Shown: piece after piece, positions 1 through 64,000 of the stretch
How positions within the stretch are numbered: the first letter of the stretch is position 1
How the letters are laid out: each line of letters starts with the position of its first letter
Source of the DNA: Ignavibacteria bacterium UBA2373
GTDB lineage: Bacteria; Bacteroidota; Ignavibacteria; Kapaibacteriales; UBA961
DNA length: 64,000 nt
Assembly (NCBI GenBank): GCA_002344005.1
Contig: DDTD01000046.1
Coordinates: 66,403-130,402, forward strand
Direction: 5' to 3'
Translations under genes and position numbers: made by a program
Notes under the pieces: generated by a model
The model's input: the letters and a program-made list of their open reading frames with translations, nothing else
Databases searched by the model: none
What the model was told of the DNA's origin: nothing

Positions 1-44
1 AGACTCGGCAATGCCAATGCAAAAAAAGAAATGGGAGAACAATA

Positions 45-1244
45 ATGCTGGCTTCTCTGGCAGAAACAATTACCGATAAAATTAACCATAATGAAGGACA
101 TTTTGTACTCACTCTGTCACAACCACATCCTTTCACTAATAATACTGCCTTTTCAGAAAAAAAACACGTTCTTCGCATACTCCAAAAAAATAGCGATACA
201 TATATACAAGAACAATATTATACGGATACACAACATTTTTCGGAAAAGCCGCTACCTTATACTCCTGACACTCTCTCAACGGTATTGCAGAAGATATTAG
301 ACAAACCCTATAAAAGAGTTCATTTGCAAACGCCATCCGCCGATTTTTTTGCGAAAGTGACTCTCAAAGCAGGTACACAAAAAATATTGACCACAACATC
401 GAAGCCATCCATTACTCAATGGAACAGCGTGCAACACGATAAAAATAAGCAGTATCCGATTACTCCCGACAATTCTCAGAATCTTTTATATGCTTTGGGT
501 ATTACAGATAATCAACAAAGGATTATCCCCTCACGAAGAGATAAATATACACAAATAAATCATTTTATTTCCATTATTCAGACATTGGATTGCTTGACAA
601 ATCCACCATCAGAATTAACTATTGTGGATTGCGGATGCGGAAAAGCATATTTGAGCTTGGCATTATATCATTATTTGACTTCGACATATTCGATGACTGT
701 GCATTTACATGGTATAGATACTAATACATCGGTCATAGATTTTTGCCGTGTAACAGTAGAGAATCTTGCATATAACACTGTTTTTTTTCATAATACTACC
801 ATTGCTGATGCACCCCTTGACTCTGTTAATGCCAATATAGTTATCGCATTGCACGCATGCGATACTGCAACCGATGATGCCTTGGCTTTTGCCGTACAAA
901 AAAATGCTTAAGCGATAGTGGCAGCACCTTGTTGTCATAATTATGTAAACAGTATGTTATCGAAGAATTCAGTTCCCGATAATGCAGCACTGTTAGTGCA
1001 AGACGGTATTACCCGTGAAAGACTAGCAGATTTACTGACCGACAGCATGAGGCGTGATATTCTGATAGGATTCGGATATTCAGCCAAACTCATTGAGTTT
1101 ATCAGCCCTGAGCATACATTGAAAAATATTATGATACGTGCGGAGAAGAAATCTCACGCTTTTGCACCTGATTTCGCGGCTTTTCACACGCAGAGAACTT
1201 TGTGGAATGTTGCGCCGAAATTAGCAGAATTGCTTGACGTGTAA
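45..1244 (+). pseudogene. Class I SAM-dependent methyltransferase interrupted by one in-frame TAA (909-911); ORFs 45..911 and 918..1244 share a frame
   Basis: ATG at 45 follows a GGGAGAA RBS. The first half carries the SAM-binding VDCGCGKAY motif and LHACDTATDDAL. The second half continues in the same frame with APCCHN and a conserved C-terminal region. Translation across the junction reads ...AVQKNA-stop-AIVAAPCCH..., so a single codon is replaced by TAA. Confidence 0.6.
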
Positions 1245-1266
1245 TGATAGTGCAGAAAAAGAAAAA

Positions 1267-1295
1267 AGCGATACACTCAAGTGCATCGCTTTTAT
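1267..1295. terminator. Bidirectional rho-independent terminator hairpin between the methyltransferase gene and tRNA-Ser
   Basis: Stem AGCGATACAC / GTGCATCGCT with loop TCAA, followed by TTTTATT on the plus strand and preceded by AAAAAA (a T-run on the minus strand). Confidence 0.55.
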
Positions 1296-1302
1296 TATGA
1301 AT

Positions 1303-1394
1303 GGCGGAGAGAGAGGGATTCGAACCCTCGGTAGAGCTAAACACCCTACGACGGTTTAGCAAACCGTTGCCTTCAGCCACTCGGCCATCTCTCC
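1303..1394 (-). tRNA. tRNA-Ser (anticodon GCU), CCA encoded
   Basis: Reverse complement reads GGAGAGATGGCCGAGTGGCTGAAGGCAACGGTTTGCTAAACCGT...GGTTCGAATCCCTCTCTCTCCGCCA. Acceptor, D, anticodon (loop TTGCTAA gives GCT) and T arms fold, with the long variable arm typical of Ser. Confidence 0.85.
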
Positions 1395-1539
1395 GTCTGC
1401 CCGATGTGTAAATCGGATTGCGAAAATACGAGAAATTTATCATAATCAAAAATTCAGAGTAAAATTTTACGCTAATTCATATTTTTTTTGCAATTTGATA
1501 TCAAAAACCGAAACGCTTTATCTTATCATAGGTGATTCC

Positions 1540-2559
1540 ATGCTCACATCTCTCCGGCAAACTATTGCAGAGCTTTTAGTCAATAAAGTTGCTCCACCCA
1601 AACATGAACTGTTTCGTTCACGTCACGATATATCCGACCCTCGAATTGGTGATTATCTCTTTTCCTATGAACAAGTTAAAGAAACACAAATCAACACTGT
1701 CGCAGTGCTTTTGAGTGTACCTCAAGACCTTGGAGTATCGCGCAATGGAGGAAGAGCCGGTGCTGCCGCAGCGCCTTATGCCATACTGCAATCATTGTAT
1801 AAACTTACTCCATTCAATGGTGAAGATTCACTTTTTGATACAATACATCTGATTGATGCAGGCACTTTGCTCTTAAATAATCTGACACTCGAAGAAGGAC
1901 AAGCATTGCAAGAGAATGTGGTGTTTACACTGCTTGAACACGGTTTTATACCGATAATAGTAGGCGGAGGACATGAAATTGCATATCCCAATGGAGCGGC
2001 AATCGGTTTACATGCTATGTCATTCGGCATTCTAAATTTTGATGCCCATACGGATGTACGTCCTTTATTGGATGAACGTCTTGGTCATTCGGGCAGTCCC
2101 TTTCGCCAGATTGCAGAGCGAGAAGATATTGCGTTCAATGGCAATTCATTCGTCGAATTCGGTATTCAACCTTGTGCTTCATCTCGCTCACATTGTGACT
2201 ATATTCATCGGCTTGGCGGTACCATAATGACATATACATCAATTCGCCAAACAGGATTTCACACTTCTTTACAAGAGGCATTACGCATAGCTGAAAACGA
2301 TAATGATGCCTTGTATGTATCCTTTGATATTGATGCCATTGCCTCAGCGTATGCTCCGGGTGTCAGTGCGCCTGCAGCAATTGGGTTTACCGCTGATGAG
2401 TTTATAGAAACGGCATATATGGCAGGAAGGAACCCCAAAACACGTTTAGTGGACTTTGTAGAAATGAACCCGCTCTATGATATTGACAATCGCACGGCAA
2501 AACTAGTTGCATTGGGTATAGCATCTTTTTGTTTCGGTCTGGCGGCAAGACATACGTAA
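1540..2559 (+). CDS. Arginase/agmatinase/formimidoylglutamase family metallohydrolase (HutG-like)
   Basis: Motifs GVSRNGGRAGAAAAP, IIVGGGHEIAYP, FDAHTDV and SFDIDAIASAYAPGVSAPAAIG are the Mn-binding signatures of the ureohydrolase family. The ORF track opens at a TTG at 1495. The ATG at 1540 is preferred because an AGGTGA RBS precedes it. Confidence 0.7.
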   Translation: MLTSLRQTIAELLVNKVAPPKHELFRSRHDISDPRIGDYLFSYEQVKETQINTVAVLLSVPQDLGVSRNGGRAGAAAAPYAILQSLYKLTPFNGEDSLFDTIHLIDAGTLLLNNLTLEEGQALQENVVFTLLEHGFIPIIVGGGHEIAYPNGAAIGLHAMSFGILNFDAHTDVRPLLDERLGHSGSPFRQIAEREDIAFNGNSFVEFGIQPCASSRSHCDYIHRLGGTIMTYTSIRQTGFHTSLQEALRIAENDNDALYVSFDIDAIASAYAPGVSAPAAIGFTADEFIETAYMAGRNPKTRLVDFVEMNPLYDIDNRTAKLVALGIASFCFGLAARHT

Positions 2560-2661
2560 AATGGTACAAAAATCATCACGAATAACTGTGTGATGATATA
2601 CATCCTATTCATAGGTCAATCACTTCAATACTACATAATTTTCGAATCTTTATCTTAGCTG

Positions 2662-3936
2662 TCATTTCCATTGTTTTAAGGGTAAAAGCAGTCTTTCTAA
2701 GAGTCGTATATTTTCAGTAATTATTTCCACTTTCCCTTCCATATCTTGCTGAAAAGTAAGCGTTTTCCCATACGAAGTGGTCAATCCTTTATCTAAACTT
2801 ATGGTGGCAATATAAGCATTATCTTTTGCCGATAAAGACATAGTGCGTATGGTGCCGGCAACGGCTCCAAATTCCGTATAAGGATAATTATCGAATTTAA
2901 GTATCACAGGACTACCTATATGCACTTTACCTGCCCCATATTGTGGAACATTAACTTTACCTATAATCTCAATATTGGGAGGAATAACAGTAAAGACCTC
3001 ATCACCTTGATTTACTGACTGATTTTTACTCCACACTCGATAAAAAGAAATAGTTCCGTCAATAGGGCTGCGAAGCATATATTTTTTTTCCCAGAGTTCA
3101 ATAGCACTTTGTAAATTTTTATATGTTTCCCGCAAGCGAACTTCTGTAATATGAATTCTTTCTTGTCTTTGTTGTTCGGTTTCTTGTATATTCTTTTGTG
3201 CATCCACAACACGCATAGAATTATTGACAATATTTGCATCTAATGCATCAAGGGCATATTTTTTTTGCAGAAAATTACTTTCCGACAAAGCTAAATCTGC
3301 ATCAGAGATATGACCTTTTTGTCTGAGAACTTTATCATTATCCATTTTTCTTTCAGCAAGTTCCAAATCACGTTTCAACAATTCTTTTTGTTGCTTTAAT
3401 TTTTGCTCAACTGATTTAGCATAGGTAATTTGTTTTTCAATGGAGACAACACTTGCACTATTATATTCTGCGGAAGAATAAAAACGATAATCCGAAACAG
3501 CAAGTAAAAAATCGGAATATGCGGTTTGAACTTCACCCAGAGTAGAATATTCGGGAAAATACATATTTTCTGCAAGAATTGCTTTGGTTACTGATTGAGA
3601 AATAGAAGTTAATTGTTTCTTGATAATTGCAATTTTGATTGGATCGGCAGCGGTCTCAAGCAATGCAATCGGTTGACCTGCTTTGACCAAAGATGTGTCT
3701 TTGACATATAAATCCACAATACGTCCGGAAGCTTGTGCAATAATTTTAGCGGGCGGATCGGCTGATGTTAAACGACATTGAGCAATAACCACATCGGGAT
3801 AATGAATAAACCATGTTGCACCGATAATTATACACATAAAAATAAAAAGTGCAGCAATTCCCCACCGCATTGTCCATTGTGGCATTTGAGTGAGAATATC
3901 CTCAAACTCTTCACTGTGTTGAGTATGACGCGGCAT
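2662..3936 (-). CDS. HlyD-family membrane fusion/periplasmic adaptor protein (peptide exporter accessory)
   Basis: N-terminal TM segment, long coiled-coil middle region and C-terminal beta domain. Translationally coupled to the upstream C39-ABC transporter (3-nt gap). Confidence 0.75.
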   Translation of the reverse strand: MPRHTQHSEEFEDILTQMPQWTMRWGIAALFIFMCIIIGATWFIHYPDVVIAQCRLTSADPPAKIIAQASGRIVDLYVKDTSLVKAGQPIALLETAADPIKIAIIKKQLTSISQSVTKAILAENMYFPEYSTLGEVQTAYSDFLLAVSDYRFYSSAEYNSASVVSIEKQITYAKSVEQKLKQQKELLKRDLELAERKMDNDKVLRQKGHISDADLALSESNFLQKKYALDALDANIVNNSMRVVDAQKNIQETEQQRQERIHITEVRLRETYKNLQSAIELWEKKYMLRSPIDGTISFYRVWSKNQSVNQGDEVFTVIPPNIEIIGKVNVPQYGAGKVHIGSPVILKFDNYPYTEFGAVAGTIRTMSLSAKDNAYIATISLDKGLTTSYGKTLTFQQDMEGKVEIITENIRLLERLLLPLKQWK

Positions 3937-3938
3937 AA

Positions 3939-6128
3939 TTATGCTCCCAGTTCTAATTGATTTTTAACCAAAGAAAAATATGCGCCTCTTTGTGCAAGTA
4001 ATTGCTCATGGTTGCCCTGTTCAACAATTTTTCCATTATGTAAGACGACAATATTATCGGCATTTTTTACAGTACTCAAACGATGCGCTATAATCAATAC
4101 CGTTTTACCTTTGTATATAGTATTTAACTGCTCGACGATTGTTTTTTCATTCAAAGCATCTAAAGCACTTGTTGCTTCATCAAAAAATAAATAGTCGGGA
4201 TTTTTATATACTGCGCGGGCAATCAATAAACGTTGCTGTTGCCCTGTACTTAATCCTAAGCCCTCTTGCCCGATTTTGGTAGAATACCCTAAAGGCAAAC
4301 CTGTGATAAATTCTCGTATATTAGCCACTTTGACAGCATGCTCCAAGCGTTCGCGATCCAATTTTTCTTCACCGGGAGCAATATTGCGTGCTATGGTATC
4401 AGAAAAAATAAAACCGTCTTGCAACACGACACCACAAGCATCGCGCCATGAATGATGGGCTATAGATTGCAAATCAGTATCGCCAATGCTTATCGTTCCC
4501 GCCGTAGGTTCATAAAATTTTAACAATAATTTTAGCAATGTTGATTTACCGCTTCCACTGGTGCCCACAAGTGCAGTAATTTTTCCTTCAGGAATTGAAA
4601 ATGTCAATGAGTCTAATACGGCAGGGCTATGCGGACCTGTATAATGAAATGACAAATTATGTATATAAATTGACTTATCCTGTGGAACAACATTATATGG
4701 TAATAAATCGGGCTGTTCTTCATTCGGAGCTGCATGAATTTCTGCCATACGTTCAAGACTTAATCTGGCATCTTGCGATAAAAGAAAAAAGCCCAATAAT
4801 TGTTCCACTGGGCTATTAAGGACCCCAAGGATATAAGAAACCGACAGCATCATACCTATGGTCATATTCCCGTTCAGAACTTCATGAGCAGCAAGAAAAG
4901 TAATGACAATATTTTTTAACTCATTAATAAAGAGAATACCCGATTGTTGTTTTTGTGCTAAAGCCAATGCCTTTACATTAAGATGAAACATTTTTGCTTG
5001 CAAGCGTTCCCATTCCCATCTTTTTTGCATTTCAATATTATGCAATTTTATTTCTTGCACACCATGTATCAATTGAATCAAAGAATTTTGATTATCACTT
5101 AATTGCCTAAAACGTTTGTGATCTATGTCTGCCCTTTTTTTGAGAAATGCCAATATCCATAGAACCGAGAGCAGAGTTCCTGCAAAAAACACTATAAACA
5201 TTGTAGTGCTGTAAAGGAAAAACATTACACCGAAGACAAGTAAGGTAAAAAGAGAAAAAATAACAGAAATGGAAGATGAAGTGAGCAAGGTTTCAATGCG
5301 TTTATGATCTTGAATACGCTGCAGGATATCTCCTGTTTTCTTCGTTTCAAAAAATGAAATCGGCAAACGCATTATTTTTCTCAAAAAGTCGGCAATCAAC
5401 GAGATATTAATACGCGAACCAATATGCAATAAGATACGGCTACGTAAGAACTCAATGACAACCTTGCTTAAAAACAGGACAAGTTGCGATATCAGCACAA
5501 TAGTAACAAACTCAGTATTTCTTGTATTGATGCCAATATCCACCAAAGATTGTGTCAGCAAGGGGAAAATTATTCCTATCACACTTATGACAATAGCTCC
5601 TATAAGCAATTGTACAATGAATTGTTTGTAGGGTGCAATGTAGGTCGAAAGAAATGAGAATGCACTGCGTGAGTTTGTCACTTCATTTTCATCATCGGCA
5701 CGATGGAAGGAAGGCGTTGGTTCAAGGAGCAACACGATACCTTGTTGTTGTTCCGGCGGCAACCATCCCTTCAAAAATTCTGCTGAAGAATAGCGTATAA
5801 TACCATGTGCAGGATCGGCAACAGTGACTTTATTTTTTTCTACCTTAATGACAATCACAAAGTGTCTTTGTTCCCAAAATACAATGAGAGGAGTTGTTAA
5901 TGTGCGGAGAGTACCAAAATCCGATTTAGCAGCATGGGTGCGAAAGCCAATACTTTCTGCTGCATTGCTCAGCCCTAACAAAGAAACCCCTATGCGCGAG
6001 ATGTGAGTACGTTCACGCAATGTTTGCATGGTAAATGTTTTGCCATGATACTTGGCAATCATGCGTAAGCATGCCGCGCCGCAATCTTCTGCATCATGCT
6101 GTTTATATATTGGAAACCTTGAAAACAT
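3939..6128 (-). CDS. Peptidase C39 domain-containing ABC transporter (bacteriocin/peptide-processing exporter, ATP-binding/permease)
   Basis: The N-terminus has the C39 catalytic cysteine context QHDAEDCGAACLRM. There are six TM helices and an ABC domain with Walker A GTSGSGKST, signature LSTGQQQRLLIARA and Walker B FFDEATSALD. Confidence 0.85.
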   Translation of the reverse strand: MFSRFPIYKQHDAEDCGAACLRMIAKYHGKTFTMQTLRERTHISRIGVSLLGLSNAAESIGFRTHAAKSDFGTLRTLTTPLIVFWEQRHFVIVIKVEKNKVTVADPAHGIIRYSSAEFLKGWLPPEQQQGIVLLLEPTPSFHRADDENEVTNSRSAFSFLSTYIAPYKQFIVQLLIGAIVISVIGIIFPLLTQSLVDIGINTRNTEFVTIVLISQLVLFLSKVVIEFLRSRILLHIGSRINISLIADFLRKIMRLPISFFETKKTGDILQRIQDHKRIETLLTSSSISVIFSLFTLLVFGVMFFLYSTTMFIVFFAGTLLSVLWILAFLKKRADIDHKRFRQLSDNQNSLIQLIHGVQEIKLHNIEMQKRWEWERLQAKMFHLNVKALALAQKQQSGILFINELKNIVITFLAAHEVLNGNMTIGMMLSVSYILGVLNSPVEQLLGFFLLSQDARLSLERMAEIHAAPNEEQPDLLPYNVVPQDKSIYIHNLSFHYTGPHSPAVLDSLTFSIPEGKITALVGTSGSGKSTLLKLLLKFYEPTAGTISIGDTDLQSIAHHSWRDACGVVLQDGFIFSDTIARNIAPGEEKLDRERLEHAVKVANIREFITGLPLGYSTKIGQEGLGLSTGQQQRLLIARAVYKNPDYLFFDEATSALDALNEKTIVEQLNTIYKGKTVLIIAHRLSTVKNADNIVVLHNGKIVEQGNHEQLLAQRGAYFSLVKNQLELGA

Positions 6129-6282
6129 AGTATCACTTAAAATCCTGTCATTACCGCAATAGCGATTGTGGGCTTACTCAATTCTCTTCTGCGAAAAACC
6201 ACAATGCTCTATGAAAGTACTTTTCTAAACAGAAAGTGGCAAATACTACGCCAAAAGAAATTGTTGGCTAATTATCAACAGA

Positions 6283-6320
6283 TAAAGAAAAAGGCGACTC
6301 ATTCATTTGTGGGTCGCCTT
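6283..6320 (-). terminator. Rho-independent terminator for the GAF/GGDEF gene
   Basis: Stem AAGGCGAC / GTCGCCTT (6291-6320) with a T-run on the minus strand (plus AAAGAAAAA at 6283-6291), directly downstream of the stop at 6353. Confidence 0.5.
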
Positions 6321-6352
6321 CATCAAAATTTTATACTATACGTGATGGTCAA

Positions 6353-8737
6353 TTAGTCAAAGACCGAAACCGTATTTGTTCTTTGCAAAGCCATGGAAAG
6401 AACTCTTTCAGTATTAGCATGGAGCGCGTCGGATGTTTCTCTGGCTCTTGCTTGTGAGACCCCGATGCACACAGTAACAGAAAAACGCTTGCCAAACATA
6501 TCTACAATAGAAATAGCAACTTCTTTGCGCATTTTCTCTGCCCAAAGATGAGCTTGCTGTGCTGTACGTCCGATAAGTAATACAGCCAGCATTCCTTCAT
6601 TCGATTCACCGACAACATCATAAGCATTAAGGTTACGCCTAAGAATTTCAACGACATGACATGTGAGATTTTCTATTGCATCTTGGCTCATTTCAGAAAT
6701 GATATAATGGTCAATTTGAACCAAACATAGTGATAAAGCAATATTGAAATCACCTGCACGGGCAATCTCTTCATCCATACGTTGCTGGAAAGCTGTTCTG
6801 TTAAGAATACCTTTTGTTCTATCCAACATAGCAGAATTATCGAACATTGCATTGAAACGTAATTGTTCAATCATTGTGCCTGCTTGTTCGCCAAGTAATT
6901 CCAAAATTGATATATCGTGGTGTGATATGAACGAGTTACGCGCTTCAATGAAGAGTGTGCCATAACTATGAGAAAGTGATTTGAGCGGAACAGCAAGGAA
7001 ACTGCCTCCTTGAGCTTCGGGTTCAGCATCTGTGACACGAATCATTTCGGGTTCAAGTGGCGCTAAAAGTGTAGTAGATGCCGTCTGAATTGTTTTACCT
7101 ATGACAGAACGTTGCAAATCAACCGGTGTACCGCGAAGAACAATTGTTCTTTCATCCATTGGTCGTATTTCATTGACTATCCATTCATCACAATATTCAT
7201 CATAGAGGCATGTTCCAACCAATGTCGCATCAACCATTTCGGCAGCTGCTTGTATGATACTCGTACATACAGCTGATATGCCGGCAGTGTCGGCATTCGC
7301 CAAAAGATTGCGAAATTTACTTATCACCTCAAGAGCCCTATTTGCTTGAAGTAAATCATACTTACCAGTATAACTTTGTACTAATCCGCTGATAAGTTTG
7401 GTAAAATGACCAAAGAAACTTACTGTAATGGCATCATAAGCGTCAGGTTCTTCAGAGTCAGCACAGAGGACACCTACCACAGTATCATGATAATACACGG
7501 GAACACCAATAAATGACACTGTTTTTGAAGGAGTATGATAATATGGTATCAGATCTAATTCAGCCGAGGATTTAATCTCGGTCAATATTTCAGGTCTTCC
7601 ACCCTGAGCTACTTGGCTAATGACATCACCGGAGAATTTGAACTTTCTTTCTTCGGATATGCTATCTTTAATGTCAGAGATAAATGCTTCTAATACAAGA
7701 TGTTGCTTATCTGCATTAACCCAGAAAAATGCGGCTGTCCTTGCATTTGTCACCGAACGAATAACCATAAGAACACGATTCAGCAAAAAATCAAGCTCTT
7801 TGCGCGGCTCATTGTGTGGAACAAGAGGTGTCTCGTCAGATAAATCTAATTTATCAACATCAATTGTATGACGTTTTGCTGGTCTTTGATTTTCATTATC
7901 TTTTTTGTTTTCAACAACTTCAACAGATTCATTTGAAGTTGGTACATTATGGGTATTGCTTTCAGCAGAAAAATCCTGCGCAACTCTTTCTCCTGTATCA
8001 ACCGTCATATCAGAGTAGGTTTGTTGCTGTGATGATTCTGTGCTGCTTGTATGTTCAACTTGCGGCTCATCGGACGGAGATTTGTGTTCTTCCGTCTTTT
8101 GTTGATATTGTACTACTGGTTCTGTAACAATTTCTACTGCACGGTGAGCGACTTGCTTCTGTACTTCCGGAGATGGTTTCGGTTTTGGAGGCATTGGCGG
8201 AGGTACCTCTCTGCGTTGTGTTGGTTTTGGTGTTGAAGACTTTGCCTTCCCAACGATACGAACATGGGAAATATCATCGCCGAAGTGACGCACACCACTT
8301 TGCTTTGAAGGTCCGTCAGATTCTTTTTTGGGAAGCTCATCGGTAAACTTCGAAGCGACTTTTTTGCGAACTTCTTCTTCAGGATTGTTTTCCGGTATTT
8401 CATCCGGTACATCATCATCACCAAAGGATTTTTTGAAATCGCTGTCATCAAAAATAATTCGGCGACTGCCATTGCCACTTTTTTCTACAGTACGTAATGA
8501 CACATTGGCACTCACAGGTTTACGCGAGTATTCCACTGTTTCGCTCAAACGCTGTGATATCATCATAAAATGTCCGACTCCACCAAGAATCGAAACACAG
8601 ATACCGATAAGCCGAATAGGCAATTCGGGCAAAAAGAGAGCAATACACAAGCCTCCGATAATCGCCAGAAGAGCAAAAACCTCTGTGGCGTTAGCCGGCG
8701 TGATTATTTTTTTCACGTCAATGCTACGATTAACCAT
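6353..8737 (-). CDS. Membrane-anchored signalling protein: 2 TM, long Pro/Glu/Lys-rich disordered linker, tandem GAF domains, C-terminal degenerate GGDEF-like domain
   Basis: Hydrophobic N-terminus, low-complexity region (PPPMPPKPKPSPEVQKQ...), GAF-like segments and a C-terminal GGDEF-like fold (LNRTAFQQRMDEE...SVTVCIGVS...ALQRTNTV). GESNEG replaces the catalytic GG(D/E)EF. Confidence 0.55.
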   Translation of the reverse strand: MVNRSIDVKKIITPANATEVFALLAIIGGLCIALFLPELPIRLIGICVSILGGVGHFMMISQRLSETVEYSRKPVSANVSLRTVEKSGNGSRRIIFDDSDFKKSFGDDDVPDEIPENNPEEEVRKKVASKFTDELPKKESDGPSKQSGVRHFGDDISHVRIVGKAKSSTPKPTQRREVPPPMPPKPKPSPEVQKQVAHRAVEIVTEPVVQYQQKTEEHKSPSDEPQVEHTSSTESSQQQTYSDMTVDTGERVAQDFSAESNTHNVPTSNESVEVVENKKDNENQRPAKRHTIDVDKLDLSDETPLVPHNEPRKELDFLLNRVLMVIRSVTNARTAAFFWVNADKQHLVLEAFISDIKDSISEERKFKFSGDVISQVAQGGRPEILTEIKSSAELDLIPYYHTPSKTVSFIGVPVYYHDTVVGVLCADSEEPDAYDAITVSFFGHFTKLISGLVQSYTGKYDLLQANRALEVISKFRNLLANADTAGISAVCTSIIQAAAEMVDATLVGTCLYDEYCDEWIVNEIRPMDERTIVLRGTPVDLQRSVIGKTIQTASTTLLAPLEPEMIRVTDAEPEAQGGSFLAVPLKSLSHSYGTLFIEARNSFISHHDISILELLGEQAGTMIEQLRFNAMFDNSAMLDRTKGILNRTAFQQRMDEEIARAGDFNIALSLCLVQIDHYIISEMSQDAIENLTCHVVEILRRNLNAYDVVGESNEGMLAVLLIGRTAQQAHLWAEKMRKEVAISIVDMFGKRFSVTVCIGVSQARARETSDALHANTERVLSMALQRTNTVSVFD

Positions 8738-8930
8738 GATATTTTTCTATTTGAAATGAGGAGTTTAGCCGCTGCTGCAATTACGACCATTACAAATTTA
8801 CAAATGAAAAGTAATTAACGCAAATTATTCTAAGAAAAAGTTTTTACAGAATTTGTTTAAGAGCATTTACTATCATCAGATTTCATTCGTTTTTTCTTGT
8901 AAACTGGCCCTCTTCACGATGCTTGTAATG

Positions 8931-9497
8931 CTACTCATGTGATATTTTTGTCTGTCGTACTCGTGCCACTCTTTGGGGATTCTCTTCAAGAAATTTTTTC
9001 CAACTTTTTGCCTTTGTTTTATTTTCATTGCGTTTTAGTGCATGACAAACAGCAATAGCAAGGGCATCGGTAGCATCAAAAAAGTCAGGTGTTTCTTCTA
9101 TTCCCAACATTTTTCTGACCATATAGCCGACTTGTTCTTTTGCTGCATTACCATTACCGGTTACGGATCGCTTCACTTCTTTGGCAGAATATTCCGTGAC
9201 AGGTATTTCCTTGAGAGTTGCCGACAACATTGCAACGCCGCGGGCATGGGAAAGTTTGGCTAATGATTGTGCATTTTTGGCAAAGAATACTGCTTCCAAA
9301 GCAGCTTCATCCGGCAATGTTCTTTCAATCACACTAGTCAATCGTTGATAAATTACCTCTAATCGGCGGGGTAATTCAGCATATTGCTTTTTTGCTTCCA
9401 CTACCCCATATTCCACTAATTTCATTTTTCTGTTTTCAATATCAATCACACCATAACCACAGACTATTGTACCCGGATCAATACCTAAAATTCTCAT
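8931..9497 (-). CDS. ruvC: Crossover junction endodeoxyribonuclease RuvC
   Basis: MRILGIDPGTIVCGYGVID N-terminus and conserved acidic catalytic residues; length 188 aa. Confidence 0.85.
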   Translation of the reverse strand: MRILGIDPGTIVCGYGVIDIENRKMKLVEYGVVEAKKQYAELPRRLEVIYQRLTSVIERTLPDEAALEAVFFAKNAQSLAKLSHARGVAMLSATLKEIPVTEYSAKEVKRSVTGNGNAAKEQVGYMVRKMLGIEETPDFFDATDALAIAVCHALKRNENKTKAKSWKKFLEENPQRVARVRQTKISHE

Positions 9498-10342
9498 TGC
9501 TTTATTTCCATCGTAAATGTGTCTAAAATTTCTGCACCGCCACGTAAATATACGTCGGTAATTCCTTTATTCGAATTCATAAATCCTACAACTAATTGTT
9601 GTCCGGAAGTTGGTACAAGGCGAATAGGTGATGGAATATTATGGGTTAATGCACAATATAGTGCAGTAGATATTGCACCTGTACCGCAAGCCCCTGTTTC
9701 TGCTTCCACACCTCTTTCATATGTTCGCATATATACTACCTCATCCTCTTGACGAGTGTATATATTTACGTTTACCCCTCTCGGCAAAAAATCCGGGTGA
9801 TAGCGTAAAGGAAGTGCAAATTCTACAAGTGGAAATTCAGAAAAGAGATGAGAATTAATTTCTGTTACAAAGTGATCACTGCCAACATTAATGTATCCGC
9901 CAATAATGGTATTACCATTTACAATAATATTTTTTTCTTGTATAATTTCTAAGGGGTCAGGGAAATAAACCGTTACTTCATTATCTTCGATAGTGGCAGT
10001 ATAAAGTGAATTTGCCATAGTAAAAGTAGTTGCAAATTCTTGAGTTATCAATCCACGAGAATATGCAAACTTTACAGCACAACGAGCACCATTTCCGCAC
10101 ATTGCACCGTATGATCCATCAGGGTTAAAAAAATACACAATAAAATCATTAACAGAGTCGCCCTCATTAAGAGCAATTAACCCTTCTGTGGGTTTTGATA
10201 CATTATAGCCACAAATTAATGGCGCATATTTTTCTAACTCTTTTATCGAAAATTTATATTTTCTATTATCTATAACAGAGAATATATTTCCTGCGCCGGA
10301 CATAGTATATACAACTATTTTCATAAGACAAACCTTTGGCAA
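9494..10342 (-). CDS. dapF: Diaminopimelate epimerase
   Basis: MSGAGNIF..., catalytic Cys motifs MCGNGARC and ETGACGTGA; 282 aa; 4-nt overlap with ruvC. Confidence 0.85.
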   Translation of the reverse strand: MPKVCLMKIVVYTMSGAGNIFSVIDNRKYKFSIKELEKYAPLICGYNVSKPTEGLIALNEGDSVNDFIVYFFNPDGSYGAMCGNGARCAVKFAYSRGLITQEFATTFTMANSLYTATIEDNEVTVYFPDPLEIIQEKNIIVNGNTIIGGYINVGSDHFVTEINSHLFSEFPLVEFALPLRYHPDFLPRGVNVNIYTRQEDEVVYMRTYERGVEAETGACGTGAISTALYCALTHNIPSPIRLVPTSGQQLVVGFMNSNKGITDVYLRGGAEILDTFTMEIKQ

Positions 10343-10392
10343 TATATCAAAAATTATTAGACTTATCTATTGTAAAAATTCACAATATTTAT

Positions 10393-11037
10393 TTACTCGA
10401 CAACTTCACGAGCTTTCTCAAGTGCTTGAGTATCAGCACCTTCTCTTGCAATAAAAAACTTATCTTGGGTCATATCAATGACTGTTGATTCGCCACTAAA
10501 TTCATACCATTCGGGTTCGATAACGGCATCTACATTTTTTTCATAGGCAAACAGTATATCCGTTGGATCAAAATAGTCTTCTATCAGAAGGTCATCATCA
10601 TTAAGACGCGCAGAAATGGAGATAATCGGCGATTGACAAGCATGGAGCAATGCTGTAGCAATCGCACTATCGGGAATACGGATACCGACGGTTTTTCTTT
10701 TTTCATCATGGACAAATTTGGGCACAGCACGTGAAGCCGGCAAAATAAACGTATAAGGTCCGGGAGTAAGTTTTCTTATAGCTTTAAATGCTGCATTTGA
10801 TACTTGTGCATAATTAGCTATTGACTGAAGATTTTCACATAAGAATGTAAGAGGTTTCTTATCGGAAATCTTGCGCAATCGTCGAATTCGTTCGATAGCG
10901 GATTTATTAGCTAATCCACATCCTAAAGCAAATCCTGTATCGGTCGGATATAAGAGCAACGCACCTTTATGGACAAGGCGCGCTGCTTCTTCGATTTTAT
11001 ATCTTTCGGGCGTTATGGGATGTATTCGTAGAATCAT
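10393..11037 (-). CDS. tsaC: L-threonylcarbamoyladenylate synthase (YrdC/TsaC family)
   Basis: YrdC-domain signature LLYPTDTGFALGC, KISDKKPLTFL; 214 aa, single domain. Confidence 0.7.
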   Translation of the reverse strand: MILRIHPITPERYKIEEAARLVHKGALLLYPTDTGFALGCGLANKSAIERIRRLRKISDKKPLTFLCENLQSIANYAQVSNAAFKAIRKLTPGPYTFILPASRAVPKFVHDEKRKTVGIRIPDSAIATALLHACQSPIISISARLNDDDLLIEDYFDPTDILFAYEKNVDAVIEPEWYEFSGESTVIDMTQDKFFIAREGADTQALEKAREVVE

Positions 11038-11043
11038 ATTTAT

Positions 11044-12432
11044 TTACATATTCGGTCCGAGCATATCTTCCGGTCTTACCCATTCATCAAATTGCTCGGC
11101 AGTCAAAAGTCCCAATGCTAATGCAGCTTCTTTAAGAGTCGTATTATTTTTATGGGCATATTTGGCAATTTTTGCTGCATTATCATAGCCTATATGTGTA
11201 TTGAGTGCTGTCACTAACATAAGCGTGTTTTGATTGTAATACTCCAATTTATCCACAACCGGTTCAATACCAACGGCACAATGTTCATTGAACATAATGC
11301 AAGCATCCGCAAGCAATCGCACGCTTTGTAAATAATTATAAATCATCACGGGTTTAAACACATTTAACTCAAAATTACCCTGCGATCCGGCAAAATTGAT
11401 TGTAGCATCATTACCCATTACTTGAGCAACGACCATTGTCATTGCTTCTGATTGTGTTGGATTCACTTTACCGGGCATAATGGAAGAACCGGGCTCATTT
11501 TCGGGAATGGTAATTTCTCCAAGACCACAGCGTGGACCGGATGCCATCCAACGAATATCATTGGCAATTTTCATCAATGAAGCAGCCAAAGTCTTGATAG
11601 CTCCGTGAGCAAATACGATTGCATCGTGGGCAGCTAGGGCTTCAAATTTATTTGGCGCAGTGATAAACGGAATACCTGTCAGCTCCGCAATTTTTGCTGC
11701 TCCCCTTACTGCAAATTCGGGATGAGTATTCAACCCCGTACCCACTGCTGTACCGCCAAGTGCAAGTTCCAACAATCCGCCGAGAACCAAGTTAATTCTT
11801 TGTATATCATTCGTCAATTGCTGAACATAACCCGAGAATTCTTGCCCCAAAGAAATTGGTGTGGCATCCATAAGATGCGTACGACCACTTTTTATATACG
11901 AAGCAAAATCTTTCGATTTTTGTGCTAATGTGTCTCGCAACTGTACAACAGCAGGTAATAGGTGATGGAGAGTTTGCTCAGCTGCAGCAATGTGCATGGC
12001 GGTAGGAAATGTATCATTCGAGCTTTGGCTTTTGTTCACATCATCATTAGGGTGAACAGGCTTTTTCGACCCCATTTCTCCTCCGGCTATCTCTATTGCT
12101 CTATTGGAAATAACTTCATTCGTATTCATATTGGTTTGCGTACCCGAGCCTGTTTGCCATATCGAAAGCGGGAAATGAGCATCCAGCGTACCGGCAATAA
12201 CTTCATCTGCAGCTTGCGCTATACGCTGCGCTTTCTCATCCGACAAAAGTCCTAACTCATTATTGACAAGGGCAGCAGCTTTCTTCAATATTCCCAAAGC
12301 GCGTATCAGTTCACGAGGCATACGCTCATTACCTATTGCAAAATGGATAAGAGACCGAGCTGTTTGAGCACCATAGTATTGATTGGAAGGAACTTCGATA
12401 CTTCCCATTGAATCTGTTTCTATTCTAAACAT
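11044..12432 (-). CDS. fumC: Fumarate hydratase class II
   Basis: Lyase-1 signature [35 protein letters not shown]-terminus [15 protein letters not shown]; 462 aa. The TQSEAMTM context after the signature favours FumC over AspA. Confidence 0.8.
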
Positions 12433-12787
12433 CGTGTTATGATAAAAATGGTTGATGAATGATTATTTGCAAAATTACGGAAGACTGAGGAATAACTTCT
12501 ACGTACTTTCAAACACCACACAAACACAATAAAAATTAAGCTTTTACTACAAAAACGCTTCAAAACCCACTTTTTAAGATAAGTTTTACACAAAAACGAA
12601 ATAAAATTTGCATCTTTTGAAGAAATTTTGTAAGTTTGAAATGAAGAAGGAGAAAGTAAAACACTAATTTTAATAGTGCTTAACAATCTTTCAGGGTTTA
12701 GATTCGGCATACTTAGTTTGAAAAAGACAAAGATACTTACACCCACTTGGGTTTTTTTATTCACATTTTCATTAGAAAGGGACTTCG

Positions 12788-12952
12788 ATGAAACGCGAAT
12801 TCCAAACTTTAACAGCTGCTGAAATGACAGCAATCGTCGGTGGTACAACTGCGACAATCGTTGAAACAAGTTCACCTGATGCACCGGGCATCTATGATTT
12901 ATATATGGATTGGGGCTGGAGATCAGATCCCGTTGATCCTTCTAAAAAATAA
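12788..12952 (+). CDS. Double-glycine (GG) leader peptide precursor, 54 aa: leader MKREFQTLTAAEMTAIVGG plus 35-aa Cys-free acidic Trp-containing core
   Basis: Not in the ORF track (<60 aa). ATG at 12788 follows an AAAGGGA RBS. The leader matches the GG-leader consensus at every key position (F-15, L-12, E-8, M-7, I-4, G-2, G-1). The gene has its own downstream terminator. The matching C39-ABC/HlyD exporter lies at 2.7-6.1 kb. Confidence 0.65.
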   Translation: MKREFQTLTAAEMTAIVGGTTATIVETSSPDAPGIYDLYMDWGWRSDPVDPSKK

Positions 12953-12971
12953 TCATAACAAAACAAAAAAA

Positions 12972-13000
12972 CCTCATTGAAAACAATGAGGTTTTTTTTT
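12972..13000 (+). terminator. Rho-independent terminator of the GG-peptide gene
   Basis: Stem CCTCATTG / CAATGAGG with loop AAAA, followed by a T9 run. Confidence 0.7.
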
Positions 13001-13032
13001 GGCACTGACCGAGCTAAGGTTATGTTTTCAAC

Positions 13033-13066
13033 AAAAAAAAACCTCTGCCGACATAGTCAACAGAGG
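13033..13066 (-). terminator. Rho-independent terminator for rpsU
   Basis: Stem CCTCTG / CAGAGG preceded on the plus strand by an A9 run (T-run on the minus strand), just downstream of the rpsU stop. Confidence 0.55.
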
Positions 13067-13093
13067 TATAAGCAAACGCAATGAATCGAGGAA

Positions 13094-13288
13094 CTATTCT
13101 TGTTCCATTGTTGCACGATGCTGGCGACGAACCGCTTTCATGTGCGACATACGCTTTTCAATAGATGGCTTTAAATAATACGTACGTTTTTTGTACTCAC
13201 GAAGTACGCCGCTGCGTTCGTACTTTTTTTTGAACCGACGAAGAGCGCGGTCAATGTTTTCATTCGATTGAATTGTCACACCTATCAT
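13094..13288 (-). CDS. rpsU: 30S ribosomal protein S21
   Basis: 64 aa, basic; matches S21 throughout (VTIQSNENIDRALRRFKKK...MKAVRRQHR). Confidence 0.9.
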   Translation of the reverse strand: MIGVTIQSNENIDRALRRFKKKYERSGVLREYKKRTYYLKPSIEKRMSHMKAVRRQHRATMEQE

Positions 13289-13321
13289 GGTGATAAGACC
13301 TTTAGTTTATGATGTTAAAAA

Positions 13322-13729
13322 TTAAATTGTTAGCTTTTCAATGAGTCGTTTCTCTTTATTTTTTTCAAACTGAACTATAATCGCCTGCGCTCCGTTTGAA
13401 GTCATATCTTTGCCGGTAATAATACCGATATCGTCCCACATTTTGTGATAGATAATCTCACCAACCTGATACTCATCTCTCGGACTATATGGTATAGAGT
13501 CATCTTTAGATATTGGCACAATAACTGCCGATTTATCTTGTCGTGCTTCTAAAGCGTCCAAATCAATCATTTGGGAGTGTCTGCTCACCGTGCATCGTGC
13601 CCATTGACGGCGATTACCGGTTTCAGTCACCATCGGCTCACCAATGAGTTCATGCTTGGTTTCTCGCATTAAAAACGGCGAGTATAATTTGAGATACTTG
13701 ACCTTTTTTGCGCGTCGAACACGTGCCAT
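13322..13729 (-). CDS. Hypothetical protein (135 aa, basic N-terminus)
   Basis: Clean ORF between rpsU and the ccp terminator; no recognisable motif. Confidence 0.4.
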   Translation of the reverse strand: MARVRRAKKVKYLKLYSPFLMRETKHELIGEPMVTETGNRRQWARCTVSRHSQMIDLDALEARQDKSAVIVPISKDDSIPYSPRDEYQVGEIIYHKMWDDIGIITGKDMTSNGAQAIIVQFEKNKEKRLIEKLTI

Positions 13730-13779
13730 GTTTATCCTTTCGTCGTGGGTGTGTAAGTGGACGAACTTTTCCGAAAGTG

Positions 13780-13821
13780 CAAAAATACAAAAAAATAGTC
13801 TTTCAGCAATTCTTAAAGACT
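13780..13821 (-). terminator. Rho-independent terminator downstream of the cytochrome c peroxidase gene
   Basis: Stem AGTCTTT / AAAGACT preceded on the plus strand by an A-rich run (13780-13796), which is a T-run on the minus strand. Confidence 0.5.
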
Positions 13822-13889
13822 GATTTGTGCGCAGGTAAGCACCCTCTACTTACATAGTTGGCACAGCTACGGAGGAGTATTATGTGTTT

Positions 13890-14951
13890 TCAGGGCTTCT
13901 TAAATTCTTTCCTTTTCAAGAGAGTCTCGTCTGTTAATGTATGGAGAAAAGCAACAAGTGCTTGTTTATCATCACTGCTTAACTTAAGAGGAACAATACG
14001 TTTATCTTTATTCACAAAGGCTTTTCCTCCATGGTCATAATGCTCTATGACTTCTTCCAACGTCGCTACACTGCCATCGTGCATATAAGGAGCTGTAACT
14101 CCACAGTTACGCAAGGTTGGTGTCTTAAATGTTCCAACATCTTTAGCTTGATTGGTAACCAAAGCTCTGCCTTTATCATAATAATGAAGATACAACCCTG
14201 TGGAATGAAATTTGTCATCAGTGAAATTGAAACCATTATGACACGATGCACATTGTGTTTGCTCACTGAAAAATAAATCTCGACCTCTTAGCTCCATCAT
14301 TGTCAATGCCGAAGTTTGTCCTTGGAGAAAGCGGTCATAGCGCGAATCGCCCGATAACACAATACGCACAAATGAAGCAAGTGCTTTGATGGCAAGACGT
14401 GAATTCGGCAGAGAATCTTTGCCGAATGCCGTACTAAATTGTGTCTTGTAATAGCTGTCAGCTTGTAAGATTTCGGTTACCTTACCCTCATCCGCATACA
14501 TCTCGACAGGGCTGAATAATGCACCATGTATCTGTTCTTCTAATGTAGAAGCTCTGCCATCAAAGAAAAATGCAGTTTGATAACTCGTATTAACAATTGT
14601 TGGTGAATTGCGCCCTCCATGTTCTCCATTGACTCCCCTGCTCACCGGCAAACCATCCGTAAAAGCCAGCTCTTGCTTATGACAATCAACACAAGCAAGC
14701 GTTTGATCTAATGATAGTCGTTTATCATAAAACAAATGTCTGCCAAGTTCAATTTTCTCCAAAGTCAAAGGATTGTCTTGTGGCGCAGGAATAGCAGGAA
14801 AACCAAACGGCACATCCATAACAGACGGTTGTTTAGTATCAGGTACAGCCGTTTCACTGCCGCATGAAATGAACACGGCACATGCAACAACACTAGAAAA
14901 TCTTACTAGTGTGTTACGATAACAATATGCGGATTTTGTCAAGAAATTCAT
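13890..14951 (-). CDS. Di-heme cytochrome c peroxidase (CCP/MauG family), lipoprotein-type signal
   Basis: Two CxxCH heme motifs (CVDCH, CASCH), conserved PTLRN and MHDG segments, signal/lipobox-like N-terminus. The annotated start overlaps the thyX 3' end by 38 nt, so the true start may lie downstream. Confidence 0.8.
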   Translation of the reverse strand: MNFLTKSAYCYRNTLVRFSSVVACAVFISCGSETAVPDTKQPSVMDVPFGFPAIPAPQDNPLTLEKIELGRHLFYDKRLSLDQTLACVDCHKQELAFTDGLPVSRGVNGEHGGRNSPTIVNTSYQTAFFFDGRASTLEEQIHGALFSPVEMYADEGKVTEILQADSYYKTQFSTAFGKDSLPNSRLAIKALASFVRIVLSGDSRYDRFLQGQTSALTMMELRGRDLFFSEQTQCASCHNGFNFTDDKFHSTGLYLHYYDKGRALVTNQAKDVGTFKTPTLRNCGVTAPYMHDGSVATLEEVIEHYDHGGKAFVNKDKRIVPLKLSSDDKQALVAFLHTLTDETLLKRKEFKKP

Positions 14952-15747
14952 TTTGCTCTCGCTTTTTAAGTCCGATTTCTTCCATTGTTATTTCCGAAGG
15001 TACGGAGCCATTAAGCATAGTTTTCAAAACTTGTAATTCAACTTTGGATAGTTTTACCGAACCTAACATATAATCTTCAAATGCTTCATAAGCCACGGGG
15101 ACTATTGCCTTCACTATATCAGCCATTGCTTCTGCGTACACCCTTATTTCATATTGCGCATGAGCATCAAGTCGTAAGCGAAGGAAATGGAATAAATTAT
15201 GCAAATCAACTTTCCAATACCATTCCGTATAATTCGATACAGGCAATACAATACGTGCAATCTCGCGTGCGACACCTTTTTCTAAAAGTGCTTCATAATG
15301 TGCGTAGGATGTATCGGCATGTTGCTGAAATGATGACAATATATCCATTGCCTCATTGGTATCGAATCCCTCTTCGGAACGCCCCTGTTTATTGGTGACG
15401 CTTTGCTTACGCAATTGCTGTTCATGAGGAGTATAGAACTCATCCTTCATCTCGGAATAACGACCGCTGTATTCATTCACATTCGCTGTACGATGACGTA
15501 TCCATTGACGTGCAACAAATATGGGTAACTTCACATGAAACTTAAACTCCACCATCTCAAATGGGGTTGTATGCTGATGGCGCATCAAATAACGAATAAG
15601 ACCTCTGTCTTCATGGACTTTCTTTGTGCCGGTGCCATACGATACTCGCGCAGCTTGCACTATCGAGTCATCATTACCCATGACATCAACAAGGCGCACA
15701 AACCCTTTATCTAAACATCTAAACTCTTTACCAACTAAATCTTGCAT
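14914..15747 (-). CDS. thyX: Flavin-dependent thymidylate synthase
   Basis: ThyX signature RHRTANVNEYSGRYS (RHRxxxxxxxSxR); 277 aa. Confidence 0.85.
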   Translation of the reverse strand: MQDLVGKEFRCLDKGFVRLVDVMGNDDSIVQAARVSYGTGTKKVHEDRGLIRYLMRHQHTTPFEMVEFKFHVKLPIFVARQWIRHRTANVNEYSGRYSEMKDEFYTPHEQQLRKQSVTNKQGRSEEGFDTNEAMDILSSFQQHADTSYAHYEALLEKGVAREIARIVLPVSNYTEWYWKVDLHNLFHFLRLRLDAHAQYEIRVYAEAMADIVKAIVPVAYEAFEDYMLGSVKLSKVELQVLKTMLNGSVPSEITMEEIGLKKREQNEFLDKIRILLS

Positions 15748-15794
15748 CGCTTTTACTATTATCTATTCTAAAAGTTATTGGACAAAAATACGTA

Positions 15795-16874
15795 CTATCG
15801 GCTTGAAGACAACTGTTTTTTATCTTCGATTTTTTGGTGAAGCATTCTAATTTTTGCTTCATATTCCTCACATAATTCCGGTTTGGAGCGTGCAAGTTGC
15901 TGATATACCTTAACTGCCAAAGCATACGCTCCTTGTGACTCATAAATTTTTGCAACCGTTTCTGTGGCTGTAGAAACTATTTCATTACCCGAACTTGATG
16001 TCGGCACATGTTCTTCATGAACAATAGAAATTCTGGCTTTTTCTAAACGCGCTGCAAGCTCTTCAAGAGGAGTTTTATTCTTTACTTTTTGACTAATTAA
16101 TCGTGGGGCAAATTGCCTAAACGGAGGCAAGGGAGGTAAACTGCCCCCTGATGATATGTGAGACACCCGACGCTTCATCATCGGCGCAAAATGCAATCCC
16201 GGTATTAAACCCACGCTCGAAGCACGTATCATCACCTTATCAACGCTATCGGCTGAGTCCATAACTCGCAAAGGAGGATATGAAGTTCGTGTAGGCAAAG
16301 AAGTCTCTGCAACAATGGTTTCTGTCTTGTTTACATTCTCGAATGATATGGGTTCTGTATTATCTTCATACGCCGGCTCTGCTAATGCTCTATCCGGCGC
16401 AAACTCTTCTTCTAAGGCAGCAATATCTTGCTCACTATCCACAGACACAGATACCGCAGCAGCATCGTGATTATCCGCTTCAATCACCTCGATATCGAAT
16501 ATATCATCATGAGAATATGGTTCTTCTTGATTATCAATAGGTGGGGCATCTTCTGTCACCACCTCACCAATGACTGTAGGGAAATCATAAGACTCTTCCA
16601 CAATATTCGGACTATGGTGCTTCATCATCTGCGTATGTTCTGCGGATAAACGCATAAGGATACGATTGGCAGGCATGGCTACCAAACCACGATGCAGCAC
16701 CGACAAAGCATCGTCATACTGCTCAATCGCTATTAGCGAACGATACAATACCGCATAACCGGAAGCATATTCAGGATAAAGCTCCAATCCTTGACGACAT
16801 AATGCAGCAGCATCCGTGAACTGACCTGCGTCGTAAAGATCTTCGGCATCAAGTGCAAAAAGAGGTGTAATCAT
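15795..16874 (-). CDS. TPR-repeat protein with acidic central region
   Basis: N-terminal TPR-like helices (AALCRQGLELYPEYASGYAVLY...) and a C-terminal TPR-like segment (AYALAVKVYQQLARSKPE). Confidence 0.5.
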   Translation of the reverse strand: MITPLFALDAEDLYDAGQFTDAAALCRQGLELYPEYASGYAVLYRSLIAIEQYDDALSVLHRGLVAMPANRILMRLSAEHTQMMKHHSPNIVEESYDFPTVIGEVVTEDAPPIDNQEEPYSHDDIFDIEVIEADNHDAAAVSVSVDSEQDIAALEEEFAPDRALAEPAYEDNTEPISFENVNKTETIVAETSLPTRTSYPPLRVMDSADSVDKVMIRASSVGLIPGLHFAPMMKRRVSHISSGGSLPPLPPFRQFAPRLISQKVKNKTPLEELAARLEKARISIVHEEHVPTSSSGNEIVSTATETVAKIYESQGAYALAVKVYQQLARSKPELCEEYEAKIRMLHQKIEDKKQLSSSR

Positions 16875-16943
16875 AGATATAAAAAAAACGGAGCCGAATA
16901 TTCTCCCGACCCCGTTTCTTAGAGTATAATCAAAAGAAAAAAA

Positions 16944-17645
16944 TTAACGACGGTCGCCGAAAAGGCGTAACAAATATATAAACAAATTGATGAAATCTAA
17001 ATAAAGGCGAAGCGCACCAAGAATACTCGCTTTGCGTGCAATTTCTGTTCCCATCATTTCTACTTCCCATTCTTCCTTGATTTTTTGTGTATCATAAGCC
17101 GTTAAACCAACGAATACCAAAACACCAATAACCGAAATGGCGAAATGTAAAGCGGAACTTGCCAAAAAGATATTCACCACACTTGCAATAATCAATCCGA
17201 TGACACCCATTATGAAAAAGCTGCCCATAGATGTCAAATCGCGCTTAGTGGTAAATCCATAGACACTCATGGCACCAAAGGTCGCCGCACATATAAAAAA
17301 TGTACTCGCTATAGACTCCGATGTGTAAATAGCTGCTAATGTGGCAAGCGTTAATCCATTCAATCCCGCATACAATAAAAATGTGCCCGATGCCATGGCG
17401 GAACTCATACGCTCTATTGCGCCCGATAGCCACATCACCAGCAATACCTGTACGCCAAAACCAACCCAGATAAGCCAACTGTTTTCAAAAAGAATGCTCC
17501 AATATGTTTCTGAAGTGACAGCCCAACCCGCCACTACACCGGTAAGTGCCAATCCACCTACCATCCATCCATACACCCGCGCCAAATAGGTTCTTTGCGC
17601 CTCTGCCAATGCAGACTGAACTTGTTGTACTTGCGTGTCCAACAT
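16944..17645 (-). CDS. Bax inhibitor-1/YccA family membrane protein
   Basis: Seven predicted TM helices; the N-terminal YLARVYGWMVGGLALTGV and overall pattern are typical of the BI-1/YccA family. A hairpin plus T-run terminator lies downstream at 16880-16920. Confidence 0.7.
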   Translation of the reverse strand: MLDTQVQQVQSALAEAQRTYLARVYGWMVGGLALTGVVAGWAVTSETYWSILFENSWLIWVGFGVQVLLVMWLSGAIERMSSAMASGTFLLYAGLNGLTLATLAAIYTSESIASTFFICAATFGAMSVYGFTTKRDLTSMGSFFIMGVIGLIIASVVNIFLASSALHFAISVIGVLVFVGLTAYDTQKIKEEWEVEMMGTEIARKASILGALRLYLDFINLFIYLLRLFGDRR

Positions 17646-17778
17646 ACGATTTTCTCCTAAAAAATAAATATGAGACGATAACTTTACTAATTACAACGAT
17701 ATTGTACTATGCAATATATGGTTTTTTACGATTTCCGCTGCCTTTCATTGTAAAACGAACAAACCGCCAACGCTCAAC

Positions 17779-18801
17779 TTAATGGATAACAACACACATA
17801 CGTGTTTGTTCTTCGCAATGAAGTGTATAGATGCCATTTGGTAAAGATTCCACCGATAATCGTGCAGAATTACCAAAGCGTTGTAAAGGTAATAGTGTTT
17901 TTTCGCCCGTCATTGTGACCACAGTTATTTCGTCACATGCTGTGTGCAAACCATCTATGGTAACAATATTGCTGCTCGGCTGCGGATACACAGATAAAGC
18001 AATTCTTTTATATTGTTCCTGTTCTTCAACAGAAACGGCTCCACTATTCACCATCAACGCTATCGTTTCTTCAAAAAACACATTCATCGTTTCCACATCC
18101 ATAAACCAAGGGTCAAATGTCGAGATTATGACATTCCCGCCGGACACTCCTTTTTTCATCCACATAGATTTCTTTCCGCCAAAGACATAATCCGACGGAC
18201 CCATACTATACAGTGGAATAATATCCTCACGAATATCACAAGCATCCGCATACCATAAATTGCCCGAAGTCCATGTCAGCGTATCAGTCACACTGCCTTT
18301 CGGAATATGGGCTGCAAGCAAAGGCAAGCCAATATCATTATCGTTTTTTTTGGATTCACCCACAAAACGCATTATACCAAAATATTCATAAGCATAATCC
18401 TCACTTGTAAACATTTTCGGAGCGTCGCCATAACGGTCTGACAAAAAATCATTACCCATAATCCACACATGAACACCGCGTTCCAACAAATTTGGAATCA
18501 TCACATTATCGGATTTAGTACCGTTCCACAATGCTGTTCCCACTGCTGTATTAGCACAATACCACACAACAATATCACCTTTATTCAAAGAATCAAACAC
18601 CGTTGGCGCATCCACTCCGGTAACAAACTCTTTAATTTCGGCTTGAGGCAAAGATTGCGCAGCAAGCGTCACGGCATTTTTCACTCGCGGATAATGATCC
18701 GGTTTCGAGTATGTGTCATCATCAACAAGAAGAATTCGTTGTCCCCATAAGTCAACACTGCATAAGTACATCAATGCACAAAACACAATACCTATTTTCA
18801 T
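17779..18801 (-). CDS. Secreted hypothetical protein with T9SS-type C-terminal sorting domain
   Basis: N-terminal signal peptide. C-terminal ~80 aa carry ALSVYPQPSSNIVTI...LPNGIYTLHC, resembling the Por/T9SS CTD (YPNP and GxY motifs). Confidence 0.5.
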   Translation of the reverse strand: MKIGIVFCALMYLCSVDLWGQRILLVDDDTYSKPDHYPRVKNAVTLAAQSLPQAEIKEFVTGVDAPTVFDSLNKGDIVVWYCANTAVGTALWNGTKSDNVMIPNLLERGVHVWIMGNDFLSDRYGDAPKMFTSEDYAYEYFGIMRFVGESKKNDNDIGLPLLAAHIPKGSVTDTLTWTSGNLWYADACDIREDIIPLYSMGPSDYVFGGKKSMWMKKGVSGGNVIISTFDPWFMDVETMNVFFEETIALMVNSGAVSVEEQEQYKRIALSVYPQPSSNIVTIDGLHTACDEITVVTMTGEKTLLPLQRFGNSARLSVESLPNGIYTLHCEEQTRMCVVIH

Positions 18802-18804
18802 AGA

Positions 18805-20274
18805 TTATGCCCCCCGAGCAATAGACAAAAATTCATCATAAAAAACAGAAGTAGCAATAATACCTTTTTCAAAATTCTCCAAAGAAAAATGTTCATCAGG
18901 TGAATGGGCATTTTCAGTATTAAGACCAAAACCCATCAATACTGTCGGTGCATTAAGTATGGTATCGAATAATAAACATACGGGAATAGAGCCACCTTCA
19001 CGACTCAACACAGGTTTTGCATTATAGGCATACTCTAATGCTTTTACCGCTGCTTTGACGCCATCGCTGTCACGGGGTGTCAAGGCAGGATCTGCTCCAT
19101 GCAAATTCGTCACTTTTACTTTCATCGTCGGTGGTGCAATAGTGCGTATATGCTCTTCAAACAAAGCAGCAATAGTATCCGTTTTCTGATGAGGCACTAA
19201 ACGCATGGAAATTTTTGCCGTTGCTTTTGATGGCAATACCGTTTTGGCTCCCTCACCGATAAAACCGCCCCATATACCATTCACATCCAAAGTGGGACGC
19301 GCACCGGTACGCTCATACGTCGAATAGCCAAATTCACCATACGTAGAAGAAATATCCAATTCATCGCAATATGCCTGATCATTATAGGGCAAACGTGCAA
19401 AATCCTCACGCTCCTCTTGTGTTAATGGCACAACATCACCATAAAAACCCGGAATAGTAATGCGTCCGAAACCGTCTTTCAACCGTGCAATAGTTTCTGC
19501 CAAAGCATTAATAGGATTATGCACGGCACCACCGAATGTGCCGGAATGTAAATCACGATTAGGACCCGTAAATTCCACTTCCATATAACAAAGACCACGC
19601 AGACCATAGACCAAAGAAGGTAAACCCGGAGCAAAAATCGGTGTGTCGGAAATCAGCACTGTATCGCAACGAAGCATCTCACGATATTCGTTCATAAACG
19701 GCTCTAAATTTGGGCTGCCTATCTCCTCTTCGCCCTCGATAAGCAATTTCACATTCACCGGCAAAGAACCGCGCTCGGCAAAAAGTGCTTCCAATGCTTT
19801 CAAATGCAAAAACACTTGCCCCTTATCATCCGTTGCCCCGCGAGCAAATACCTTACCATCACGAAACACAGGTTCAAAAGGAGGATTAGTCCATAAATGT
19901 AAGGGATCAACGGGCTGAACATCATAATGACCATAAAAAAGAACCGTCGGCGCATCAGCACCCGCACCAAGCCATTCGGCATAGACAATAGGATGACCCG
20001 GCGTGGGATATATTCTTGTTTCCGTCATGCCTATAGCACGGCAATGATCGGCTATCCATTCAGCACAGCGTTGCACATCCGCCGCATTCGACGGCTCAGT
20101 ACTGATACTTGGTATTGACAATAATTCCGTTAGCTCTTTCAACATCCGCTCTTTATTCTTTGCGATAAATGATTCTGTCATGGAAATATCCTTTGTAAAA
20201 CATGCAATAATATCAGCAAAAATAGCCACCACCACAGAAATACTGCCCAAATACCATTGATGAGTGAGTATCAA
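18805..20274 (-). CDS. M20-family metallopeptidase (dipeptidase/DapE-ArgE-like)
   Basis: HYDVQP, GATDDKG, EGEEEIGS and the dimerisation-domain pattern characteristic of peptidase M20; 489 aa. Confidence 0.75.
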   Translation of the reverse strand: MILTHQWYLGSISVVVAIFADIIACFTKDISMTESFIAKNKERMLKELTELLSIPSISTEPSNAADVQRCAEWIADHCRAIGMTETRIYPTPGHPIVYAEWLGAGADAPTVLFYGHYDVQPVDPLHLWTNPPFEPVFRDGKVFARGATDDKGQVFLHLKALEALFAERGSLPVNVKLLIEGEEEIGSPNLEPFMNEYREMLRCDTVLISDTPIFAPGLPSLVYGLRGLCYMEVEFTGPNRDLHSGTFGGAVHNPINALAETIARLKDGFGRITIPGFYGDVVPLTQEEREDFARLPYNDQAYCDELDISSTYGEFGYSTYERTGARPTLDVNGIWGGFIGEGAKTVLPSKATAKISMRLVPHQKTDTIAALFEEHIRTIAPPTMKVKVTNLHGADPALTPRDSDGVKAAVKALEYAYNAKPVLSREGGSIPVCLLFDTILNAPTVLMGFGLNTENAHSPDEHFSLENFEKGIIATSVFYDEFLSIARGA

Positions 20275-20330
20275 CTACCATTCACTTACTCCCTACTTGG
20301 GCAGCGACGTAACCAAAAAAACGCAATGGC

Positions 20331-20742
20331 TTAACTTCTATATCTCTCCCCTTTTCTTCTATGCTCGTCGGATTAACTTCTATATCAGTCGTCTCATTTG
20401 CTATGGCTTACTTTTTATCTTCTATGCTCGACGGCTCATTTTTTATACTCGTCGGATTAACTTCTATGCTCGACGGCTCACTTGCTATGGCTTGCTTTTT
20501 ATCTTCTATGCCTGTCGGATTAACTTCTATGCTCGTCGGATTAACTTCTATCTCAGTCTGCTCACTTTCTATGGCTGTCTGCTCATCTTCTATGCTCGTC
20601 GGATGACTTGCTATGGCTGTCGGATTAACTTCTATACCTGTCTGCTCAACTTCTATGCTCGACGGCTCATCGTCTATACTCGTCGGATGACTTACTATAT
20701 GCAGAACTTTATCATCTATGCGCAGAACTTGATCAACTATAC
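20331..20742. repeat. Tandem array of ~20 copies of a 21-bp unit (consensus TTCTATGCTCGTCGGATTAAC)
   Basis: The 21-bp periodicity is visible directly. The array is open as heptad-repeat ORFs on both strands (minus: SIEVNPT; plus: FYARRIN). Confidence 0.9.
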
Positions 20743-20945
20743 GTCCAGATGGTCTCATGCCGCGCCCAGATGGTCTTCTGCCGCGTCCAGATGGTCTCTC
20801 GCCGCGTCCAGATGCTCTCTCGCCGCATCCAGATGGTCTTTTGCCACGTCCAGATGGTCTCTCGCCGCATCCAGATGGTCTTCTGCCACGTCCAGATGGT
20901 CTTTTGCTGCGCCCAGATGGTCTCTCGCCGCATCCAGATGGTCAA
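20743..20945. repeat. Tandem array of ~10 copies of a second 21-bp unit (consensus CCAGATGGTCTCTCGCCGCGT)
   Basis: Abuts the first array directly. Open as PRPDGLL (plus) and DHLDAAR (minus) heptad ORFs. Followed by a Lys/Glu-rich ORF tail to 21179. Confidence 0.9.
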
Positions 20946-21180
20946 TTTTCAGGGAAAGTTGCCAACAATCACCCCCCAGAATCCAAAAATCCACCCCCAG
21001 AAGGTAAAAAACGAGGAAAAGAACAGAACAAGCGAACTAAAGATGAAAACGAGCAAGCGAAAGAAGCAGAAAAACGAGGAAAAGAAGCAGCGCAAACACT
21101 CATGGCAAAAGAGCAGCAATACACAGATATTCAGATGCGTAGAATAGAAGGGAAAAAGAGTAGCGGCGAAGTTTTCTGAT

Positions 21181-21505
21181 TAAATCCCGCAGGGATGGAA
21201 TGTTTATAGAAATAAATACATCCACCCCGTCAGACTGCGTCTGACACCCCTCAATGAGGGGAATTTTTGAAACGCAATAGCGGATAAATCCCGCAGGGAT
21301 GGAATGTTAATAGAAAAGGATGTAAAAAAATATAAAATCCCGCAGGGATGAAAGGTTTATAGAAATAAATACATCCACCCCGTCAGACTGCGTCTGACAC
21401 CGAGCAATGAGAACCCACCCCGTCCTTCGGACACCCCTCCGATGGATGGGATGAAATTCAATAGTTCATAAATCCCAAAGGGATTGAACGTTTATAGAAT
21501 TTGCG
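21181..21505. repeat. Cluster of REP/BIME-like palindromic units (GC-rich mini-hairpins with 3-nt loops) in an AT-rich background
   Basis: Three copies of AAATCCCGCAGGGATGGAATGTTTATAGAA. Two copies of ATCCACCCCGTCAGACTGCGTCTGACACC. CCCCTCAATGAGGGG, GTCCTTCGGAC and AATCCCAAAGGGATT are also present. The same modules recur at 23716-23952. Confidence 0.8.
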
Positions 21506-21530
21506 TTTGATGTGATGGGCGAATTCCCGT

Positions 21531-21563
21531 AAACCTATAAGGTTTTCAAAACCTTATAGGTTT
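21531..21563. promoter_or_regulatory. Perfect 16-bp-arm inverted repeat AAACCTATAAGGTTTT-C-AAAACCTTATAGGTTT (candidate operator site or strong hairpin)
   Basis: Both arms are identical in reverse complement with a 1-nt spacer. The repeat lies ~160 bp upstream of the first toxin cassette. Confidence 0.5.
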
Positions 21564-21719
21564 GGATAAGGAAATCCATCTTTATGACCCGCGCTTGGCG
21601 CAATGACGATTCATTGAGTCAATACTCTCGCATCAGCCAAAAAATGAGTATTTTTGGCAAGGCATCAAAAGCATTGAGCAAAGCCACTCAACCATAAGCG
21701 GGCGAAAAATGTTGATGAG

Positions 21720-22076
21720 ATGGCGGAGGGTAGAAGTTATGTTAATTTAGCTAGTGAATCACGAACAGCTCACATAATTGCAAGTGATGCAACAGGTGGT
21801 GGACATGCATGGTTTGGAAGTTGGAAAAGCTTTTCAAATGGAATTACGGGTCAAAAAACAATGTTTCCGATTACTTGGAGTAAAAATAAAATTATGCATG
21901 CTGCTTCGGATGTTTTAGTAAATAACCCAATTGCAAGGCAAACAGGATCAGCCGGAAGTCTTTTTGAAAGAAGTGGAAGACTATCAAGATTCACAACTTT
22001 TGGGGAATATCAAGGAGTTAAAATAAAAGTAGTTTGGGATAATACAGATATAATTACAGCACTTCCTATAAAATGA
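21720..22076 (+). CDS. Orphan polymorphic-toxin C-terminal domain, bacterial EndoU-like RNase (118 aa, no delivery or N-terminal region)
   Basis: GGGHAW...KTMFPITWSKNKIMHAASDVL...GVKIKVVWDNTDIITALP matches the EndoU_bacteria pattern (GGxH, K..FP..Ws..kI, C-terminal ...iTAyP). An in-frame stop lies 45 nt upstream of the ATG, so the gene is a standalone module. AT-rich. Confidence 0.55.
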   Translation: MAEGRSYVNLASESRTAHIIASDATGGGHAWFGSWKSFSNGITGQKTMFPITWSKNKIMHAASDVLVNNPIARQTGSAGSLFERSGRLSRFTTFGEYQGVKIKVVWDNTDIITALPIK

Positions 22077-22360
22077 ATAAAATGAATAGTAAAAAAGAGA
22101 ATATGATAATTCAATTATTAAAAAATTTACTCTCTAATGCTTTAATGCTTGGAGTTAAAGGGGAATGTAAATTAATAGTTGATGAGTATATCGAATTTAA
22201 TGAATTCGGCTTAGCGTTCGAACACATTGTTTATGAGTTACATGAAAATAATATTCGAATCCCCAATGAACTTTATTTCGACTTTAAAAATGTTGCGGAT
22301 TTGATGGAGCTTAATGAGAATGAATATCAGCCTAGGTTATTAGAATTAATTTTGAAATAA
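22073..22360 (+). CDS. Putative cognate immunity protein (95 aa)
   Basis: Start ATG overlaps the toxin stop (ATGA). Small acidic protein, the typical toxin-immunity arrangement. Confidence 0.5.
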   Translation: MNKMNSKKENMIIQLLKNLLSNALMLGVKGECKLIVDEYIEFNEFGLAFEHIVYELHENNIRIPNELYFDFKNVADLMELNENEYQPRLLELILK

Positions 22361-22473
22361 TCTTATGTAGTTGCCGCTAAGACGATTACGAAACTGTTAA
22401 ACCCTGCTATCAAAATAACTGAGAGCGGTTTAGCACATACATTGGATAGGCATACTTTTAATGGTATTCCAAG

Positions 22474-22698
22474 ATGGCTGATAAGAGTAAGTGTTTTGAT
22501 GCTTCTGAGGTTGAAAGCCTAATTCGGCAGGGAACACAAATGCCAATGAAAAGACAGATTAATGGAAACTTCTCTCGTGTTGTAAATGCAGGAAGAAATA
22601 TTGGCATAGACAGAGCAACAGGGAATCTAACATCAATTTACACAATCATTACTAATGGGCAAGGCAATTTAATTACTGCATTACCAGGTATCCCATAA
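22474..22698 (+). CDS. Second, truncated orphan toxin C-terminal fragment (74 aa), related to the C-terminal half of the first module
   Basis: PMKRQINGNF...TSIYTIITNGQGNLITALPGIP parallels PIARQTGSAG...KIKVVWDNTDIITALPIK of module 1. It lacks the GGGH/K-FP catalytic N-half. A stop lies 15 nt upstream of the ATG. Confidence 0.45.
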   Translation: MADKSKCFDASEVESLIRQGTQMPMKRQINGNFSRVVNAGRNIGIDRATGNLTSIYTIITNGQGNLITALPGIP

Positions 22699-22709
22699 TA
22701 AGAACAAAT

Positions 22710-22994
22710 ATGGCGTGGACAATCATTTTAGAAGATGAAAATAAAGAACCAATAATCACACTAAGCAATGAGCTTGAGATTAAGTTCAATGACGATAAGA
22801 GTAACTTTAAACTACTTTGCTTCTTAGACGCTTATGGCGACACCATTTTTAACCGCTTACAAATGGATGATTTAATCAAGGATTTACAAAATTTAAATTT
22901 GATAGAAGCTAATCCTCTTTTAGATGAGATCAAAATACTTGCAGAACGCTGCAAAAATGGAGAACATACATATTTAGCCTTTTATGGTGACTAA
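22710..22994 (+). CDS. Putative immunity protein of the second cassette (94 aa)
   Basis: Begins 11 nt after toxin fragment 2; small acidic protein with no similarity to immunity protein 1, as expected for polymorphic cassettes. Confidence 0.45.
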   Translation: MAWTIILEDENKEPIITLSNELEIKFNDDKSNFKLLCFLDAYGDTIFNRLQMDDLIKDLQNLNLIEANPLLDEIKILAERCKNGEHTYLAFYGD

Positions 22995-23043
22995 AGACAA
23001 AAGCCCAGAGTAGGTGGCTACCTCCTTCATTCTTTGAAAACTA

Positions 23044-23079
23044 TGAGACATTTCGATTAGCCCCATCCCGATTTCCCGA
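23044..23079. repeat. 36-bp direct repeat TTGAAAACTATGAGACATTTCGATTAGCCCCATCCC (copy 1), followed by imperfect palindrome GCCCCATCCCGATTTCCCGACGGCGAGAAAAAAAGAGGGGC
   Basis: 34/36 identical to 23716-23751. Both copies lie 10-50 nt after the stop of a cassette gene. Confidence 0.8.
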
Positions 23080-23165
23080 CGGCGAGAAAAAAAGAGGGGC
23101 AAAGTTTTGAGGAATGGAACATCAACATCAAACAATGATAGATAACTTTAATATAAGGTGTTTTT

Positions 23166-23705
23166 ATGAAATATGAATTTAGTGACATGGGAATTCCTGT
23201 GAAGTTTACGAAACAGCAAGAAAAATTAATGAAAAAATTTATCATATCTTTTGTAGAAGGCGTATCAGAAATTTGCAAAGAAAAAATAAATCCTTTTATT
23301 AAAAAAAGATACCATTACTATGAAGCTCGCGGATTGTATATAGGAGCGAGTCACTACAGTTATAATTGGCAGATGCTTGATTATTGTGATTTTAGAAACG
23401 CTAATTTAGCTAATGAATATGATTATGTTGGTACTGAAGGTCCATGTTTAGCATTTTCATTTTGTATTCAAGACGATAAAGAACGTTTCTCGAAAATTCC
23501 AATAGTTGCGACAGTGTTTCTTTGTAAGGTTGAGATATTGTTAGATTATAAAGATTTAGAATATTCATTTACGGTAGATTTTAGAGATGAACATAAGCTT
23601 GAAGAAGTTTTCGAAAAAGAGTTGCAAAATATTTTTGAATTTATCAGTGATTCTGTTGATAATATAATCTACGATATAAACAATAATTGGAAAATAGAAG
23701 AGTGA
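23166..23705 (+). CDS. Hypothetical cassette protein (179 aa), possible orphan immunity protein
   Basis: AT-rich ORF flanked exactly by the two 36-bp direct repeats; no recognisable catalytic motif. Confidence 0.4.
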   Translation: MKYEFSDMGIPVKFTKQQEKLMKKFIISFVEGVSEICKEKINPFIKKRYHYYEARGLYIGASHYSYNWQMLDYCDFRNANLANEYDYVGTEGPCLAFSFCIQDDKERFSKIPIVATVFLCKVEILLDYKDLEYSFTVDFRDEHKLEEVFEKELQNIFEFISDSVDNIIYDINNNWKIEE

Positions 23706-23715
23706 GAAGTAAAAG

Positions 23716-23952
23716 TTGAAAACTATGAGGCATTTCGGTTAGCCCCATCCCTCAATGAGAACCCACCCCGTCCTGCGGACACCCCTCCGATGGATGGTAT
23801 GAAATTCATTGCGTCACGGAATCCCGAAGGGATTGAACGTTTATAGAATTTGTGAAAAATCATCCACCCCGTCAGACTGCGTCTGCCACCCCTCAATGAG
23901 GGGAATTTTGAAATTCATTGCGTCATGGAATCGCAAAAGGATGGAATGATAA
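23716..23952. repeat. Second REP/BIME-like hairpin cluster (direct-repeat copy 2 plus the same hairpin modules as 21181-21505)
   Basis: Contains GAGAACCCACCCCGTCCTGCGGACACCCCTCCGATGGATGG, AATCCCGAAGGGATTGAACGTTTATAGAATTTG, ATCCACCCCGTCAGACTGCGTCTGCCACCCCTCAATGAGGGG and GGAATCGCAAAAGGATGGAATG. All match units in the upstream cluster. Confidence 0.8.
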
Positions 23953-23975
23953 TAGAAAAAACAATCCGATAAGTC

Positions 23976-25037
23976 TTACCGTCCGGTGAGTGTTTGTGCC
24001 ACATGGGTTAATAAAGGCACTAAGCGCGGATAATTCATACGTCGTGGTCCGATAATGCCGAGAGAGCCCTTGGCATCGCCGAATTTATAATGCGATACAA
24101 TAACGCTATAATCATTGAGCAATTCCGATCCCATTTCGGAGCCAATCATCACAAAAGGTTTATTATCGCCTGTGTCTTGTCTGTCAAGGATATGAACAAT
24201 TAAATCTTCATTTTCTATGAGTTCTATGACACCTTTTATTCTGTCACGTGACTCAAATTCGGGATATTCGAGCAGATTTTGCGTGCCGGCAATATGCACT
24301 GCCTCATCGGGTGAAGTATAATCAGCAAATAATGTTTCCACCGAGTCAATAAATAATCGCAAATAGGCATTGACTTCGGCGGGTAAACGGTCACGAATAA
24401 TTACCGTAAAATTATCACGGAGAAAAGAAACAGGTCTGCCGCTGATTTTTTCATTGAGCAATCGCGCAATTTCATCTAATGCCTGATAATCAATTTCAAA
24501 ATTAGCTTCGAGAGTGACTGTGCGGACAATATCGGATTGCAATTCGACCACAACGAGTAAGCGCGTGGAGGAAAGAGCAATCAAACGCAGACGTTGTAAT
24601 ATGACATCCGATAAATTGGGTAAAACCACAATGCCAAGATAATGTGATAAAGAGCTGAGTATTTTCGAGGCATCGCGCAAGACATGTTCCCGCGAGGAAT
24701 TCTGAAGATTCTCTTGGACAAATGTGGCAATTTGATTTGTGACATGCTCTGTTTTCATAAGCGAATCCACATAGAGCCGATAGCCCTTATCGGTGGGGAT
24801 ACGCCCTGCGGATGTGTGAGGATGGGCAATAAATCCCATATCTTCCAAATCACTCATAATATTGCGTATGGTGGCGGGACTGAGCTTATAATGCTCTTCC
24901 AGATATTTTGATAAAAAGCGCGAGCCGATTGGTTCAGCCGACAAAATATACATTTGTATAATTGCCCGCAAAATATCCTTTTCCCTTTCGGTTAATTCCC
25001 TGTCACGGTGATGATATGGAAGAAAATCTGCTTTCAT
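23976..25037 (-). CDS. hrcA: Heat-inducible transcriptional repressor HrcA
   Basis: N-terminal winged-helix region ELTEREKDILRAIIQMYILSAEPIGSRFLSK and the HrcA C-terminal domain pattern; 353 aa. Confidence 0.85.
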   Translation of the reverse strand: MKADFLPYHHRDRELTEREKDILRAIIQMYILSAEPIGSRFLSKYLEEHYKLSPATIRNIMSDLEDMGFIAHPHTSAGRIPTDKGYRLYVDSLMKTEHVTNQIATFVQENLQNSSREHVLRDASKILSSLSHYLGIVVLPNLSDVILQRLRLIALSSTRLLVVVELQSDIVRTVTLEANFEIDYQALDEIARLLNEKISGRPVSFLRDNFTVIIRDRLPAEVNAYLRLFIDSVETLFADYTSPDEAVHIAGTQNLLEYPEFESRDRIKGVIELIENEDLIVHILDRQDTGDNKPFVMIGSEMGSELLNDYSVIVSHYKFGDAKGSLGIIGPRRMNYPRLVPLLTHVAQTLTGR

Positions 25038-25067
25038 ACTTAGTCTTTTACATACTTCGTTGAGTGA

Positions 25068-26369
25068 TTATTGTTTAATTTCCCAATAAAGATTTGCGCG
25101 TAATTCTTTTATCCATTCTTCAAACATACGAGATTGTTTGAAGTTTACTGCCATTTTTTCAATTTGTTTATCATCCGTTTCTAAGGTGAACTTGTGTTCT
25201 GCGATAGTTCTTTTTTTCCAAACAATATGAAATGCCGGCTTTGTTGGGTCGGAAGCATACGGTAACGGATCTGTCACTCCTCCATCGGGTAAGCCATCAA
25301 GAACAGATTTTAGATCCGCGCCAAGGCGAGAAGCATCCATTGACCCCATTGCACCGCCAAATCCTTGGGTTTCTTTTTCTTCGGAATAACGACGCGCCAT
25401 TTCATCGAAAGGAGCACCGGCAACAATTTTTTGTTTCAATGCAAGCAAAGTATCTTTCACACGCTGATTATCATCATTAGAGCCGCCAAGTTTAAAAAGA
25501 ATATGGCGGGTATTGCAAGCGTTCATGCGTTTATCATTTAATTGAATAACATGATAGCCAAAGGGCGATTCCACCGGCATAGAAATCTCACCGGGCTGCA
25601 AAGAATATGCTGCTTTTTCATATTCGGCAACAAATTTTCCTTTTTCTACCCATCCCACTTCTCCGCCCATTACGGCAGACGCAGCATCGGCACTGTAGCG
25701 TTTAGCAAAATCGGCAAAATCACCGCCTTTGACAATAGAATCACGGATTTTAATAGCTTTTTGACGAATTTCTTCGCGAATTTCTGCCGATGGTTTGACA
25801 TAAATAACTATATGGGATAATTCCAACTGTGCAGGCGCAACAGGTAATGAATCTTTATAGCGTTGATAAAATTCTTCTACTTCACGCGGAGTACATTTGA
25901 CAGCGAAGAATTTTTGTTGTTGCAAACGTTCCGCCATCATTTGTTTACGCATATCATCACGGAAATTACGTTTTAATCTGTCAATAGACATACCGTAAAG
26001 GTCTTCAACACGACGTTCACTGCCATATTGTTGTATAAGATTCTGTATGGTATAATCCAAACGTTGATTTACTTCTTCGGGCGCGACTTCCACACTGTCT
26101 TCAATGGCTTTGGTAATAATAAGTTTTTCATTAACCAAATCATTTAATATTTGTTTTTTGAACTGCGGATTATTAGGATCGAGTTTTTTTTGCTGTGCAA
26201 ACATAGCAGCGCGCCCTTCCACATCGGAGGCAAACACAACTTCTTTTCCGACAATGGCAACAATTTTATCTAATTGCTTTGTGTCCGACATTTGGGCGTA
26301 CATGGTCAAATAAGGGAAAAAAAGTAATCCGATTATTGTCGTAACAATGAGCATTAATCCGTTTTTCAT
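25068..26369 (-). CDS. SurA-like periplasmic chaperone / PpiC-type peptidyl-prolyl isomerase
   Basis: Signal peptide, SurA N-domain-like helices and a parvulin domain (GGEVGWVEKGKFVAEYEKAAYSLQPGEISMPVESPFGYHVIQL). Confidence 0.75.
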   Translation of the reverse strand: MKNGLMLIVTTIIGLLFFPYLTMYAQMSDTKQLDKIVAIVGKEVVFASDVEGRAAMFAQQKKLDPNNPQFKKQILNDLVNEKLIITKAIEDSVEVAPEEVNQRLDYTIQNLIQQYGSERRVEDLYGMSIDRLKRNFRDDMRKQMMAERLQQQKFFAVKCTPREVEEFYQRYKDSLPVAPAQLELSHIVIYVKPSAEIREEIRQKAIKIRDSIVKGGDFADFAKRYSADAASAVMGGEVGWVEKGKFVAEYEKAAYSLQPGEISMPVESPFGYHVIQLNDKRMNACNTRHILFKLGGSNDDNQRVKDTLLALKQKIVAGAPFDEMARRYSEEKETQGFGGAMGSMDASRLGADLKSVLDGLPDGGVTDPLPYASDPTKPAFHIVWKKRTIAEHKFTLETDDKQIEKMAVNFKQSRMFEEWIKELRANLYWEIKQ

Positions 26370-26470
26370 AATCCAAAGAATAGTATTGAGGTGATGAAGT
26401 GGCTTTGTAATAATTCAATCCGGTGCATACTTGATTGAATGAATACACACCGGATGATTATTGATTTCGA

Positions 26471-28522
26471 TTATTTTTTGATAAGGAGTTTATCTATATT
26501 TTTCTGATTCAAAGCAACTTTGAATTTATTTTTTAGGCGTTTTATCCATTCTTCGGTCAAACGTTTTTGGGTCATATCCTGAAAAGCCGGTGCAAAATCG
26601 GGTATGGCTTCTTGGAATGTTTTGACACGCGGCTGCTGAATATCATTCACACTGACAATAACCCATCCTTTATCATGTGCCAATGGACCGAATGTAGTGC
26701 CGCTTTTTTGAGGATTAAATTGTTCTAAAATTGCTTTTGCCAATTTATTTGTTTTTGTTGAAACAAGCCCAAGAGCGCCTTTTTTCTCTTTTAAAGTACG
26801 ACGTTCTGTAAATTCTTTGGCTAAATCACCAATTACTTCGCCTGCATCAATGCGTTTGCGTAATGATTTTGCAAGAGAATCATTGGTTGTATAAATTTCT
26901 GTCATATCGTACGATAAATCGGTATTATAGGAATTTTTCTTTGGCTCCCAGAATTGACGTGCCTGCGTGGAATCAAATTTCAATTTACTCCACACTTCAT
27001 TTTCTTCGACTTTGAATAACATAATACCATCACGAAATTCTTTCATCAGAATAGCAAAATCAGCATATTCATTTTCAAGTCCCGAAGTCATTTTTTCAAT
27101 TACCGGCTGATCGAACATTTTATAAATTGCATTTTTAATACCGGCAGTATTGAGGAATGTTCCGCGTAAATCTTTACGAGAGCGCAAAGAATCAGCAATT
27201 GCTCCAACAGAATATTTCACAGAAGGCGTAGTATAAAGCGGTAAAGCACGCAATGCAGTACCTACATTTTTTAACCATGTTGTGTCACTTGCTGTTTTTG
27301 TTGTATCAATAGTGCGCAATAATGAAGAAAAGCTCTGTGTATTTAACACATAACCAAATGCTTTGCGAACAGAATCAAGATGACGCTCTTTGTCTGCTTG
27401 GAAAAATAAACGTTTATATTCTTTTTTGACAAAATCTCTTTCTTTTTCGACATCAGGAATGATGGTGGAATCGCGTCGAATAATGTGACAACCGAAATCT
27501 GTCCATACTTTATCGGAGAAAGTACCGTCTTTAAGAGCGAAAAGTGCACGTTCAAATTCGGGGACAACCGTTTCGCGAATACTTTCCAATCCCTCGGAAC
27601 GTGTATAATACGCTCCCATATATCCGCCTTTTTGTGCAGTGGAGGGATCATTGGAATTTTCTTTTGCCAATTGTTCGAAGGAAGCACCTTTTTTCAATAA
27701 TGCAAGCACACTATCGGCTTTTTGGGATGCTGTGACAGAATCCATTTTACCGTTCGTACTGAAAAGAATATGGCTTGCACGCACTTTAAGCCGCGGTTCA
27801 TTTTTCACTAATTTCACCACAAAATACCCAACACGGGTTCTTACAAGAGAGGGATACAATTCACCAATTTTGGAACTGTATGCGGCATCTTCAACCTCAC
27901 GCAGTACACGTGCGCTTGTGAAGAATGGCAACATACCGCCTTTACGACCGGTTTCTGTATCTTCCGATGAATCCTTAGCCACTTGGGCAAAATCACGACC
28001 ATTTTTAACAAGGTTGAAACAATTCTTAGCACGATTGTATGCACGAATGGTATCGCCTTTATCGTTTTTCTGGAACAAAAAGACCATAATTTGAGCTTGG
28101 AGTTCACGCTTGCGACGCTCTAACAACATACCCACTGTAGGGTCAACAACTTTTTTATCGAAGTAATATGTTTCACTCAACATACGACGATTATTGCCAA
28201 TGTCGGTTTTTACAGCACTGTCTTGATCGAATTTACGGTCAAATGCATCCTGTACCTTAAGGCGATAACGCGTATATAACTCTATAAAATCCATCACACT
28301 ATCACGTGGAATCTCTGCAAAACGTGTGGCACGACGTGACATGTTTTTCTGGAAAGCTCTCTCAAGTTCTCCATAGGTGATATTCTCTTTACCGACTGCG
28401 ACGAGAACAATATCGGCATCCGATGTTTTAACTTTTTTGCCGGCTTTCTGTGCTTTGGTGAGCGGTGCAGACATAGCCGATAAAGCCATCAATGCTGCCG
28501 TCAGACATACAAATGTCTTCAT
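26471..28522 (-). CDS. PpiC/PpiD-type peptidyl-prolyl cis-trans isomerase with two parvulin-like domains
   Basis: Signal peptide. Parvulin signatures (ASHILF..., GGYMGAYYTRSEGLE; second domain KKGALGLV...GWVIVSV). 683 aa, SurA/PpiD-like architecture. Confidence 0.7.
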   Translation of the reverse strand: MKTFVCLTAALMALSAMSAPLTKAQKAGKKVKTSDADIVLVAVGKENITYGELERAFQKNMSRRATRFAEIPRDSVMDFIELYTRYRLKVQDAFDRKFDQDSAVKTDIGNNRRMLSETYYFDKKVVDPTVGMLLERRKRELQAQIMVFLFQKNDKGDTIRAYNRAKNCFNLVKNGRDFAQVAKDSSEDTETGRKGGMLPFFTSARVLREVEDAAYSSKIGELYPSLVRTRVGYFVVKLVKNEPRLKVRASHILFSTNGKMDSVTASQKADSVLALLKKGASFEQLAKENSNDPSTAQKGGYMGAYYTRSEGLESIRETVVPEFERALFALKDGTFSDKVWTDFGCHIIRRDSTIIPDVEKERDFVKKEYKRLFFQADKERHLDSVRKAFGYVLNTQSFSSLLRTIDTTKTASDTTWLKNVGTALRALPLYTTPSVKYSVGAIADSLRSRKDLRGTFLNTAGIKNAIYKMFDQPVIEKMTSGLENEYADFAILMKEFRDGIMLFKVEENEVWSKLKFDSTQARQFWEPKKNSYNTDLSYDMTEIYTTNDSLAKSLRKRIDAGEVIGDLAKEFTERRTLKEKKGALGLVSTKTNKLAKAILEQFNPQKSGTTFGPLAHDKGWVIVSVNDIQQPRVKTFQEAIPDFAPAFQDMTQKRLTEEWIKRLKNKFKVALNQKNIDKLLIKK

Positions 28523-28781
28523 TCCCTACAACTCCAATTAATTAAACATACATAGTTATTTGCTCAACATGAAAAACCTCACGTGCGGTCATAAAACAAC
28601 CCGTGAGATAATTTTAAGAATACAAAAATCCGAAAACGGACTCACATATTCAACGAAATGTTGCTTAAAGACGAGATTTTAGTGTATTTATGACTGAATC
28701 AATGCTAAAAACAGACTCTATGGCTTATCATAATGCTGTAGTTAGAGCTTCATTGGACGCAATCATACCTACAAAATAAAA

Positions 28782-28812
28782 GAATCCATAATCTACATGA
28801 CTATGGATTCCC
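28782..28812 (-). terminator. Candidate terminator hairpin downstream of flgE
   Basis: Stem GAATCCATA / TATGGATTC preceded on the plus strand by AAAATAAAA (a T-rich run on the minus strand). Confidence 0.35.
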
Positions 28813-28890
28813 CTAATATGTGCATATGAACTATGCGGTGTATGTATCGGTGGTAGTTTGTAGTACCACATAGCTCATACTATGGTTCTA

Positions 28891-30216
28891 TTATCGTTTA
28901 AGCTGATTGATTTCACCAAGGAACTGGTCACTTATAGTCACTGTACGCGATGCGGCTTCAAAAGCTCTTTGCGTAGTGATAAGATCGGTAAACTGTTCGG
29001 TCAAATCAACATTAGACTCTTCCAATGCGGTTGAGTTTATACGGGTGGAAGGGAAAATTTCCACAGCCGTTCCCACTGTGGGCAATCCACTATTAGGAGA
29101 TATGGAGAAGAAGTTACCGCCTTCTTTCATCAATCCGCCCGGATTGGTAAAGCGTGCAAGCACTACTTGACCCAATAGCTCTGACTGACCATTGGTAAAT
29201 GCTCCAAGTATCTTACCTGTCTGATCAACCGAAATTCTTGAAAGTTCACCGGAAGTATATCCATCTTGTTCGCGAGCTGTTACTGTATTCAAACCGGCGA
29301 ACTGAGTTAAACCGCCTAATAAATTATCGGGCGTGGCTAAAGTTATAGTCACATCCTTGGGTGTATCCTGATCAAATGCATTCGATGTACTGACAGCATT
29401 TAATGCACTTGCGGCTAAAGTAAAGTTTAATGGAGTTTGAAGTGTACCGTCAGAATTAAAATTGATGGATGTGGGTGCTCCGGCAATAGGTGTAGAATTA
29501 CCATCCATTGTCGCCACTAAACCAAAGGTGTTTGGAGCAGTTTTCGTGAAAGCTAAATTCAAAACGCGAGGCGCACCCTGCGTATCATAAATAGTGATAC
29601 TTGTATTAAACTCATCGCCTGTATTTGCATCACCACGTAAATTACCTGTAATCTGTACACTTTGAGTTTGGCGCGGTGCAGATTTAAATGTTGGCGATAT
29701 TTGTACATTTGTTACTTTACGATTTAATTGATTGGTGCCACTTGAATCTTTCAACACACGACCTGAACTATCTGTTTCAAGATTATAGCCCTGCACATAA
29801 GAGCCGGAAGAACTATCCACAAGATTACCACGGGAATCTAAGGAGAATGCTCCTGCACGTGAATATAATGTTTGACCATTTTGCTTAAACACAAAAAGTC
29901 CATCGCCTTGCAAAGCCAAATCAAGTGCACGAGTTGTATTTTGTATAGATCCTTGATTTAAATCTAATTTAATTGCACCGAGGCGAACGCCTAAACCAAT
30001 TTGAACCGGATCGCCACCACCGATACCGCCCGCGGCTATATTACTTGGTGAAGAACCTGAACCAAATGTTTGTGAAAATTGCTCGGCAAATGTTGTGCGG
30101 CTTCCTTTAAACCCTATAGTATTAACATTTGCGATATTATTAGAAATAACATCAAGACGTTGTTGATGCGCACGCAGGGAACTTGTGCCTGCCGATAAAG
30201 AACGAATAAGTGCCAT
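28891..30216 (-). CDS. flgE: Flagellar hook protein FlgE
   Basis: N-terminus MALIRSLSAGTSSLRAHQQRLDVISNNIANVNTIGFK and C-terminus ...RAFEAASRTVTISDQFLGEINQLKR are canonical rod/hook-family termini; 442 aa from the ATG at 30216. That ATG follows a GGAGGT RBS; the ORF track extends it 11 codons upstream. Confidence 0.85.
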   Translation of the reverse strand: MALIRSLSAGTSSLRAHQQRLDVISNNIANVNTIGFKGSRTTFAEQFSQTFGSGSSPSNIAAGGIGGGDPVQIGLGVRLGAIKLDLNQGSIQNTTRALDLALQGDGLFVFKQNGQTLYSRAGAFSLDSRGNLVDSSSGSYVQGYNLETDSSGRVLKDSSGTNQLNRKVTNVQISPTFKSAPRQTQSVQITGNLRGDANTGDEFNTSITIYDTQGAPRVLNLAFTKTAPNTFGLVATMDGNSTPIAGAPTSINFNSDGTLQTPLNFTLAASALNAVSTSNAFDQDTPKDVTITLATPDNLLGGLTQFAGLNTVTAREQDGYTSGELSRISVDQTGKILGAFTNGQSELLGQVVLARFTNPGGLMKEGGNFFSISPNSGLPTVGTAVEIFPSTRINSTALEESNVDLTEQFTDLITTQRAFEAASRTVTISDQFLGEINQLKR

Positions 30217-30335
30217 AATGAATGACCTCCAATAAGAAAAAAAATATTTCAAAAAAACATCAAATCATCAGTCAGTCAGATTTGATTTGGAGGGATTTCC
30301 TGCCATAGCAATGGCGAGGTCCTATCCCTGATTAT

Positions 30336-30722
30336 TTATGCGAAAACAGCGGAATCAATATTCGTAAAGACCGTTGGCTCGCTTTCATTTTTTTGCATTG
30401 CCGTGATGACCGTTTTATTGGGTACGCTAACCACAAAAGCCATATCTCGTAACATTACTAATGTTTCCGTTCCGCCTTTATCTTGTACTCTTTGAATTGC
30501 AGTATCAATCCTCTGTAAATCTTCATCCGATAATTGCACATCACGACTTGTCAAACGACTTTGCGCATGTGCTGAAAAACGCAATTTATTAATTTCCTGT
30601 TCAAATAAATCACCAAATGAGACTTTGGGTTGCTCAGTTTGAACCGGAACGGATTGACGTTTTAACTCACGAATACCACCCACAGGAATAAAAGGCAAAG
30701 AAACATTATGTATTTCAGACAT
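30336..30722 (-). CDS. Small flagellar-operon protein between flgD and flgE (TIGR02530-like)
   Basis: 128 aa, conserved position between flgD and flgE as in Firmicutes/spirochete fla operons. Assignment is by synteny only. Confidence 0.4.
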   Translation of the reverse strand: MSEIHNVSLPFIPVGGIRELKRQSVPVQTEQPKVSFGDLFEQEINKLRFSAHAQSRLTSRDVQLSDEDLQRIDTAIQRVQDKGGTETLVMLRDMAFVVSVPNKTVITAMQKNESEPTVFTNIDSAVFA

Positions 30723-30761
30723 TCATATCACCTCCTTAGAGTCAAAAAGGATTAAAAAATA

Positions 30762-31454
30762 TTATGGAATAATTTCAACAATATCCGCCAATGGCATTTC
30801 ACCACCATTAACAACAAGCATTGTACCTTCTTGTTTAAATCTCAAGCCACTTACGGTACCGCGCACAAATGTTTTTGCTTCAACGGGTGATGAACCCGCT
30901 GTAGCAACAACTTCGATGCGATAATTATCTTTTCCCAACATCTGACCCCGATTATTTTTTCCGTCAAACATCAGGGTATGACGGCCATTTTTCAAATTTG
31001 CGCCCTCAAGTGGAATGCTTCTTACAACGGCACCTGCTTCCGTTTTAATTTGTAAAACACCCTCTGATGCAGACTGCGGTAAATCGTATGCAATTGTCAC
31101 AGGATTAGCACCGTCAAATGCCAAATAATCTGTTTGAGCTTCGACATTTTTACCGATGAGTGCAGGCGCACTTGCATTTGTTACGGATGCCGCAAGTACT
31201 TTATTACCCTCTAATTGATTTTCCAGTAATTTACTGATATTTGTTAATTGTTCTAACGATGAAAATTGTGCTAACTGCGAAGCAAACTCTTGGCCTTCTT
31301 GCGGTTTTAATGGGTTCTGAGATTTCATTTGTTGTGTTAATAATTTTAGAAACTCTTCTTTACCCAGTTCTTTCTTTGGAGCTGTACCTGTTTTTCGTAA
31401 ATCCTCAAATACATTACTCGTATTCGATGTATTATTTACTGATGTTGTTGCCAT
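30762..31454 (-). CDS. flgD: Flagellar hook capping/assembly protein FlgD
   Basis: LGKEEFLKLLTQQMKSQNPLKPQEGQEFASQLAQFSSLEQLTNI is the conserved FlgD N-domain. The C-terminal FlgD Ig-like region is also present. Confidence 0.8.
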   Translation of the reverse strand: MATTSVNNTSNTSNVFEDLRKTGTAPKKELGKEEFLKLLTQQMKSQNPLKPQEGQEFASQLAQFSSLEQLTNISKLLENQLEGNKVLAASVTNASAPALIGKNVEAQTDYLAFDGANPVTIAYDLPQSASEGVLQIKTEAGAVVRSIPLEGANLKNGRHTLMFDGKNNRGQMLGKDNYRIEVVATAGSSPVEAKTFVRGTVSGLRFKQEGTMLVVNGGEMPLADIVEIIP

Positions 31455-31473
31455 ATATAACTCCCGTATTTAC

Positions 31474-34400
31474 TTATCGCTGTGATTGAAAAATTCTATT
31501 AAATGCACTGGTAGTATAATTTACCGTTGTTTGTGATTTTCGTGCATCGGCAGCATATTTAAACGATCGAGTAAATTGTTGACGACTCTCTTGTTCTTGC
31601 TGCGATTGACCTTGGCGATTATGCGAAGAATATTGTGAATTATGGGACATTTCTTCCTCTTTTTTTCGCACAGTCACTTCCACGCTATCAAGTTGCATGC
31701 CTTGTTTACCAAATTGATCTTTTAATTGAGGAAGCTGTGACTCAATTATCTGTTTCGTTTGCTGTGAATCAACTTGTATTTGTAATTGTGTATCAGAATT
31801 TAAAGTGGAATATCGCACAATGACTGTACCTAACTCTTCAGGTTGCAATACCATACGTACTGTTCCATTTCCTTGTGTTTTTGAGGAAATATATTCATGA
31901 GCCTTATCCGCAAAATGCTGTACCGGTAATAATTCCATTATTTCCATAGATGCAACCTTTTTTATAGTAGGTATGCCGACTTTTTGGACTGGCTGAATAT
32001 GAACATTGTGAGGAATAATGATAGAATCTTGAGAAGGGAAATTACTATTTTCAGTCAAGACAAAATTTTGAGAACTATCTGCTACTCCTAAAGATTGATT
32101 TGAGATTGGTGATAATGTCGTTTGTATTTCATTTTCTACATCAATATTATCACTTTTTGACTTAATACTTGAGTTTTGCTGCAATAGATTGCTTTGATTA
32201 TTAATATTATTCGTTATCTCCCCTCTTGGTACTACTCGCTCAGAAGTAGAGGTAATGAACATATTATTAAAAGTATTGTTTTTTTCTACATTCTGATTCG
32301 CAACTGCATTTTTTAACGAAGAACGATAGTGTGATAATTCTTTTTTGAGTAAACTATTATCTTGGTTTGTTGAATTTTGTTGAGTTAGATTTTCGGACTT
32401 TTTAATTATACCATCATTAAAAACGACTGTTTTTTCATATTCAACAAAAGACAAACCTTTCTTTACTTCAGATTTTTTTTCTACCTCACCGGATATTTGC
32501 TTAGAAACAAAACTTCTTTGTATTTTTTCCGAACCATCGTTTGTTTCCAACGAATTCAAAACGTTCATTTTAACTTCATTGGGAATAGTCTCGACTGATT
32601 TTTCAAGGTGGATCTTTTTTGTATTTCGAGAATCAACTTGAGTGTTCTGTATTATAGCGTCAGATGGAGAAGTAGCACTATCATTATAGCGAATCTTAAA
32701 GACAATATTTTTAACCGGAACACCGACTGACGACGCCTTTTCAATAATGGAATGAAGTGCCATTACCGTATTCGGAATAACTTGATGAGAAGTTTGTATA
32801 TCAGAAGGTGGAGTTACAACAATTGCTGAATTATCATGGGTTTTGTTCTTTAAGACATAGAGTGCACCATCGCTGGTTTGTAATGGCTCATGAACAGTAC
32901 GATCAAAAGCCGAAGTATTAAGTATTTTCACAGCTTTAGAATCAGTATCATCATTGATTGTTAATTCTTCATCATTCTCAATAACTTCCTGTTCATCTAA
33001 GTTCTCCGGAACAATTGATTCATAGGTATTCTTTAGTGTATGAACTAATATTGTATCTGTCGGTTGTATAATTGATTTTGATTTGTCATCATTTTGTTTA
33101 ATAGTATGTTGATTGGTTTTCGATGCAATACTTACATTGTCATCAATTCTACTATCCGTTCTTTCTGTAAAAGGAATATTTGACAAAGTGTTAAGTTGTA
33201 TATTCTCCTTGGTTTTTTTACTGAGATTATGTACACCTTTATTTTTCAAAGATTCCTGTTTAGATAAAGATACTATTTGTGGACTATTGTCATTTTTCAC
33301 CATTACATTGTCATCAACAATACCAGCATCACCATTAAATGTATCATTTTTTGAAACTTGATAAACATTGTTATCTAATTGAGTTGATTTTTTTATCTCA
33401 GTAACAACATTCTCTTTCGAGGACAATGCAACAGTATTAGTTTCTTGACTTTTACCTATAGTAACTCGATCATAAGTAAGCGACTCCGAAGATGTCACGG
33501 TAGCATTTAACTTGTTGTCATTTATAACAGCATTGTCTTCAGCTTCCGTAAGAATCGCATTATTATGAGTATTTGTTGTATTATGAGTAATAGTATTTTT
33601 CGATTTTTGATTAAGTTCTGTCAATAAAGTACTATTACTTTTATCACTGTACAGTAATCCGGCATCAGTTTCTTGTACTTCGTCAACGACAGGTTTAGGC
33701 GGAACCTTATATATTACCTCTGATTTGAAAACTTTATCGTGTTTGACAGTATCTAAGTTATTATCTGAAAATGTATTCTTTTTCTGATTCTGATGTACTT
33801 TCGGTGTATTTCCTACAGCATTCGATTCTCCCTTAGATGCACTACTTTCAACTGAATTAAGATTATTGATAGTTTTTAATAAAATTGCTTCTTCTTCTGG
33901 AGAATATTCAACAGACGGAATATCACGCTTTTTAAATTTCATATTGTTGTCATCTGAATCAAAAACACCATAATCAGATGTATTTTTCACAGTCGAATCA
34001 TCGTTTGAGATAATGTCAGAAATTAATTTTATATCCTGCTTGGAAGTATTTCGAGTACCATTATCAATTGATTCATGAATTATTTGCTCAGTAGATGTAT
34101 TATTTACAACACTATTATAGACCGAGTCTTTTTTAGTCTTATTTACAACAATATTATTGACATTGTTTAAGCCAATATCTTTTAGGCTAATGCTATAAGA
34201 ATCATTATTTTCTAAAGCAGATATCTGCTCAGAATAAACCATATGATTATTTGACTTTTTTTTGTCTGATAAAACATTTAATTCATTTACAGTGCTATTT
34301 TCTTTATAATTTAAGGTATCTGATGAATGTACTTTTTGTTGTCCGTCTATATCATAGTCTTTTAATCTATTACGGGACAGCCTGTCAACAGTATATCCTT

Positions 34401-37400
34401 GCACAGTCTGATTTTTATTCTCTTTTGTATGAAGATCTGAAATATTACTTTCATGCGGTGATCTATACATGATATTATCACTCGAATCAACAGATATTTC
34501 TTCTTGAGAATTGTCTAATATAAGATTTACACGATGTTCTGAACTGTTTTTCTCACCACCGTCTGCTGTCTGACGTGCACCTACTTTATCCGATATAACT
34601 GCGTTTGTAGCAGATTTCACTTTTGCAAATGATAATCTTTCTAATGGTTTTGCACTTTTTTCTTGTATTCCTGATGTTGCTTTGGATTTACTATTACCTT
34701 TCAACAACTCAATTTCTGAACGAACTGTAACAGATTTAGCGGAAAAATCTAATTTCGCCGATGATTCCTCCGAAGAATTATCTATGACAATACTGTGTTC
34801 AGTAAGATTTTTCTTATCACCGTCTGTCTGATGTACACCCAATTTATCAGATGTATCGTTTTCTAATTTTGCAAATAATGATTTCTCTAATGGTTTTGTA
34901 CTTTGTTCTTGTATTCCTGCTACTACTTTGGATTTACTATTACCTTCCAATGACTCAATTTCTGAACGAACAATAACAGATTTAGCGGAAAAATCTAATT
35001 TCGCCGATGATTCCTCCGAAGAATTACCTGTTACAAGAGCAACATTACTTTCTGAAAGATTTTTCTCACCACCATCTGTCTGATGTACACTCAATTTATC
35101 AAATGTATCGTTTTCTGATTTTGTAAATGATGATTTCTCTAATGGTTTTGTACTTTGTTCTTGTATTCGTGCTACTGCTTTGGATTTACTATTACCTTCC
35201 ATTGACTCAATTTCTGAACGAACAATAACAGATTTAGCGGAAAAATCTAATTTCGCCGATAATTCTTCCGAAGAATTATCTGTTACAAGAGCAACATTAT
35301 GTTCTGAAAGATTTTTCTCACCACCGTCTGCTTGATTTACTCCTAAATTATTAGTAAAAACTTCGATTATTTCTTTATCGTCAATAGATTTTGTACTTGA
35401 TGTTTTATGAGTAAACGTATTTGCATACGTTTTAGAGTTATCTCTAGTACTTTCAATAGGAATAGAATTCTCAGTATTGCTTCCGTTTGTGATTTCTTTT
35501 ATTGATTCAGAAAAGAAATGTCCGGATGTTTTTTGAATTATCTTTTCAATACTTCTTTCTGATTCTTCGACATCAATAGTACGATTTGATTGTTTTGATT
35601 TTATTGAAGAAAATTTATCATAATCGCTTTCATTATATTCCGTACCTGTATGTATTTCTACGTTTTCACCTGTTCTTAATACATCTTGAAAAGAAATTTT
35701 GGAGTTTTTTGCATTACCTTGATCTATTGTCTGATCAATAATAGAGTCTTTAGCATATTGCCTAACAGTTTGCTGTTGTTCTAGCGAAATGCTCTTTGCA
35801 ACAAGATTTTTCTCATTATGTTCATTTTGTGATGTTTCACTATATGTTATTTTTTGATTGTTTGCTTGTTGAGATGTATCTGGCATTGACATGACTTTAG
35901 ATTCAGGTCTTTTTTCCTCATTTTGATTATATGATAGATGATTTTCAATCTGAGGATGGTTTATATCCGCGTCAATATCATCATTATAAATATTGTTTTG
36001 CGATGATTTTATTGTTTGAATGATTGAGGTCTTAGTACGGATAGTGCTGTTTTCAATATTTACTGATTTATCATCTTCCTTCAATGTATTCACATACATT
36101 CCTATAGCAGGTGCTTTTTCAGATGATAGTATTTTTGATGTCGTATTTTCAAATTGTGCCACTGTGTTTACTTCATTATTAGTCTTCTTCACTCCGGCAT
36201 TCTTAATTTTTGCTTCTGCATCACTATTATATGCGATGATATTTTCTCTATCGTTCTGACTTTTCAATTCAGACTTATCATGAATAAGCTGTTCATTGAC
36301 TATGTCTGTTTTTTCCAATGTATTTCTCGAATTGCTTGAATTGTTGTATTTATTTGCATTCGATATCGGTTGAAATTTTTCTGTTAATTGTGCATGCTTT
36401 TCATTATTTCTATGAAACTCAAGACTATTTTCTTCAGGAAATAATTTTTCAATGTATTCTTCAATAGCAGCATTCTGCAAACTCGGATCTACCGTTGTTA
36501 TTGATATTGATTTCCTTGTATTTTTATTATCTATATTATCTGTATTGGAATTTTCATCTCCAACAGGCTGATTAATTTTGTTTTGTTGTTCATCACCTAT
36601 ATTATCTAAATTGGAATTTTCATTTCCAACAAGTTGGTTAATCTTGTTTTGTGATATATATGTGTCTTTAGCTCGACTTTTATTTACTACATTTTCTTGC
36701 AATGAATCACTCCCATGATAACTCATTGCTTTATCTTTATACGGGAATGTATTATTCTTTACGGCTTTGTCTGATTCACTATTATTTACATTTTGTTGAG
36801 ACTGCAGGACTCCACCTTTGATAGTATCATTATAAAACCTCATTGGTATATTCTGTTCTTCATTTGTACCATTTTGAAGCGGTAATGATGTATTTGATGC
36901 TTTATTTGACCCTTGAGGTAGATTTAAGTTCTTATTAGCAGTTATACTTTCATTTGTCGAAGTTATTGTATCAGGATTTGATATAGACTCAGCATGATTA
37001 TTTAGATTTACGACTTTAGTATGCTGTGGAAGTACAGTTTTCTCTTGTAAACCATTATTAACCGGTTTATGATATACTGATCCAAATACTTGTTCAAAGC
37101 TTACTTCCGTATTTTGATTGTTGTACTTTACAGTCACTTGATCTTTACTAAAGGAACTCTCCAACGGTTGTGATTTTTGTTGCATGGGTATCCATAAATT
37201 TTGGATTACCATATCAATAATGTGCGGTATTTCCTCCTGTGATGTTGTCGAAATATCAACACGTACTTGAATATCCTCATTATGTGAGGAAAGTAAATTG
37301 ATTTGAACTTTACTTTTATTGTGCACCTTCATTGAATCACTAAAATCTCGTATCATGGATTCAATTTCTGAAGATTTTTCCTTATTTTTCGATTGTGTAT

Positions 37401-37971
37401 TTGATAGAACAATATCTGTGGCACTATCATTTTTTTGTCTGTAAGAATCCGTCTTTTTACTATCAATGTTTATAGCATCAACTAATCCACCTACATTCGA
37501 GTTTTCTTTTGTTTTCTGAATCTCTGTATCGGTAGTGACTTGCTTTGCAAGAGTGGGATTATTGGCATCGAACAGTTGGGATTGTTTTTTCACTTTTTGA
37601 TTATCCAGACCTTGAAACAACGATAGCTCTTCTCCCTCCGAATCGTTTGAGGATTGGGATTTCACCACTATATCATATACATATTCCCATTGGTTATCTA
37701 TATCTGTCGTTGGTTGAAATATTCTAGCTGTATTTGATTGTACAACTTGCTCATTTTGTGTATAAGACGAATTTTCTTTTAATAAAGTAACAGGTACTGT
37801 GATATTGTTACGTGTGCTTTTAGCATCAATCGTTGATTGAAGCAGATTTGAAAAGGCAAATATTGGTGGAGAATAATCACCATCTGGCGATTTAGACACA
37901 GAGGCATCCGTAAGATTTCCGGATGAGTTTGTGAGAAAATGTATGTCTATTTTCATTGTTGCGTCCTGCAA
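31474..37971 (-). CDS. fliK: Giant FliK-like hook-length control protein (2165 aa): FliK C-terminal domain preceded by ~1900 aa of Asn/Ser/Thr/Lys-rich low-complexity sequence with internal tandem repeats
   Basis: The C-terminal ~150 aa (GNGTVRMVLQPEELGTVIVRYS...LQIQVDSQQTKQIIESQLPQLKDQFGKQGMQLDSVEVTV, then a Gln-rich tail) match the FliK/Flg_hook domain. The gene sits between fliJ/MotE-like and flgD, as fliK does in fla operons. Uninterrupted ORF. Confidence 0.65.
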   Translation of the reverse strand: MQDATMKIDIHFLTNSSGNLTDASVSKSPDGDYSPPIFAFSNLLQSTIDAKSTRNNITVPVTLLKENSSYTQNEQVVQSNTARIFQPTTDIDNQWEYVYDIVVKSQSSNDSEGEELSLFQGLDNQKVKKQSQLFDANNPTLAKQVTTDTEIQKTKENSNVGGLVDAINIDSKKTDSYRQKNDSATDIVLSNTQSKNKEKSSEIESMIRDFSDSMKVHNKSKVQINLLSSHNEDIQVRVDISTTSQEEIPHIIDMVIQNLWIPMQQKSQPLESSFSKDQVTVKYNNQNTEVSFEQVFGSVYHKPVNNGLQEKTVLPQHTKVVNLNNHAESISNPDTITSTNESITANKNLNLPQGSNKASNTSLPLQNGTNEEQNIPMRFYNDTIKGGVLQSQQNVNNSESDKAVKNNTFPYKDKAMSYHGSDSLQENVVNKSRAKDTYISQNKINQLVGNENSNLDNIGDEQQNKINQPVGDENSNTDNIDNKNTRKSISITTVDPSLQNAAIEEYIEKLFPEENSLEFHRNNEKHAQLTEKFQPISNANKYNNSSNSRNTLEKTDIVNEQLIHDKSELKSQNDRENIIAYNSDAEAKIKNAGVKKTNNEVNTVAQFENTTSKILSSEKAPAIGMYVNTLKEDDKSVNIENSTIRTKTSIIQTIKSSQNNIYNDDIDADINHPQIENHLSYNQNEEKRPESKVMSMPDTSQQANNQKITYSETSQNEHNEKNLVAKSISLEQQQTVRQYAKDSIIDQTIDQGNAKNSKISFQDVLRTGENVEIHTGTEYNESDYDKFSSIKSKQSNRTIDVEESERSIEKIIQKTSGHFFSESIKEITNGSNTENSIPIESTRDNSKTYANTFTHKTSSTKSIDDKEIIEVFTNNLGVNQADGGEKNLSEHNVALVTDNSSEELSAKLDFSAKSVIVRSEIESMEGNSKSKAVARIQEQSTKPLEKSSFTKSENDTFDKLSVHQTDGGEKNLSESNVALVTGNSSEESSAKLDFSAKSVIVRSEIESLEGNSKSKVVAGIQEQSTKPLEKSLFAKLENDTSDKLGVHQTDGDKKNLTEHSIVIDNSSEESSAKLDFSAKSVTVRSEIELLKGNSKSKATSGIQEKSAKPLERLSFAKVKSATNAVISDKVGARQTADGGEKNSSEHRVNLILDNSQEEISVDSSDNIMYRSPHESNISDLHTKENKNQTVQGYTVDRLSRNRLKDYDIDGQQKVHSSDTLNYKENSTVNELNVLSDKKKSNNHMVYSEQISALENNDSYSISLKDIGLNNVNNIVVNKTKKDSVYNSVVNNTSTEQIIHESIDNGTRNTSKQDIKLISDIISNDDSTVKNTSDYGVFDSDDNNMKFKKRDIPSVEYSPEEEAILLKTINNLNSVESSASKGESNAVGNTPKVHQNQKKNTFSDNNLDTVKHDKVFKSEVIYKVPPKPVVDEVQETDAGLLYSDKSNSTLLTELNQKSKNTITHNTTNTHNNAILTEAEDNAVINDNKLNATVTSSESLTYDRVTIGKSQETNTVALSSKENVVTEIKKSTQLDNNVYQVSKNDTFNGDAGIVDDNVMVKNDNSPQIVSLSKQESLKNKGVHNLSKKTKENIQLNTLSNIPFTERTDSRIDDNVSIASKTNQHTIKQNDDKSKSIIQPTDTILVHTLKNTYESIVPENLDEQEVIENDEELTINDDTDSKAVKILNTSAFDRTVHEPLQTSDGALYVLKNKTHDNSAIVVTPPSDIQTSHQVIPNTVMALHSIIEKASSVGVPVKNIVFKIRYNDSATSPSDAIIQNTQVDSRNTKKIHLEKSVETIPNEVKMNVLNSLETNDGSEKIQRSFVSKQISGEVEKKSEVKKGLSFVEYEKTVVFNDGIIKKSENLTQQNSTNQDNSLLKKELSHYRSSLKNAVANQNVEKNNTFNNMFITSTSERVVPRGEITNNINNQSNLLQQNSSIKSKSDNIDVENEIQTTLSPISNQSLGVADSSQNFVLTENSNFPSQDSIIIPHNVHIQPVQKVGIPTIKKVASMEIMELLPVQHFADKAHEYISSKTQGNGTVRMVLQPEELGTVIVRYSTLNSDTQLQIQVDSQQTKQIIESQLPQLKDQFGKQGMQLDSVEVTVRKKEEEMSHNSQYSSHNRQGQSQQEQESRQQFTRSFKYAADARKSQTTVNYTTSAFNRIFQSQR

Positions 37972-38083
37972 AATTCATCGAATTGATGAAAGGGTTTATC
38001 CTTACCCTTTGTTCTTTTCTACATTTTTTTAGTCATACATATTGCGTACAACTACTGTAAAACAATCATTCGTTTGTCTAAAT

Positions 38084-38647
38084 TTACTCTTGAGTTGCAC
38101 TTAAAACCAGAATTGATGCAGCAAGCTCAGGTTTAATATTTTCAAGGACTTTTGCAGCATTCTTTGGTTTCATTTTTTTCAAAATAAATGCTGCATCTCT
38201 TTCATCTAACTCACTAATGATTTTAGCTACGTCTTCGGGGTTTGCTTTATCATACATTTGTGCAAACACAGTATAATTAGTCCTAATCAGTGAATCTCTT
38301 TTCCTTGTAAGTTCCTGCTCAATCTTTGCGTTTTCAAGTTTTAAATACTCATTCGTTTTCTTAGCTTCATTGCCAATAGAACGAACTTTCATTAGTGAAT
38401 CAGAAATTTGTGCCAACTTTTTCTCTAGTGAATCATTTTTTTTCTTAATCTTATTGAGGTCACTCTTTTTAATTTTTACTGAATCAATGACAGACTTAGC
38501 TTTCTTCATTTGTGCTAATAATGCAACACTGTCAATCTTGGGCGGAGGAAAACCGAGGAATGTCGGATCGTATGTGTAAACGCCAAATAGTGTAGCCAGA
38601 AACACCAAAAAGAATACGGCAGTCCCTATGATTACTTTGAATATCAT
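38084..38647 (-). CDS. MotE/YlxF-like flagellar protein (N-terminal TM, coiled coil, C-terminal MgtE_N-like domain)
   Basis: C-terminus PEDVAKIISELDERDAAFILKKMKPKNAAKVLENIKPELAASIL resembles the MgtE_N fold of YlxF/MotE. Sits between fliJ and fliK as ylxF does in B. subtilis. Confidence 0.5.
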   Translation of the reverse strand: MIFKVIIGTAVFFLVFLATLFGVYTYDPTFLGFPPPKIDSVALLAQMKKAKSVIDSVKIKKSDLNKIKKKNDSLEKKLAQISDSLMKVRSIGNEAKKTNEYLKLENAKIEQELTRKRDSLIRTNYTVFAQMYDKANPEDVAKIISELDERDAAFILKKMKPKNAAKVLENIKPELAASILVLSATQE

Positions 38648-38650
38648 ATT

Positions 38651-39097
38651 CTATCGTTTCCGCTCTATTGATTGTCGGATGTTCATACCATTGGCTATTT
38701 CATCCAAAAATTGTTGTTCCTCAGCATTCATTTTTTTCTCATACTCCATTTTTTTTCTTTCACGGAGTTTTTCTATTACTTTTTTTTCTTGTAATTTTTT
38801 ATTTAACTCATTACGCCGAATGTTTTCCAGCTCTTGTAATTTTTTGATTTCATTTTTTAATATTTCAACCTCTTCTCGTACAGCAGTCCTGTGATGTGCA
38901 TTCATCTGCAAATCAGTAATGATTGTCTTTTCATGATCTTGCTTCATACTTTGAAGATAATTTACTTTTTCATCAATTCTTTTTTCCATGGATTCTCGCG
39001 CGATTATAACCTCACCCAATGCAATTTTTGCCTGTGATACTTCATATTCGCGTAAATGTAAAACACTTTGTAATTGAAATGTAAATATTTTTCCCAT
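38651..39097 (-). CDS. fliJ: Flagellar export chaperone FliJ
   Basis: 148-aa coiled-coil protein immediately downstream of fliI; N-terminus FTFQLQSVLHLREYEVSQAKIAL is typical of FliJ. Confidence 0.65.
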   Translation of the reverse strand: MGKIFTFQLQSVLHLREYEVSQAKIALGEVIIARESMEKRIDEKVNYLQSMKQDHEKTIITDLQMNAHHRTAVREEVEILKNEIKKLQELENIRRNELNKKLQEKKVIEKLRERKKMEYEKKMNAEEQQFLDEIANGMNIRQSIERKR

Positions 39098-39110
39098 ACT
39101 ATCTTCTCAA

Positions 39111-40424
39111 TTACTGCACAATTGTTTTCATCCATTCTATTGTATCAACAAACTCTGTTGGATCTTCTACTTTCTGCTGAAGAAAATTACGTATTTCCCC
39201 TTGTAATCGTAATGATTTATCCACTAATGGATTCGATCCGTGATTATAAGCGCCGACAGTTATCATATCTTCATTTTCCCGATACGCTGAAAGTAATATC
39301 CTCAGCAGTTGTGCCGCTTCTTTATGGTCAGATTGTGACACTTCCTTCATTAATCGGCTGATACTTTCCAATACATCTATGGCGGGAAAATGCCCCATGG
39401 CGGCTAATCTGCGTGAGAGCACAAAGTGACCATCAAGAATACCGCGCGCCGTGTCGGCAATCGGTTCATTCATGTCATCACCCTCGACTAATACTGTATA
39501 AAGTCCTGTAATTGAACCGATGTCGGATGTGCCCGCTCTTTCCATTAATTTGGGCATCATCGTGAATACTGATGGCGGATACCCTTTTGTCGTCGGCGGT
39601 TCACCGATAGTTAGACCAATTTCTCTTTGTGCCATTGAAAGACGTGTTACCGAATCCATCATCAACATGACGTCAAGTCCCTGATCGCGGAAAAATTCAG
39701 CAATCGTTGTGGCTATCAAAGGTGCTTTTACACGCACCAAAGGTGGCATATCACTCGTGGCAACAATCACCACCGAACGTCTCATACCATCTTCGCCTAA
39801 GGATTCTTCAATGAAATCCCTTACCTCTCTCCCGCGTTCACCTATAAGTGCAATAACATTCACGTCCGCTGTGGTATAACGTGCTATCATACCCATCAAT
39901 GTTGATTTTCCAACACCCGAACCAGCGAATATACCGACTCTTTGTCCCTTACCGATTGTTAATGTCCCGTCAATGGCTCTCACTCCTGTAATCAAGGGCT
40001 CTGTGATGCGCCGACGCATGAGCGGATTAGGTGGTTGTGCATATACGGAACGCTGCACCACACCCGTAAGCCGTCCTTTATTATCTAAAGGTTCACCCAA
40101 ACCATCCAATACTCTTCCCAATAAATTTTCTCCAACTGATACCGTCAATTTAGTACCTGTGGCAATAATTTCCATACCCGGTTCAATATCGTGCAAATCA
40201 CCGAGAACCATAGATAATATGCGTGAATCCCTAAATCCGATAATTTCAGAACGACATACTTCATTGCCCGCCCTATCACGCAAACTACACACTTCACCGA
40301 CAGGTGCCTGTGGTCCTTCACTTTCAATAACCAACCCCACAACCTGCACCACCCTTCCGACTGCACGCACAGATTTGGTGTTACGAATAATAGGCGAATA
40401 TTTATCAAGTAAAGAGCTTGTCAT
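39111..40424 (-). CDS. fliI: Flagellum-specific ATP synthase FliI
   Basis: Walker A GSGVGKSTL, Walker B VMLMMDSVTR, F1/V1-ATPase beta-like fold; 437 aa. Confidence 0.9.
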   Translation of the reverse strand: MTSSLLDKYSPIIRNTKSVRAVGRVVQVVGLVIESEGPQAPVGEVCSLRDRAGNEVCRSEIIGFRDSRILSMVLGDLHDIEPGMEIIATGTKLTVSVGENLLGRVLDGLGEPLDNKGRLTGVVQRSVYAQPPNPLMRRRITEPLITGVRAIDGTLTIGKGQRVGIFAGSGVGKSTLMGMIARYTTADVNVIALIGERGREVRDFIEESLGEDGMRRSVVIVATSDMPPLVRVKAPLIATTIAEFFRDQGLDVMLMMDSVTRLSMAQREIGLTIGEPPTTKGYPPSVFTMMPKLMERAGTSDIGSITGLYTVLVEGDDMNEPIADTARGILDGHFVLSRRLAAMGHFPAIDVLESISRLMKEVSQSDHKEAAQLLRILLSAYRENEDMITVGAYNHGSNPLVDKSLRLQGEIRNFLQQKVEDPTEFVDTIEWMKTIVQ

Positions 40425-40430
40425 GAGTAT

Positions 40431-41135
40431 TTATTCGGATAATCGTGCTGCATGTAATTGTCGGCGAATTTCTTGTAATTGTGTCGTAATCTGAGCATCC
40501 ACTGCCCCAATATCGGATTCGACAATACAACCGCCTCGAGAAATGCTTGAATCGGCAATAATAGTAATATCGGGGTTACGCATTGTATCGCCAATTAATG
40601 TATTTTTAACTTGCTCTATCGCCTCATATTCATGAGGATTAATTCTCACACGTAATGTCTGTGCATTGCGATAACCGTCAATTGCTTTTCGTGCCTGCCT
40701 TATTACCATTGAGGCATCATGACTAATTGTATCGGCAATAATCGTTTCCGCTATCTCCACAGCAATATTTAAGGATAACTCTTCCATTTGTTTGGTGATT
40801 TTCTGAAATTCTCCATGCAAACGAAGTATCATCTTTTCAAAATGATTGCGGATTTCTTGTTGCTCTTGTATTTCTACGGTCATTGTTGCTGCTGTCACTT
40901 GCTTACCATCATCAAAGCCGCGATCATAGGCGTCTTGTATCATCTGCTGAGCTTCGGCATAAGAAATTGGCTCGGGCAAATCACTTTCCTGTAATAATTC
41001 ATCACCGTCCGGAAAATCATTTTCGTCAAATTCAGCAAAATTTGCCGCAAGAATAGATTCATCCTCATACGATGGAATTATTTTCAATCGTGAATGACCC
41101 GGCGAAGGAATTTCTATCGTTAATACTTTACTCAT
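40431..41135 (-). CDS. fliH: Flagellar assembly protein FliH
   Basis: 234 aa, acidic N-terminus, central coiled coil and FliH-like C-terminal domain; positioned between fliG and fliI. Confidence 0.65.
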   Translation of the reverse strand: MSKVLTIEIPSPGHSRLKIIPSYEDESILAANFAEFDENDFPDGDELLQESDLPEPISYAEAQQMIQDAYDRGFDDGKQVTAATMTVEIQEQQEIRNHFEKMILRLHGEFQKITKQMEELSLNIAVEIAETIIADTISHDASMVIRQARKAIDGYRNAQTLRVRINPHEYEAIEQVKNTLIGDTMRNPDITIIADSSISRGGCIVESDIGAVDAQITTQLQEIRRQLHAARLSE

Positions 41136-41140
41136 AATGC

Positions 41141-42178
41141 TTATACAAATACATCCTCGGAACCGCGACCGCTAATAACAATTTCATCACGTTCTTCAAG
41201 CACTTTAATAACATCAACAATGCGTACTTGTGCCGCTTCGACATCTTTGAGCTTCACAGGTCCCATAAATTCCAATTCTTCGCGAATAACTTCGGCTGCC
41301 CTTTCGGACATATTTTTGAAAATCTTGGTCTGGATTTTTTCATCGGCAACTTTTAATGCCATTGCCAAATCTCGTTTGTCAACTTCACGAAGAATACGCT
41401 GAATGCCTTTATCATCTATCATGATTATATCTTCAAACAAGAACATCAAGCGTTTAATTTCTCCCGATAATCCGGGATTGCGTTCTTCAATGGATTCCAA
41501 AAGACTTTTTGCAGTGGCATTATTCGTTTTATTCAAAATTGCAGCAACTAATTGCGCACCACCTGTTGCTGCAAGATTTTGTGAAAGCACTGCATCACCT
41601 ATTTGGTCAACAACTGCCTCTACTTCTGCAATAATAGAAGGCGACACCTTTCCTAAAGTCGCAATACGCACCAAAGTATCGGCGCGTAATTCATCCGTAA
41701 ATTCACTCAATAAATCCGAACTTTGATCGGGTGTTAAATGCGATAAAATAAGTGCTATGGTTTGTGGATGTTCTTTCGATAAAAAGCTGGCTAATTGTTG
41801 CGGATCGGCTTTCCGTAATATATCGAAGCCACGTATGGTAGTTAGGATTTTTATTTTGTCGAGAATTTCCTTAGCGCGCTCCGGACCAAAAGATTTTTGC
41901 AATAATGTGAGGGCATAATCAAGACCACCATCCAAATAATAGCCGTGCGCTGTCATTAATTCAAAAAATTCTTCATTAACCTTATGGATTATATCTTTCG
42001 ATACACCCTTAAGTGTCGTAATCTCTACGGCTATGGATTCTACATCCTTGGGATCAAGTTGGGAATATATTTTTGCTGCATTATCCACATCTAATGTCAT
42101 AAGCAAAATTGCTACTTTTTGTTTGCCATTCAATCGCTCATAGGTCAGATGTCTTGATATTTCTAATTCTTTAGCCAT
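41141..42178 (-). CDS. fliG: Flagellar motor switch protein FliG
   Basis: 345 aa. The C-terminal torque-generating region MFLFEDIIMIDDKGIQRILREVDKRDLAMALKVADEKIQTKIFKNMSERAAEVIREELEFMGPVKLKDVEAAQ is highly conserved. Confidence 0.9.
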   Translation of the reverse strand: MAKELEISRHLTYERLNGKQKVAILLMTLDVDNAAKIYSQLDPKDVESIAVEITTLKGVSKDIIHKVNEEFFELMTAHGYYLDGGLDYALTLLQKSFGPERAKEILDKIKILTTIRGFDILRKADPQQLASFLSKEHPQTIALILSHLTPDQSSDLLSEFTDELRADTLVRIATLGKVSPSIIAEVEAVVDQIGDAVLSQNLAATGGAQLVAAILNKTNNATAKSLLESIEERNPGLSGEIKRLMFLFEDIIMIDDKGIQRILREVDKRDLAMALKVADEKIQTKIFKNMSERAAEVIREELEFMGPVKLKDVEAAQVRIVDVIKVLEERDEIVISGRGSEDVFV

Positions 42179-42197
42179 AGTAAGTCGGTTATATATA

Positions 42198-43910
42198 TTA
42201 TTTTTTCATATAATCTTGCTGCATTACCAATTTAAGCAATCTTGACGCATCAGCCGGTTTTTCCAGTAAATAATTCTTCACACGATTGCCTATCTCCTCT
42301 TTCATGAAATCATCCTCAGTCAATTCGCCAAGCGTTTGCTCATCAAGTCGTCTGCGAGCTAATTCCGCCAGATTTTCTCGCTCAGCATTAGGATCATAAG
42401 GCTCAAGACGGCTTACAGAACTCGAAGCAACATTACTGCCCGGTAATAATAACAATGGATCATCCCCACGTATTGTGGCTAATAATGCCGCATCAACGGC
42501 GGGCGGCTCACCCAATACCCATTCTATACGACTGCGTACTTGCGGCGACATAATCAACTTGCGTATCATCCAAATGGCTAATAACATCGCCAACACTATC
42601 AATACTTTCTCAATTATCTCCTCTGTGGTCAATGGCAAATCAGTACCGCGCAATCGCTCAAGTTCTTCTTGCTCCGACGTGATGTCAAATTGGATATTTT
42701 CTACCGTCACTTGATCGCTACGGGTCGGATTGTAACCCACTGAATTTTTTATTATCTGATTTAATTGCAACATTTGTTCTTGCGGGCGCGGCGTATATTC
42801 CAGCGTGGGTGCGCCGTCTTTCTCCACTACCTTCGTGGTGCCATTTATCAATGCCGCTACCGTCATCCTTTTGATGCCGCCACCATTATTTATGATTTTC
42901 TCCACTGTCTTGGATATTTCATAATTCGTAATTTTGTTCCGGTTCTCGCTATTAGAATTTGTGGCAGGGTAATTTAATGAATCTACTGCCGCACTACGCC
43001 CTTCTAATTGCTGCTCGCTGCGAACTACCTGCTCATCCGGGTTAAATTTCTCTTCTGTTTTCTCTATTTGCTGAAAATCAAGCTCCGTGGTTGCACGCAC
43101 CACCGCATTGCCAACACCCAAAACGCCATCCAACAAACTCTGAACTTTTGAAGTAAGATACTGATCAACTTTTTGCTGCAATTCATACTGCGTATCGCTC
43201 ATCGCTGCCAAAGAATTCTTATCCCTTTGCGGTTCTGACAATATCTGACCCTTCTGATCAACAACCGTTACTGCCCCGGCATCCAAACCTTCTATGCTGC
43301 TCGCAACCAAGTTCTGTATGCCCTCCACATTTAACTTATTGATACTCTTCGTGCCCTTCAATTGCAAGACAACAGATGCCGTCGCTTGCTTCTGGTCTTT
43401 GTCGAACAATGCCTTTTCCGGTATTACTATATGCACACGGGCTTTCTTAACCTCGCCTATAGAACCTATAGTACGCGCTAATTCACCCTCCAATGCACGA
43501 CGATAATTTAACTTCTGCACAAAATCCGACATACCCAAATTGGTCTTATCGAACAATTCATAACCAACAACGCTCGATTCTGGCAAGCCCTCCGATGCCA
43601 ATGACAATCGTGTATCATGCAACACTTCCTGCGGTATCAATATCGTGCTGCCATTGTTCGACAACTCATACGGTATATTACGCTCTCGCAATTTATCAGT
43701 TATCGTCGCCGCATCCTTTGCCTCCAACTCACTGAACAATACCGACATCTGGGTCTTATTTGCCATCCCTATTATCATCACTATAGCAGCAATCGCCGCT
43801 ACCACCGCCCCACCGATGAATATTTTCTGCGTACGAGTCAATCTGTTCGCAAAATTGCGTAATTGTCCCGCCAAACTCTGTCCCGATTGCAATTGCTGAA
43901 GCTCTGCCAT
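42198..43910 (-). CDS. fliF: Flagellar M-ring protein FliF
   Basis: 570 aa, two TM segments (N-terminal and ~residue 440), conserved region VHIVIPEKALFDKDQKQATASVVLQLK. Confidence 0.85.
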   Translation of the reverse strand: MAELQQLQSGQSLAGQLRNFANRLTRTQKIFIGGAVVAAIAAIVMIIGMANKTQMSVLFSELEAKDAATITDKLRERNIPYELSNNGSTILIPQEVLHDTRLSLASEGLPESSVVGYELFDKTNLGMSDFVQKLNYRRALEGELARTIGSIGEVKKARVHIVIPEKALFDKDQKQATASVVLQLKGTKSINKLNVEGIQNLVASSIEGLDAGAVTVVDQKGQILSEPQRDKNSLAAMSDTQYELQQKVDQYLTSKVQSLLDGVLGVGNAVVRATTELDFQQIEKTEEKFNPDEQVVRSEQQLEGRSAAVDSLNYPATNSNSENRNKITNYEISKTVEKIINNGGGIKRMTVAALINGTTKVVEKDGAPTLEYTPRPQEQMLQLNQIIKNSVGYNPTRSDQVTVENIQFDITSEQEELERLRGTDLPLTTEEIIEKVLIVLAMLLAIWMIRKLIMSPQVRSRIEWVLGEPPAVDAALLATIRGDDPLLLLPGSNVASSSVSRLEPYDPNAERENLAELARRRLDEQTLGELTEDDFMKEEIGNRVKNYLLEKPADASRLLKLVMQQDYMKK

Positions 43911-43939
43911 AATCCTCTTTCCTGTTCTGTACTAACTTC

Positions 43940-44266
43940 TTATACCTGTATCCTGATAAGTTCCCTATATGTATCTAAGGACTTATTACGCAATTCCATC
44001 AATAACTGAAACGTAGTCTTTGCCTTCTCTGCCGAAATCATAACATCATGCAAATCAATTGGCTCCCCCTTCACAAATTTTGCCGTGTTCTCTGCCGATT
44101 CTTGCTGCGATTGATTAACATCGCCTATCAAACCCTTCAAAGAATCAACAAATGATTCCTTACCGGCTTCCGTGCTGCCCGATGAATCTTTCTCACCCAA
44201 TTCATGACGCTGCAACTCTATCGGCTTATACAAACGCTTCAGCGGATTTGTCTCATTCACTACCAT
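43940..44266 (-). CDS. fliE: Flagellar hook-basal body complex protein FliE
   Basis: C-terminal FVKGEPIDLHDVMISAEKAKTTFQLLMELRNKSLDTYRELIRIQV is the FliE signature region; 108 aa. Confidence 0.8.
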   Translation of the reverse strand: MVVNETNPLKRLYKPIELQRHELGEKDSSGSTEAGKESFVDSLKGLIGDVNQSQQESAENTAKFVKGEPIDLHDVMISAEKAKTTFQLLMELRNKSLDTYRELIRIQV

Positions 44267-44280
44267 TGCTCTTCTCCCGT

Positions 44281-44583
44281 TTAAGCGCGACCATCAAACA
44301 ATGTGCCTTTGGTCGCCTGTTCTTCCTGTAAAGAACCGTTCTTCGTAAATACTGTATATGATTCTTTCTGTACTGATTCCTGTCCATAAGCACGCATCAC
44401 ATAATGGCGGGCGGCTATGCCCTGACCGCTACTCGATTGCCCTGCTGCTTCGCTAACTTTCGCCCGTGATGGCTCCGAAACTGCCGTATCAAAACTGTCA
44501 GTGATGCGCTCGCGCCGGCGAACAGGCAAACTTGGACGGCTGCCCGATGCTTGCGAATATGCTTTCACTGCTTGGATATTCAT
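44281..44583 (-). CDS. Hypothetical 100-aa Ser/Gly/Ala-rich protein inserted between flgC and fliE
   Basis: ORF exactly fills the flgC-fliE gap (about 15-nt spacers each side). No recognisable motif. Confidence 0.4.
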   Translation of the reverse strand: MNIQAVKAYSQASGSRPSLPVRRRERITDSFDTAVSEPSRAKVSEAAGQSSSGQGIAARHYVMRAYGQESVQKESYTVFTKNGSLQEEQATKGTLFDGRA

Positions 44584-44597
44584 TACTGCTGCCTATA

Positions 44598-45089
44598 TCA
44601 TATTTCCAATGACTCGCGCGCCATATTCTTCGCCGATGTTATCACCGACGTATTCGCCTCAAATGAACGCTGCGCGCTTATCATCTCAACCATCTCGGTC
44701 ACTATATTCACATTCGGCATAGATACATAACCCTCCTCATTCGCATCAGGATGCGATGGGTCATATACTTTCCTTGCCGGAGAATTATCATTCACAACAC
44801 GAGCCGTCACTGCCTTCGCATCCTTGCCATACACATCCTCATTAAGATTCGGCGCATGGTACTTGCTCGTCCCTTGCAACGCAATCTGATCTTCTAATGT
44901 CTTAAAAAAAGGTGCGCGAGGATTCGCTTGAGCTATCACAACCTCACGCTTATATACTTCCCCCCGCTCGCCGCGTGTCGTGTTTGCATTGGCTATATTT
45001 TTTGCCACCGCACTCAATCTTTGACGCTGCACGCCCAATCCTTGACTGCTTATATTCAATGATGTAAACAAATTCTCAGCCATAATCAT
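44598..45089 (-). CDS. flgC: Flagellar basal-body rod protein FlgC
   Basis: N-terminus FTSLNISSQGLGVQRQRLSAVAKNIANANTT and C-terminus GYVSMPNVNIVTEMVEMISAQRSFEANTSVITSAKNM are canonical rod-family termini. Confidence 0.85.
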   Translation of the reverse strand: MIMAENLFTSLNISSQGLGVQRQRLSAVAKNIANANTTRGERGEVYKREVVIAQANPRAPFFKTLEDQIALQGTSKYHAPNLNEDVYGKDAKAVTARVVNDNSPARKVYDPSHPDANEEGYVSMPNVNIVTEMVEMISAQRSFEANTSVITSAKNMARESLEI

Positions 45090-45094
45090 ACTCC

Positions 45095-45517
45095 CTATTG
45101 ATTAGCACCGCGTATCGCGTTCTGCATACCCTGAAAAAATCGCTGCGTCATTCGCGAAGCGAAGCGAAAACGTATCTGGTTCTGTGCCAATTCTGACATC
45201 TCCTTATCCACATTCACATGACTCTCTCCGCTAAATAATCGCTCCGGCTCCGGAATAGCCGCCGACTCGCCCTCACCGCGTATCTCACCATCTTGCAATG
45301 AACCTATAGGCAAATGACGACTATCACCACGCGCCCCACTCAATACCGTTTGCTGCTTTTGGAACTCCTCCTCAAACTTAACACGCTGCGGGCGATACAC
45401 AGGAGATGTCGCATTCGTCATATTAGTCGCTATCGTTTGCTGACGCATCGCATAAGCATCCAATGCCCGATTCATCAATGGCAAACGACCCTTCGTAAAC
45501 AAATGATCATGTATCAT
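45095..45517 (-). CDS. flgB: Flagellar basal-body rod protein FlgB
   Basis: NRALDAYAMRQQTIATNMTNATSPVYRPQRVKFEE and C-terminus HVNVDKEMSELAQNQIRFRFASRMTQ. The ATG at 45517 follows a GAGGAA RBS. The ORF track extends the frame 21 codons further upstream. Confidence 0.8.
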   Translation of the reverse strand: MIHDHLFTKGRLPLMNRALDAYAMRQQTIATNMTNATSPVYRPQRVKFEEEFQKQQTVLSGARGDSRHLPIGSLQDGEIRGEGESAAIPEPERLFSGESHVNVDKEMSELAQNQIRFRFASRMTQRFFQGMQNAIRGANQ

Positions 45518-45736
45518 ACTTACTTTTCCTCGACAATTACTTCTCGCAACACTTCCGCTCCCAAGTTCAATGCCAATCAATGCTCATAAACTATCACATA
45601 ACACAAAGCAATCCGAAACCTTGATTTCGCTACACTTACCAAAACATAACCACATAATTCACCCTCATAAACAAAGGACAATACCATCCATCTGAACAAT
45701 AATAACCATCACAAACAATCAAACAATCAGCAAATA

Positions 45737-45926
45737 ATTACGAATGGTCAATTATCAATTACGAATGGTCAATTATCAATTACGGATGGTTAATGGTCAA
45801 TTACGGATGGTTAATGGTCAATTACGGATGGTCAATGGTCAATTACGGATGGTTAATGGTCAATTACGGATGGTTAATGGTCAATTACGAATGGTTAAGT
45901 ATCAATTACGAATGGTTAAGTATCAA
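45737..45926. repeat. Tandem array of ~9 copies of a 21-bp unit (AATGGTCAATTACGGATGGTT), 220-410 bp upstream of the flgB start
   Basis: Perfect 21-bp periodicity. Open in two plus-strand frames (MVNGQLR / MVNYGWL heptads). Closed in all three minus-strand frames. Confidence 0.9.
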
Positions 45927-45959
45927 CAATAATCAGGCACGCAATAACTGATTCAGCAT

Positions 45960-46150
45960 ACGGTCGGACATATCCAAAAGGGCATTGGAACTCGCAAAAA
46001 GGGCTTCCGTCTCACGCAGCAACACAACAGAACGCGACAATAACTCCGACGATTCCTCCAATAGCTTCGCCGACTCCAACAATAAAGCGTCGGACTCCTG
46101 CAAAAGCCCATCAGAGCTATATAATAATTGCTCGGACTTGCTCACAAGAG
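45960..46150. repeat. Degenerate 21-bp periodic array (CAAAAG-G/C-xxTTxxGxACTC family), diverged relative of the 46715-47090 array
   Basis: Nine successive 21-mers share CAAAAG...ACT positions. The minus-strand ORF 45933..46229 reads as heptads SxxLLxE. Confidence 0.65.
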
Positions 46151-46714
46151 CTTCCGAATGACTCACTAACCAATGAACTTGCTGCATACGTTCTCTATGG
46201 TGACAATGAAGTACTAACGAAATTATCAAATTCTTGGAATATAATAGACCTTATATTCAATAACACATTTCTTTTTCCATGAAACATGCACTCTATACCC
46301 CAAAAATAATCCAGTCAGTCCCGAAATAACGACATGATTCCATAAACTGTTTCATACTGTCCAAGAACTCATGTCCATGCCCAATGAAATGGGGCAAAAC
46401 TATGCCAAACACCAAATATTCCCCCATCAATGGCGATTAATAGCCATTATATCCCATCCCTTCTACAACAAGCCCTTCCCCTTGCGGGGCAATCCACACA
46501 CAATCTAATGCGGTGGACATCTGTTCCCACACAGAGATTATCACGTGATATATATACCATGAAAAAAGGCATCCATACCATGCTTCATACATCCCTAAAC
46601 AAGACAAGCACCATACTAAACAAAAACAACGATATATGAACTGATTTGCTCAATATATTTACCACAACTCATCATAATTATACCTCCTCTCATATCATAT
46701 ATACCACTTCTCAT

Positions 46715-47090
46715 TATTGGCGGACTTCTTCAAAAGCTTGGCAGACTTGTTCAAAAGCTTGGCAGACTTCCTCAAAAGTCTTACGGACTGCCTCAAAAGT
46801 CTTACGGACTTCTTCAAAAGCTTGGCGGACTTCTTCAAAAGCTTGGCGGACTACTTCAAAATCTTGGCGGACTACTTCAAAATCTTGGCGGACTACTTCA
46901 AAAGCTTGGCGGACTACTTCAAAAGCTTGGCGGACTGCCTCAAAAGTCTTACGGACTGCCTCAAAAGTCTTACGGACTACCTCAAAAGTCTTACGGACTT
47001 CTTCAAAAGCTTGGCGGACTGCCTCAAAAGTCTTACGGACTGCCTCAAAAGTCTTACGGACTGCCTCAAAAGTCTTACGGACTGCCCTCG
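46715..47090. repeat. Tandem array of ~18 copies of a 21-bp unit (CTTCAAAAGCTTGGCGGACTT / CCTCAAAAGTCTTACGGACTG variants)
   Basis: Near-perfect repeats with two alternating variants. Open as heptad ORFs on both strands. The minus-strand ORF has a true ATG (47100) 4 nt before the array and a TAA immediately after it. Confidence 0.9.
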
Positions 47091-47587
47091 CGATACTCAT
47101 TTTTCTCTTCAAATATCATACAACATTGTTCACATAGCTTTTATCATGATTCAAATATCATCCGCCCCCCTCCAATATAGCGTCAATATGCCCCAAAACA
47201 ATGCGGACATTGTCCAAAAATCGCTATCTATTCCCCATTATTCTCAAAATCCGCTTCATGAATATCAATATCCATTCCTCAACATAATCGCCGAAGTTCG
47301 CACAGCAAAAGAAAGAGTTCGCACAGCATAAAACATAGTCTCCATCAAAGAAGAAACATATTGAAACAGAAATACTTATATTTGCGTAGGTGATGATGCG
47401 CTTATGCATGCCATAGTACCTTTTCATCTGCTCAATGATGAAGTCCGGAAAGCGCGAATCGCCCCCTAATTATGTACAATACTGTTTCACATAGACATAT
47501 TTTCATTCAATCAAAGACAAGAAGCAACTCAAACCTGTAAAAAGGTTGTTTTTTATTTATTATTCATATATCAAAAGGAGCCAGACC

Positions 47588-48748
47588 ATGCCGGGTAGTC
47601 TCTTTTCAATGTCCGCCGAGCAAATGATAGCCAAAGCGCGGAGCGTGAAATCTGCTATGGAGCGAGATTTGACGGAATTAACTGTTTATGGGGTTACAGC
47701 CCCCGAAATTGCGGCGTTCAATAGCCAAATTGACGATGCCGATGCCCTTCCGAATGATGATATATTGCAATGGCATTGGACAGAAGCCATAGCGGCGCGT
47801 GAAGCCAAGGAAGTGCAAATCCGCACCGTGCTTGAGGGCATGGTGGCGAGGGTCGAGAACCGCTACGGAGCGCAAACGTCTTTGGTCAAGGTAATGCGAT
47901 GCAATGATTTGTCACGCAAGAATGCCGAAGCCCTCAAAGAATCATGTCAAAATGCTATTGTGGTGCTGACCGAACGATTGGCGGAGCTTTCCGGCGAGGG
48001 CTTGACCCAAGCCATGATTGACAATATCGAAACCTTGCGCGATGAGTTATTGGTATTGATGGATGATGTGACGGACAAAGCACGATTGCGCACGGAAGGA
48101 ACGGTCACGCGCACGGATGTACTGAATGCGGTCTATAATAAAATGGTCGGGTATTGCAAATATGGCAAATTGATCTGGGAAAAAGTCAATGAGTCCAAGT
48201 ATGCCGACTATCTGATTTATGACGATGGCGATGCGCCGCAAACTCCGCCGGCTGCGGTAGAGAATTTGATGATTGTGAACTCTATTGCTTCGTGGTATCC
48301 GTCGCCGACGGCAACAAGTTACCGTGTGGCAATGAGTGTGGAGCCGTCGCAAGGTGTATGGGAGCAAATCTATGCGGGGGAATCAACCCAAGTGCCCGTT
48401 CCTCTGCCCCAAACGGGTGGTGTGCATGTGCGAGTGCAAGCCCATAATAATGCAGGGTTGAGCGATCCGACCTTTGTGACGAAGGTAATCAGCTTGGAAA
48501 CACCCGCGAATTTGTCCTATGGCAGCGGTGAGCTTTCCTGGGGTCTGGTGGATTGGGCAAATGGCTATGAGGTGGAGGAATCGGAGAATCAATCGGATTG
48601 GACATTGATTTGGAATCAGAATACAAGTTCCATGCCCTTGACGGTGCAAAGCGGCACATGGTTCTATCGTGTTCGTTCAATGTATGGGAATGTCTTTTCG
48701 GCTTACAGCGATGTGTTGGAGATTGATGGCAATCAAGTGGGCGGCTAA
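47588..48748 (+). CDS. Hypothetical protein with a helical N-terminal half and Fn3-like beta C-terminal region
   Basis: ATG at 47588 follows an AAAGGAG RBS. GC content is visibly higher than the flanks. A hairpin plus T7 terminator lies at 48784-48818. No catalytic motif recognised. Confidence 0.5.
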   Translation: MPGSLFSMSAEQMIAKARSVKSAMERDLTELTVYGVTAPEIAAFNSQIDDADALPNDDILQWHWTEAIAAREAKEVQIRTVLEGMVARVENRYGAQTSLVKVMRCNDLSRKNAEALKESCQNAIVVLTERLAELSGEGLTQAMIDNIETLRDELLVLMDDVTDKARLRTEGTVTRTDVLNAVYNKMVGYCKYGKLIWEKVNESKYADYLIYDDGDAPQTPPAAVENLMIVNSIASWYPSPTATSYRVAMSVEPSQGVWEQIYAGESTQVPVPLPQTGGVHVRVQAHNNAGLSDPTFVTKVISLETPANLSYGSGELSWGLVDWANGYEVEESENQSDWTLIWNQNTSSMPLTVQSGTWFYRVRSMYGNVFSAYSDVLEIDGNQVGG

Positions 48749-48829
48749 ATTTTGATTGCTTTCATCTTCGGAGAATATCGGGAAATCCCTATTGCGCAGC
48801 AGTAGGGATTTTTTTGTGGAAAATCATCG

Positions 48830-48887
48830 GTGATAATAGATAATTGACAATTGACCATTCGTAATTGACAATTGATAATTCGTAATT
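48830..48887. repeat. Short inverted partial copy (~2.5 units) of the 45737-45926 21-bp repeat
   Basis: AATTGACAATTGACCATTCGTAATTGACAATTGATAATTCGTAATT is the reverse complement, at about 85-90% identity, of AATTACGAATGGTCAATTATCAATTACGAATGGTCAATT at 45737-45782. Confidence 0.7.
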
Positions 48888-48892
48888 TTTCG

Positions 48893-49912
48893 TCACGGAG
48901 CTTTGATAAATTTCTTAGCCCGTTTCATTTCCCATGGATTGGGTTCTTGTCGTCGTAAATGTGGGTATGGATGTTTTTCATTATCGGGTACGGCATCTGT
49001 GGGGGGTGGCGGAGGTTCTATGGCAATGGTGGGGAAGAGTTCGGTGGGGATATTGGGTTCAAAAGCCCATTCTTTGTGATTATAGGCGCACACGGGCAAA
49101 CATGCGGAGCAATAGTGATGCGTTCCGAAATAGGGAAAACATTTTCCGGTATCAACGGTGTAGCGATCATTGCCCAGATGATCTTTTCCGGCGAGGGGGT
49201 TTCGTTCATCGGGAATGGCATCGGCAGGGCAATATATCCTGCATGCTTTGCAGTTATCGCAAAATTGGGCTATGCCGGCATTGATGGGAGCATCGAGAGC
49301 TAAGGGCATAGATGTGAGAATGCAGCCGATACGAAAGAGAGGTCCGATGCGAGGATTGATGATGGAGCCATGTCTTCCGAGTTCGCCGAATCCTGCTTTG
49401 AGTGCGATGGGTATATGTAAGACATTGGTGTCGCCGATGGGATGCTCGACGGTGCAATGCCAGCCGAGTGCGCGTATATGTTCGGCAAGTTTGAGTACTA
49501 TATCGCCAAGGGAATGATAGATGCGTAAACATTCGATGGCAGCTTCGTCGGAGGGCACGGTTTGGAAGGGTTGCCAGCGCATTTTTTGCCCAAGTGCTAT
49601 GGCATAATGTTCATTGACTTGTTTTCCTTGATAGATGTCTTGTGGTTCTATGGCGCAAATGCCTACGAGGTCTGCGCCAAGTTGCAAAGCTTTTTCTTTG
49701 ATGGATTGTGCTGCGATGTCGGGCGGTAGTATTTGTTGAACGGGTGCGGGTATTCCTTCCATAGCGGGATATTGTTCATTGAAGATGGCGTGGAGATAGT
49801 GCTGCACTTCGGGTATAGTGATTGATCTGCCTCCTATGCTTTTATACCATTGTTCCCATTGGAAAGGCGGTGGTGATTGTTCATGGGCGAGTATGGGTAA
49901 TTCAAGGTTCAT
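48893..49912 (-). CDS. 4Fe-4S protein of the epoxyqueuosine reductase (QueG/DUF1730) family
   Basis: LGADLVGICAIEP, AGFGELGRHGSIINPRIGPLFRIG..., CDNCKACRIYCPADAI (CxxCxxCxxxCP) and a second Cys cluster CSACLPVC match the QueG-type arrangement. Confidence 0.5.
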   Translation of the reverse strand: MNLELPILAHEQSPPPFQWEQWYKSIGGRSITIPEVQHYLHAIFNEQYPAMEGIPAPVQQILPPDIAAQSIKEKALQLGADLVGICAIEPQDIYQGKQVNEHYAIALGQKMRWQPFQTVPSDEAAIECLRIYHSLGDIVLKLAEHIRALGWHCTVEHPIGDTNVLHIPIALKAGFGELGRHGSIINPRIGPLFRIGCILTSMPLALDAPINAGIAQFCDNCKACRIYCPADAIPDERNPLAGKDHLGNDRYTVDTGKCFPYFGTHHYCSACLPVCAYNHKEWAFEPNIPTELFPTIAIEPPPPPTDAVPDNEKHPYPHLRRQEPNPWEMKRAKKFIKAP

Positions 49913-49935
49913 GGGTTATTGTAGATGAGTGATGA

Positions 49936-51105
49936 TTACCATATCAAATCATTTGCGGCGGCAAGAGCTTGTTGGAGCACAGTGTCCGTATCATGCCCGA
50001 CGACGGTGAGATGTCCCATTTTGCGTCCTTTGCGAGAGTCTTTTTTGCCATAGAGATGAAAGGCGGTTTCGGGATGTCGTAAGAGAGGTGTGATGCTGTC
50101 GGGTACGCCGCTTCCGGGTCTTTCGCCGAGTATATTGACCATAACGGCGGCTTTTGTGAGCATTGCGGGCGAGCCCAGCGGCAAATTGTTCACTGCTCTG
50201 ACGGCATTTTCAAATTGCGAGCAATGGCATGCTTCGATAGTATAGTGCCCGCTATTGTGCGGACGTGGTGCGATTTCATTGAAGAGCACATTGCCGGATT
50301 CGGTGAGGAACATTTCGACGCCAAAGACTCCCACGCCTTTGATAGCTTCCACACAGGCAAGGGCGATTTGTTGTGCTTTGGTGTGAATATCGGTTGAGCA
50401 TCGTGCCGGCGCAATCACCACGCGGCATATATGATTTTCTTGGATGGTTTCCACGCAAGGGTATATGACATGTTCGCCTCGTCGGTTGCGTGCCACCATG
50501 ACGGCAAGCTCGGCAGTGAATCGGACGAATTGTTCCGCCATGACTTGGCGGGGTTCTTCGGATTGGGTGAACGTATTATATCCTGCGATGGCTTCTTGTT
50601 CGGAGCGGACGGTGATATTGCCATAGCCGTCATAGCCCAATGTTCTTGTTTTGATGATATAGGGGAATCCGTGCTTTTTCCCAAAATCCGCTGCTTGCTC
50701 CGGTGAGTTCAATTCCTCGAATGTAGTCATCGGTATGCCTGCGGCGGTGAACGTTTTCTTTTGGGTGAGTTTATCTTGCACCAAAGCGACGGTGTCGGCA
50801 TTGGGAAAAACCAATCGTCTTTCGGCAATAGTGCGCAATATGTCGGGATTAACGAACTCGTTTTCGAGCGTGATGATGTCGCTGATGTCAATGAAACGTT
50901 GTAGCTCGTCGGGGTCAGTCCATCCATTGGTAAATTCATGTTTAGTCATAGTCCCTGCGGGAGAATCCGCGCCATGTTCAATGACAGCGATGCCCAGCCC
51001 AAGACGATAGGCAGCTTGTGCGGTCATTTTTGCTAATTGCCCACCGCCGATAATGCCCAGCACAACGGGACGTGAGGTATGGAGAGAATAAGGAGAAGCC
51101 AGCAT
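49936..51105 (-). CDS. purK: N5-carboxyaminoimidazole ribonucleotide synthase
   Basis: VLGIIGGGQLAKMTAQAA N-terminus, ATP-grasp motifs, 389 aa. Confidence 0.85.
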   Translation of the reverse strand: MLASPYSLHTSRPVVLGIIGGGQLAKMTAQAAYRLGLGIAVIEHGADSPAGTMTKHEFTNGWTDPDELQRFIDISDIITLENEFVNPDILRTIAERRLVFPNADTVALVQDKLTQKKTFTAAGIPMTTFEELNSPEQAADFGKKHGFPYIIKTRTLGYDGYGNITVRSEQEAIAGYNTFTQSEEPRQVMAEQFVRFTAELAVMVARNRRGEHVIYPCVETIQENHICRVVIAPARCSTDIHTKAQQIALACVEAIKGVGVFGVEMFLTESGNVLFNEIAPRPHNSGHYTIEACHCSQFENAVRAVNNLPLGSPAMLTKAAVMVNILGERPGSGVPDSITPLLRHPETAFHLYGKKDSRKGRKMGHLTVVGHDTDTVLQQALAAANDLIW

Positions 51106-51151
51106 TATATTGATTGGATTTCAAAGTGAAAGAATGATGCAAAATTAAGGG

Positions 51152-51631
51152 CTAAGAGCGTTGAGCAAGGTTTTGATAGGCGTTTTCGATGAGTGCATTG
51201 ATGTCTTTATCGGGCAAAACAATCTGAATTTGCTTTCCTGTGGCTATGGTATGTGCCCCGCAGAGTATGGTAATATCGCAGATGATTTTTTTACCTTTTA
51301 CTTCGTTGACAGCAGCATTGACGGTAAGTTCCGCACCGACGGGAGCGGGTTGTATATGCTTGATTTCGACCAAAGCACCGATAGCGTTTTCGTTTGGCTC
51401 GAAGTATGGCTCTATAGCACGTCTTGCGGCGACTTCCGCGAAATAACAGAGGGAGTACGTGGAGCAAACTTTGTGGATAGTTTTGCCTTCGAGCATGGCT
51501 GTCATGTCTTGTGTGACGGTAAAAGTGATAGAGCCGACGGCAGAGTGTACATCATTGTTCATAGTAAGTGCCGAGAAAAGATTGATGGAAGAAAAACGGT
51601 CATTGCAGGGCGAAAAGACGGAATCAGCCAC
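51152..51631 (-). CDS. Hotdog-fold thioesterase-family protein
   Basis: Pattern ...TVTQDMTAM...CSTYSLCYFAEVAARRAIEPYF...ELTVNAAVNEVKGKKIICDITI is typical of the 4HBT/FlK-like hotdog fold. The true start is probably an internal Met. Confidence 0.5.
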   Translation of the reverse strand: MADSVFSPCNDRFSSINLFSALTMNNDVHSAVGSITFTVTQDMTAMLEGKTIHKVCSTYSLCYFAEVAARRAIEPYFEPNENAIGALVEIKHIQPAPVGAELTVNAAVNEVKGKKIICDITILCGAHTIATGKQIQIVLPDKDINALIENAYQNLAQRS

Positions 51632-51701
51632 GATAAAATTAGGTCTATGATAATATTGGGCGTGATAAGCGGTAATTTTGCAAATAATAATAGACAGAGA
51701 A

Positions 51702-53045
51702 ATGACTATGCGAGTGAGCTTTTATACATTAGGATGCAAGCTGAATTATGCCGAGAGCGCGGAGTTGCGCCACAGATTTGAGTCATCGGGTCATACGGTG
51801 GTTGAGTTTGGTGATATGGCGGACGCAGTGATTATCAACACATGCACGGTGACGGAAAATGCGGACACGGAATGTCGTAAGATCATTCGTCGGGCATTGA
51901 GAAGTTCCCCGGAGGCGTATATCGGCGTGACGGGCTGTTATGCGCAGCTTCAGCCGGAGGAAATAGCGTCTATTGAGGGTGTGGATGGTGTATTTGGGAG
52001 CAAAGAGAAATTCCGTATTCATGAATTAGCGGGCGATTTCCATAAAGTGGATGTTCCGCAGGTATTTGTGAGCGATTTGGAGGATGTGGGATTTGAGGAA
52101 TCGCAATCGGGCGAGGGCGACAGCCGCACCAGAGCCCATTTGAAATTGCAAGACGGTTGTAATTACAATTGCAGCTTTTGTACGATACCCTTAGCACGAG
52201 GCAAAAGCCGCAGCATGGATTTTGGGTTGATTTCCGCCAAGGTTGAGTCATTGGTCGCCGAGGGTTATCATGAGGTAATCTTGTCGGGGATTAACTTAGG
52301 GGACTATGTTTCGGAGTCCGGAGAGCGATTTACGGACATAGTGCGTTTGATGGAGCAAACCAGACCGCAAGCGCGTATTCGTATAGGATCAATAGAGCCG
52401 AATTTATTGAAGCGAGAGATTATAGATATGGTAGCGCAATCGTCGGTGATAGTGCCGCATTTCCATATACCATTGCAGAGCGGTTCAGCGGAGATGCTGC
52501 GATTGATGCGACGTCGTTACAAAGCGGACTATTATCGCGAGTTGATATTGACCATCAAACAGCAGATTCCCGATTGTTGTATTGGTGTTGATGTGATTGT
52601 AGGTTTTCCGGGCGAAACGGAAGAGCATTTTTCAGAGACCTTCGGGATGTTGGAAGCATTGCCAGTGTCATATTTGCATGTGTTTACCTATTCGGAACGT
52701 GAGAATACGCCGGCGGCAGTGTATGATGGTAAGGTTCCGGTGCATGTTAGGAAAGCGCGGACGAATCGTTTGCGTGCTTTGTCGGAGCAAAAGCGCCGTG
52801 AGTTTTATCGTTCGCAATTGGGCAAAGAATGGCGTGTTATACCCGAGACATATCATCCCGAGCGCGGGACATGGTCGGGCTGGTCAGATAATTATGTGCG
52901 TGTTGAATTTGCGGGAGCGATGACCTTATTGCAGCAACCATTGCAAGTTCGCCTTATATCATTCAATAATGACATAATGACAGGCGAGGTTATATCCACT
53001 GTGGAAGAGCATCAATGGCAGGGCTATATTCCTCTGATGGTGTAA
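51702..53045 (+). CDS. mtaB: tRNA (t6A37) methylthiotransferase MtaB (radical SAM / MTTase family)
   Basis: MTTase N-domain with Cys (FYTLGCKLN, INTCTV), radical-SAM CNYNCSFCTIPLARG, TRAM-like C-terminus. ATG at 51702 preferred over the TTG at 51678. Confidence 0.75.
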   Translation: MTMRVSFYTLGCKLNYAESAELRHRFESSGHTVVEFGDMADAVIINTCTVTENADTECRKIIRRALRSSPEAYIGVTGCYAQLQPEEIASIEGVDGVFGSKEKFRIHELAGDFHKVDVPQVFVSDLEDVGFEESQSGEGDSRTRAHLKLQDGCNYNCSFCTIPLARGKSRSMDFGLISAKVESLVAEGYHEVILSGINLGDYVSESGERFTDIVRLMEQTRPQARIRIGSIEPNLLKREIIDMVAQSSVIVPHFHIPLQSGSAEMLRLMRRRYKADYYRELILTIKQQIPDCCIGVDVIVGFPGETEEHFSETFGMLEALPVSYLHVFTYSERENTPAAVYDGKVPVHVRKARTNRLRALSEQKRREFYRSQLGKEWRVIPETYHPERGTWSGWSDNYVRVEFAGAMTLLQQPLQVRLISFNNDIMTGEVISTVEEHQWQGYIPLMV

Positions 53046-53080
53046 CGCATTGGTAGCAATGTCATTTTTGCAAATTCACT

Positions 53081-56000
53081 ATGAACGAGGTATATATAAT
53101 GTGGTCTGCGATACTATGTTTTTTGAGCATACTTTGCTCAAGTATGGGTGTTATTGCTTCAAATGCTCAGTGTTTTAGTTGTGCGCAAGCCCCGCCGGGT
53201 ACAGTATGGTGCGATGATTTTGAGGACGGAAAAAAACTTGAGGATAAATATTTCGAATATGATTCCGATGAGCAAGATTGCCGCGTTGATAAGAATATCG
53301 GACGTGATAATAGCCAAGGGTTGCGGATAGTTTGGCAAAAGGATGAAGTGTCGGCAGGTGGGTTGAAAAAATCCATCGGCAAAACACCGTCCGCCTATAT
53401 CGGTAAAAATGCAGCATATCCCGATTCGGTATTTACGGAAATATATTGGCGCATGGATGTACGTCATCAAAAGGGCTGGAAAGGAAATGGACCTGCCAAG
53501 TTATCACGGGCTTTGTGTTTAGCGAATAATTCTTGGTCAACCGGCATGATGGCGCATTTATGGTCGGGAGGTGAAGATAATACATACCTTGGCATGGATC
53601 CCGCAAGTGGCATCAGCACTGACGGAAAATTACAGACCACGCGATATAATGATTTTCCCAACTTACGATGGCTCGGATTTAAATCCGGCAGCACTCCCCT
53701 CTTCTCCGATAATAACAGCGACACTTGGTATTGCGTTGAGGGTCATGTAAAATTAAATACGCCCGGTAAAAATGATGGAATATTTGAATTTTGGATAAAT
53801 GATACGCTTCAAGCGCAATCCTCGGCATTAAATTGGCATGGCACTTGGAATTCTGACCCCAAAGCGATGGCAATAAATGCAGTATTTTTTGAGAATTATT
53901 GGAATGATGCTTCTCCCGTACAGCAGGAACGTTATTTTGACAATCTTGTAATCTCGACGCAAAGGATTGGTTGCGAATGTCAGAGCATAAGTGAAGCTGC
54001 TATTCCCGCATTACCCGTTACGGACAGCGTTATTACCTGTTTCCCTGATACGAGTGGCTATCGGACAATCACAGTCGGAGCAATGGGAAGAGATTATACC
54101 GATTTACAAAAAGCAATAGATAATGCGGAATTAGGAAGTATTATTCGCATTGATGCCGGGATGACATTACGAGGAAGTTATATTCTTCGCAATAAAAAGA
54201 ATGGTAAAGGATGGATTATCATTACAACATCGCATCAAGAATTATTACCGCATCAAAGAATAGATCCGCAAGGATTAACAAATAATAAGGATTATCCGAC
54301 GCAAGCCTCCGTAATGCCAAAGATAATAACAGTGAATCCGGCGGGTGTACCTTGTTTTACCACGGAGCCGCAATCACATCATTACCGTTTGGTTGGACTT
54401 GAAATCACTGCCGATACTACGGTCAAAGAAAGTTATGGTTTAGTGAATCTGGGTGATGTCTCACAAAAGCAAAATTCACTGCAAAGTATGCCTCATCATT
54501 ATATTGTTGATCGCTGTTATATTCATGGACACAGTAAAGGGACAATTATGAAATATGGTGTCGGTTTACATTGTGCAAATGCCGCTATTATTGATTCCTA
54601 TATTTCTGATTTTCACAGTATTGGTTTTGATGCGCAGGCAATATCGGGCATTAATGGAACGGGACCATTTAAAATCATCAACAATTATCTTGAAGCATCG
54701 GGGGAAAATATTATGTTCGGCGGAGCTGCTCCTGCAATTGCCGGCTTGGTACCATCGGATATTGAAATACGTAATAATTATCTCTACAAACCTTTGCGAT
54801 GGCGAACGACATCACCTTTGTATGAAGGAAAGCATTGGACAATTAAAAATCTTTTTGAGCTAAAAACGGGAAGACGTGTTCTACTCGAAGGAAATATTCT
54901 TGAAAATTCATGGGCTGATTTACCGATAGGACAAAGTGGTTATGCAATACTCTTGACAGTAAGAACAGAAAACGGAAAAGCCATGCAAGCCGATGTGAGC
55001 GATATTACGATACAACATAATATCATTAAAAATTGTGGCGCAGGCATTACTTTATCAGGTAAAGATGATAATAGTCAAGGAAATCAATCAAAAAGAATAT
55101 TAATTCAGAGTAATATCTTTGAAAATATAAATGGTGCTGAATTTGGTGATAATAATATCAATGGTCCTAATGATGGTACATTTATAAAAATGGGCGAGCC
55201 GCAGGATGTAATAATCCGATACAATACAATATTACAATCAGGACCGGTCACGTGGGTAATAAAACCCGTCAAAGGATTTACGTTTACGGATAATATTGTT
55301 CAATCGTATAAAACGAAAGCTGGATACCAAGGGATTTATGGTCCGGGATATGCGCAAGGTAATGCTACAATTGCTCATTATTTTCCAGACATTACAGACG
55401 CAAGTAAACGCATTCATCGTAATGTATTTATTGGCGGTGATTCTTTGCGCTATATATCTGTCATAAGTCAAAATTATTTCCCAAAAGAAAGAGCGATGGT
55501 TGGTTTTAGTGATGGTATTTTTACCGATTATCGGAAATATACTCTTTCTGCTCAAAGTCCCTATTCTAAAGGTTCTACCGAAGGTAAGAATATTGGAGCA
55601 GACATAAATGCGATAGATTCTGCTCTCAAATTTACTATTATATGTCCCTCGGCTGGTAGCATTGCTGTAAGCGGCTTCACGATTCTTCAAGATAGTGTGA
55701 CAATAAACAGAGATGATACTCTTTCTCTCACGGGTATTATTACTCCGATTAATGCAGATAATAAAAATATTGTGTGGAAATCGGGTGATAATAACGTTGT
55801 TACAATAGATAATAATGGTATGATAACAGCTCTTTCGGCGGGGTCAACATTTGTCTCTGGTACAACTCTCGATGGCGGTTATCGTGATTCTTGTTTTGTG
55901 AGAGTAAGAATTCCTTCGTCAATAACAGAGTCTGAGGCAGAATTAATGGATACTATTATTGTGCACAACGATATATTATATATCCCGGATTGTCTTATAG

Positions 56001-56155
56001 GCGCAAAGATTTCTATTGTTGATATTTTGGGTCATTATCATAGTATTGATGTGATGACAAACTCTGTAAGTATTGCCTCGCTACCATCAGGTGTGTACAG
56101 TGCTTTTTTCTCTTGTCATCATAATATACAGATGTATCGTTTCGTTAAAATGTGA
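53081..56155 (+). CDS. Large secreted protein: right-handed parallel beta-helix (pectate-lyase-like) repeats, Big_2 domain, T9SS-type C-terminal sorting domain
   Basis: Signal peptide. Repeated NxxxxN-type beta-helix rungs (IQHNIIKNCGAGITLSG, IQSNIFENINGAE...). Big_2-like segment SIAVSGFTILQDSVTI...NIVWKSGDNNVVTIDNNGMITALSAGSTFVSGTT. C-terminus LPSGVYSAFF...FVKM. Confidence 0.6.
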   Translation: MNEVYIMWSAILCFLSILCSSMGVIASNAQCFSCAQAPPGTVWCDDFEDGKKLEDKYFEYDSDEQDCRVDKNIGRDNSQGLRIVWQKDEVSAGGLKKSIGKTPSAYIGKNAAYPDSVFTEIYWRMDVRHQKGWKGNGPAKLSRALCLANNSWSTGMMAHLWSGGEDNTYLGMDPASGISTDGKLQTTRYNDFPNLRWLGFKSGSTPLFSDNNSDTWYCVEGHVKLNTPGKNDGIFEFWINDTLQAQSSALNWHGTWNSDPKAMAINAVFFENYWNDASPVQQERYFDNLVISTQRIGCECQSISEAAIPALPVTDSVITCFPDTSGYRTITVGAMGRDYTDLQKAIDNAELGSIIRIDAGMTLRGSYILRNKKNGKGWIIITTSHQELLPHQRIDPQGLTNNKDYPTQASVMPKIITVNPAGVPCFTTEPQSHHYRLVGLEITADTTVKESYGLVNLGDVSQKQNSLQSMPHHYIVDRCYIHGHSKGTIMKYGVGLHCANAAIIDSYISDFHSIGFDAQAISGINGTGPFKIINNYLEASGENIMFGGAAPAIAGLVPSDIEIRNNYLYKPLRWRTTSPLYEGKHWTIKNLFELKTGRRVLLEGNILENSWADLPIGQSGYAILLTVRTENGKAMQADVSDITIQHNIIKNCGAGITLSGKDDNSQGNQSKRILIQSNIFENINGAEFGDNNINGPNDGTFIKMGEPQDVIIRYNTILQSGPVTWVIKPVKGFTFTDNIVQSYKTKAGYQGIYGPGYAQGNATIAHYFPDITDASKRIHRNVFIGGDSLRYISVISQNYFPKERAMVGFSDGIFTDYRKYTLSAQSPYSKGSTEGKNIGADINAIDSALKFTIICPSAGSIAVSGFTILQDSVTINRDDTLSLTGIITPINADNKNIVWKSGDNNVVTIDNNGMITALSAGSTFVSGTTLDGGYRDSCFVRVRIPSSITESEAELMDTIIVHNDILYIPDCLIGAKISIVDILGHYHSIDVMTNSVSIASLPSGVYSAFFSCHHNIQMYRFVKM

Positions 56156-56511
56156 ATTAGTACATTTTTTCAATGTGATGTTTGACAATATTGATTGATC
56201 AACAGTTTATGTAATAGAACTGATTGTCATTCATTATTTTGCCTTTTTTTAATAATTTTCTGCATTCATTGAAAATAAAGTTCGAAGATGTCAACATCAT
56301 GCTTGATTTTATCTTGCAAATATTTACGGAATCTCAAGTCACGCGTTTCTACATACATCTCTGTTAAATCTCGGGACCATTGTTTCAGTTTCAGCGTGGT
56401 TAGTTGTACTTTTTGATATAACTCTTCGGTTTTTACTATAAGAGTGCTAAAGTAATGTAGATTTATGATTGAGAAACATACATTTGAGAGCTTACATGTG
56501 TTATTATTACA

Positions 56512-57567
56512 TTATTCATTGATTTTCCTTTTACAAAATTCTGTCCAAGTTTCATTACCGGGGTCAGAATACAGCAATGGATTTTTTCCATAATAGGAGA
56601 TATTTTTAACACCTACAGCATCAGCTCTTTGTTTGAGTGCTCTTGCATGAAATGCGTGATGGGAGGGTATGTCGGCAATAAAAGGATTATAGGGATTGAC
56701 AACATCTCTTAAAGTATTATTTATCCAAAGTTCCGGGTCATCAGACGACAATAATGATAACATATCAACTTCATTTCTATAGGCATCAATTGCGGGTGAT
56801 TCGTATTGAGCAAGTGAAGAAACGCCATACAGTTTTTGAATATTACCTGTTTCATTAGCTAATATTTGTGACCATGTCAGATTATAATCAGGAAAAACAT
56901 CCTTTGCCCAGCGACCTTCAATATCATAGCTTGATTGAGTTTCTCTGGCAACAACACCTTTTACTCTGGTCGATTGTCTTAATACAGGATCACTATTTTC
57001 GGAATCGGCAAAGTCATTATGCAAGGCAATCCACAGAGATGTACCTGCTCCCGCAGAATTACCAGCTACAATGATATTATCTTTATTGATATTAAAATCG
57101 CTTGCTCTGTATCTGATATATTGCAGTGCCCTTCGTACATCGGACATAGGTTTCTTTATGCCCTCTTTTTCTCCTGTTGGATTTAAGAGAGTATAACGAA
57201 CGGTTGCTACTGCTATATTGTTTTTCAGTAAAAATCTAATATCAGATGGAAAATCCCAAGCACCGCCGGACTGAACAGAATAGACAAAATCTTTATCACC
57301 ACTTGTAAAGCCACCACCGTGTACATAGATTACCAAACCTGTGGGTGTGTTTGAATTTGGTAGCCATATATCAAACTGTGTTCTTTCCTTTGTGTCATAA
57401 ATAATATCTTTGGCAAATTTTGCATTGATTCCTTGCAAATCAAAAGGTGAACTCGAAAATGTAATATTGGGAGTTGATGTTACCTGCGTCTCATCAGTAT
57501 TGTTACAACCGAATGTACATACAATGGCAAGTAAAAAAGCAATGGATTGTTTTTTATATATTTTCAT
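56512..57567 (-). CDS. Alpha/beta-hydrolase esterase/lipase lipoprotein
   Basis: Lipoprotein signal (LLAIVCTFGC), oxyanion HGGGF and nucleophile elbow GNSAGAG. Confidence 0.7.
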   Translation of the reverse strand: MKIYKKQSIAFLLAIVCTFGCNNTDETQVTSTPNITFSSSPFDLQGINAKFAKDIIYDTKERTQFDIWLPNSNTPTGLVIYVHGGGFTSGDKDFVYSVQSGGAWDFPSDIRFLLKNNIAVATVRYTLLNPTGEKEGIKKPMSDVRRALQYIRYRASDFNINKDNIIVAGNSAGAGTSLWIALHNDFADSENSDPVLRQSTRVKGVVARETQSSYDIEGRWAKDVFPDYNLTWSQILANETGNIQKLYGVSSLAQYESPAIDAYRNEVDMLSLLSSDDPELWINNTLRDVVNPYNPFIADIPSHHAFHARALKQRADAVGVKNISYYGKNPLLYSDPGNETWTEFCKRKINE

Positions 57568-57745
57568 AGTAGTGTATGTAAAAAATATCTACATGTTTTA
57601 TGTTGATTTATTATACTGTTATTCCCCAAATCTACAAAACTTTGGCTATACATCCAAACTTATGCGAGGGAATCATTTCACTGATAATGCTCGACACTGA
57701 TGAATGACACAAAAGAGAGATCTCCCAATGTCCGTGCAAAGGAAA

Positions 57746-59938
57746 TTAAAAATATGTTCTCCAATGCAGACGAATATTGGTGCCGGGTTCCGGAAAAATT
57801 GATTTAATTCTTGAAAGATGATTTCTGTATATGGTGTTGAAAAGATTATCGGCTGTCACAGTAACGGCATTGATAAATGTCCCCACAGAAAATCGAGTTT
57901 GTAAATATGCCCCACAAATCGTATATCCATTCGTTATTTCTTCAAAAGTATCGGTTCGTAATTGTGAGGCGGCAGTTTCTACTCGTATTCCTGCATTCCA
58001 ATTTTCTTTTGTGTATTGTAATTCGACCAATACTTTGAGAGGCGGAATCATAGGAAGCGGTCTTTGCTCATCCATATTATCTCCAACAGTAAAACTGCCT
58101 GTTATTTCTGTGGAAAGTCCATAGCCCAAACGTTGCGTAATTTTTGTTTCCACACCCCATATACGTGCGGCTAATGTTGATGTAGAAAATATTGGCAAAA
58201 ATGTTGCATAATTCGTATCACCTGTATTTCGAGGAGTAATAAACGATGAATAATTCATCAAAAAACCGGTAGCACTCACCGTTGTTGAAGTATCTTTGTA
58301 ATGTATAAATAGTTCAGAACCGTAACCGAGTTCATTGGGCAAATCAGGGTTTCCTGTTTCGAATGAATAAGCGGCTAAATGAGGACCGAGCGAAAATAAT
58401 TCTTCGGCAGTTGGTGGTCTATTGGAGCGAGTAAATGTTCCGCCAAGTGCAATATTGTCCGATAAAGGATGCAGTATAGAAATAGAAGCCGATAAAGAAG
58501 CAAAATCTTTTCTTTCGATACGTCCTATACGTGTATCTTTCTCCACATCGGGACTAATAGACAGATAATTAAAACGGAGAGCAGTTTGAAATTCTGTTTT
58601 TCCCCAATGCCATTCTTCAAAAATATATGGCGCATATTCAAGAACTGTATTTGCCGGGGTAAAGACAAATCCGCCATAACTGTAATATTTCAGAGAAAAA
58701 TATGCACCGATAGTACCATTGTCGAACAATGGATTACTATGTTGGATAATATCAAAATTTCCGGCATATGTCGTCACAAAAAATTCTGCACCTACAGCAC
58801 CATTCGATTCTTTTTCAGTGTGATGATAAAAAGTACGTGAAAGATTGACACGAATATCATCTGCAAAATCACCGTGAATATGAAAAGCTGTGCGCGTATT
58901 CACAGTACGTTTCAGCATTTCGATGCGTACACCTTTAGGATGAGCACCTATAAATCCGCCGGGTATTCCATATTGTGTTGTAAACTGTGCGAATGAAGCT
59001 CCGGCATCCGCATCTTCGTCAATATATCCACCGCCGAATGACAAATGCGATGTTGTGATATCGGTATTTGACAAAATACCTGTGGGTGCTGATATATTCT
59101 GCGTTGAACGAAGTCCGCCCATAGTTTTGAATGCAAAGGGTCCGATGGGAATTTCTGCTGAAGCAAGAGCAGAACCTCCTTGCAATACAGATTCATAGCC
59201 GCCGGCTACGGAAAACAAGGCATCATGTAAAAGGATGCGCGGAATGTCATCACGTATGGCATTGACAACGCCTCCCATCCCTGACGGAGAGTACAGCAAA
59301 GTCTTCGGTCCTCTGATAATTTCAATTTGCTCCATCATAGCAGGGTCTATGGCAACGGCGTGGTCGGGAGATGTTGCCGATAAATCCGCAGCGGGTACGC
59401 CATCTTCATTTATCTGGACGCGATTACCGCTTAGTCCGCGAATAACAGGTCGTGCAGGAGCAGGTCCCATAGAACGCACAGCAAGCCCGGCTTCATTGCG
59501 TAAGGTAGCCGCTAATGTTTGCCCAAGCTCTCTTTGTAATTCATTACCATGGAGAATATGGTCATGTTCCATGAGTTCGGTTAATTTTGACGATGATGAT
59601 GCCCTGTCTGTCACCACAACAGCCGGAGCTTCAATTGGTAATGGACTCAATGTGATGGCAATAGCAGCAGATACTGGCAGAGTAATATCAATATGGTCGG
59701 AACGATAGCCAATAGCTCTGATATCGAGATGATAACTGCCATTTGGAAGATTTTTGATAACAAACTTCCCTTCTTCATTGGCAGAATATGATTTCTGAAG
59801 TCGTTGAATAGTTATAACTGCATAAGGAATACCTTTGTTGGTATGCGCATCAAGGATAGTTCCTTGTACTGTTGTTTCTTGAGCAAATACGGCAGAAGTG
59901 ATTGTGAAAAAACACAAACAATAGAAGAAAAAGCGCAT
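57746..59938 (-). CDS. TonB-dependent outer-membrane receptor with N-terminal carboxypeptidase-regulatory-like domain
   Basis: Signal peptide, CarbopepD_reg-like TVQGTILDAHTNKGIPYAVITI, plug domain, beta-barrel with C-terminal aromatic residue (YF). Confidence 0.75.
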   Translation of the reverse strand: MRFFFYCLCFFTITSAVFAQETTVQGTILDAHTNKGIPYAVITIQRLQKSYSANEEGKFVIKNLPNGSYHLDIRAIGYRSDHIDITLPVSAAIAITLSPLPIEAPAVVVTDRASSSSKLTELMEHDHILHGNELQRELGQTLAATLRNEAGLAVRSMGPAPARPVIRGLSGNRVQINEDGVPAADLSATSPDHAVAIDPAMMEQIEIIRGPKTLLYSPSGMGGVVNAIRDDIPRILLHDALFSVAGGYESVLQGGSALASAEIPIGPFAFKTMGGLRSTQNISAPTGILSNTDITTSHLSFGGGYIDEDADAGASFAQFTTQYGIPGGFIGAHPKGVRIEMLKRTVNTRTAFHIHGDFADDIRVNLSRTFYHHTEKESNGAVGAEFFVTTYAGNFDIIQHSNPLFDNGTIGAYFSLKYYSYGGFVFTPANTVLEYAPYIFEEWHWGKTEFQTALRFNYLSISPDVEKDTRIGRIERKDFASLSASISILHPLSDNIALGGTFTRSNRPPTAEELFSLGPHLAAYSFETGNPDLPNELGYGSELFIHYKDTSTTVSATGFLMNYSSFITPRNTGDTNYATFLPIFSTSTLAARIWGVETKITQRLGYGLSTEITGSFTVGDNMDEQRPLPMIPPLKVLVELQYTKENWNAGIRVETAASQLRTDTFEEITNGYTICGAYLQTRFSVGTFINAVTVTADNLFNTIYRNHLSRIKSIFPEPGTNIRLHWRTYF

Positions 59939-59990
59939 AAAGTAAAATTACAAACCAAGAATCATTCACACAGACGCAAACAAACGTATT

Positions 59991-60848
59991 TTATGGATGC
60001 CAGACGAAATTATCAATAAGGCGTGTGGTGCCAAGGCGTATTGCCACAAGAAAGACAATGCTGTTATCATCAGAAAAATCAAGGGTTTCCATAAGAGTAT
60101 CGGCATGCACTGCTTGTGCATATTCAATATGAACATGGGGGATTGTCATAAGAATTTTCTGCATGATTGCTTGCAAACTATGAGCGTTTTTTTCTCCTTG
60201 TTGTCTGGCATCAACGGCTGCTGTCAGGGCTTTGTAAATCAATGATGCATTTTCACGATCATGTTCCGAAAGATAGACATTTCTTGAACTTCGAGCTAAA
60301 CCATTGAGTTCCCTTTCTGTGGGTGCAATGATGATACGAATATCGAAGTCAAGATCTTTGACTAAGCGTTTAATGACTAAAGTTTGTTGATAATCTTTTT
60401 GACCGAATACGGCAATATGAGGCTTTACGGCATTGAAGAGTTTAGCAACAACGGTCACGACACCATTAAAATGCCCGGGACGAGATACACCGTCAAATAC
60501 TTGGGATTCTTTACCTGCCAAAACCATGGATGAATATCCGTTTGGGTACATTTCTTCAACCGTGGGAGCATACATAATAGCAGCACCTGCCTCTTCCGCA
60601 ACATGACAATCTCTTTCAAAATCACGAGGATAACGAGAAAAATCCTCATTGGGTCCAAATTGCGTAGGATTAACGAATACCGACACAATGGTAATATCCG
60701 CTTCAAGGCATGAATGTCTGATAAGAGCAGCGTGTCCTTCATGGAGATACCCCATAGTGGGCACAAAGCCAATAGTTTTTCCTTTTGCACGCAGAACTGA
60801 GGAATAATTCTGCATTTCCTCAACGGATGTGATAATCTGTAATGGCAT
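59991..60848 (-). CDS. panC: Pantoate--beta-alanine ligase
   Basis: GFVPTMGYLHEGHAALIRHS (HIGH-type motif), 285 aa. Confidence 0.9.
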   Translation of the reverse strand: MPLQIITSVEEMQNYSSVLRAKGKTIGFVPTMGYLHEGHAALIRHSCLEADITIVSVFVNPTQFGPNEDFSRYPRDFERDCHVAEEAGAAIMYAPTVEEMYPNGYSSMVLAGKESQVFDGVSRPGHFNGVVTVVAKLFNAVKPHIAVFGQKDYQQTLVIKRLVKDLDFDIRIIIAPTERELNGLARSSRNVYLSEHDRENASLIYKALTAAVDARQQGEKNAHSLQAIMQKILMTIPHVHIEYAQAVHADTLMETLDFSDDNSIVFLVAIRLGTTRLIDNFVWHP

Positions 60849-61035
60849 TGTTTTTTGATTAACAGTAAAGATAAGCAGCGAAAATAGTCATTTATAGCGA
60901 CTGAGCGTTTTTAATCTTCGATTTGATTACGATAAAACGGAGAGGGTTATATGGCGGTTAGGGTAAAAAGTGATTATATCAGCACAACAATTCGACAGAG
61001 GACAAGGAAATACAATCGAAGAGATAGGCATAAAA

Positions 61036-61066
61036 AAAGTCCTTAACTTTAGAGAGTTAAGGACTT
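61036..61066 (-). terminator. Rho-independent terminator downstream of tRNA-Thr
   Basis: Stem AGTCCTTAAC / GTTAAGGACT preceded on the plus strand by ATAAAAAAA (a T-run on the minus strand). Confidence 0.6.
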
Positions 61067-61073
61067 ATGAACG

Positions 61074-61145
61074 AGCCAGCTATCGGATTTGAACCCATGA
61101 CCTGCTGATTACAAATCAGCTGCTCTACCCCTGAGCTAAGCTGGC
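61074..61145 (-). tRNA. tRNA-Thr (anticodon UGU), 72 nt, CCA not encoded
   Basis: Reverse complement GCCAGCTTAGCTCAGGGGTAGAGCAGCTGATTTGTAATCAGCAGGTCATGGGTTCAAATCCGATAGCTGGCT. Anticodon stem GCTGA/TCAGC with loop TTTGTAA (U33, TGT, A37). The T-stem has one G:G mismatch. Confidence 0.75.
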
Positions 61146-61335
61146 AAGCGCGCCAAAAGCGTCCGCAAAATTAAGAACTTTTTTAGAAATGACAAAATCT
61201 GTTGCAACTTTTTTAGGAGTTTCAATAAAATATTAAGAAATTTTTGCCCAAAGTGTTCCTTTTTTTGCGCAATCCTTCTATATTTGCGTTTATGGCAAAG
61301 CATTGTGTGTCAACAAAGTTATAATTAGGTGGTAA

Positions 61336-61779
61336 ATGTTCGAGCCGACGAAAAAGTATTTTTCCATTAGTGAGGTCGGAAAACTCATTGACGAACAGCA
61401 ACATGTTCTGCGATACTGGGAGCGTGAGTTTGGTGAGTTACGTCCCAAAAAGAATAGTGCCGGCAATAGGATTTACACTCAAAAAGATCTTGATTTATTG
61501 AAAGTTATCAAGATTATGCTGCGCAAAAAACGATTATCGGTCATTGATGCAAAGCTACAGTTAAAATCAACGGATATCAACGAGTTTCTTGCTCAAAACC
61601 CTTTTGATTTTATGACGGCGGCATCCGATACACAAGAAGAAACTCAAGCAAACACAGACACTCATGGTTCTGCCCACGATGGTACAAACAACGACGATTC
61701 GGTCAGAATACCTCGTGCAGAATTCAAGGCTATCTATGCAATGCTTAAAGACATTGAACAATTATTACGAACTGTATAA
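61336..61779 (+). CDS. MerR-family transcriptional regulator
   Basis: N-terminal HTH YFSISEVGKLIDEQQHVLRYWEREFGEL...RIYTQKDLDLLKVIK. Confidence 0.75.
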   Translation: MFEPTKKYFSISEVGKLIDEQQHVLRYWEREFGELRPKKNSAGNRIYTQKDLDLLKVIKIMLRKKRLSVIDAKLQLKSTDINEFLAQNPFDFMTAASDTQEETQANTDTHGSAHDGTNNDDSVRIPRAEFKAIYAMLKDIEQLLRTV

Positions 61780-61811
61780 TTCAATTACATTTACTCATTA
61801 AAGGGTTCTCT

Positions 61812-62810
61812 ATGGTGAAATCATTACGAGCGTTCATCTCCGCTGTTCCCTTGTTCTTTTTAGTTGTTATGCCCACACTGGCACAGCAGAGAACATACAG
61901 CATTGAGACAGTAGGAAAGCATGATGATGAAGTGTTAGGCGTATTCGTTAACGAAGCCGATACACGATTTGCAACATGCAGTGTTGATGAAACAATTAAA
62001 ATTTGGAGCTTGCCTGATGGTAAAGAACTCCGTACCCTCAAAGGGCATCTTGGTCAAGTAAACAATCTGTCATTCTCAGGTAATGACAAAATGCTTGCGA
62101 GCGGAAGCAGTGATCGCACCGTTCGTATATGGGACGTAGAATCCGGTAAACAGATTAACGTTCTCAAAGGTCATACTGCCGAAGTAATCGGGGTATATTT
62201 CAGCCAAGATGATACCAGTGGATATTTAGCAAGCACAAGTTTTGACAGAACTGTCAAGTTGTGGGATGTCAAAAATGGTGTAGAAGTGAAAACTTTACGC
62301 GGACATTCCTTACAAACAAATAATGTCGCATACAGCTATGACGGAAAATTTCTTGCCAGTTGCAGTGATGACAGAACAATCAAAATATGGTCAACTGACC
62401 CTAATTCTCGTGAGCCAATCATGAGTCTGGAAGGGCACAATGCTTCAGTATTAACCGTTCTGTTTAGTATGGATTCCAAAAATCTCTTTTCTGCCGATCA
62501 AGAGGGAATCATCAAAGTGTGGAGCATGCCGTCAGGTGAATTAGTTCGCACCATCGTTGCCCACAGCGATTTGATTCAAGATGTATCCATAGCATCCGAC
62601 AACAAAACATTAGTAAGCGGTAGCTTGGATAAATCCGTGAAAATGTGGGATATTTCAACAGGTGAGAATATTATGAAAATGGACATTGGAACTGAAGTAT
62701 GGAGCGTGGATTTAGTCAGCGATGCCTCCACTATTGTTATCGGTTGTGCCGATGGTAGCGTTCGTTTGCTCAAACAAACTAATACTACAATAAAGAAAGG
62801 CGGTAAATAA
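61812..62810 (+). CDS. WD40-repeat protein with signal peptide
   Basis: Seven WD repeats (GH...SxDxxx(L)ASxSxDxTIKIW pattern recurs), N-terminal signal sequence. Confidence 0.8.
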   Translation: MVKSLRAFISAVPLFFLVVMPTLAQQRTYSIETVGKHDDEVLGVFVNEADTRFATCSVDETIKIWSLPDGKELRTLKGHLGQVNNLSFSGNDKMLASGSSDRTVRIWDVESGKQINVLKGHTAEVIGVYFSQDDTSGYLASTSFDRTVKLWDVKNGVEVKTLRGHSLQTNNVAYSYDGKFLASCSDDRTIKIWSTDPNSREPIMSLEGHNASVLTVLFSMDSKNLFSADQEGIIKVWSMPSGELVRTIVAHSDLIQDVSIASDNKTLVSGSLDKSVKMWDISTGENIMKMDIGTEVWSVDLVSDASTIVIGCADGSVRLLKQTNTTIKKGGK

Positions 62811-62812
62811 AC

Positions 62813-63520
62813 ATGAAAAAAATTCTTACTTTAGTGTTGACCTTATCTTCATTGTTTTTTTCACACTCCTTATTTGCACAAATTAACGTTGTGGTAAGTG
62901 TGACAGGCACTGTATTAAAAGCGAATGATCGTAACCCTGCAAGTGTGAATATTACTTTTTATGATTCCAATAATAAGCGCGTAGGATCAAGCAGAAGCAA
63001 TGCCAAAGATGGCTATTATCTTGTAACCGGATTGAAGCCCGGTGAAACCTATAAAGTAAAAATCGAACATCCCGATTTTTTCCAAGAAGAAGTAACAGTA
63101 TCAACCCCAAGAACTTCAAAATACTCCGAATTATCGCGTGACTTTTTGGTGAAACCTTTAATTTCCGGTATTCGCTTACCTTTACCTGTCACGCCTTTTG
63201 AACTCAATAAATCGAAGTTGCGTGTCGGTTCTGAGGAATTTCTTGCCGAAACTGTAGAAGCTTTACTTATGAACCCTTCTGTCAAAGTACAGATTTCTTC
63301 TTACCCCGATGAAATGGAAAGCAAAGAGGCAAATATTAAATTGACACGTGAACGCTGCGAAACATTAAAAGCATTTTTTGTTGCAAAAGGTGTAAGTGCA
63401 GATAGAATTTCTATAGTTCCATCTGAAAATGCAGATCCAATTAATCCTCCACCGATGAAAAAAGCGGCAAAAGGTAAACGATATATCGGCTCAACTTATA
63501 TTGTGGTAACAAAAATCTAA
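62813..63520 (+). CDS. OmpA-family protein (CarbopepD_reg-like N-domain plus OmpA-like C-domain), signal peptide
   Basis: Signal peptide with FAQ cleavage context, beta N-domain, C-terminal OmpA/MotB-like segment (LRVGSEEFLAETVEALLMNPSVKVQISSYPD...TRERCETLKAFFVAKGVSADRI). Confidence 0.55.
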   Translation: MKKILTLVLTLSSLFFSHSLFAQINVVVSVTGTVLKANDRNPASVNITFYDSNNKRVGSSRSNAKDGYYLVTGLKPGETYKVKIEHPDFFQEEVTVSTPRTSKYSELSRDFLVKPLISGIRLPLPVTPFELNKSKLRVGSEEFLAETVEALLMNPSVKVQISSYPDEMESKEANIKLTRERCETLKAFFVAKGVSADRISIVPSENADPINPPPMKKAAKGKRYIGSTYIVVTKI

Positions 63521-63608
63521 TATTGCACCTTATCGGATTATTTCTTTCCAAAGACTGCTCAGAGTAATGGGCAGTCTTTTTTTTATGGACAAATGAGTGA
63601 TATCTTTA

Positions 63609-64000
63609 TCATACGACAGGTAATTCAACAATAAACGTAGTACCGCTCCCTTTACCTTTACTTTCTGCCCATATTTTTCCATTATGTAACTCAACAATAT
63701 GCTTGACAATATGTAAGCCCAACCCCGTAGAATGTTCTCCCCCCGTAGGTAATGATGAAAGTTTTTGAAATTGGCCGAATAATTTATCTACATCATCATC
63801 AGATAGACCTTGACCTTGATCATGAATGCTTACACGAAGAGTATTATCTATACGCTCAGAAAGTACTGTAATAAATGTATGATTATATGAATATTTAGAA
63901 GCATTACTCAAAATATTTTCAAAGACTTGAAATAATCTTTTTTCATCACCTTGTACATGGTCATCATTACATACCGACAGAGAAACGATTTGTTCTTTGC
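63609..64000 (-). CDS. Sensor histidine kinase, C-terminal HATPase_c portion (gene continues beyond the window end)
   Basis: N-box QVFENILSNASKYS, G1 box DQGQGL, G2 box GLGLHIVKHIVELHNGKIW. The frame stays open to the last base of the window. Confidence 0.75.
   Translation of the reverse strand, partial: KEQIVSLSVCNDDHVQGDEKRLFQVFENILSNASKYSYNHTFITVLSERIDNTLRVSIHDQGQGLSDDDVDKLFGQFQKLSSLPTGGEHSTGLGLHIVKHIVELHNGKIWAESKGKGSGTTFIVELPVV

What the first reader, a model, noticed from the sequence alone, without database searches (positions are those of the whole stretch)
34540..35340. Three to four tandem ~82-84-aa repeats (246/252-nt period) inside the FliK N-terminal region
The unit SAKLDFSAKSV(I/T)VRSEIE(S/L)(M/L)(E/K)GNSKSK...IQE(Q/K)S(T/A)KPLE(K/R)...(DGGEKN) recurs with >85% identity. 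The nucleotide string TCTAATTTCGCCGATGATTCCTCCGAAGAATTA is at 34748, 34994 and 35246. In-frame repeat gain or loss would change ruler length in 82-84-aa steps, a plausible mechanism for heritable variation in hook length.
Basis: seen in the sequence. Interest (0 to 1): 0.55.

Follow-up and report, generated by a model that had tools for sequence, protein, structure and literature searches.

The report
Tandem duplications inside a giant FliK
A 252-base segment has been copied three times in a row (with a decayed fourth copy) inside the long, unstructured middle of an unusually large (2160-residue) flagellar hook-length control protein of a Kapaibacterium-like bacterium. It looks like fixed filler that adds length, not a switch that varies between strains.

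Summary
Window 34561-35325 (minus strand) holds three in-frame tandem units of 252/252/261 nt (84/84/87 aa), followed by a decayed fourth copy at 34309-34560. They lie at aa 878-1132 of a 2160-aa FliK, which has a T3S4/Flg_hook C-terminal domain and sits between fliJ and flgD/flgE.

The units lie in a ~1420-aa polar spacer with no predicted fold. They drift near-neutrally (dN/dS 0.7-1.7) and match no known family.

The idea of strain-to-strain copy-number variation is not supported. All four alleles that read through the array have three units (29 contigs, several over 1 Mb). The one two-unit contig carries a frameshift at a u1/u2 polymorphic site and looks like an assembly collapse.

Ten related lineages keep total length at 2060-2211 aa, although spacer sequence identity equals that of shuffled controls. 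Indels between alignable pairs are few, small and balanced. So length seems conserved rather than varied.

About a quarter of giant FliKs (12 of 43 of at least 1000 aa) carry unrelated spacer repeats. Tandem duplication is therefore a recurrent way these rulers gain length.

The closest precedent is YscP. The more interesting lead is the giant, length-conserved FliK family itself. The Salmonella slope of 0.2 nm per residue would predict a hook of about 400 nm.

The parts
31474..37956 (-). fliK, giant hook-length control protein. 2160 aa from the family-conserved ATG at 37956; an in-frame TTG at 37971 would add 5 aa.
   Evidence: ORF. Exact product on record on 12 contigs. Pfam Flg_hook. N-terminus MKIDIH conserved in homologues.
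35074..35325 (-). Repeat unit u1 (aa 878-961), 252 nt
   Evidence: 94.4% nt and 87% aa identical to u2.
34822..35073 (-). Repeat unit u2 (aa 962-1045), 252 nt
   Evidence: Longest exact run shared with u1 is 58 nt.
34561..34821 (-). Repeat unit u3 (aa 1046-1132), 261 nt; an older copy
   Evidence: 82-84% nt and 66-68% aa identity to u1/u2. All indels between units are multiples of 3.
34309..34560 (-). Decayed fourth copy u4 (aa 1133-1216). The first ~25 aa (GGEKNSSEHRVNLILDNSQEEIS) are still recognisable.
   Evidence: BLASTP u1 vs aa 1138-1218 (2165 numbering): 33.7% identity, E = 8e-9. dS is about 1.
32902..37170 (-). Central spacer (aa 263-1685). Polar (S/N/K/E/T-rich) and AT-rich, with no sequence conservation between lineages. 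It contains the array.
   Evidence: A1 conservation map. Identity between lineages is 24-29% against 21-25% for shuffles. 85% of 61-aa windows fall on the disordered side of the charge-hydropathy plot. GC 0.30 against 0.39-0.45 in neighbouring genes.
37837..37956 (-). Conserved N-terminus (aa 1-40). Presumed export signal or hook-cap-contacting end.
   Evidence: Invariant columns M1 K2 D4 I5 T9 ... L39. The function is inferred from Salmonella FliK-N (PMC6972891).
37171..37371 (-). Conserved island 2 (aa 196-262, ...QVRVDIS...LWIPMQQK); function unknown
   Evidence: No Pfam hit.
32677..32901 (-). Conserved island 4 (aa 1686-1760, PLQT.DG.VYVLKN...ALHSIIEKASSVGVPVKNIVF). A small predicted beta/alpha domain of unknown function.
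   Evidence: AlphaFold pLDDT 77-83. No convincing PDB match.
31657..31941 (-). C-terminal T3S4 (Flg_hook) switch-domain core (aa 2006-2100)
   Evidence: Pfam PF02120. pLDDT 80-91. Foldseek 2RRL E = 6.9e-7 and 5CUK E = 1.5e-3.
31477..31656 (-). Q/S-rich C-terminal tail (aa 2101-2160), highly conserved in sequence
   Evidence: Analogous to the disordered FliK-CT of Salmonella (PMC6972891).
28891..31454 (-). Downstream genes flgD (30762-31454), a Flagellar_put protein (30336-30722) and flgE (28891-30252)
   Evidence: Pfam
38084..43910 (-). Upstream genes: MgtE_N-like protein (38084-38647), fliJ, fliI, fliH, fliG and fliF
   Evidence: Pfam

Best explanation
The array is a fixed, in-frame tandem segmental duplication: three 84-87-aa units plus one decayed older unit. 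It lies inside the roughly 1420-residue spacer of a giant FliK from a Kapaibacterium-like bacterium (Bacteroidota). The spacer is sequence-unconstrained and has no predicted fold.

The units have no fold or function of their own and serve as length. Unequal recombination or replication slippage added 84 residues at a time, and the copies then decay by near-neutral drift. This gives an age ladder: u1/u2 are youngest, u3 is older and u4 is almost erased.

FliK is exported through the growing hook. Its C-terminal T3S4 domain flips FlhB's substrate specificity once the hook has reached the length the protein spans, so residues in the spacer add to the measured length. In this family total length is held at about 2060-2211 aa while spacer sequence is free. 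Duplications like this one are therefore raw material for building and maintaining spacer length, and they are not a strain-level variation device.

Shown here: the repeat anatomy, FliK identity, near-neutral drift, absence of a predicted fold, constant copy number in sampled strains, family length conservation, and recurrence of spacer repeats in other giant FliKs.

Inferred: that spacer length sets hook length in this organism, and that selection acts on length.
For: - Anatomy and statistics of the array.
- FliK identity.
- Near-neutral evolution of units: dN/dS 1.72 (u1/u2), 0.74-0.81 (u1,u2/u3) and 0.64-0.86 (against u4). Of the 14 u1/u2 differences, 12 fall at codon positions 1-2.
- No fold. 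AlphaFold on the unit with an 8-row alignment gives pLDDT 58.6, pTM 0.11 and no secondary structure. In the control, a 7-row alignment folds the T3S4 domain at pLDDT 80-91 and island 4 at 77-83, and leaves spacer 3 at about 30. There are no Pfam hits outside Flg_hook. Composition is polar.
- Not foreign DNA: GC3 is 0.17 in the array and 0.20 in the flanking spacer.
- Copy number is constant at three in P0001, P0009, P0015 and P0011.
- Age: u1/u2 divergence is 5.6% against a strain divergence of 0.45%.
- Family: 10 lineages of 2060-2211 aa, CV 2.8%; the island2-to-island4 distance is 1364-1543 aa. Spacer identity is 24-29% against 21-25% for shuffles, while the islands are 48-92% identical.
- Indels are rare, small and balanced. 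P0002/P0003 are 55% identical with 10 versus 11 gapped residues, net 1. The largest indel in the family is 32 aa.
- Recurrence: 12 of 43 FliKs of at least 1000 aa have spacer tandem repeats with unrelated periods of 49, 52, 65 and 84-89 aa. Sister species P0002/P0003 have a ~3-copy array of 84-89-aa period at the same position.
- Ruler physics: 0.2 nm per inserted residue, measured over 363-785 aa (PMC6126814).
Against: - No hook has been measured in any Kapaibacterium relative, so the link from spacer length to hook length is an extrapolation almost three times beyond the tested range.
- Length conservation could partly reflect a low indel rate rather than selection; I did not fit a neutral indel model.
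- More distant giant FliKs range from 1300 to 2452 aa, so length does shift over deep time.
- Five assemblies break, gap or collapse inside or at the edge of the array (P0010/P0012, P0014, P0016, P0017). Minority copy-number variants in those populations therefore cannot be excluded.
- The repeat region is only borderline on the charge-hydropathy test (63% of windows on the disordered side). A pLDDT of 58 is not as low as the ~30 seen for spacer 3.
- A preprint argues that FliK limits maximal hook length rather than acting as a strict ruler (10.1101/2020.03.25.007062).
Confidence: 0.72

Rival explanations
1. The array is a copy-number-variable locus. Recombination between units gains or loses 84 aa, giving co-existing alleles with hooks that differ by about 17 nm per unit, as YscP repeat variation does for Yersinia needles.
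For: - Exact shared runs of 58 nt (u1/u2) and 53 nt (u2/u3) could support homologous recombination.
- Contig L005 (GCA_002455155.1) shows upstream flank, one hybrid unit, then u3.
- L006 has a 100-N gap in the array, and P0014, P0016 and P0017 break there.
- The L005/L006 strain lineage carries a u2 variant with u3-like bases (GCAACAT...), which hints at exchange between units.
- There is a YscP precedent (PMC3469391).
Against: - Every allele that reads through the array has three units: P0001, P0009, P0015 and P0011, 29 contigs including five over 1 Mb.
- L005's unit is 253 nt long. The extra base (GAACAGTAAT) sits exactly where u1 (GAACA-T) and u2 (GAAAG-T) differ, the unit has a u1-like head and a u2-like tail, and the frame is broken. 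All of this is typical of a collapsed short-read assembly.
- The units are 5.6-17% diverged, so there has been no recent turnover.
- The sister species shows 2210 aa in at least 8 alleles.
- No indel larger than 32 aa separates any alignable pair in the family.
Confidence: 0.12
2. The 84-aa units are folded modules, such as Ig-like or binding domains. Their sequence-specific function would be performed three times, for example contacting hook subunits or the cap.
For: - 84 aa is a typical domain size.
- The motif S-x-K-(L/V)-(D/I)-F recurs in the units of this species and, by eye, in the sister-species arrays.
- The repeat region is less clearly disordered than the rest of the spacer (63% against 85% of windows).
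Against: - AlphaFold predicts no secondary structure (pTM 0.11), while the control domains fold with an equally shallow alignment.
- dN/dS is about 1.
- There is no Pfam match.
- A profile of the three units finds nothing in P0002 or P0003 (no hit reported at E <= 10) and nothing significant in the other family members tested (best E 0.12).
- Lineages P0004-7 and P0035-37 lack any such repeat yet keep the same overall length.
Confidence: 0.05
3. The spacer, and so the array, does not act as a linear ruler. The giant middle region may have another role, such as slowing export as a timer, acting outside the cell after secretion, or simply being tolerated junk. In that case gaining or losing a unit would barely change hook length.
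For: - The 0.2 nm per residue slope has been tested only up to 785 aa.
- A ~400-nm hook has, to my knowledge, never been described.
- Conserved folded islands inside the protein (islands 2 and 4) suggest functions beyond measuring.
- The growth-terminator view of FliK.
Against: - Length conservation together with randomised sequence and balanced small indels is what a length-reading function predicts, and it is hard to explain for junk under the usual bacterial deletion bias.
- The architecture (conserved N-terminus, long unconserved middle, T3S4 domain and tail) parallels Salmonella FliK.
Confidence: 0.25

Closest known systems
YscP, the injectisome needle-length ruler of Yersinia (T3S4 family)
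   Same: It has a homologous C-terminal T3S4 switch domain; the fold match here is to the PscP switch domain 5CUK. Its ruler region carries in-frame tandem repeats, and protein length is linear with organelle length (PMC3469391, citing Wagner 2009).
   Different: YscP repeats are short (14, 25 and 46 aa), and their number differs among Y. enterocolitica strains (452/515/538 aa). Here the unit is 84 aa, the copies are diverged, and copy number is constant in all sampled strains. The protein is also about 4-5 times longer.
Salmonella FliK (405 aa): N-terminal ruler, flexible linker, FliK-C core and disordered tail
   Same: Same gene neighbourhood and the same C-terminal fold (2RRL). The layout also matches: conserved N-terminus, poorly conserved extended middle, T3S4 core and a Q/S-rich tail. 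In Salmonella, insertions in the middle lengthen hooks by 0.2 nm per residue.
   Different: This protein is 2160 aa against 405 aa, and the middle is about 1750 aa longer. It contains two extra conserved islands of unknown function and a tandem array. No natural tandem repeats are described for Salmonella FliK in the papers I read.
Phage tail tape measure proteins
   Same: These are length-determining proteins that evolve by duplication and loss of internal units, and tandem repeats contribute to their length variation (PMC3271669 and PMC13585406).
   Different: They are unrelated in sequence and mechanism. They act as a helical scaffold inside the tail tube and are not exported T3SS substrates. 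This is an analogy only.
Other giant FliKs found here (P0132, P0066, P0061, P0052)
   Same: They carry the Flg_hook C-terminal domain, are over 1000 aa, and have tandem repeats in the spacer. P0052 is also from Ca. Kapaibacterium.
   Different: Their periods (52, 49 and 65 aa) and sequences are unrelated. Some arrays are much younger (96-100% identity, up to ~11 copies), which makes them better candidates for real copy-number variation.

Membership tests
FliK / T3S4 hook-length control proteins | C-terminal T3S4 (Pfam Flg_hook, PF02120) substrate-specificity switch domain | tested here: met
   PF02120 E = 2.7e-15, 56.4 bits against a cut-off of 29.8. The AlphaFold model at pLDDT 80-91 matches 2RRL (E = 6.9e-7) and 5CUK.
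FliK / T3S4 hook-length control proteins | Encoded in the flagellar export/hook operon, downstream of fliI-fliJ and upstream of flgD-flgE | tested here: met
   fliF-G-H-I-J, MgtE_N-like, fliK, flgD, Flagellar_put, flgE by Pfam. The order is the same in L001, L002 and L006.
FliK / T3S4 hook-length control proteins | Extended or disordered, poorly conserved region between the N-terminal export end and the switch domain | tested here: met
   Spacer identity equals shuffled controls. 85% of windows fall on the disordered side. pLDDT is about 30 for spacer 3 and 58.6 with no secondary structure for the repeat unit.
FliK / T3S4 hook-length control proteins | Secreted by the flagellar T3SS during hook growth; hook length scales with protein length | not testable with these tools
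   This needs secretion assays and hook measurements. The organism is known only from metagenome-assembled genomes.
Repeat-number-variable rulers (YscP type) | In-frame tandem repeats inside the ruler region | tested here: met
   Units are 252/252/261 nt, all multiples of 3, and the ORF is intact.
Repeat-number-variable rulers (YscP type) | Copy number differs between strains of a species | tested here: not met
   There are three units in all alleles that span the array (P0001, P0009, P0015, P0011). The only two-unit contig is frameshifted at a u1/u2 polymorphic site. Sampling is limited, because five further assemblies do not span the array cleanly.
Repeat-number-variable rulers (YscP type) | Organelle length correlates with copy number | not testable with these tools
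   No variants and no hook measurements are available.
Contingency (slippage-prone) repeat loci | Near-identical short units that give high-frequency reversible gain or loss | tested here: not met
   The unit is 252 nt and copies are 5.6-17% diverged. The longest identical run is 58 nt. There is no length polymorphism among alleles.
Folded domain repeats (for example Ig-like modules) | Confident fold or profile match, with purifying selection on the unit | tested here: not met
   pTM 0.11 with no secondary structure. There is no Pfam hit. dN/dS is 0.7-1.7.

The most novel reading that the evidence does not exclude
Kapaibacterium-like bacteria may use a FliK about five times the usual size, whose ~1400-residue, sequence-free spacer is held at constant length by selection. 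If so, they either build hooks several-fold longer than any described (about 400 nm on the Salmonella slope of 0.2 nm per residue), or FliK length is read out in a non-linear way. Tandem duplications such as this array would then be the mechanism that supplies and replenishes spacer length against deletion bias.
Probability: 0.3. Interest if true: 0.7.

Novelty: new variant of a known kind. Interest (0 to 1): 0.42.

Why it matters
Molecular rulers are a classic answer to how cells measure nanometre lengths, but the FliK ruler has been calibrated only between about 360 and 785 residues. This family offers a natural experiment far outside that range. Its members are 2060-2211 aa, with relatives up to 2452 aa. 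Sequence is free, length is kept, and tandem duplications are visible as the growth steps.

If hook length really follows the ruler here, these uncultured Bacteroidota should have extraordinary hooks. If it does not, the linear ruler model has a limit. Either result would be informative and could be tested by imaging.

The repeat array itself is a modest finding. It documents how such spacers grow, and it warns that short-read MAG assemblies collapse or break this gene.

Tried and rejected
- The 2122-aa member of the sister-species cluster (P0027) looked like an 88-aa unit deletion. It is in fact C-terminally truncated, ending ...VDSTTNEADY. P0021 (2007 aa) is N-terminally truncated.
- The two-unit contig L005 was considered as a true deletion allele. 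I rejected it as probably collapsed, for three reasons: the frameshift sits at a polymorphic site, the contig contains NN runs, and the sister assembly L006 has a gap at the same place.
- A metagenome-contig scan with the array plus flanks found no relative. I did not use the second scan, because exact peptide seeds from this strain had already failed.
- The genome-contig scan gave only two loci, L002 and L003.
- Homology between this array and the sister-species array could not be shown. A profile of u1-u3 finds nothing in P0002 or P0003. The shared K(L/V)(D/I)F motif is therefore not statistically supported, and only position and period agree.
- A self-BLASTP of the whole protein returned only the diagonal, so I used windowed queries instead.
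- Erhardt 2010 (PMC3471666) is not held. The 0.2 nm per residue figure comes from PMC6126814.
- Rfam finds no RNA family in the region. There is no plus-strand ORF of at least 60 aa over the array.
- Taxon names for the more distant giant FliKs could not be obtained, because most have no source name.
- I did not fit a neutral indel model, so 'selection on length' remains an inference.
Full report
**Observation**

Tandem Repeats Finder reports a single array in the region, at 34621-35351: period 252, 2.9 copies, 88% matches. None of 100 shuffles gave a match.

The array is coding on the minus strand, within one ORF at 31474..37971. The exact product from the ATG at 37956 (2160 aa) is on record on 12 contigs, the one shown being from a bioreactor-sludge metagenome. 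The homologues share that MKIDIH start. From here on I number residues from that ATG.

Phased on the GGEKN motif, the units are:
- u1: aa 878-961 (35074-35325)
- u2: aa 962-1045 (34822-35073)
- u3: aa 1046-1132 (34561-34821)
- decayed fourth copy: aa 1133-1216 (34309-34560). Its first ~25 residues are still recognisable (BLASTP E = 8e-9).

u1 and u2 are 94.4% identical in nucleotides and 87% in amino acids. u3 is 82-84% and 66-68% identical to them. The array also sits in the middle of the protein and is not near the N-terminus.

**What the gene is**

- Pfam finds only Flg_hook (FliK C-terminal domain) at the C-terminus, E = 2.7e-15.
- The neighbours are fliF, fliG, fliH, fliI, fliJ and an MgtE_N-like gene upstream, and flgD, a Flagellar_put gene and flgE downstream.
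- An AlphaFold model of the last 485 residues, built from only seven family sequences, folds the C-terminal core at pLDDT 80-91.
- Foldseek matches that model to the Salmonella FliK C-terminal domain (2RRL, E = 6.9e-7) and the PscP switch domain (5CUK).

The host protein is therefore FliK. Source names on close relatives place it in Candidatus Kapaibacterium / Kapabacteria, in the phylum Bacteroidota.

**What the units are**

- The three units evolve almost neutrally. dN/dS is 1.72 for u1/u2, 0.74-0.81 for u1,u2/u3 and 0.64-0.86 against u4. Of the 14 u1/u2 differences, 12 fall at codon positions 1-2.
- Outside the C-terminus the protein matches no Pfam family.
- AlphaFold on a unit with an eight-row alignment gives pLDDT 58.6, pTM 0.11 and no secondary structure. 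The control run shows that an equally shallow alignment is enough to fold the true domains and leaves another spacer at pLDDT ~30.
- The whole central region (aa 263-1685) is S/N/K/E/T-rich, and 85% of its windows fall on the disordered side of the charge-hydropathy plot. The conserved islands score 0-3%, and the array itself is borderline at 63%.
- Third-position GC in the array (0.17) matches the flanking spacer (0.20), so the array is not an insertion of foreign DNA. The spacer as a whole is more AT-rich than neighbouring genes, consistent with weak sequence constraint.

I conclude that the units are filler and not folded modules.

The 90%-identity cluster of this protein in a ~15-billion-protein collection has ten members.
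- Three complete alleles (P0001, P0009, P0015) are all 2160 aa. A fourth (P0011) is frameshifted upstream of the array and reads through it. All four have three units, and together they stand for 29 contigs. P0009 lies on five contigs longer than 1 Mb.
- The remaining members are fragments that end, start or are gapped inside or at the edge of the array: P0010/P0012 with a 100-N gap, P0014, P0016 and P0017.
- One contig (L005, GCA_002455155.1) shows upstream flank, a single unit, then u3. That unit is 253 nt long. The extra base lies exactly where u1 (GAACA-T) and u2 (GAAAG-T) differ, the head is u1-like and the tail u2-like, and the reading frame is broken. This is what a collapsed short-read assembly of two 94%-identical copies looks like. 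I do not accept it as a real allele, although only read mapping can settle the point.

Two further results bear on timing and on the sister species.
- Strain divergence in this gene is 0.45%, whereas u1/u2 differ by 5.6%. The youngest duplication is therefore about twelve times older than the sampled strain split.
- In the sister species at least eight distinct alleles are 2210 aa and one is 2207 aa. The apparent 2122-aa and 2007-aa members are truncated.

**The family**

- The word-seeded search returned six full-length homologues of 2079-2211 aa, with sequence similarity over only 7-40% of the query.
- An exhaustive HMMER search with the C-terminal domain added lineages of 2060, 2067 and 2203 aa. 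It also found many more distant relatives of 1300-2452 aa, one of them named Ca. Kapaibacterium FliK.
- The alignment shows conserved islands at aa 1-40, 196-262, about 505, 1686-1760 and 2006-2160, separated by unalignable sequence.
- Across ten lineages total length is 2060-2211 aa (CV 2.8%). The island 2 to island 4 distance is 1364-1543 aa.
- Global identity of the central spacers is 24-29%, the same as for shuffled sequences (21-25%), while the flanking islands remain 48-92% identical.
- In pairs that are still alignable, indels are few, small and balanced. P0002/P0003 are 55% identical with 10 versus 11 gapped residues, a net of 1 aa. P0004/P0005 are 40% identical with 46 versus 55. P0035/P0036 are 45% identical with 62 versus 55. 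The largest indel is 32 aa.

Length therefore behaves as the conserved character, which is what a length-measuring protein predicts. I did not fit a neutral indel model, so selection on length is an inference.

**How the spacer grows**

- Sister species P0002/P0003 carry a roughly three-copy array with an 84-89-aa period at the same protein position. It is more decayed, at 32-70% identity.
- Units cluster by species and not by position.
- A profile of this species' units detects nothing in the sister proteins. Common origin of the arrays is plausible from position and period, but it is not demonstrable.
- Lineages P0004-7 and P0035-37 have no detectable repeat, yet their lengths are similar.
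- Among 43 FliKs of at least 1000 aa, 12 have spacer tandem repeats with unrelated periods (49, 52, 65 and 84-89 aa). Some are 96-100% identical with up to about 11 copies.

Tandem segmental duplication followed by decay is thus a recurrent way in which giant FliK spacers acquire length. The age ladder in this window (u1/u2, then u3, then u4) is a snapshot of that process.

**Mechanism and comparison with known systems**

In Salmonella the N-terminal part and linker of FliK act as the ruler, and FliK-C flips FlhB's substrate specificity (PMC6972891). Engineered FliK variants of 363-785 aa give hooks of 42-135 nm, at 0.2 nm per inserted residue (PMC6126814). On that slope:
- one unit corresponds to about 17 nm;
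- the array corresponds to about 51 nm;
- the whole 2160-aa protein would predict a hook of about 406 nm.

The last figure is an extrapolation almost three times beyond the tested range. A preprint also argues that FliK caps maximal hook length rather than measuring strictly.

The closest precedent for repeats in a ruler is YscP. Its 14-, 25- and 46-aa repeats differ in number among Y. enterocolitica strains (452/515/538 aa), and needle length is linear in YscP size (PMC3469391). The present array shares the anatomy but fails the defining feature of strain-level variation. Phage tape measure proteins are a functional analogy only.

My searches found no paper describing giant FliKs in Kapabacteria or Ignavibacteria, although NCBI already annotates these proteins as FliK.

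**Verdict**

The array is in a FliK ruler-like region, and it did add length through in-frame duplication. It appears fixed and old, and it sits in a family where length is conserved.

The array is a new variant of a known kind, namely a repeat-bearing T3S4 ruler. The more interesting lead is the giant, length-conserved FliK family itself.

Noticed in passing
window 32677-32901 (-) and 37171-37371 (-): There are two conserved islands inside the giant FliK: aa 1686-1760 (PLQT.DG.VYVLKN...ALHSIIEKASSVGVPVKNIVF) and aa 196-262 (...QVRVDIS...LWIPMQQK). Neither has a Pfam match. Island 4 is predicted as a small beta/alpha domain (pLDDT 77-83) with no convincing PDB fold match. The islands occur only in the 2060-2211-aa subfamily and not in the more distant giant FliKs.
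   Followed up: partly
window 36544-36648 (-): The same FliK spacer contains a second, small tandem duplication: NKINQLVGNENSNLDNIGDEQ / NKINQPVGDENSNTDNIDNKN at aa 437-479. The period is 22 aa, and 51 of 63 nt are identical.
   Followed up: partly
window 45736-45919, 46717-47085, 20356-20943, 48841-48887: Several tandem arrays with a 21-nt period (2.2 to 17.6 copies, 67-93% matches), unrelated to the fliK repeat. The array at 45736-45919 lies just upstream of the minus-strand flagellar gene block.
   Followed up: no
P0132, P0066, P0061/P0181, P0052 (proteins): Other giant FliKs carry much younger spacer arrays. P0132 has 52 aa x ~11 at up to 98% identity, P0066 has 49 aa x 5 at up to 100%, and P0061 has 65 aa x ~7. 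P0052 (Ca. Kapaibacterium, 2452 aa) has 65 aa x 3 at 84%. These are better candidates for real copy-number variation than the array in this window.
   Followed up: partly
P0034 (Allochromatium warmingii, 'FliK, partial', 1638 aa) and P0038 (912 aa): These proteins have 11 and 5 separate matches to the FliK C-terminal domain. That would be tandemly repeated T3S4-like domains, which is an unusual architecture.
   Followed up: no
L005 (DKKI01000062.1), L006 (DAORMI010000025.1), and proteins P0010-P0017: Public MAG assemblies fragment, gap or collapse this gene at the array, or frameshift it elsewhere. As a result it is annotated as two partial or 'hypothetical' proteins, for example MBK7986259/MBK7986260 and HRE57469/HRE57470. 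This is a caution for any length statistics taken from MAG annotations.
   Followed up: yes
window 31474-37971 (-), compared with strain L004: Between two strains the fliK gene differs at 29 nucleotides, which change 21 residues. Almost all of these lie in the spacers, so relaxed constraint or diversifying pressure is visible even at strain level.
   Followed up: partly
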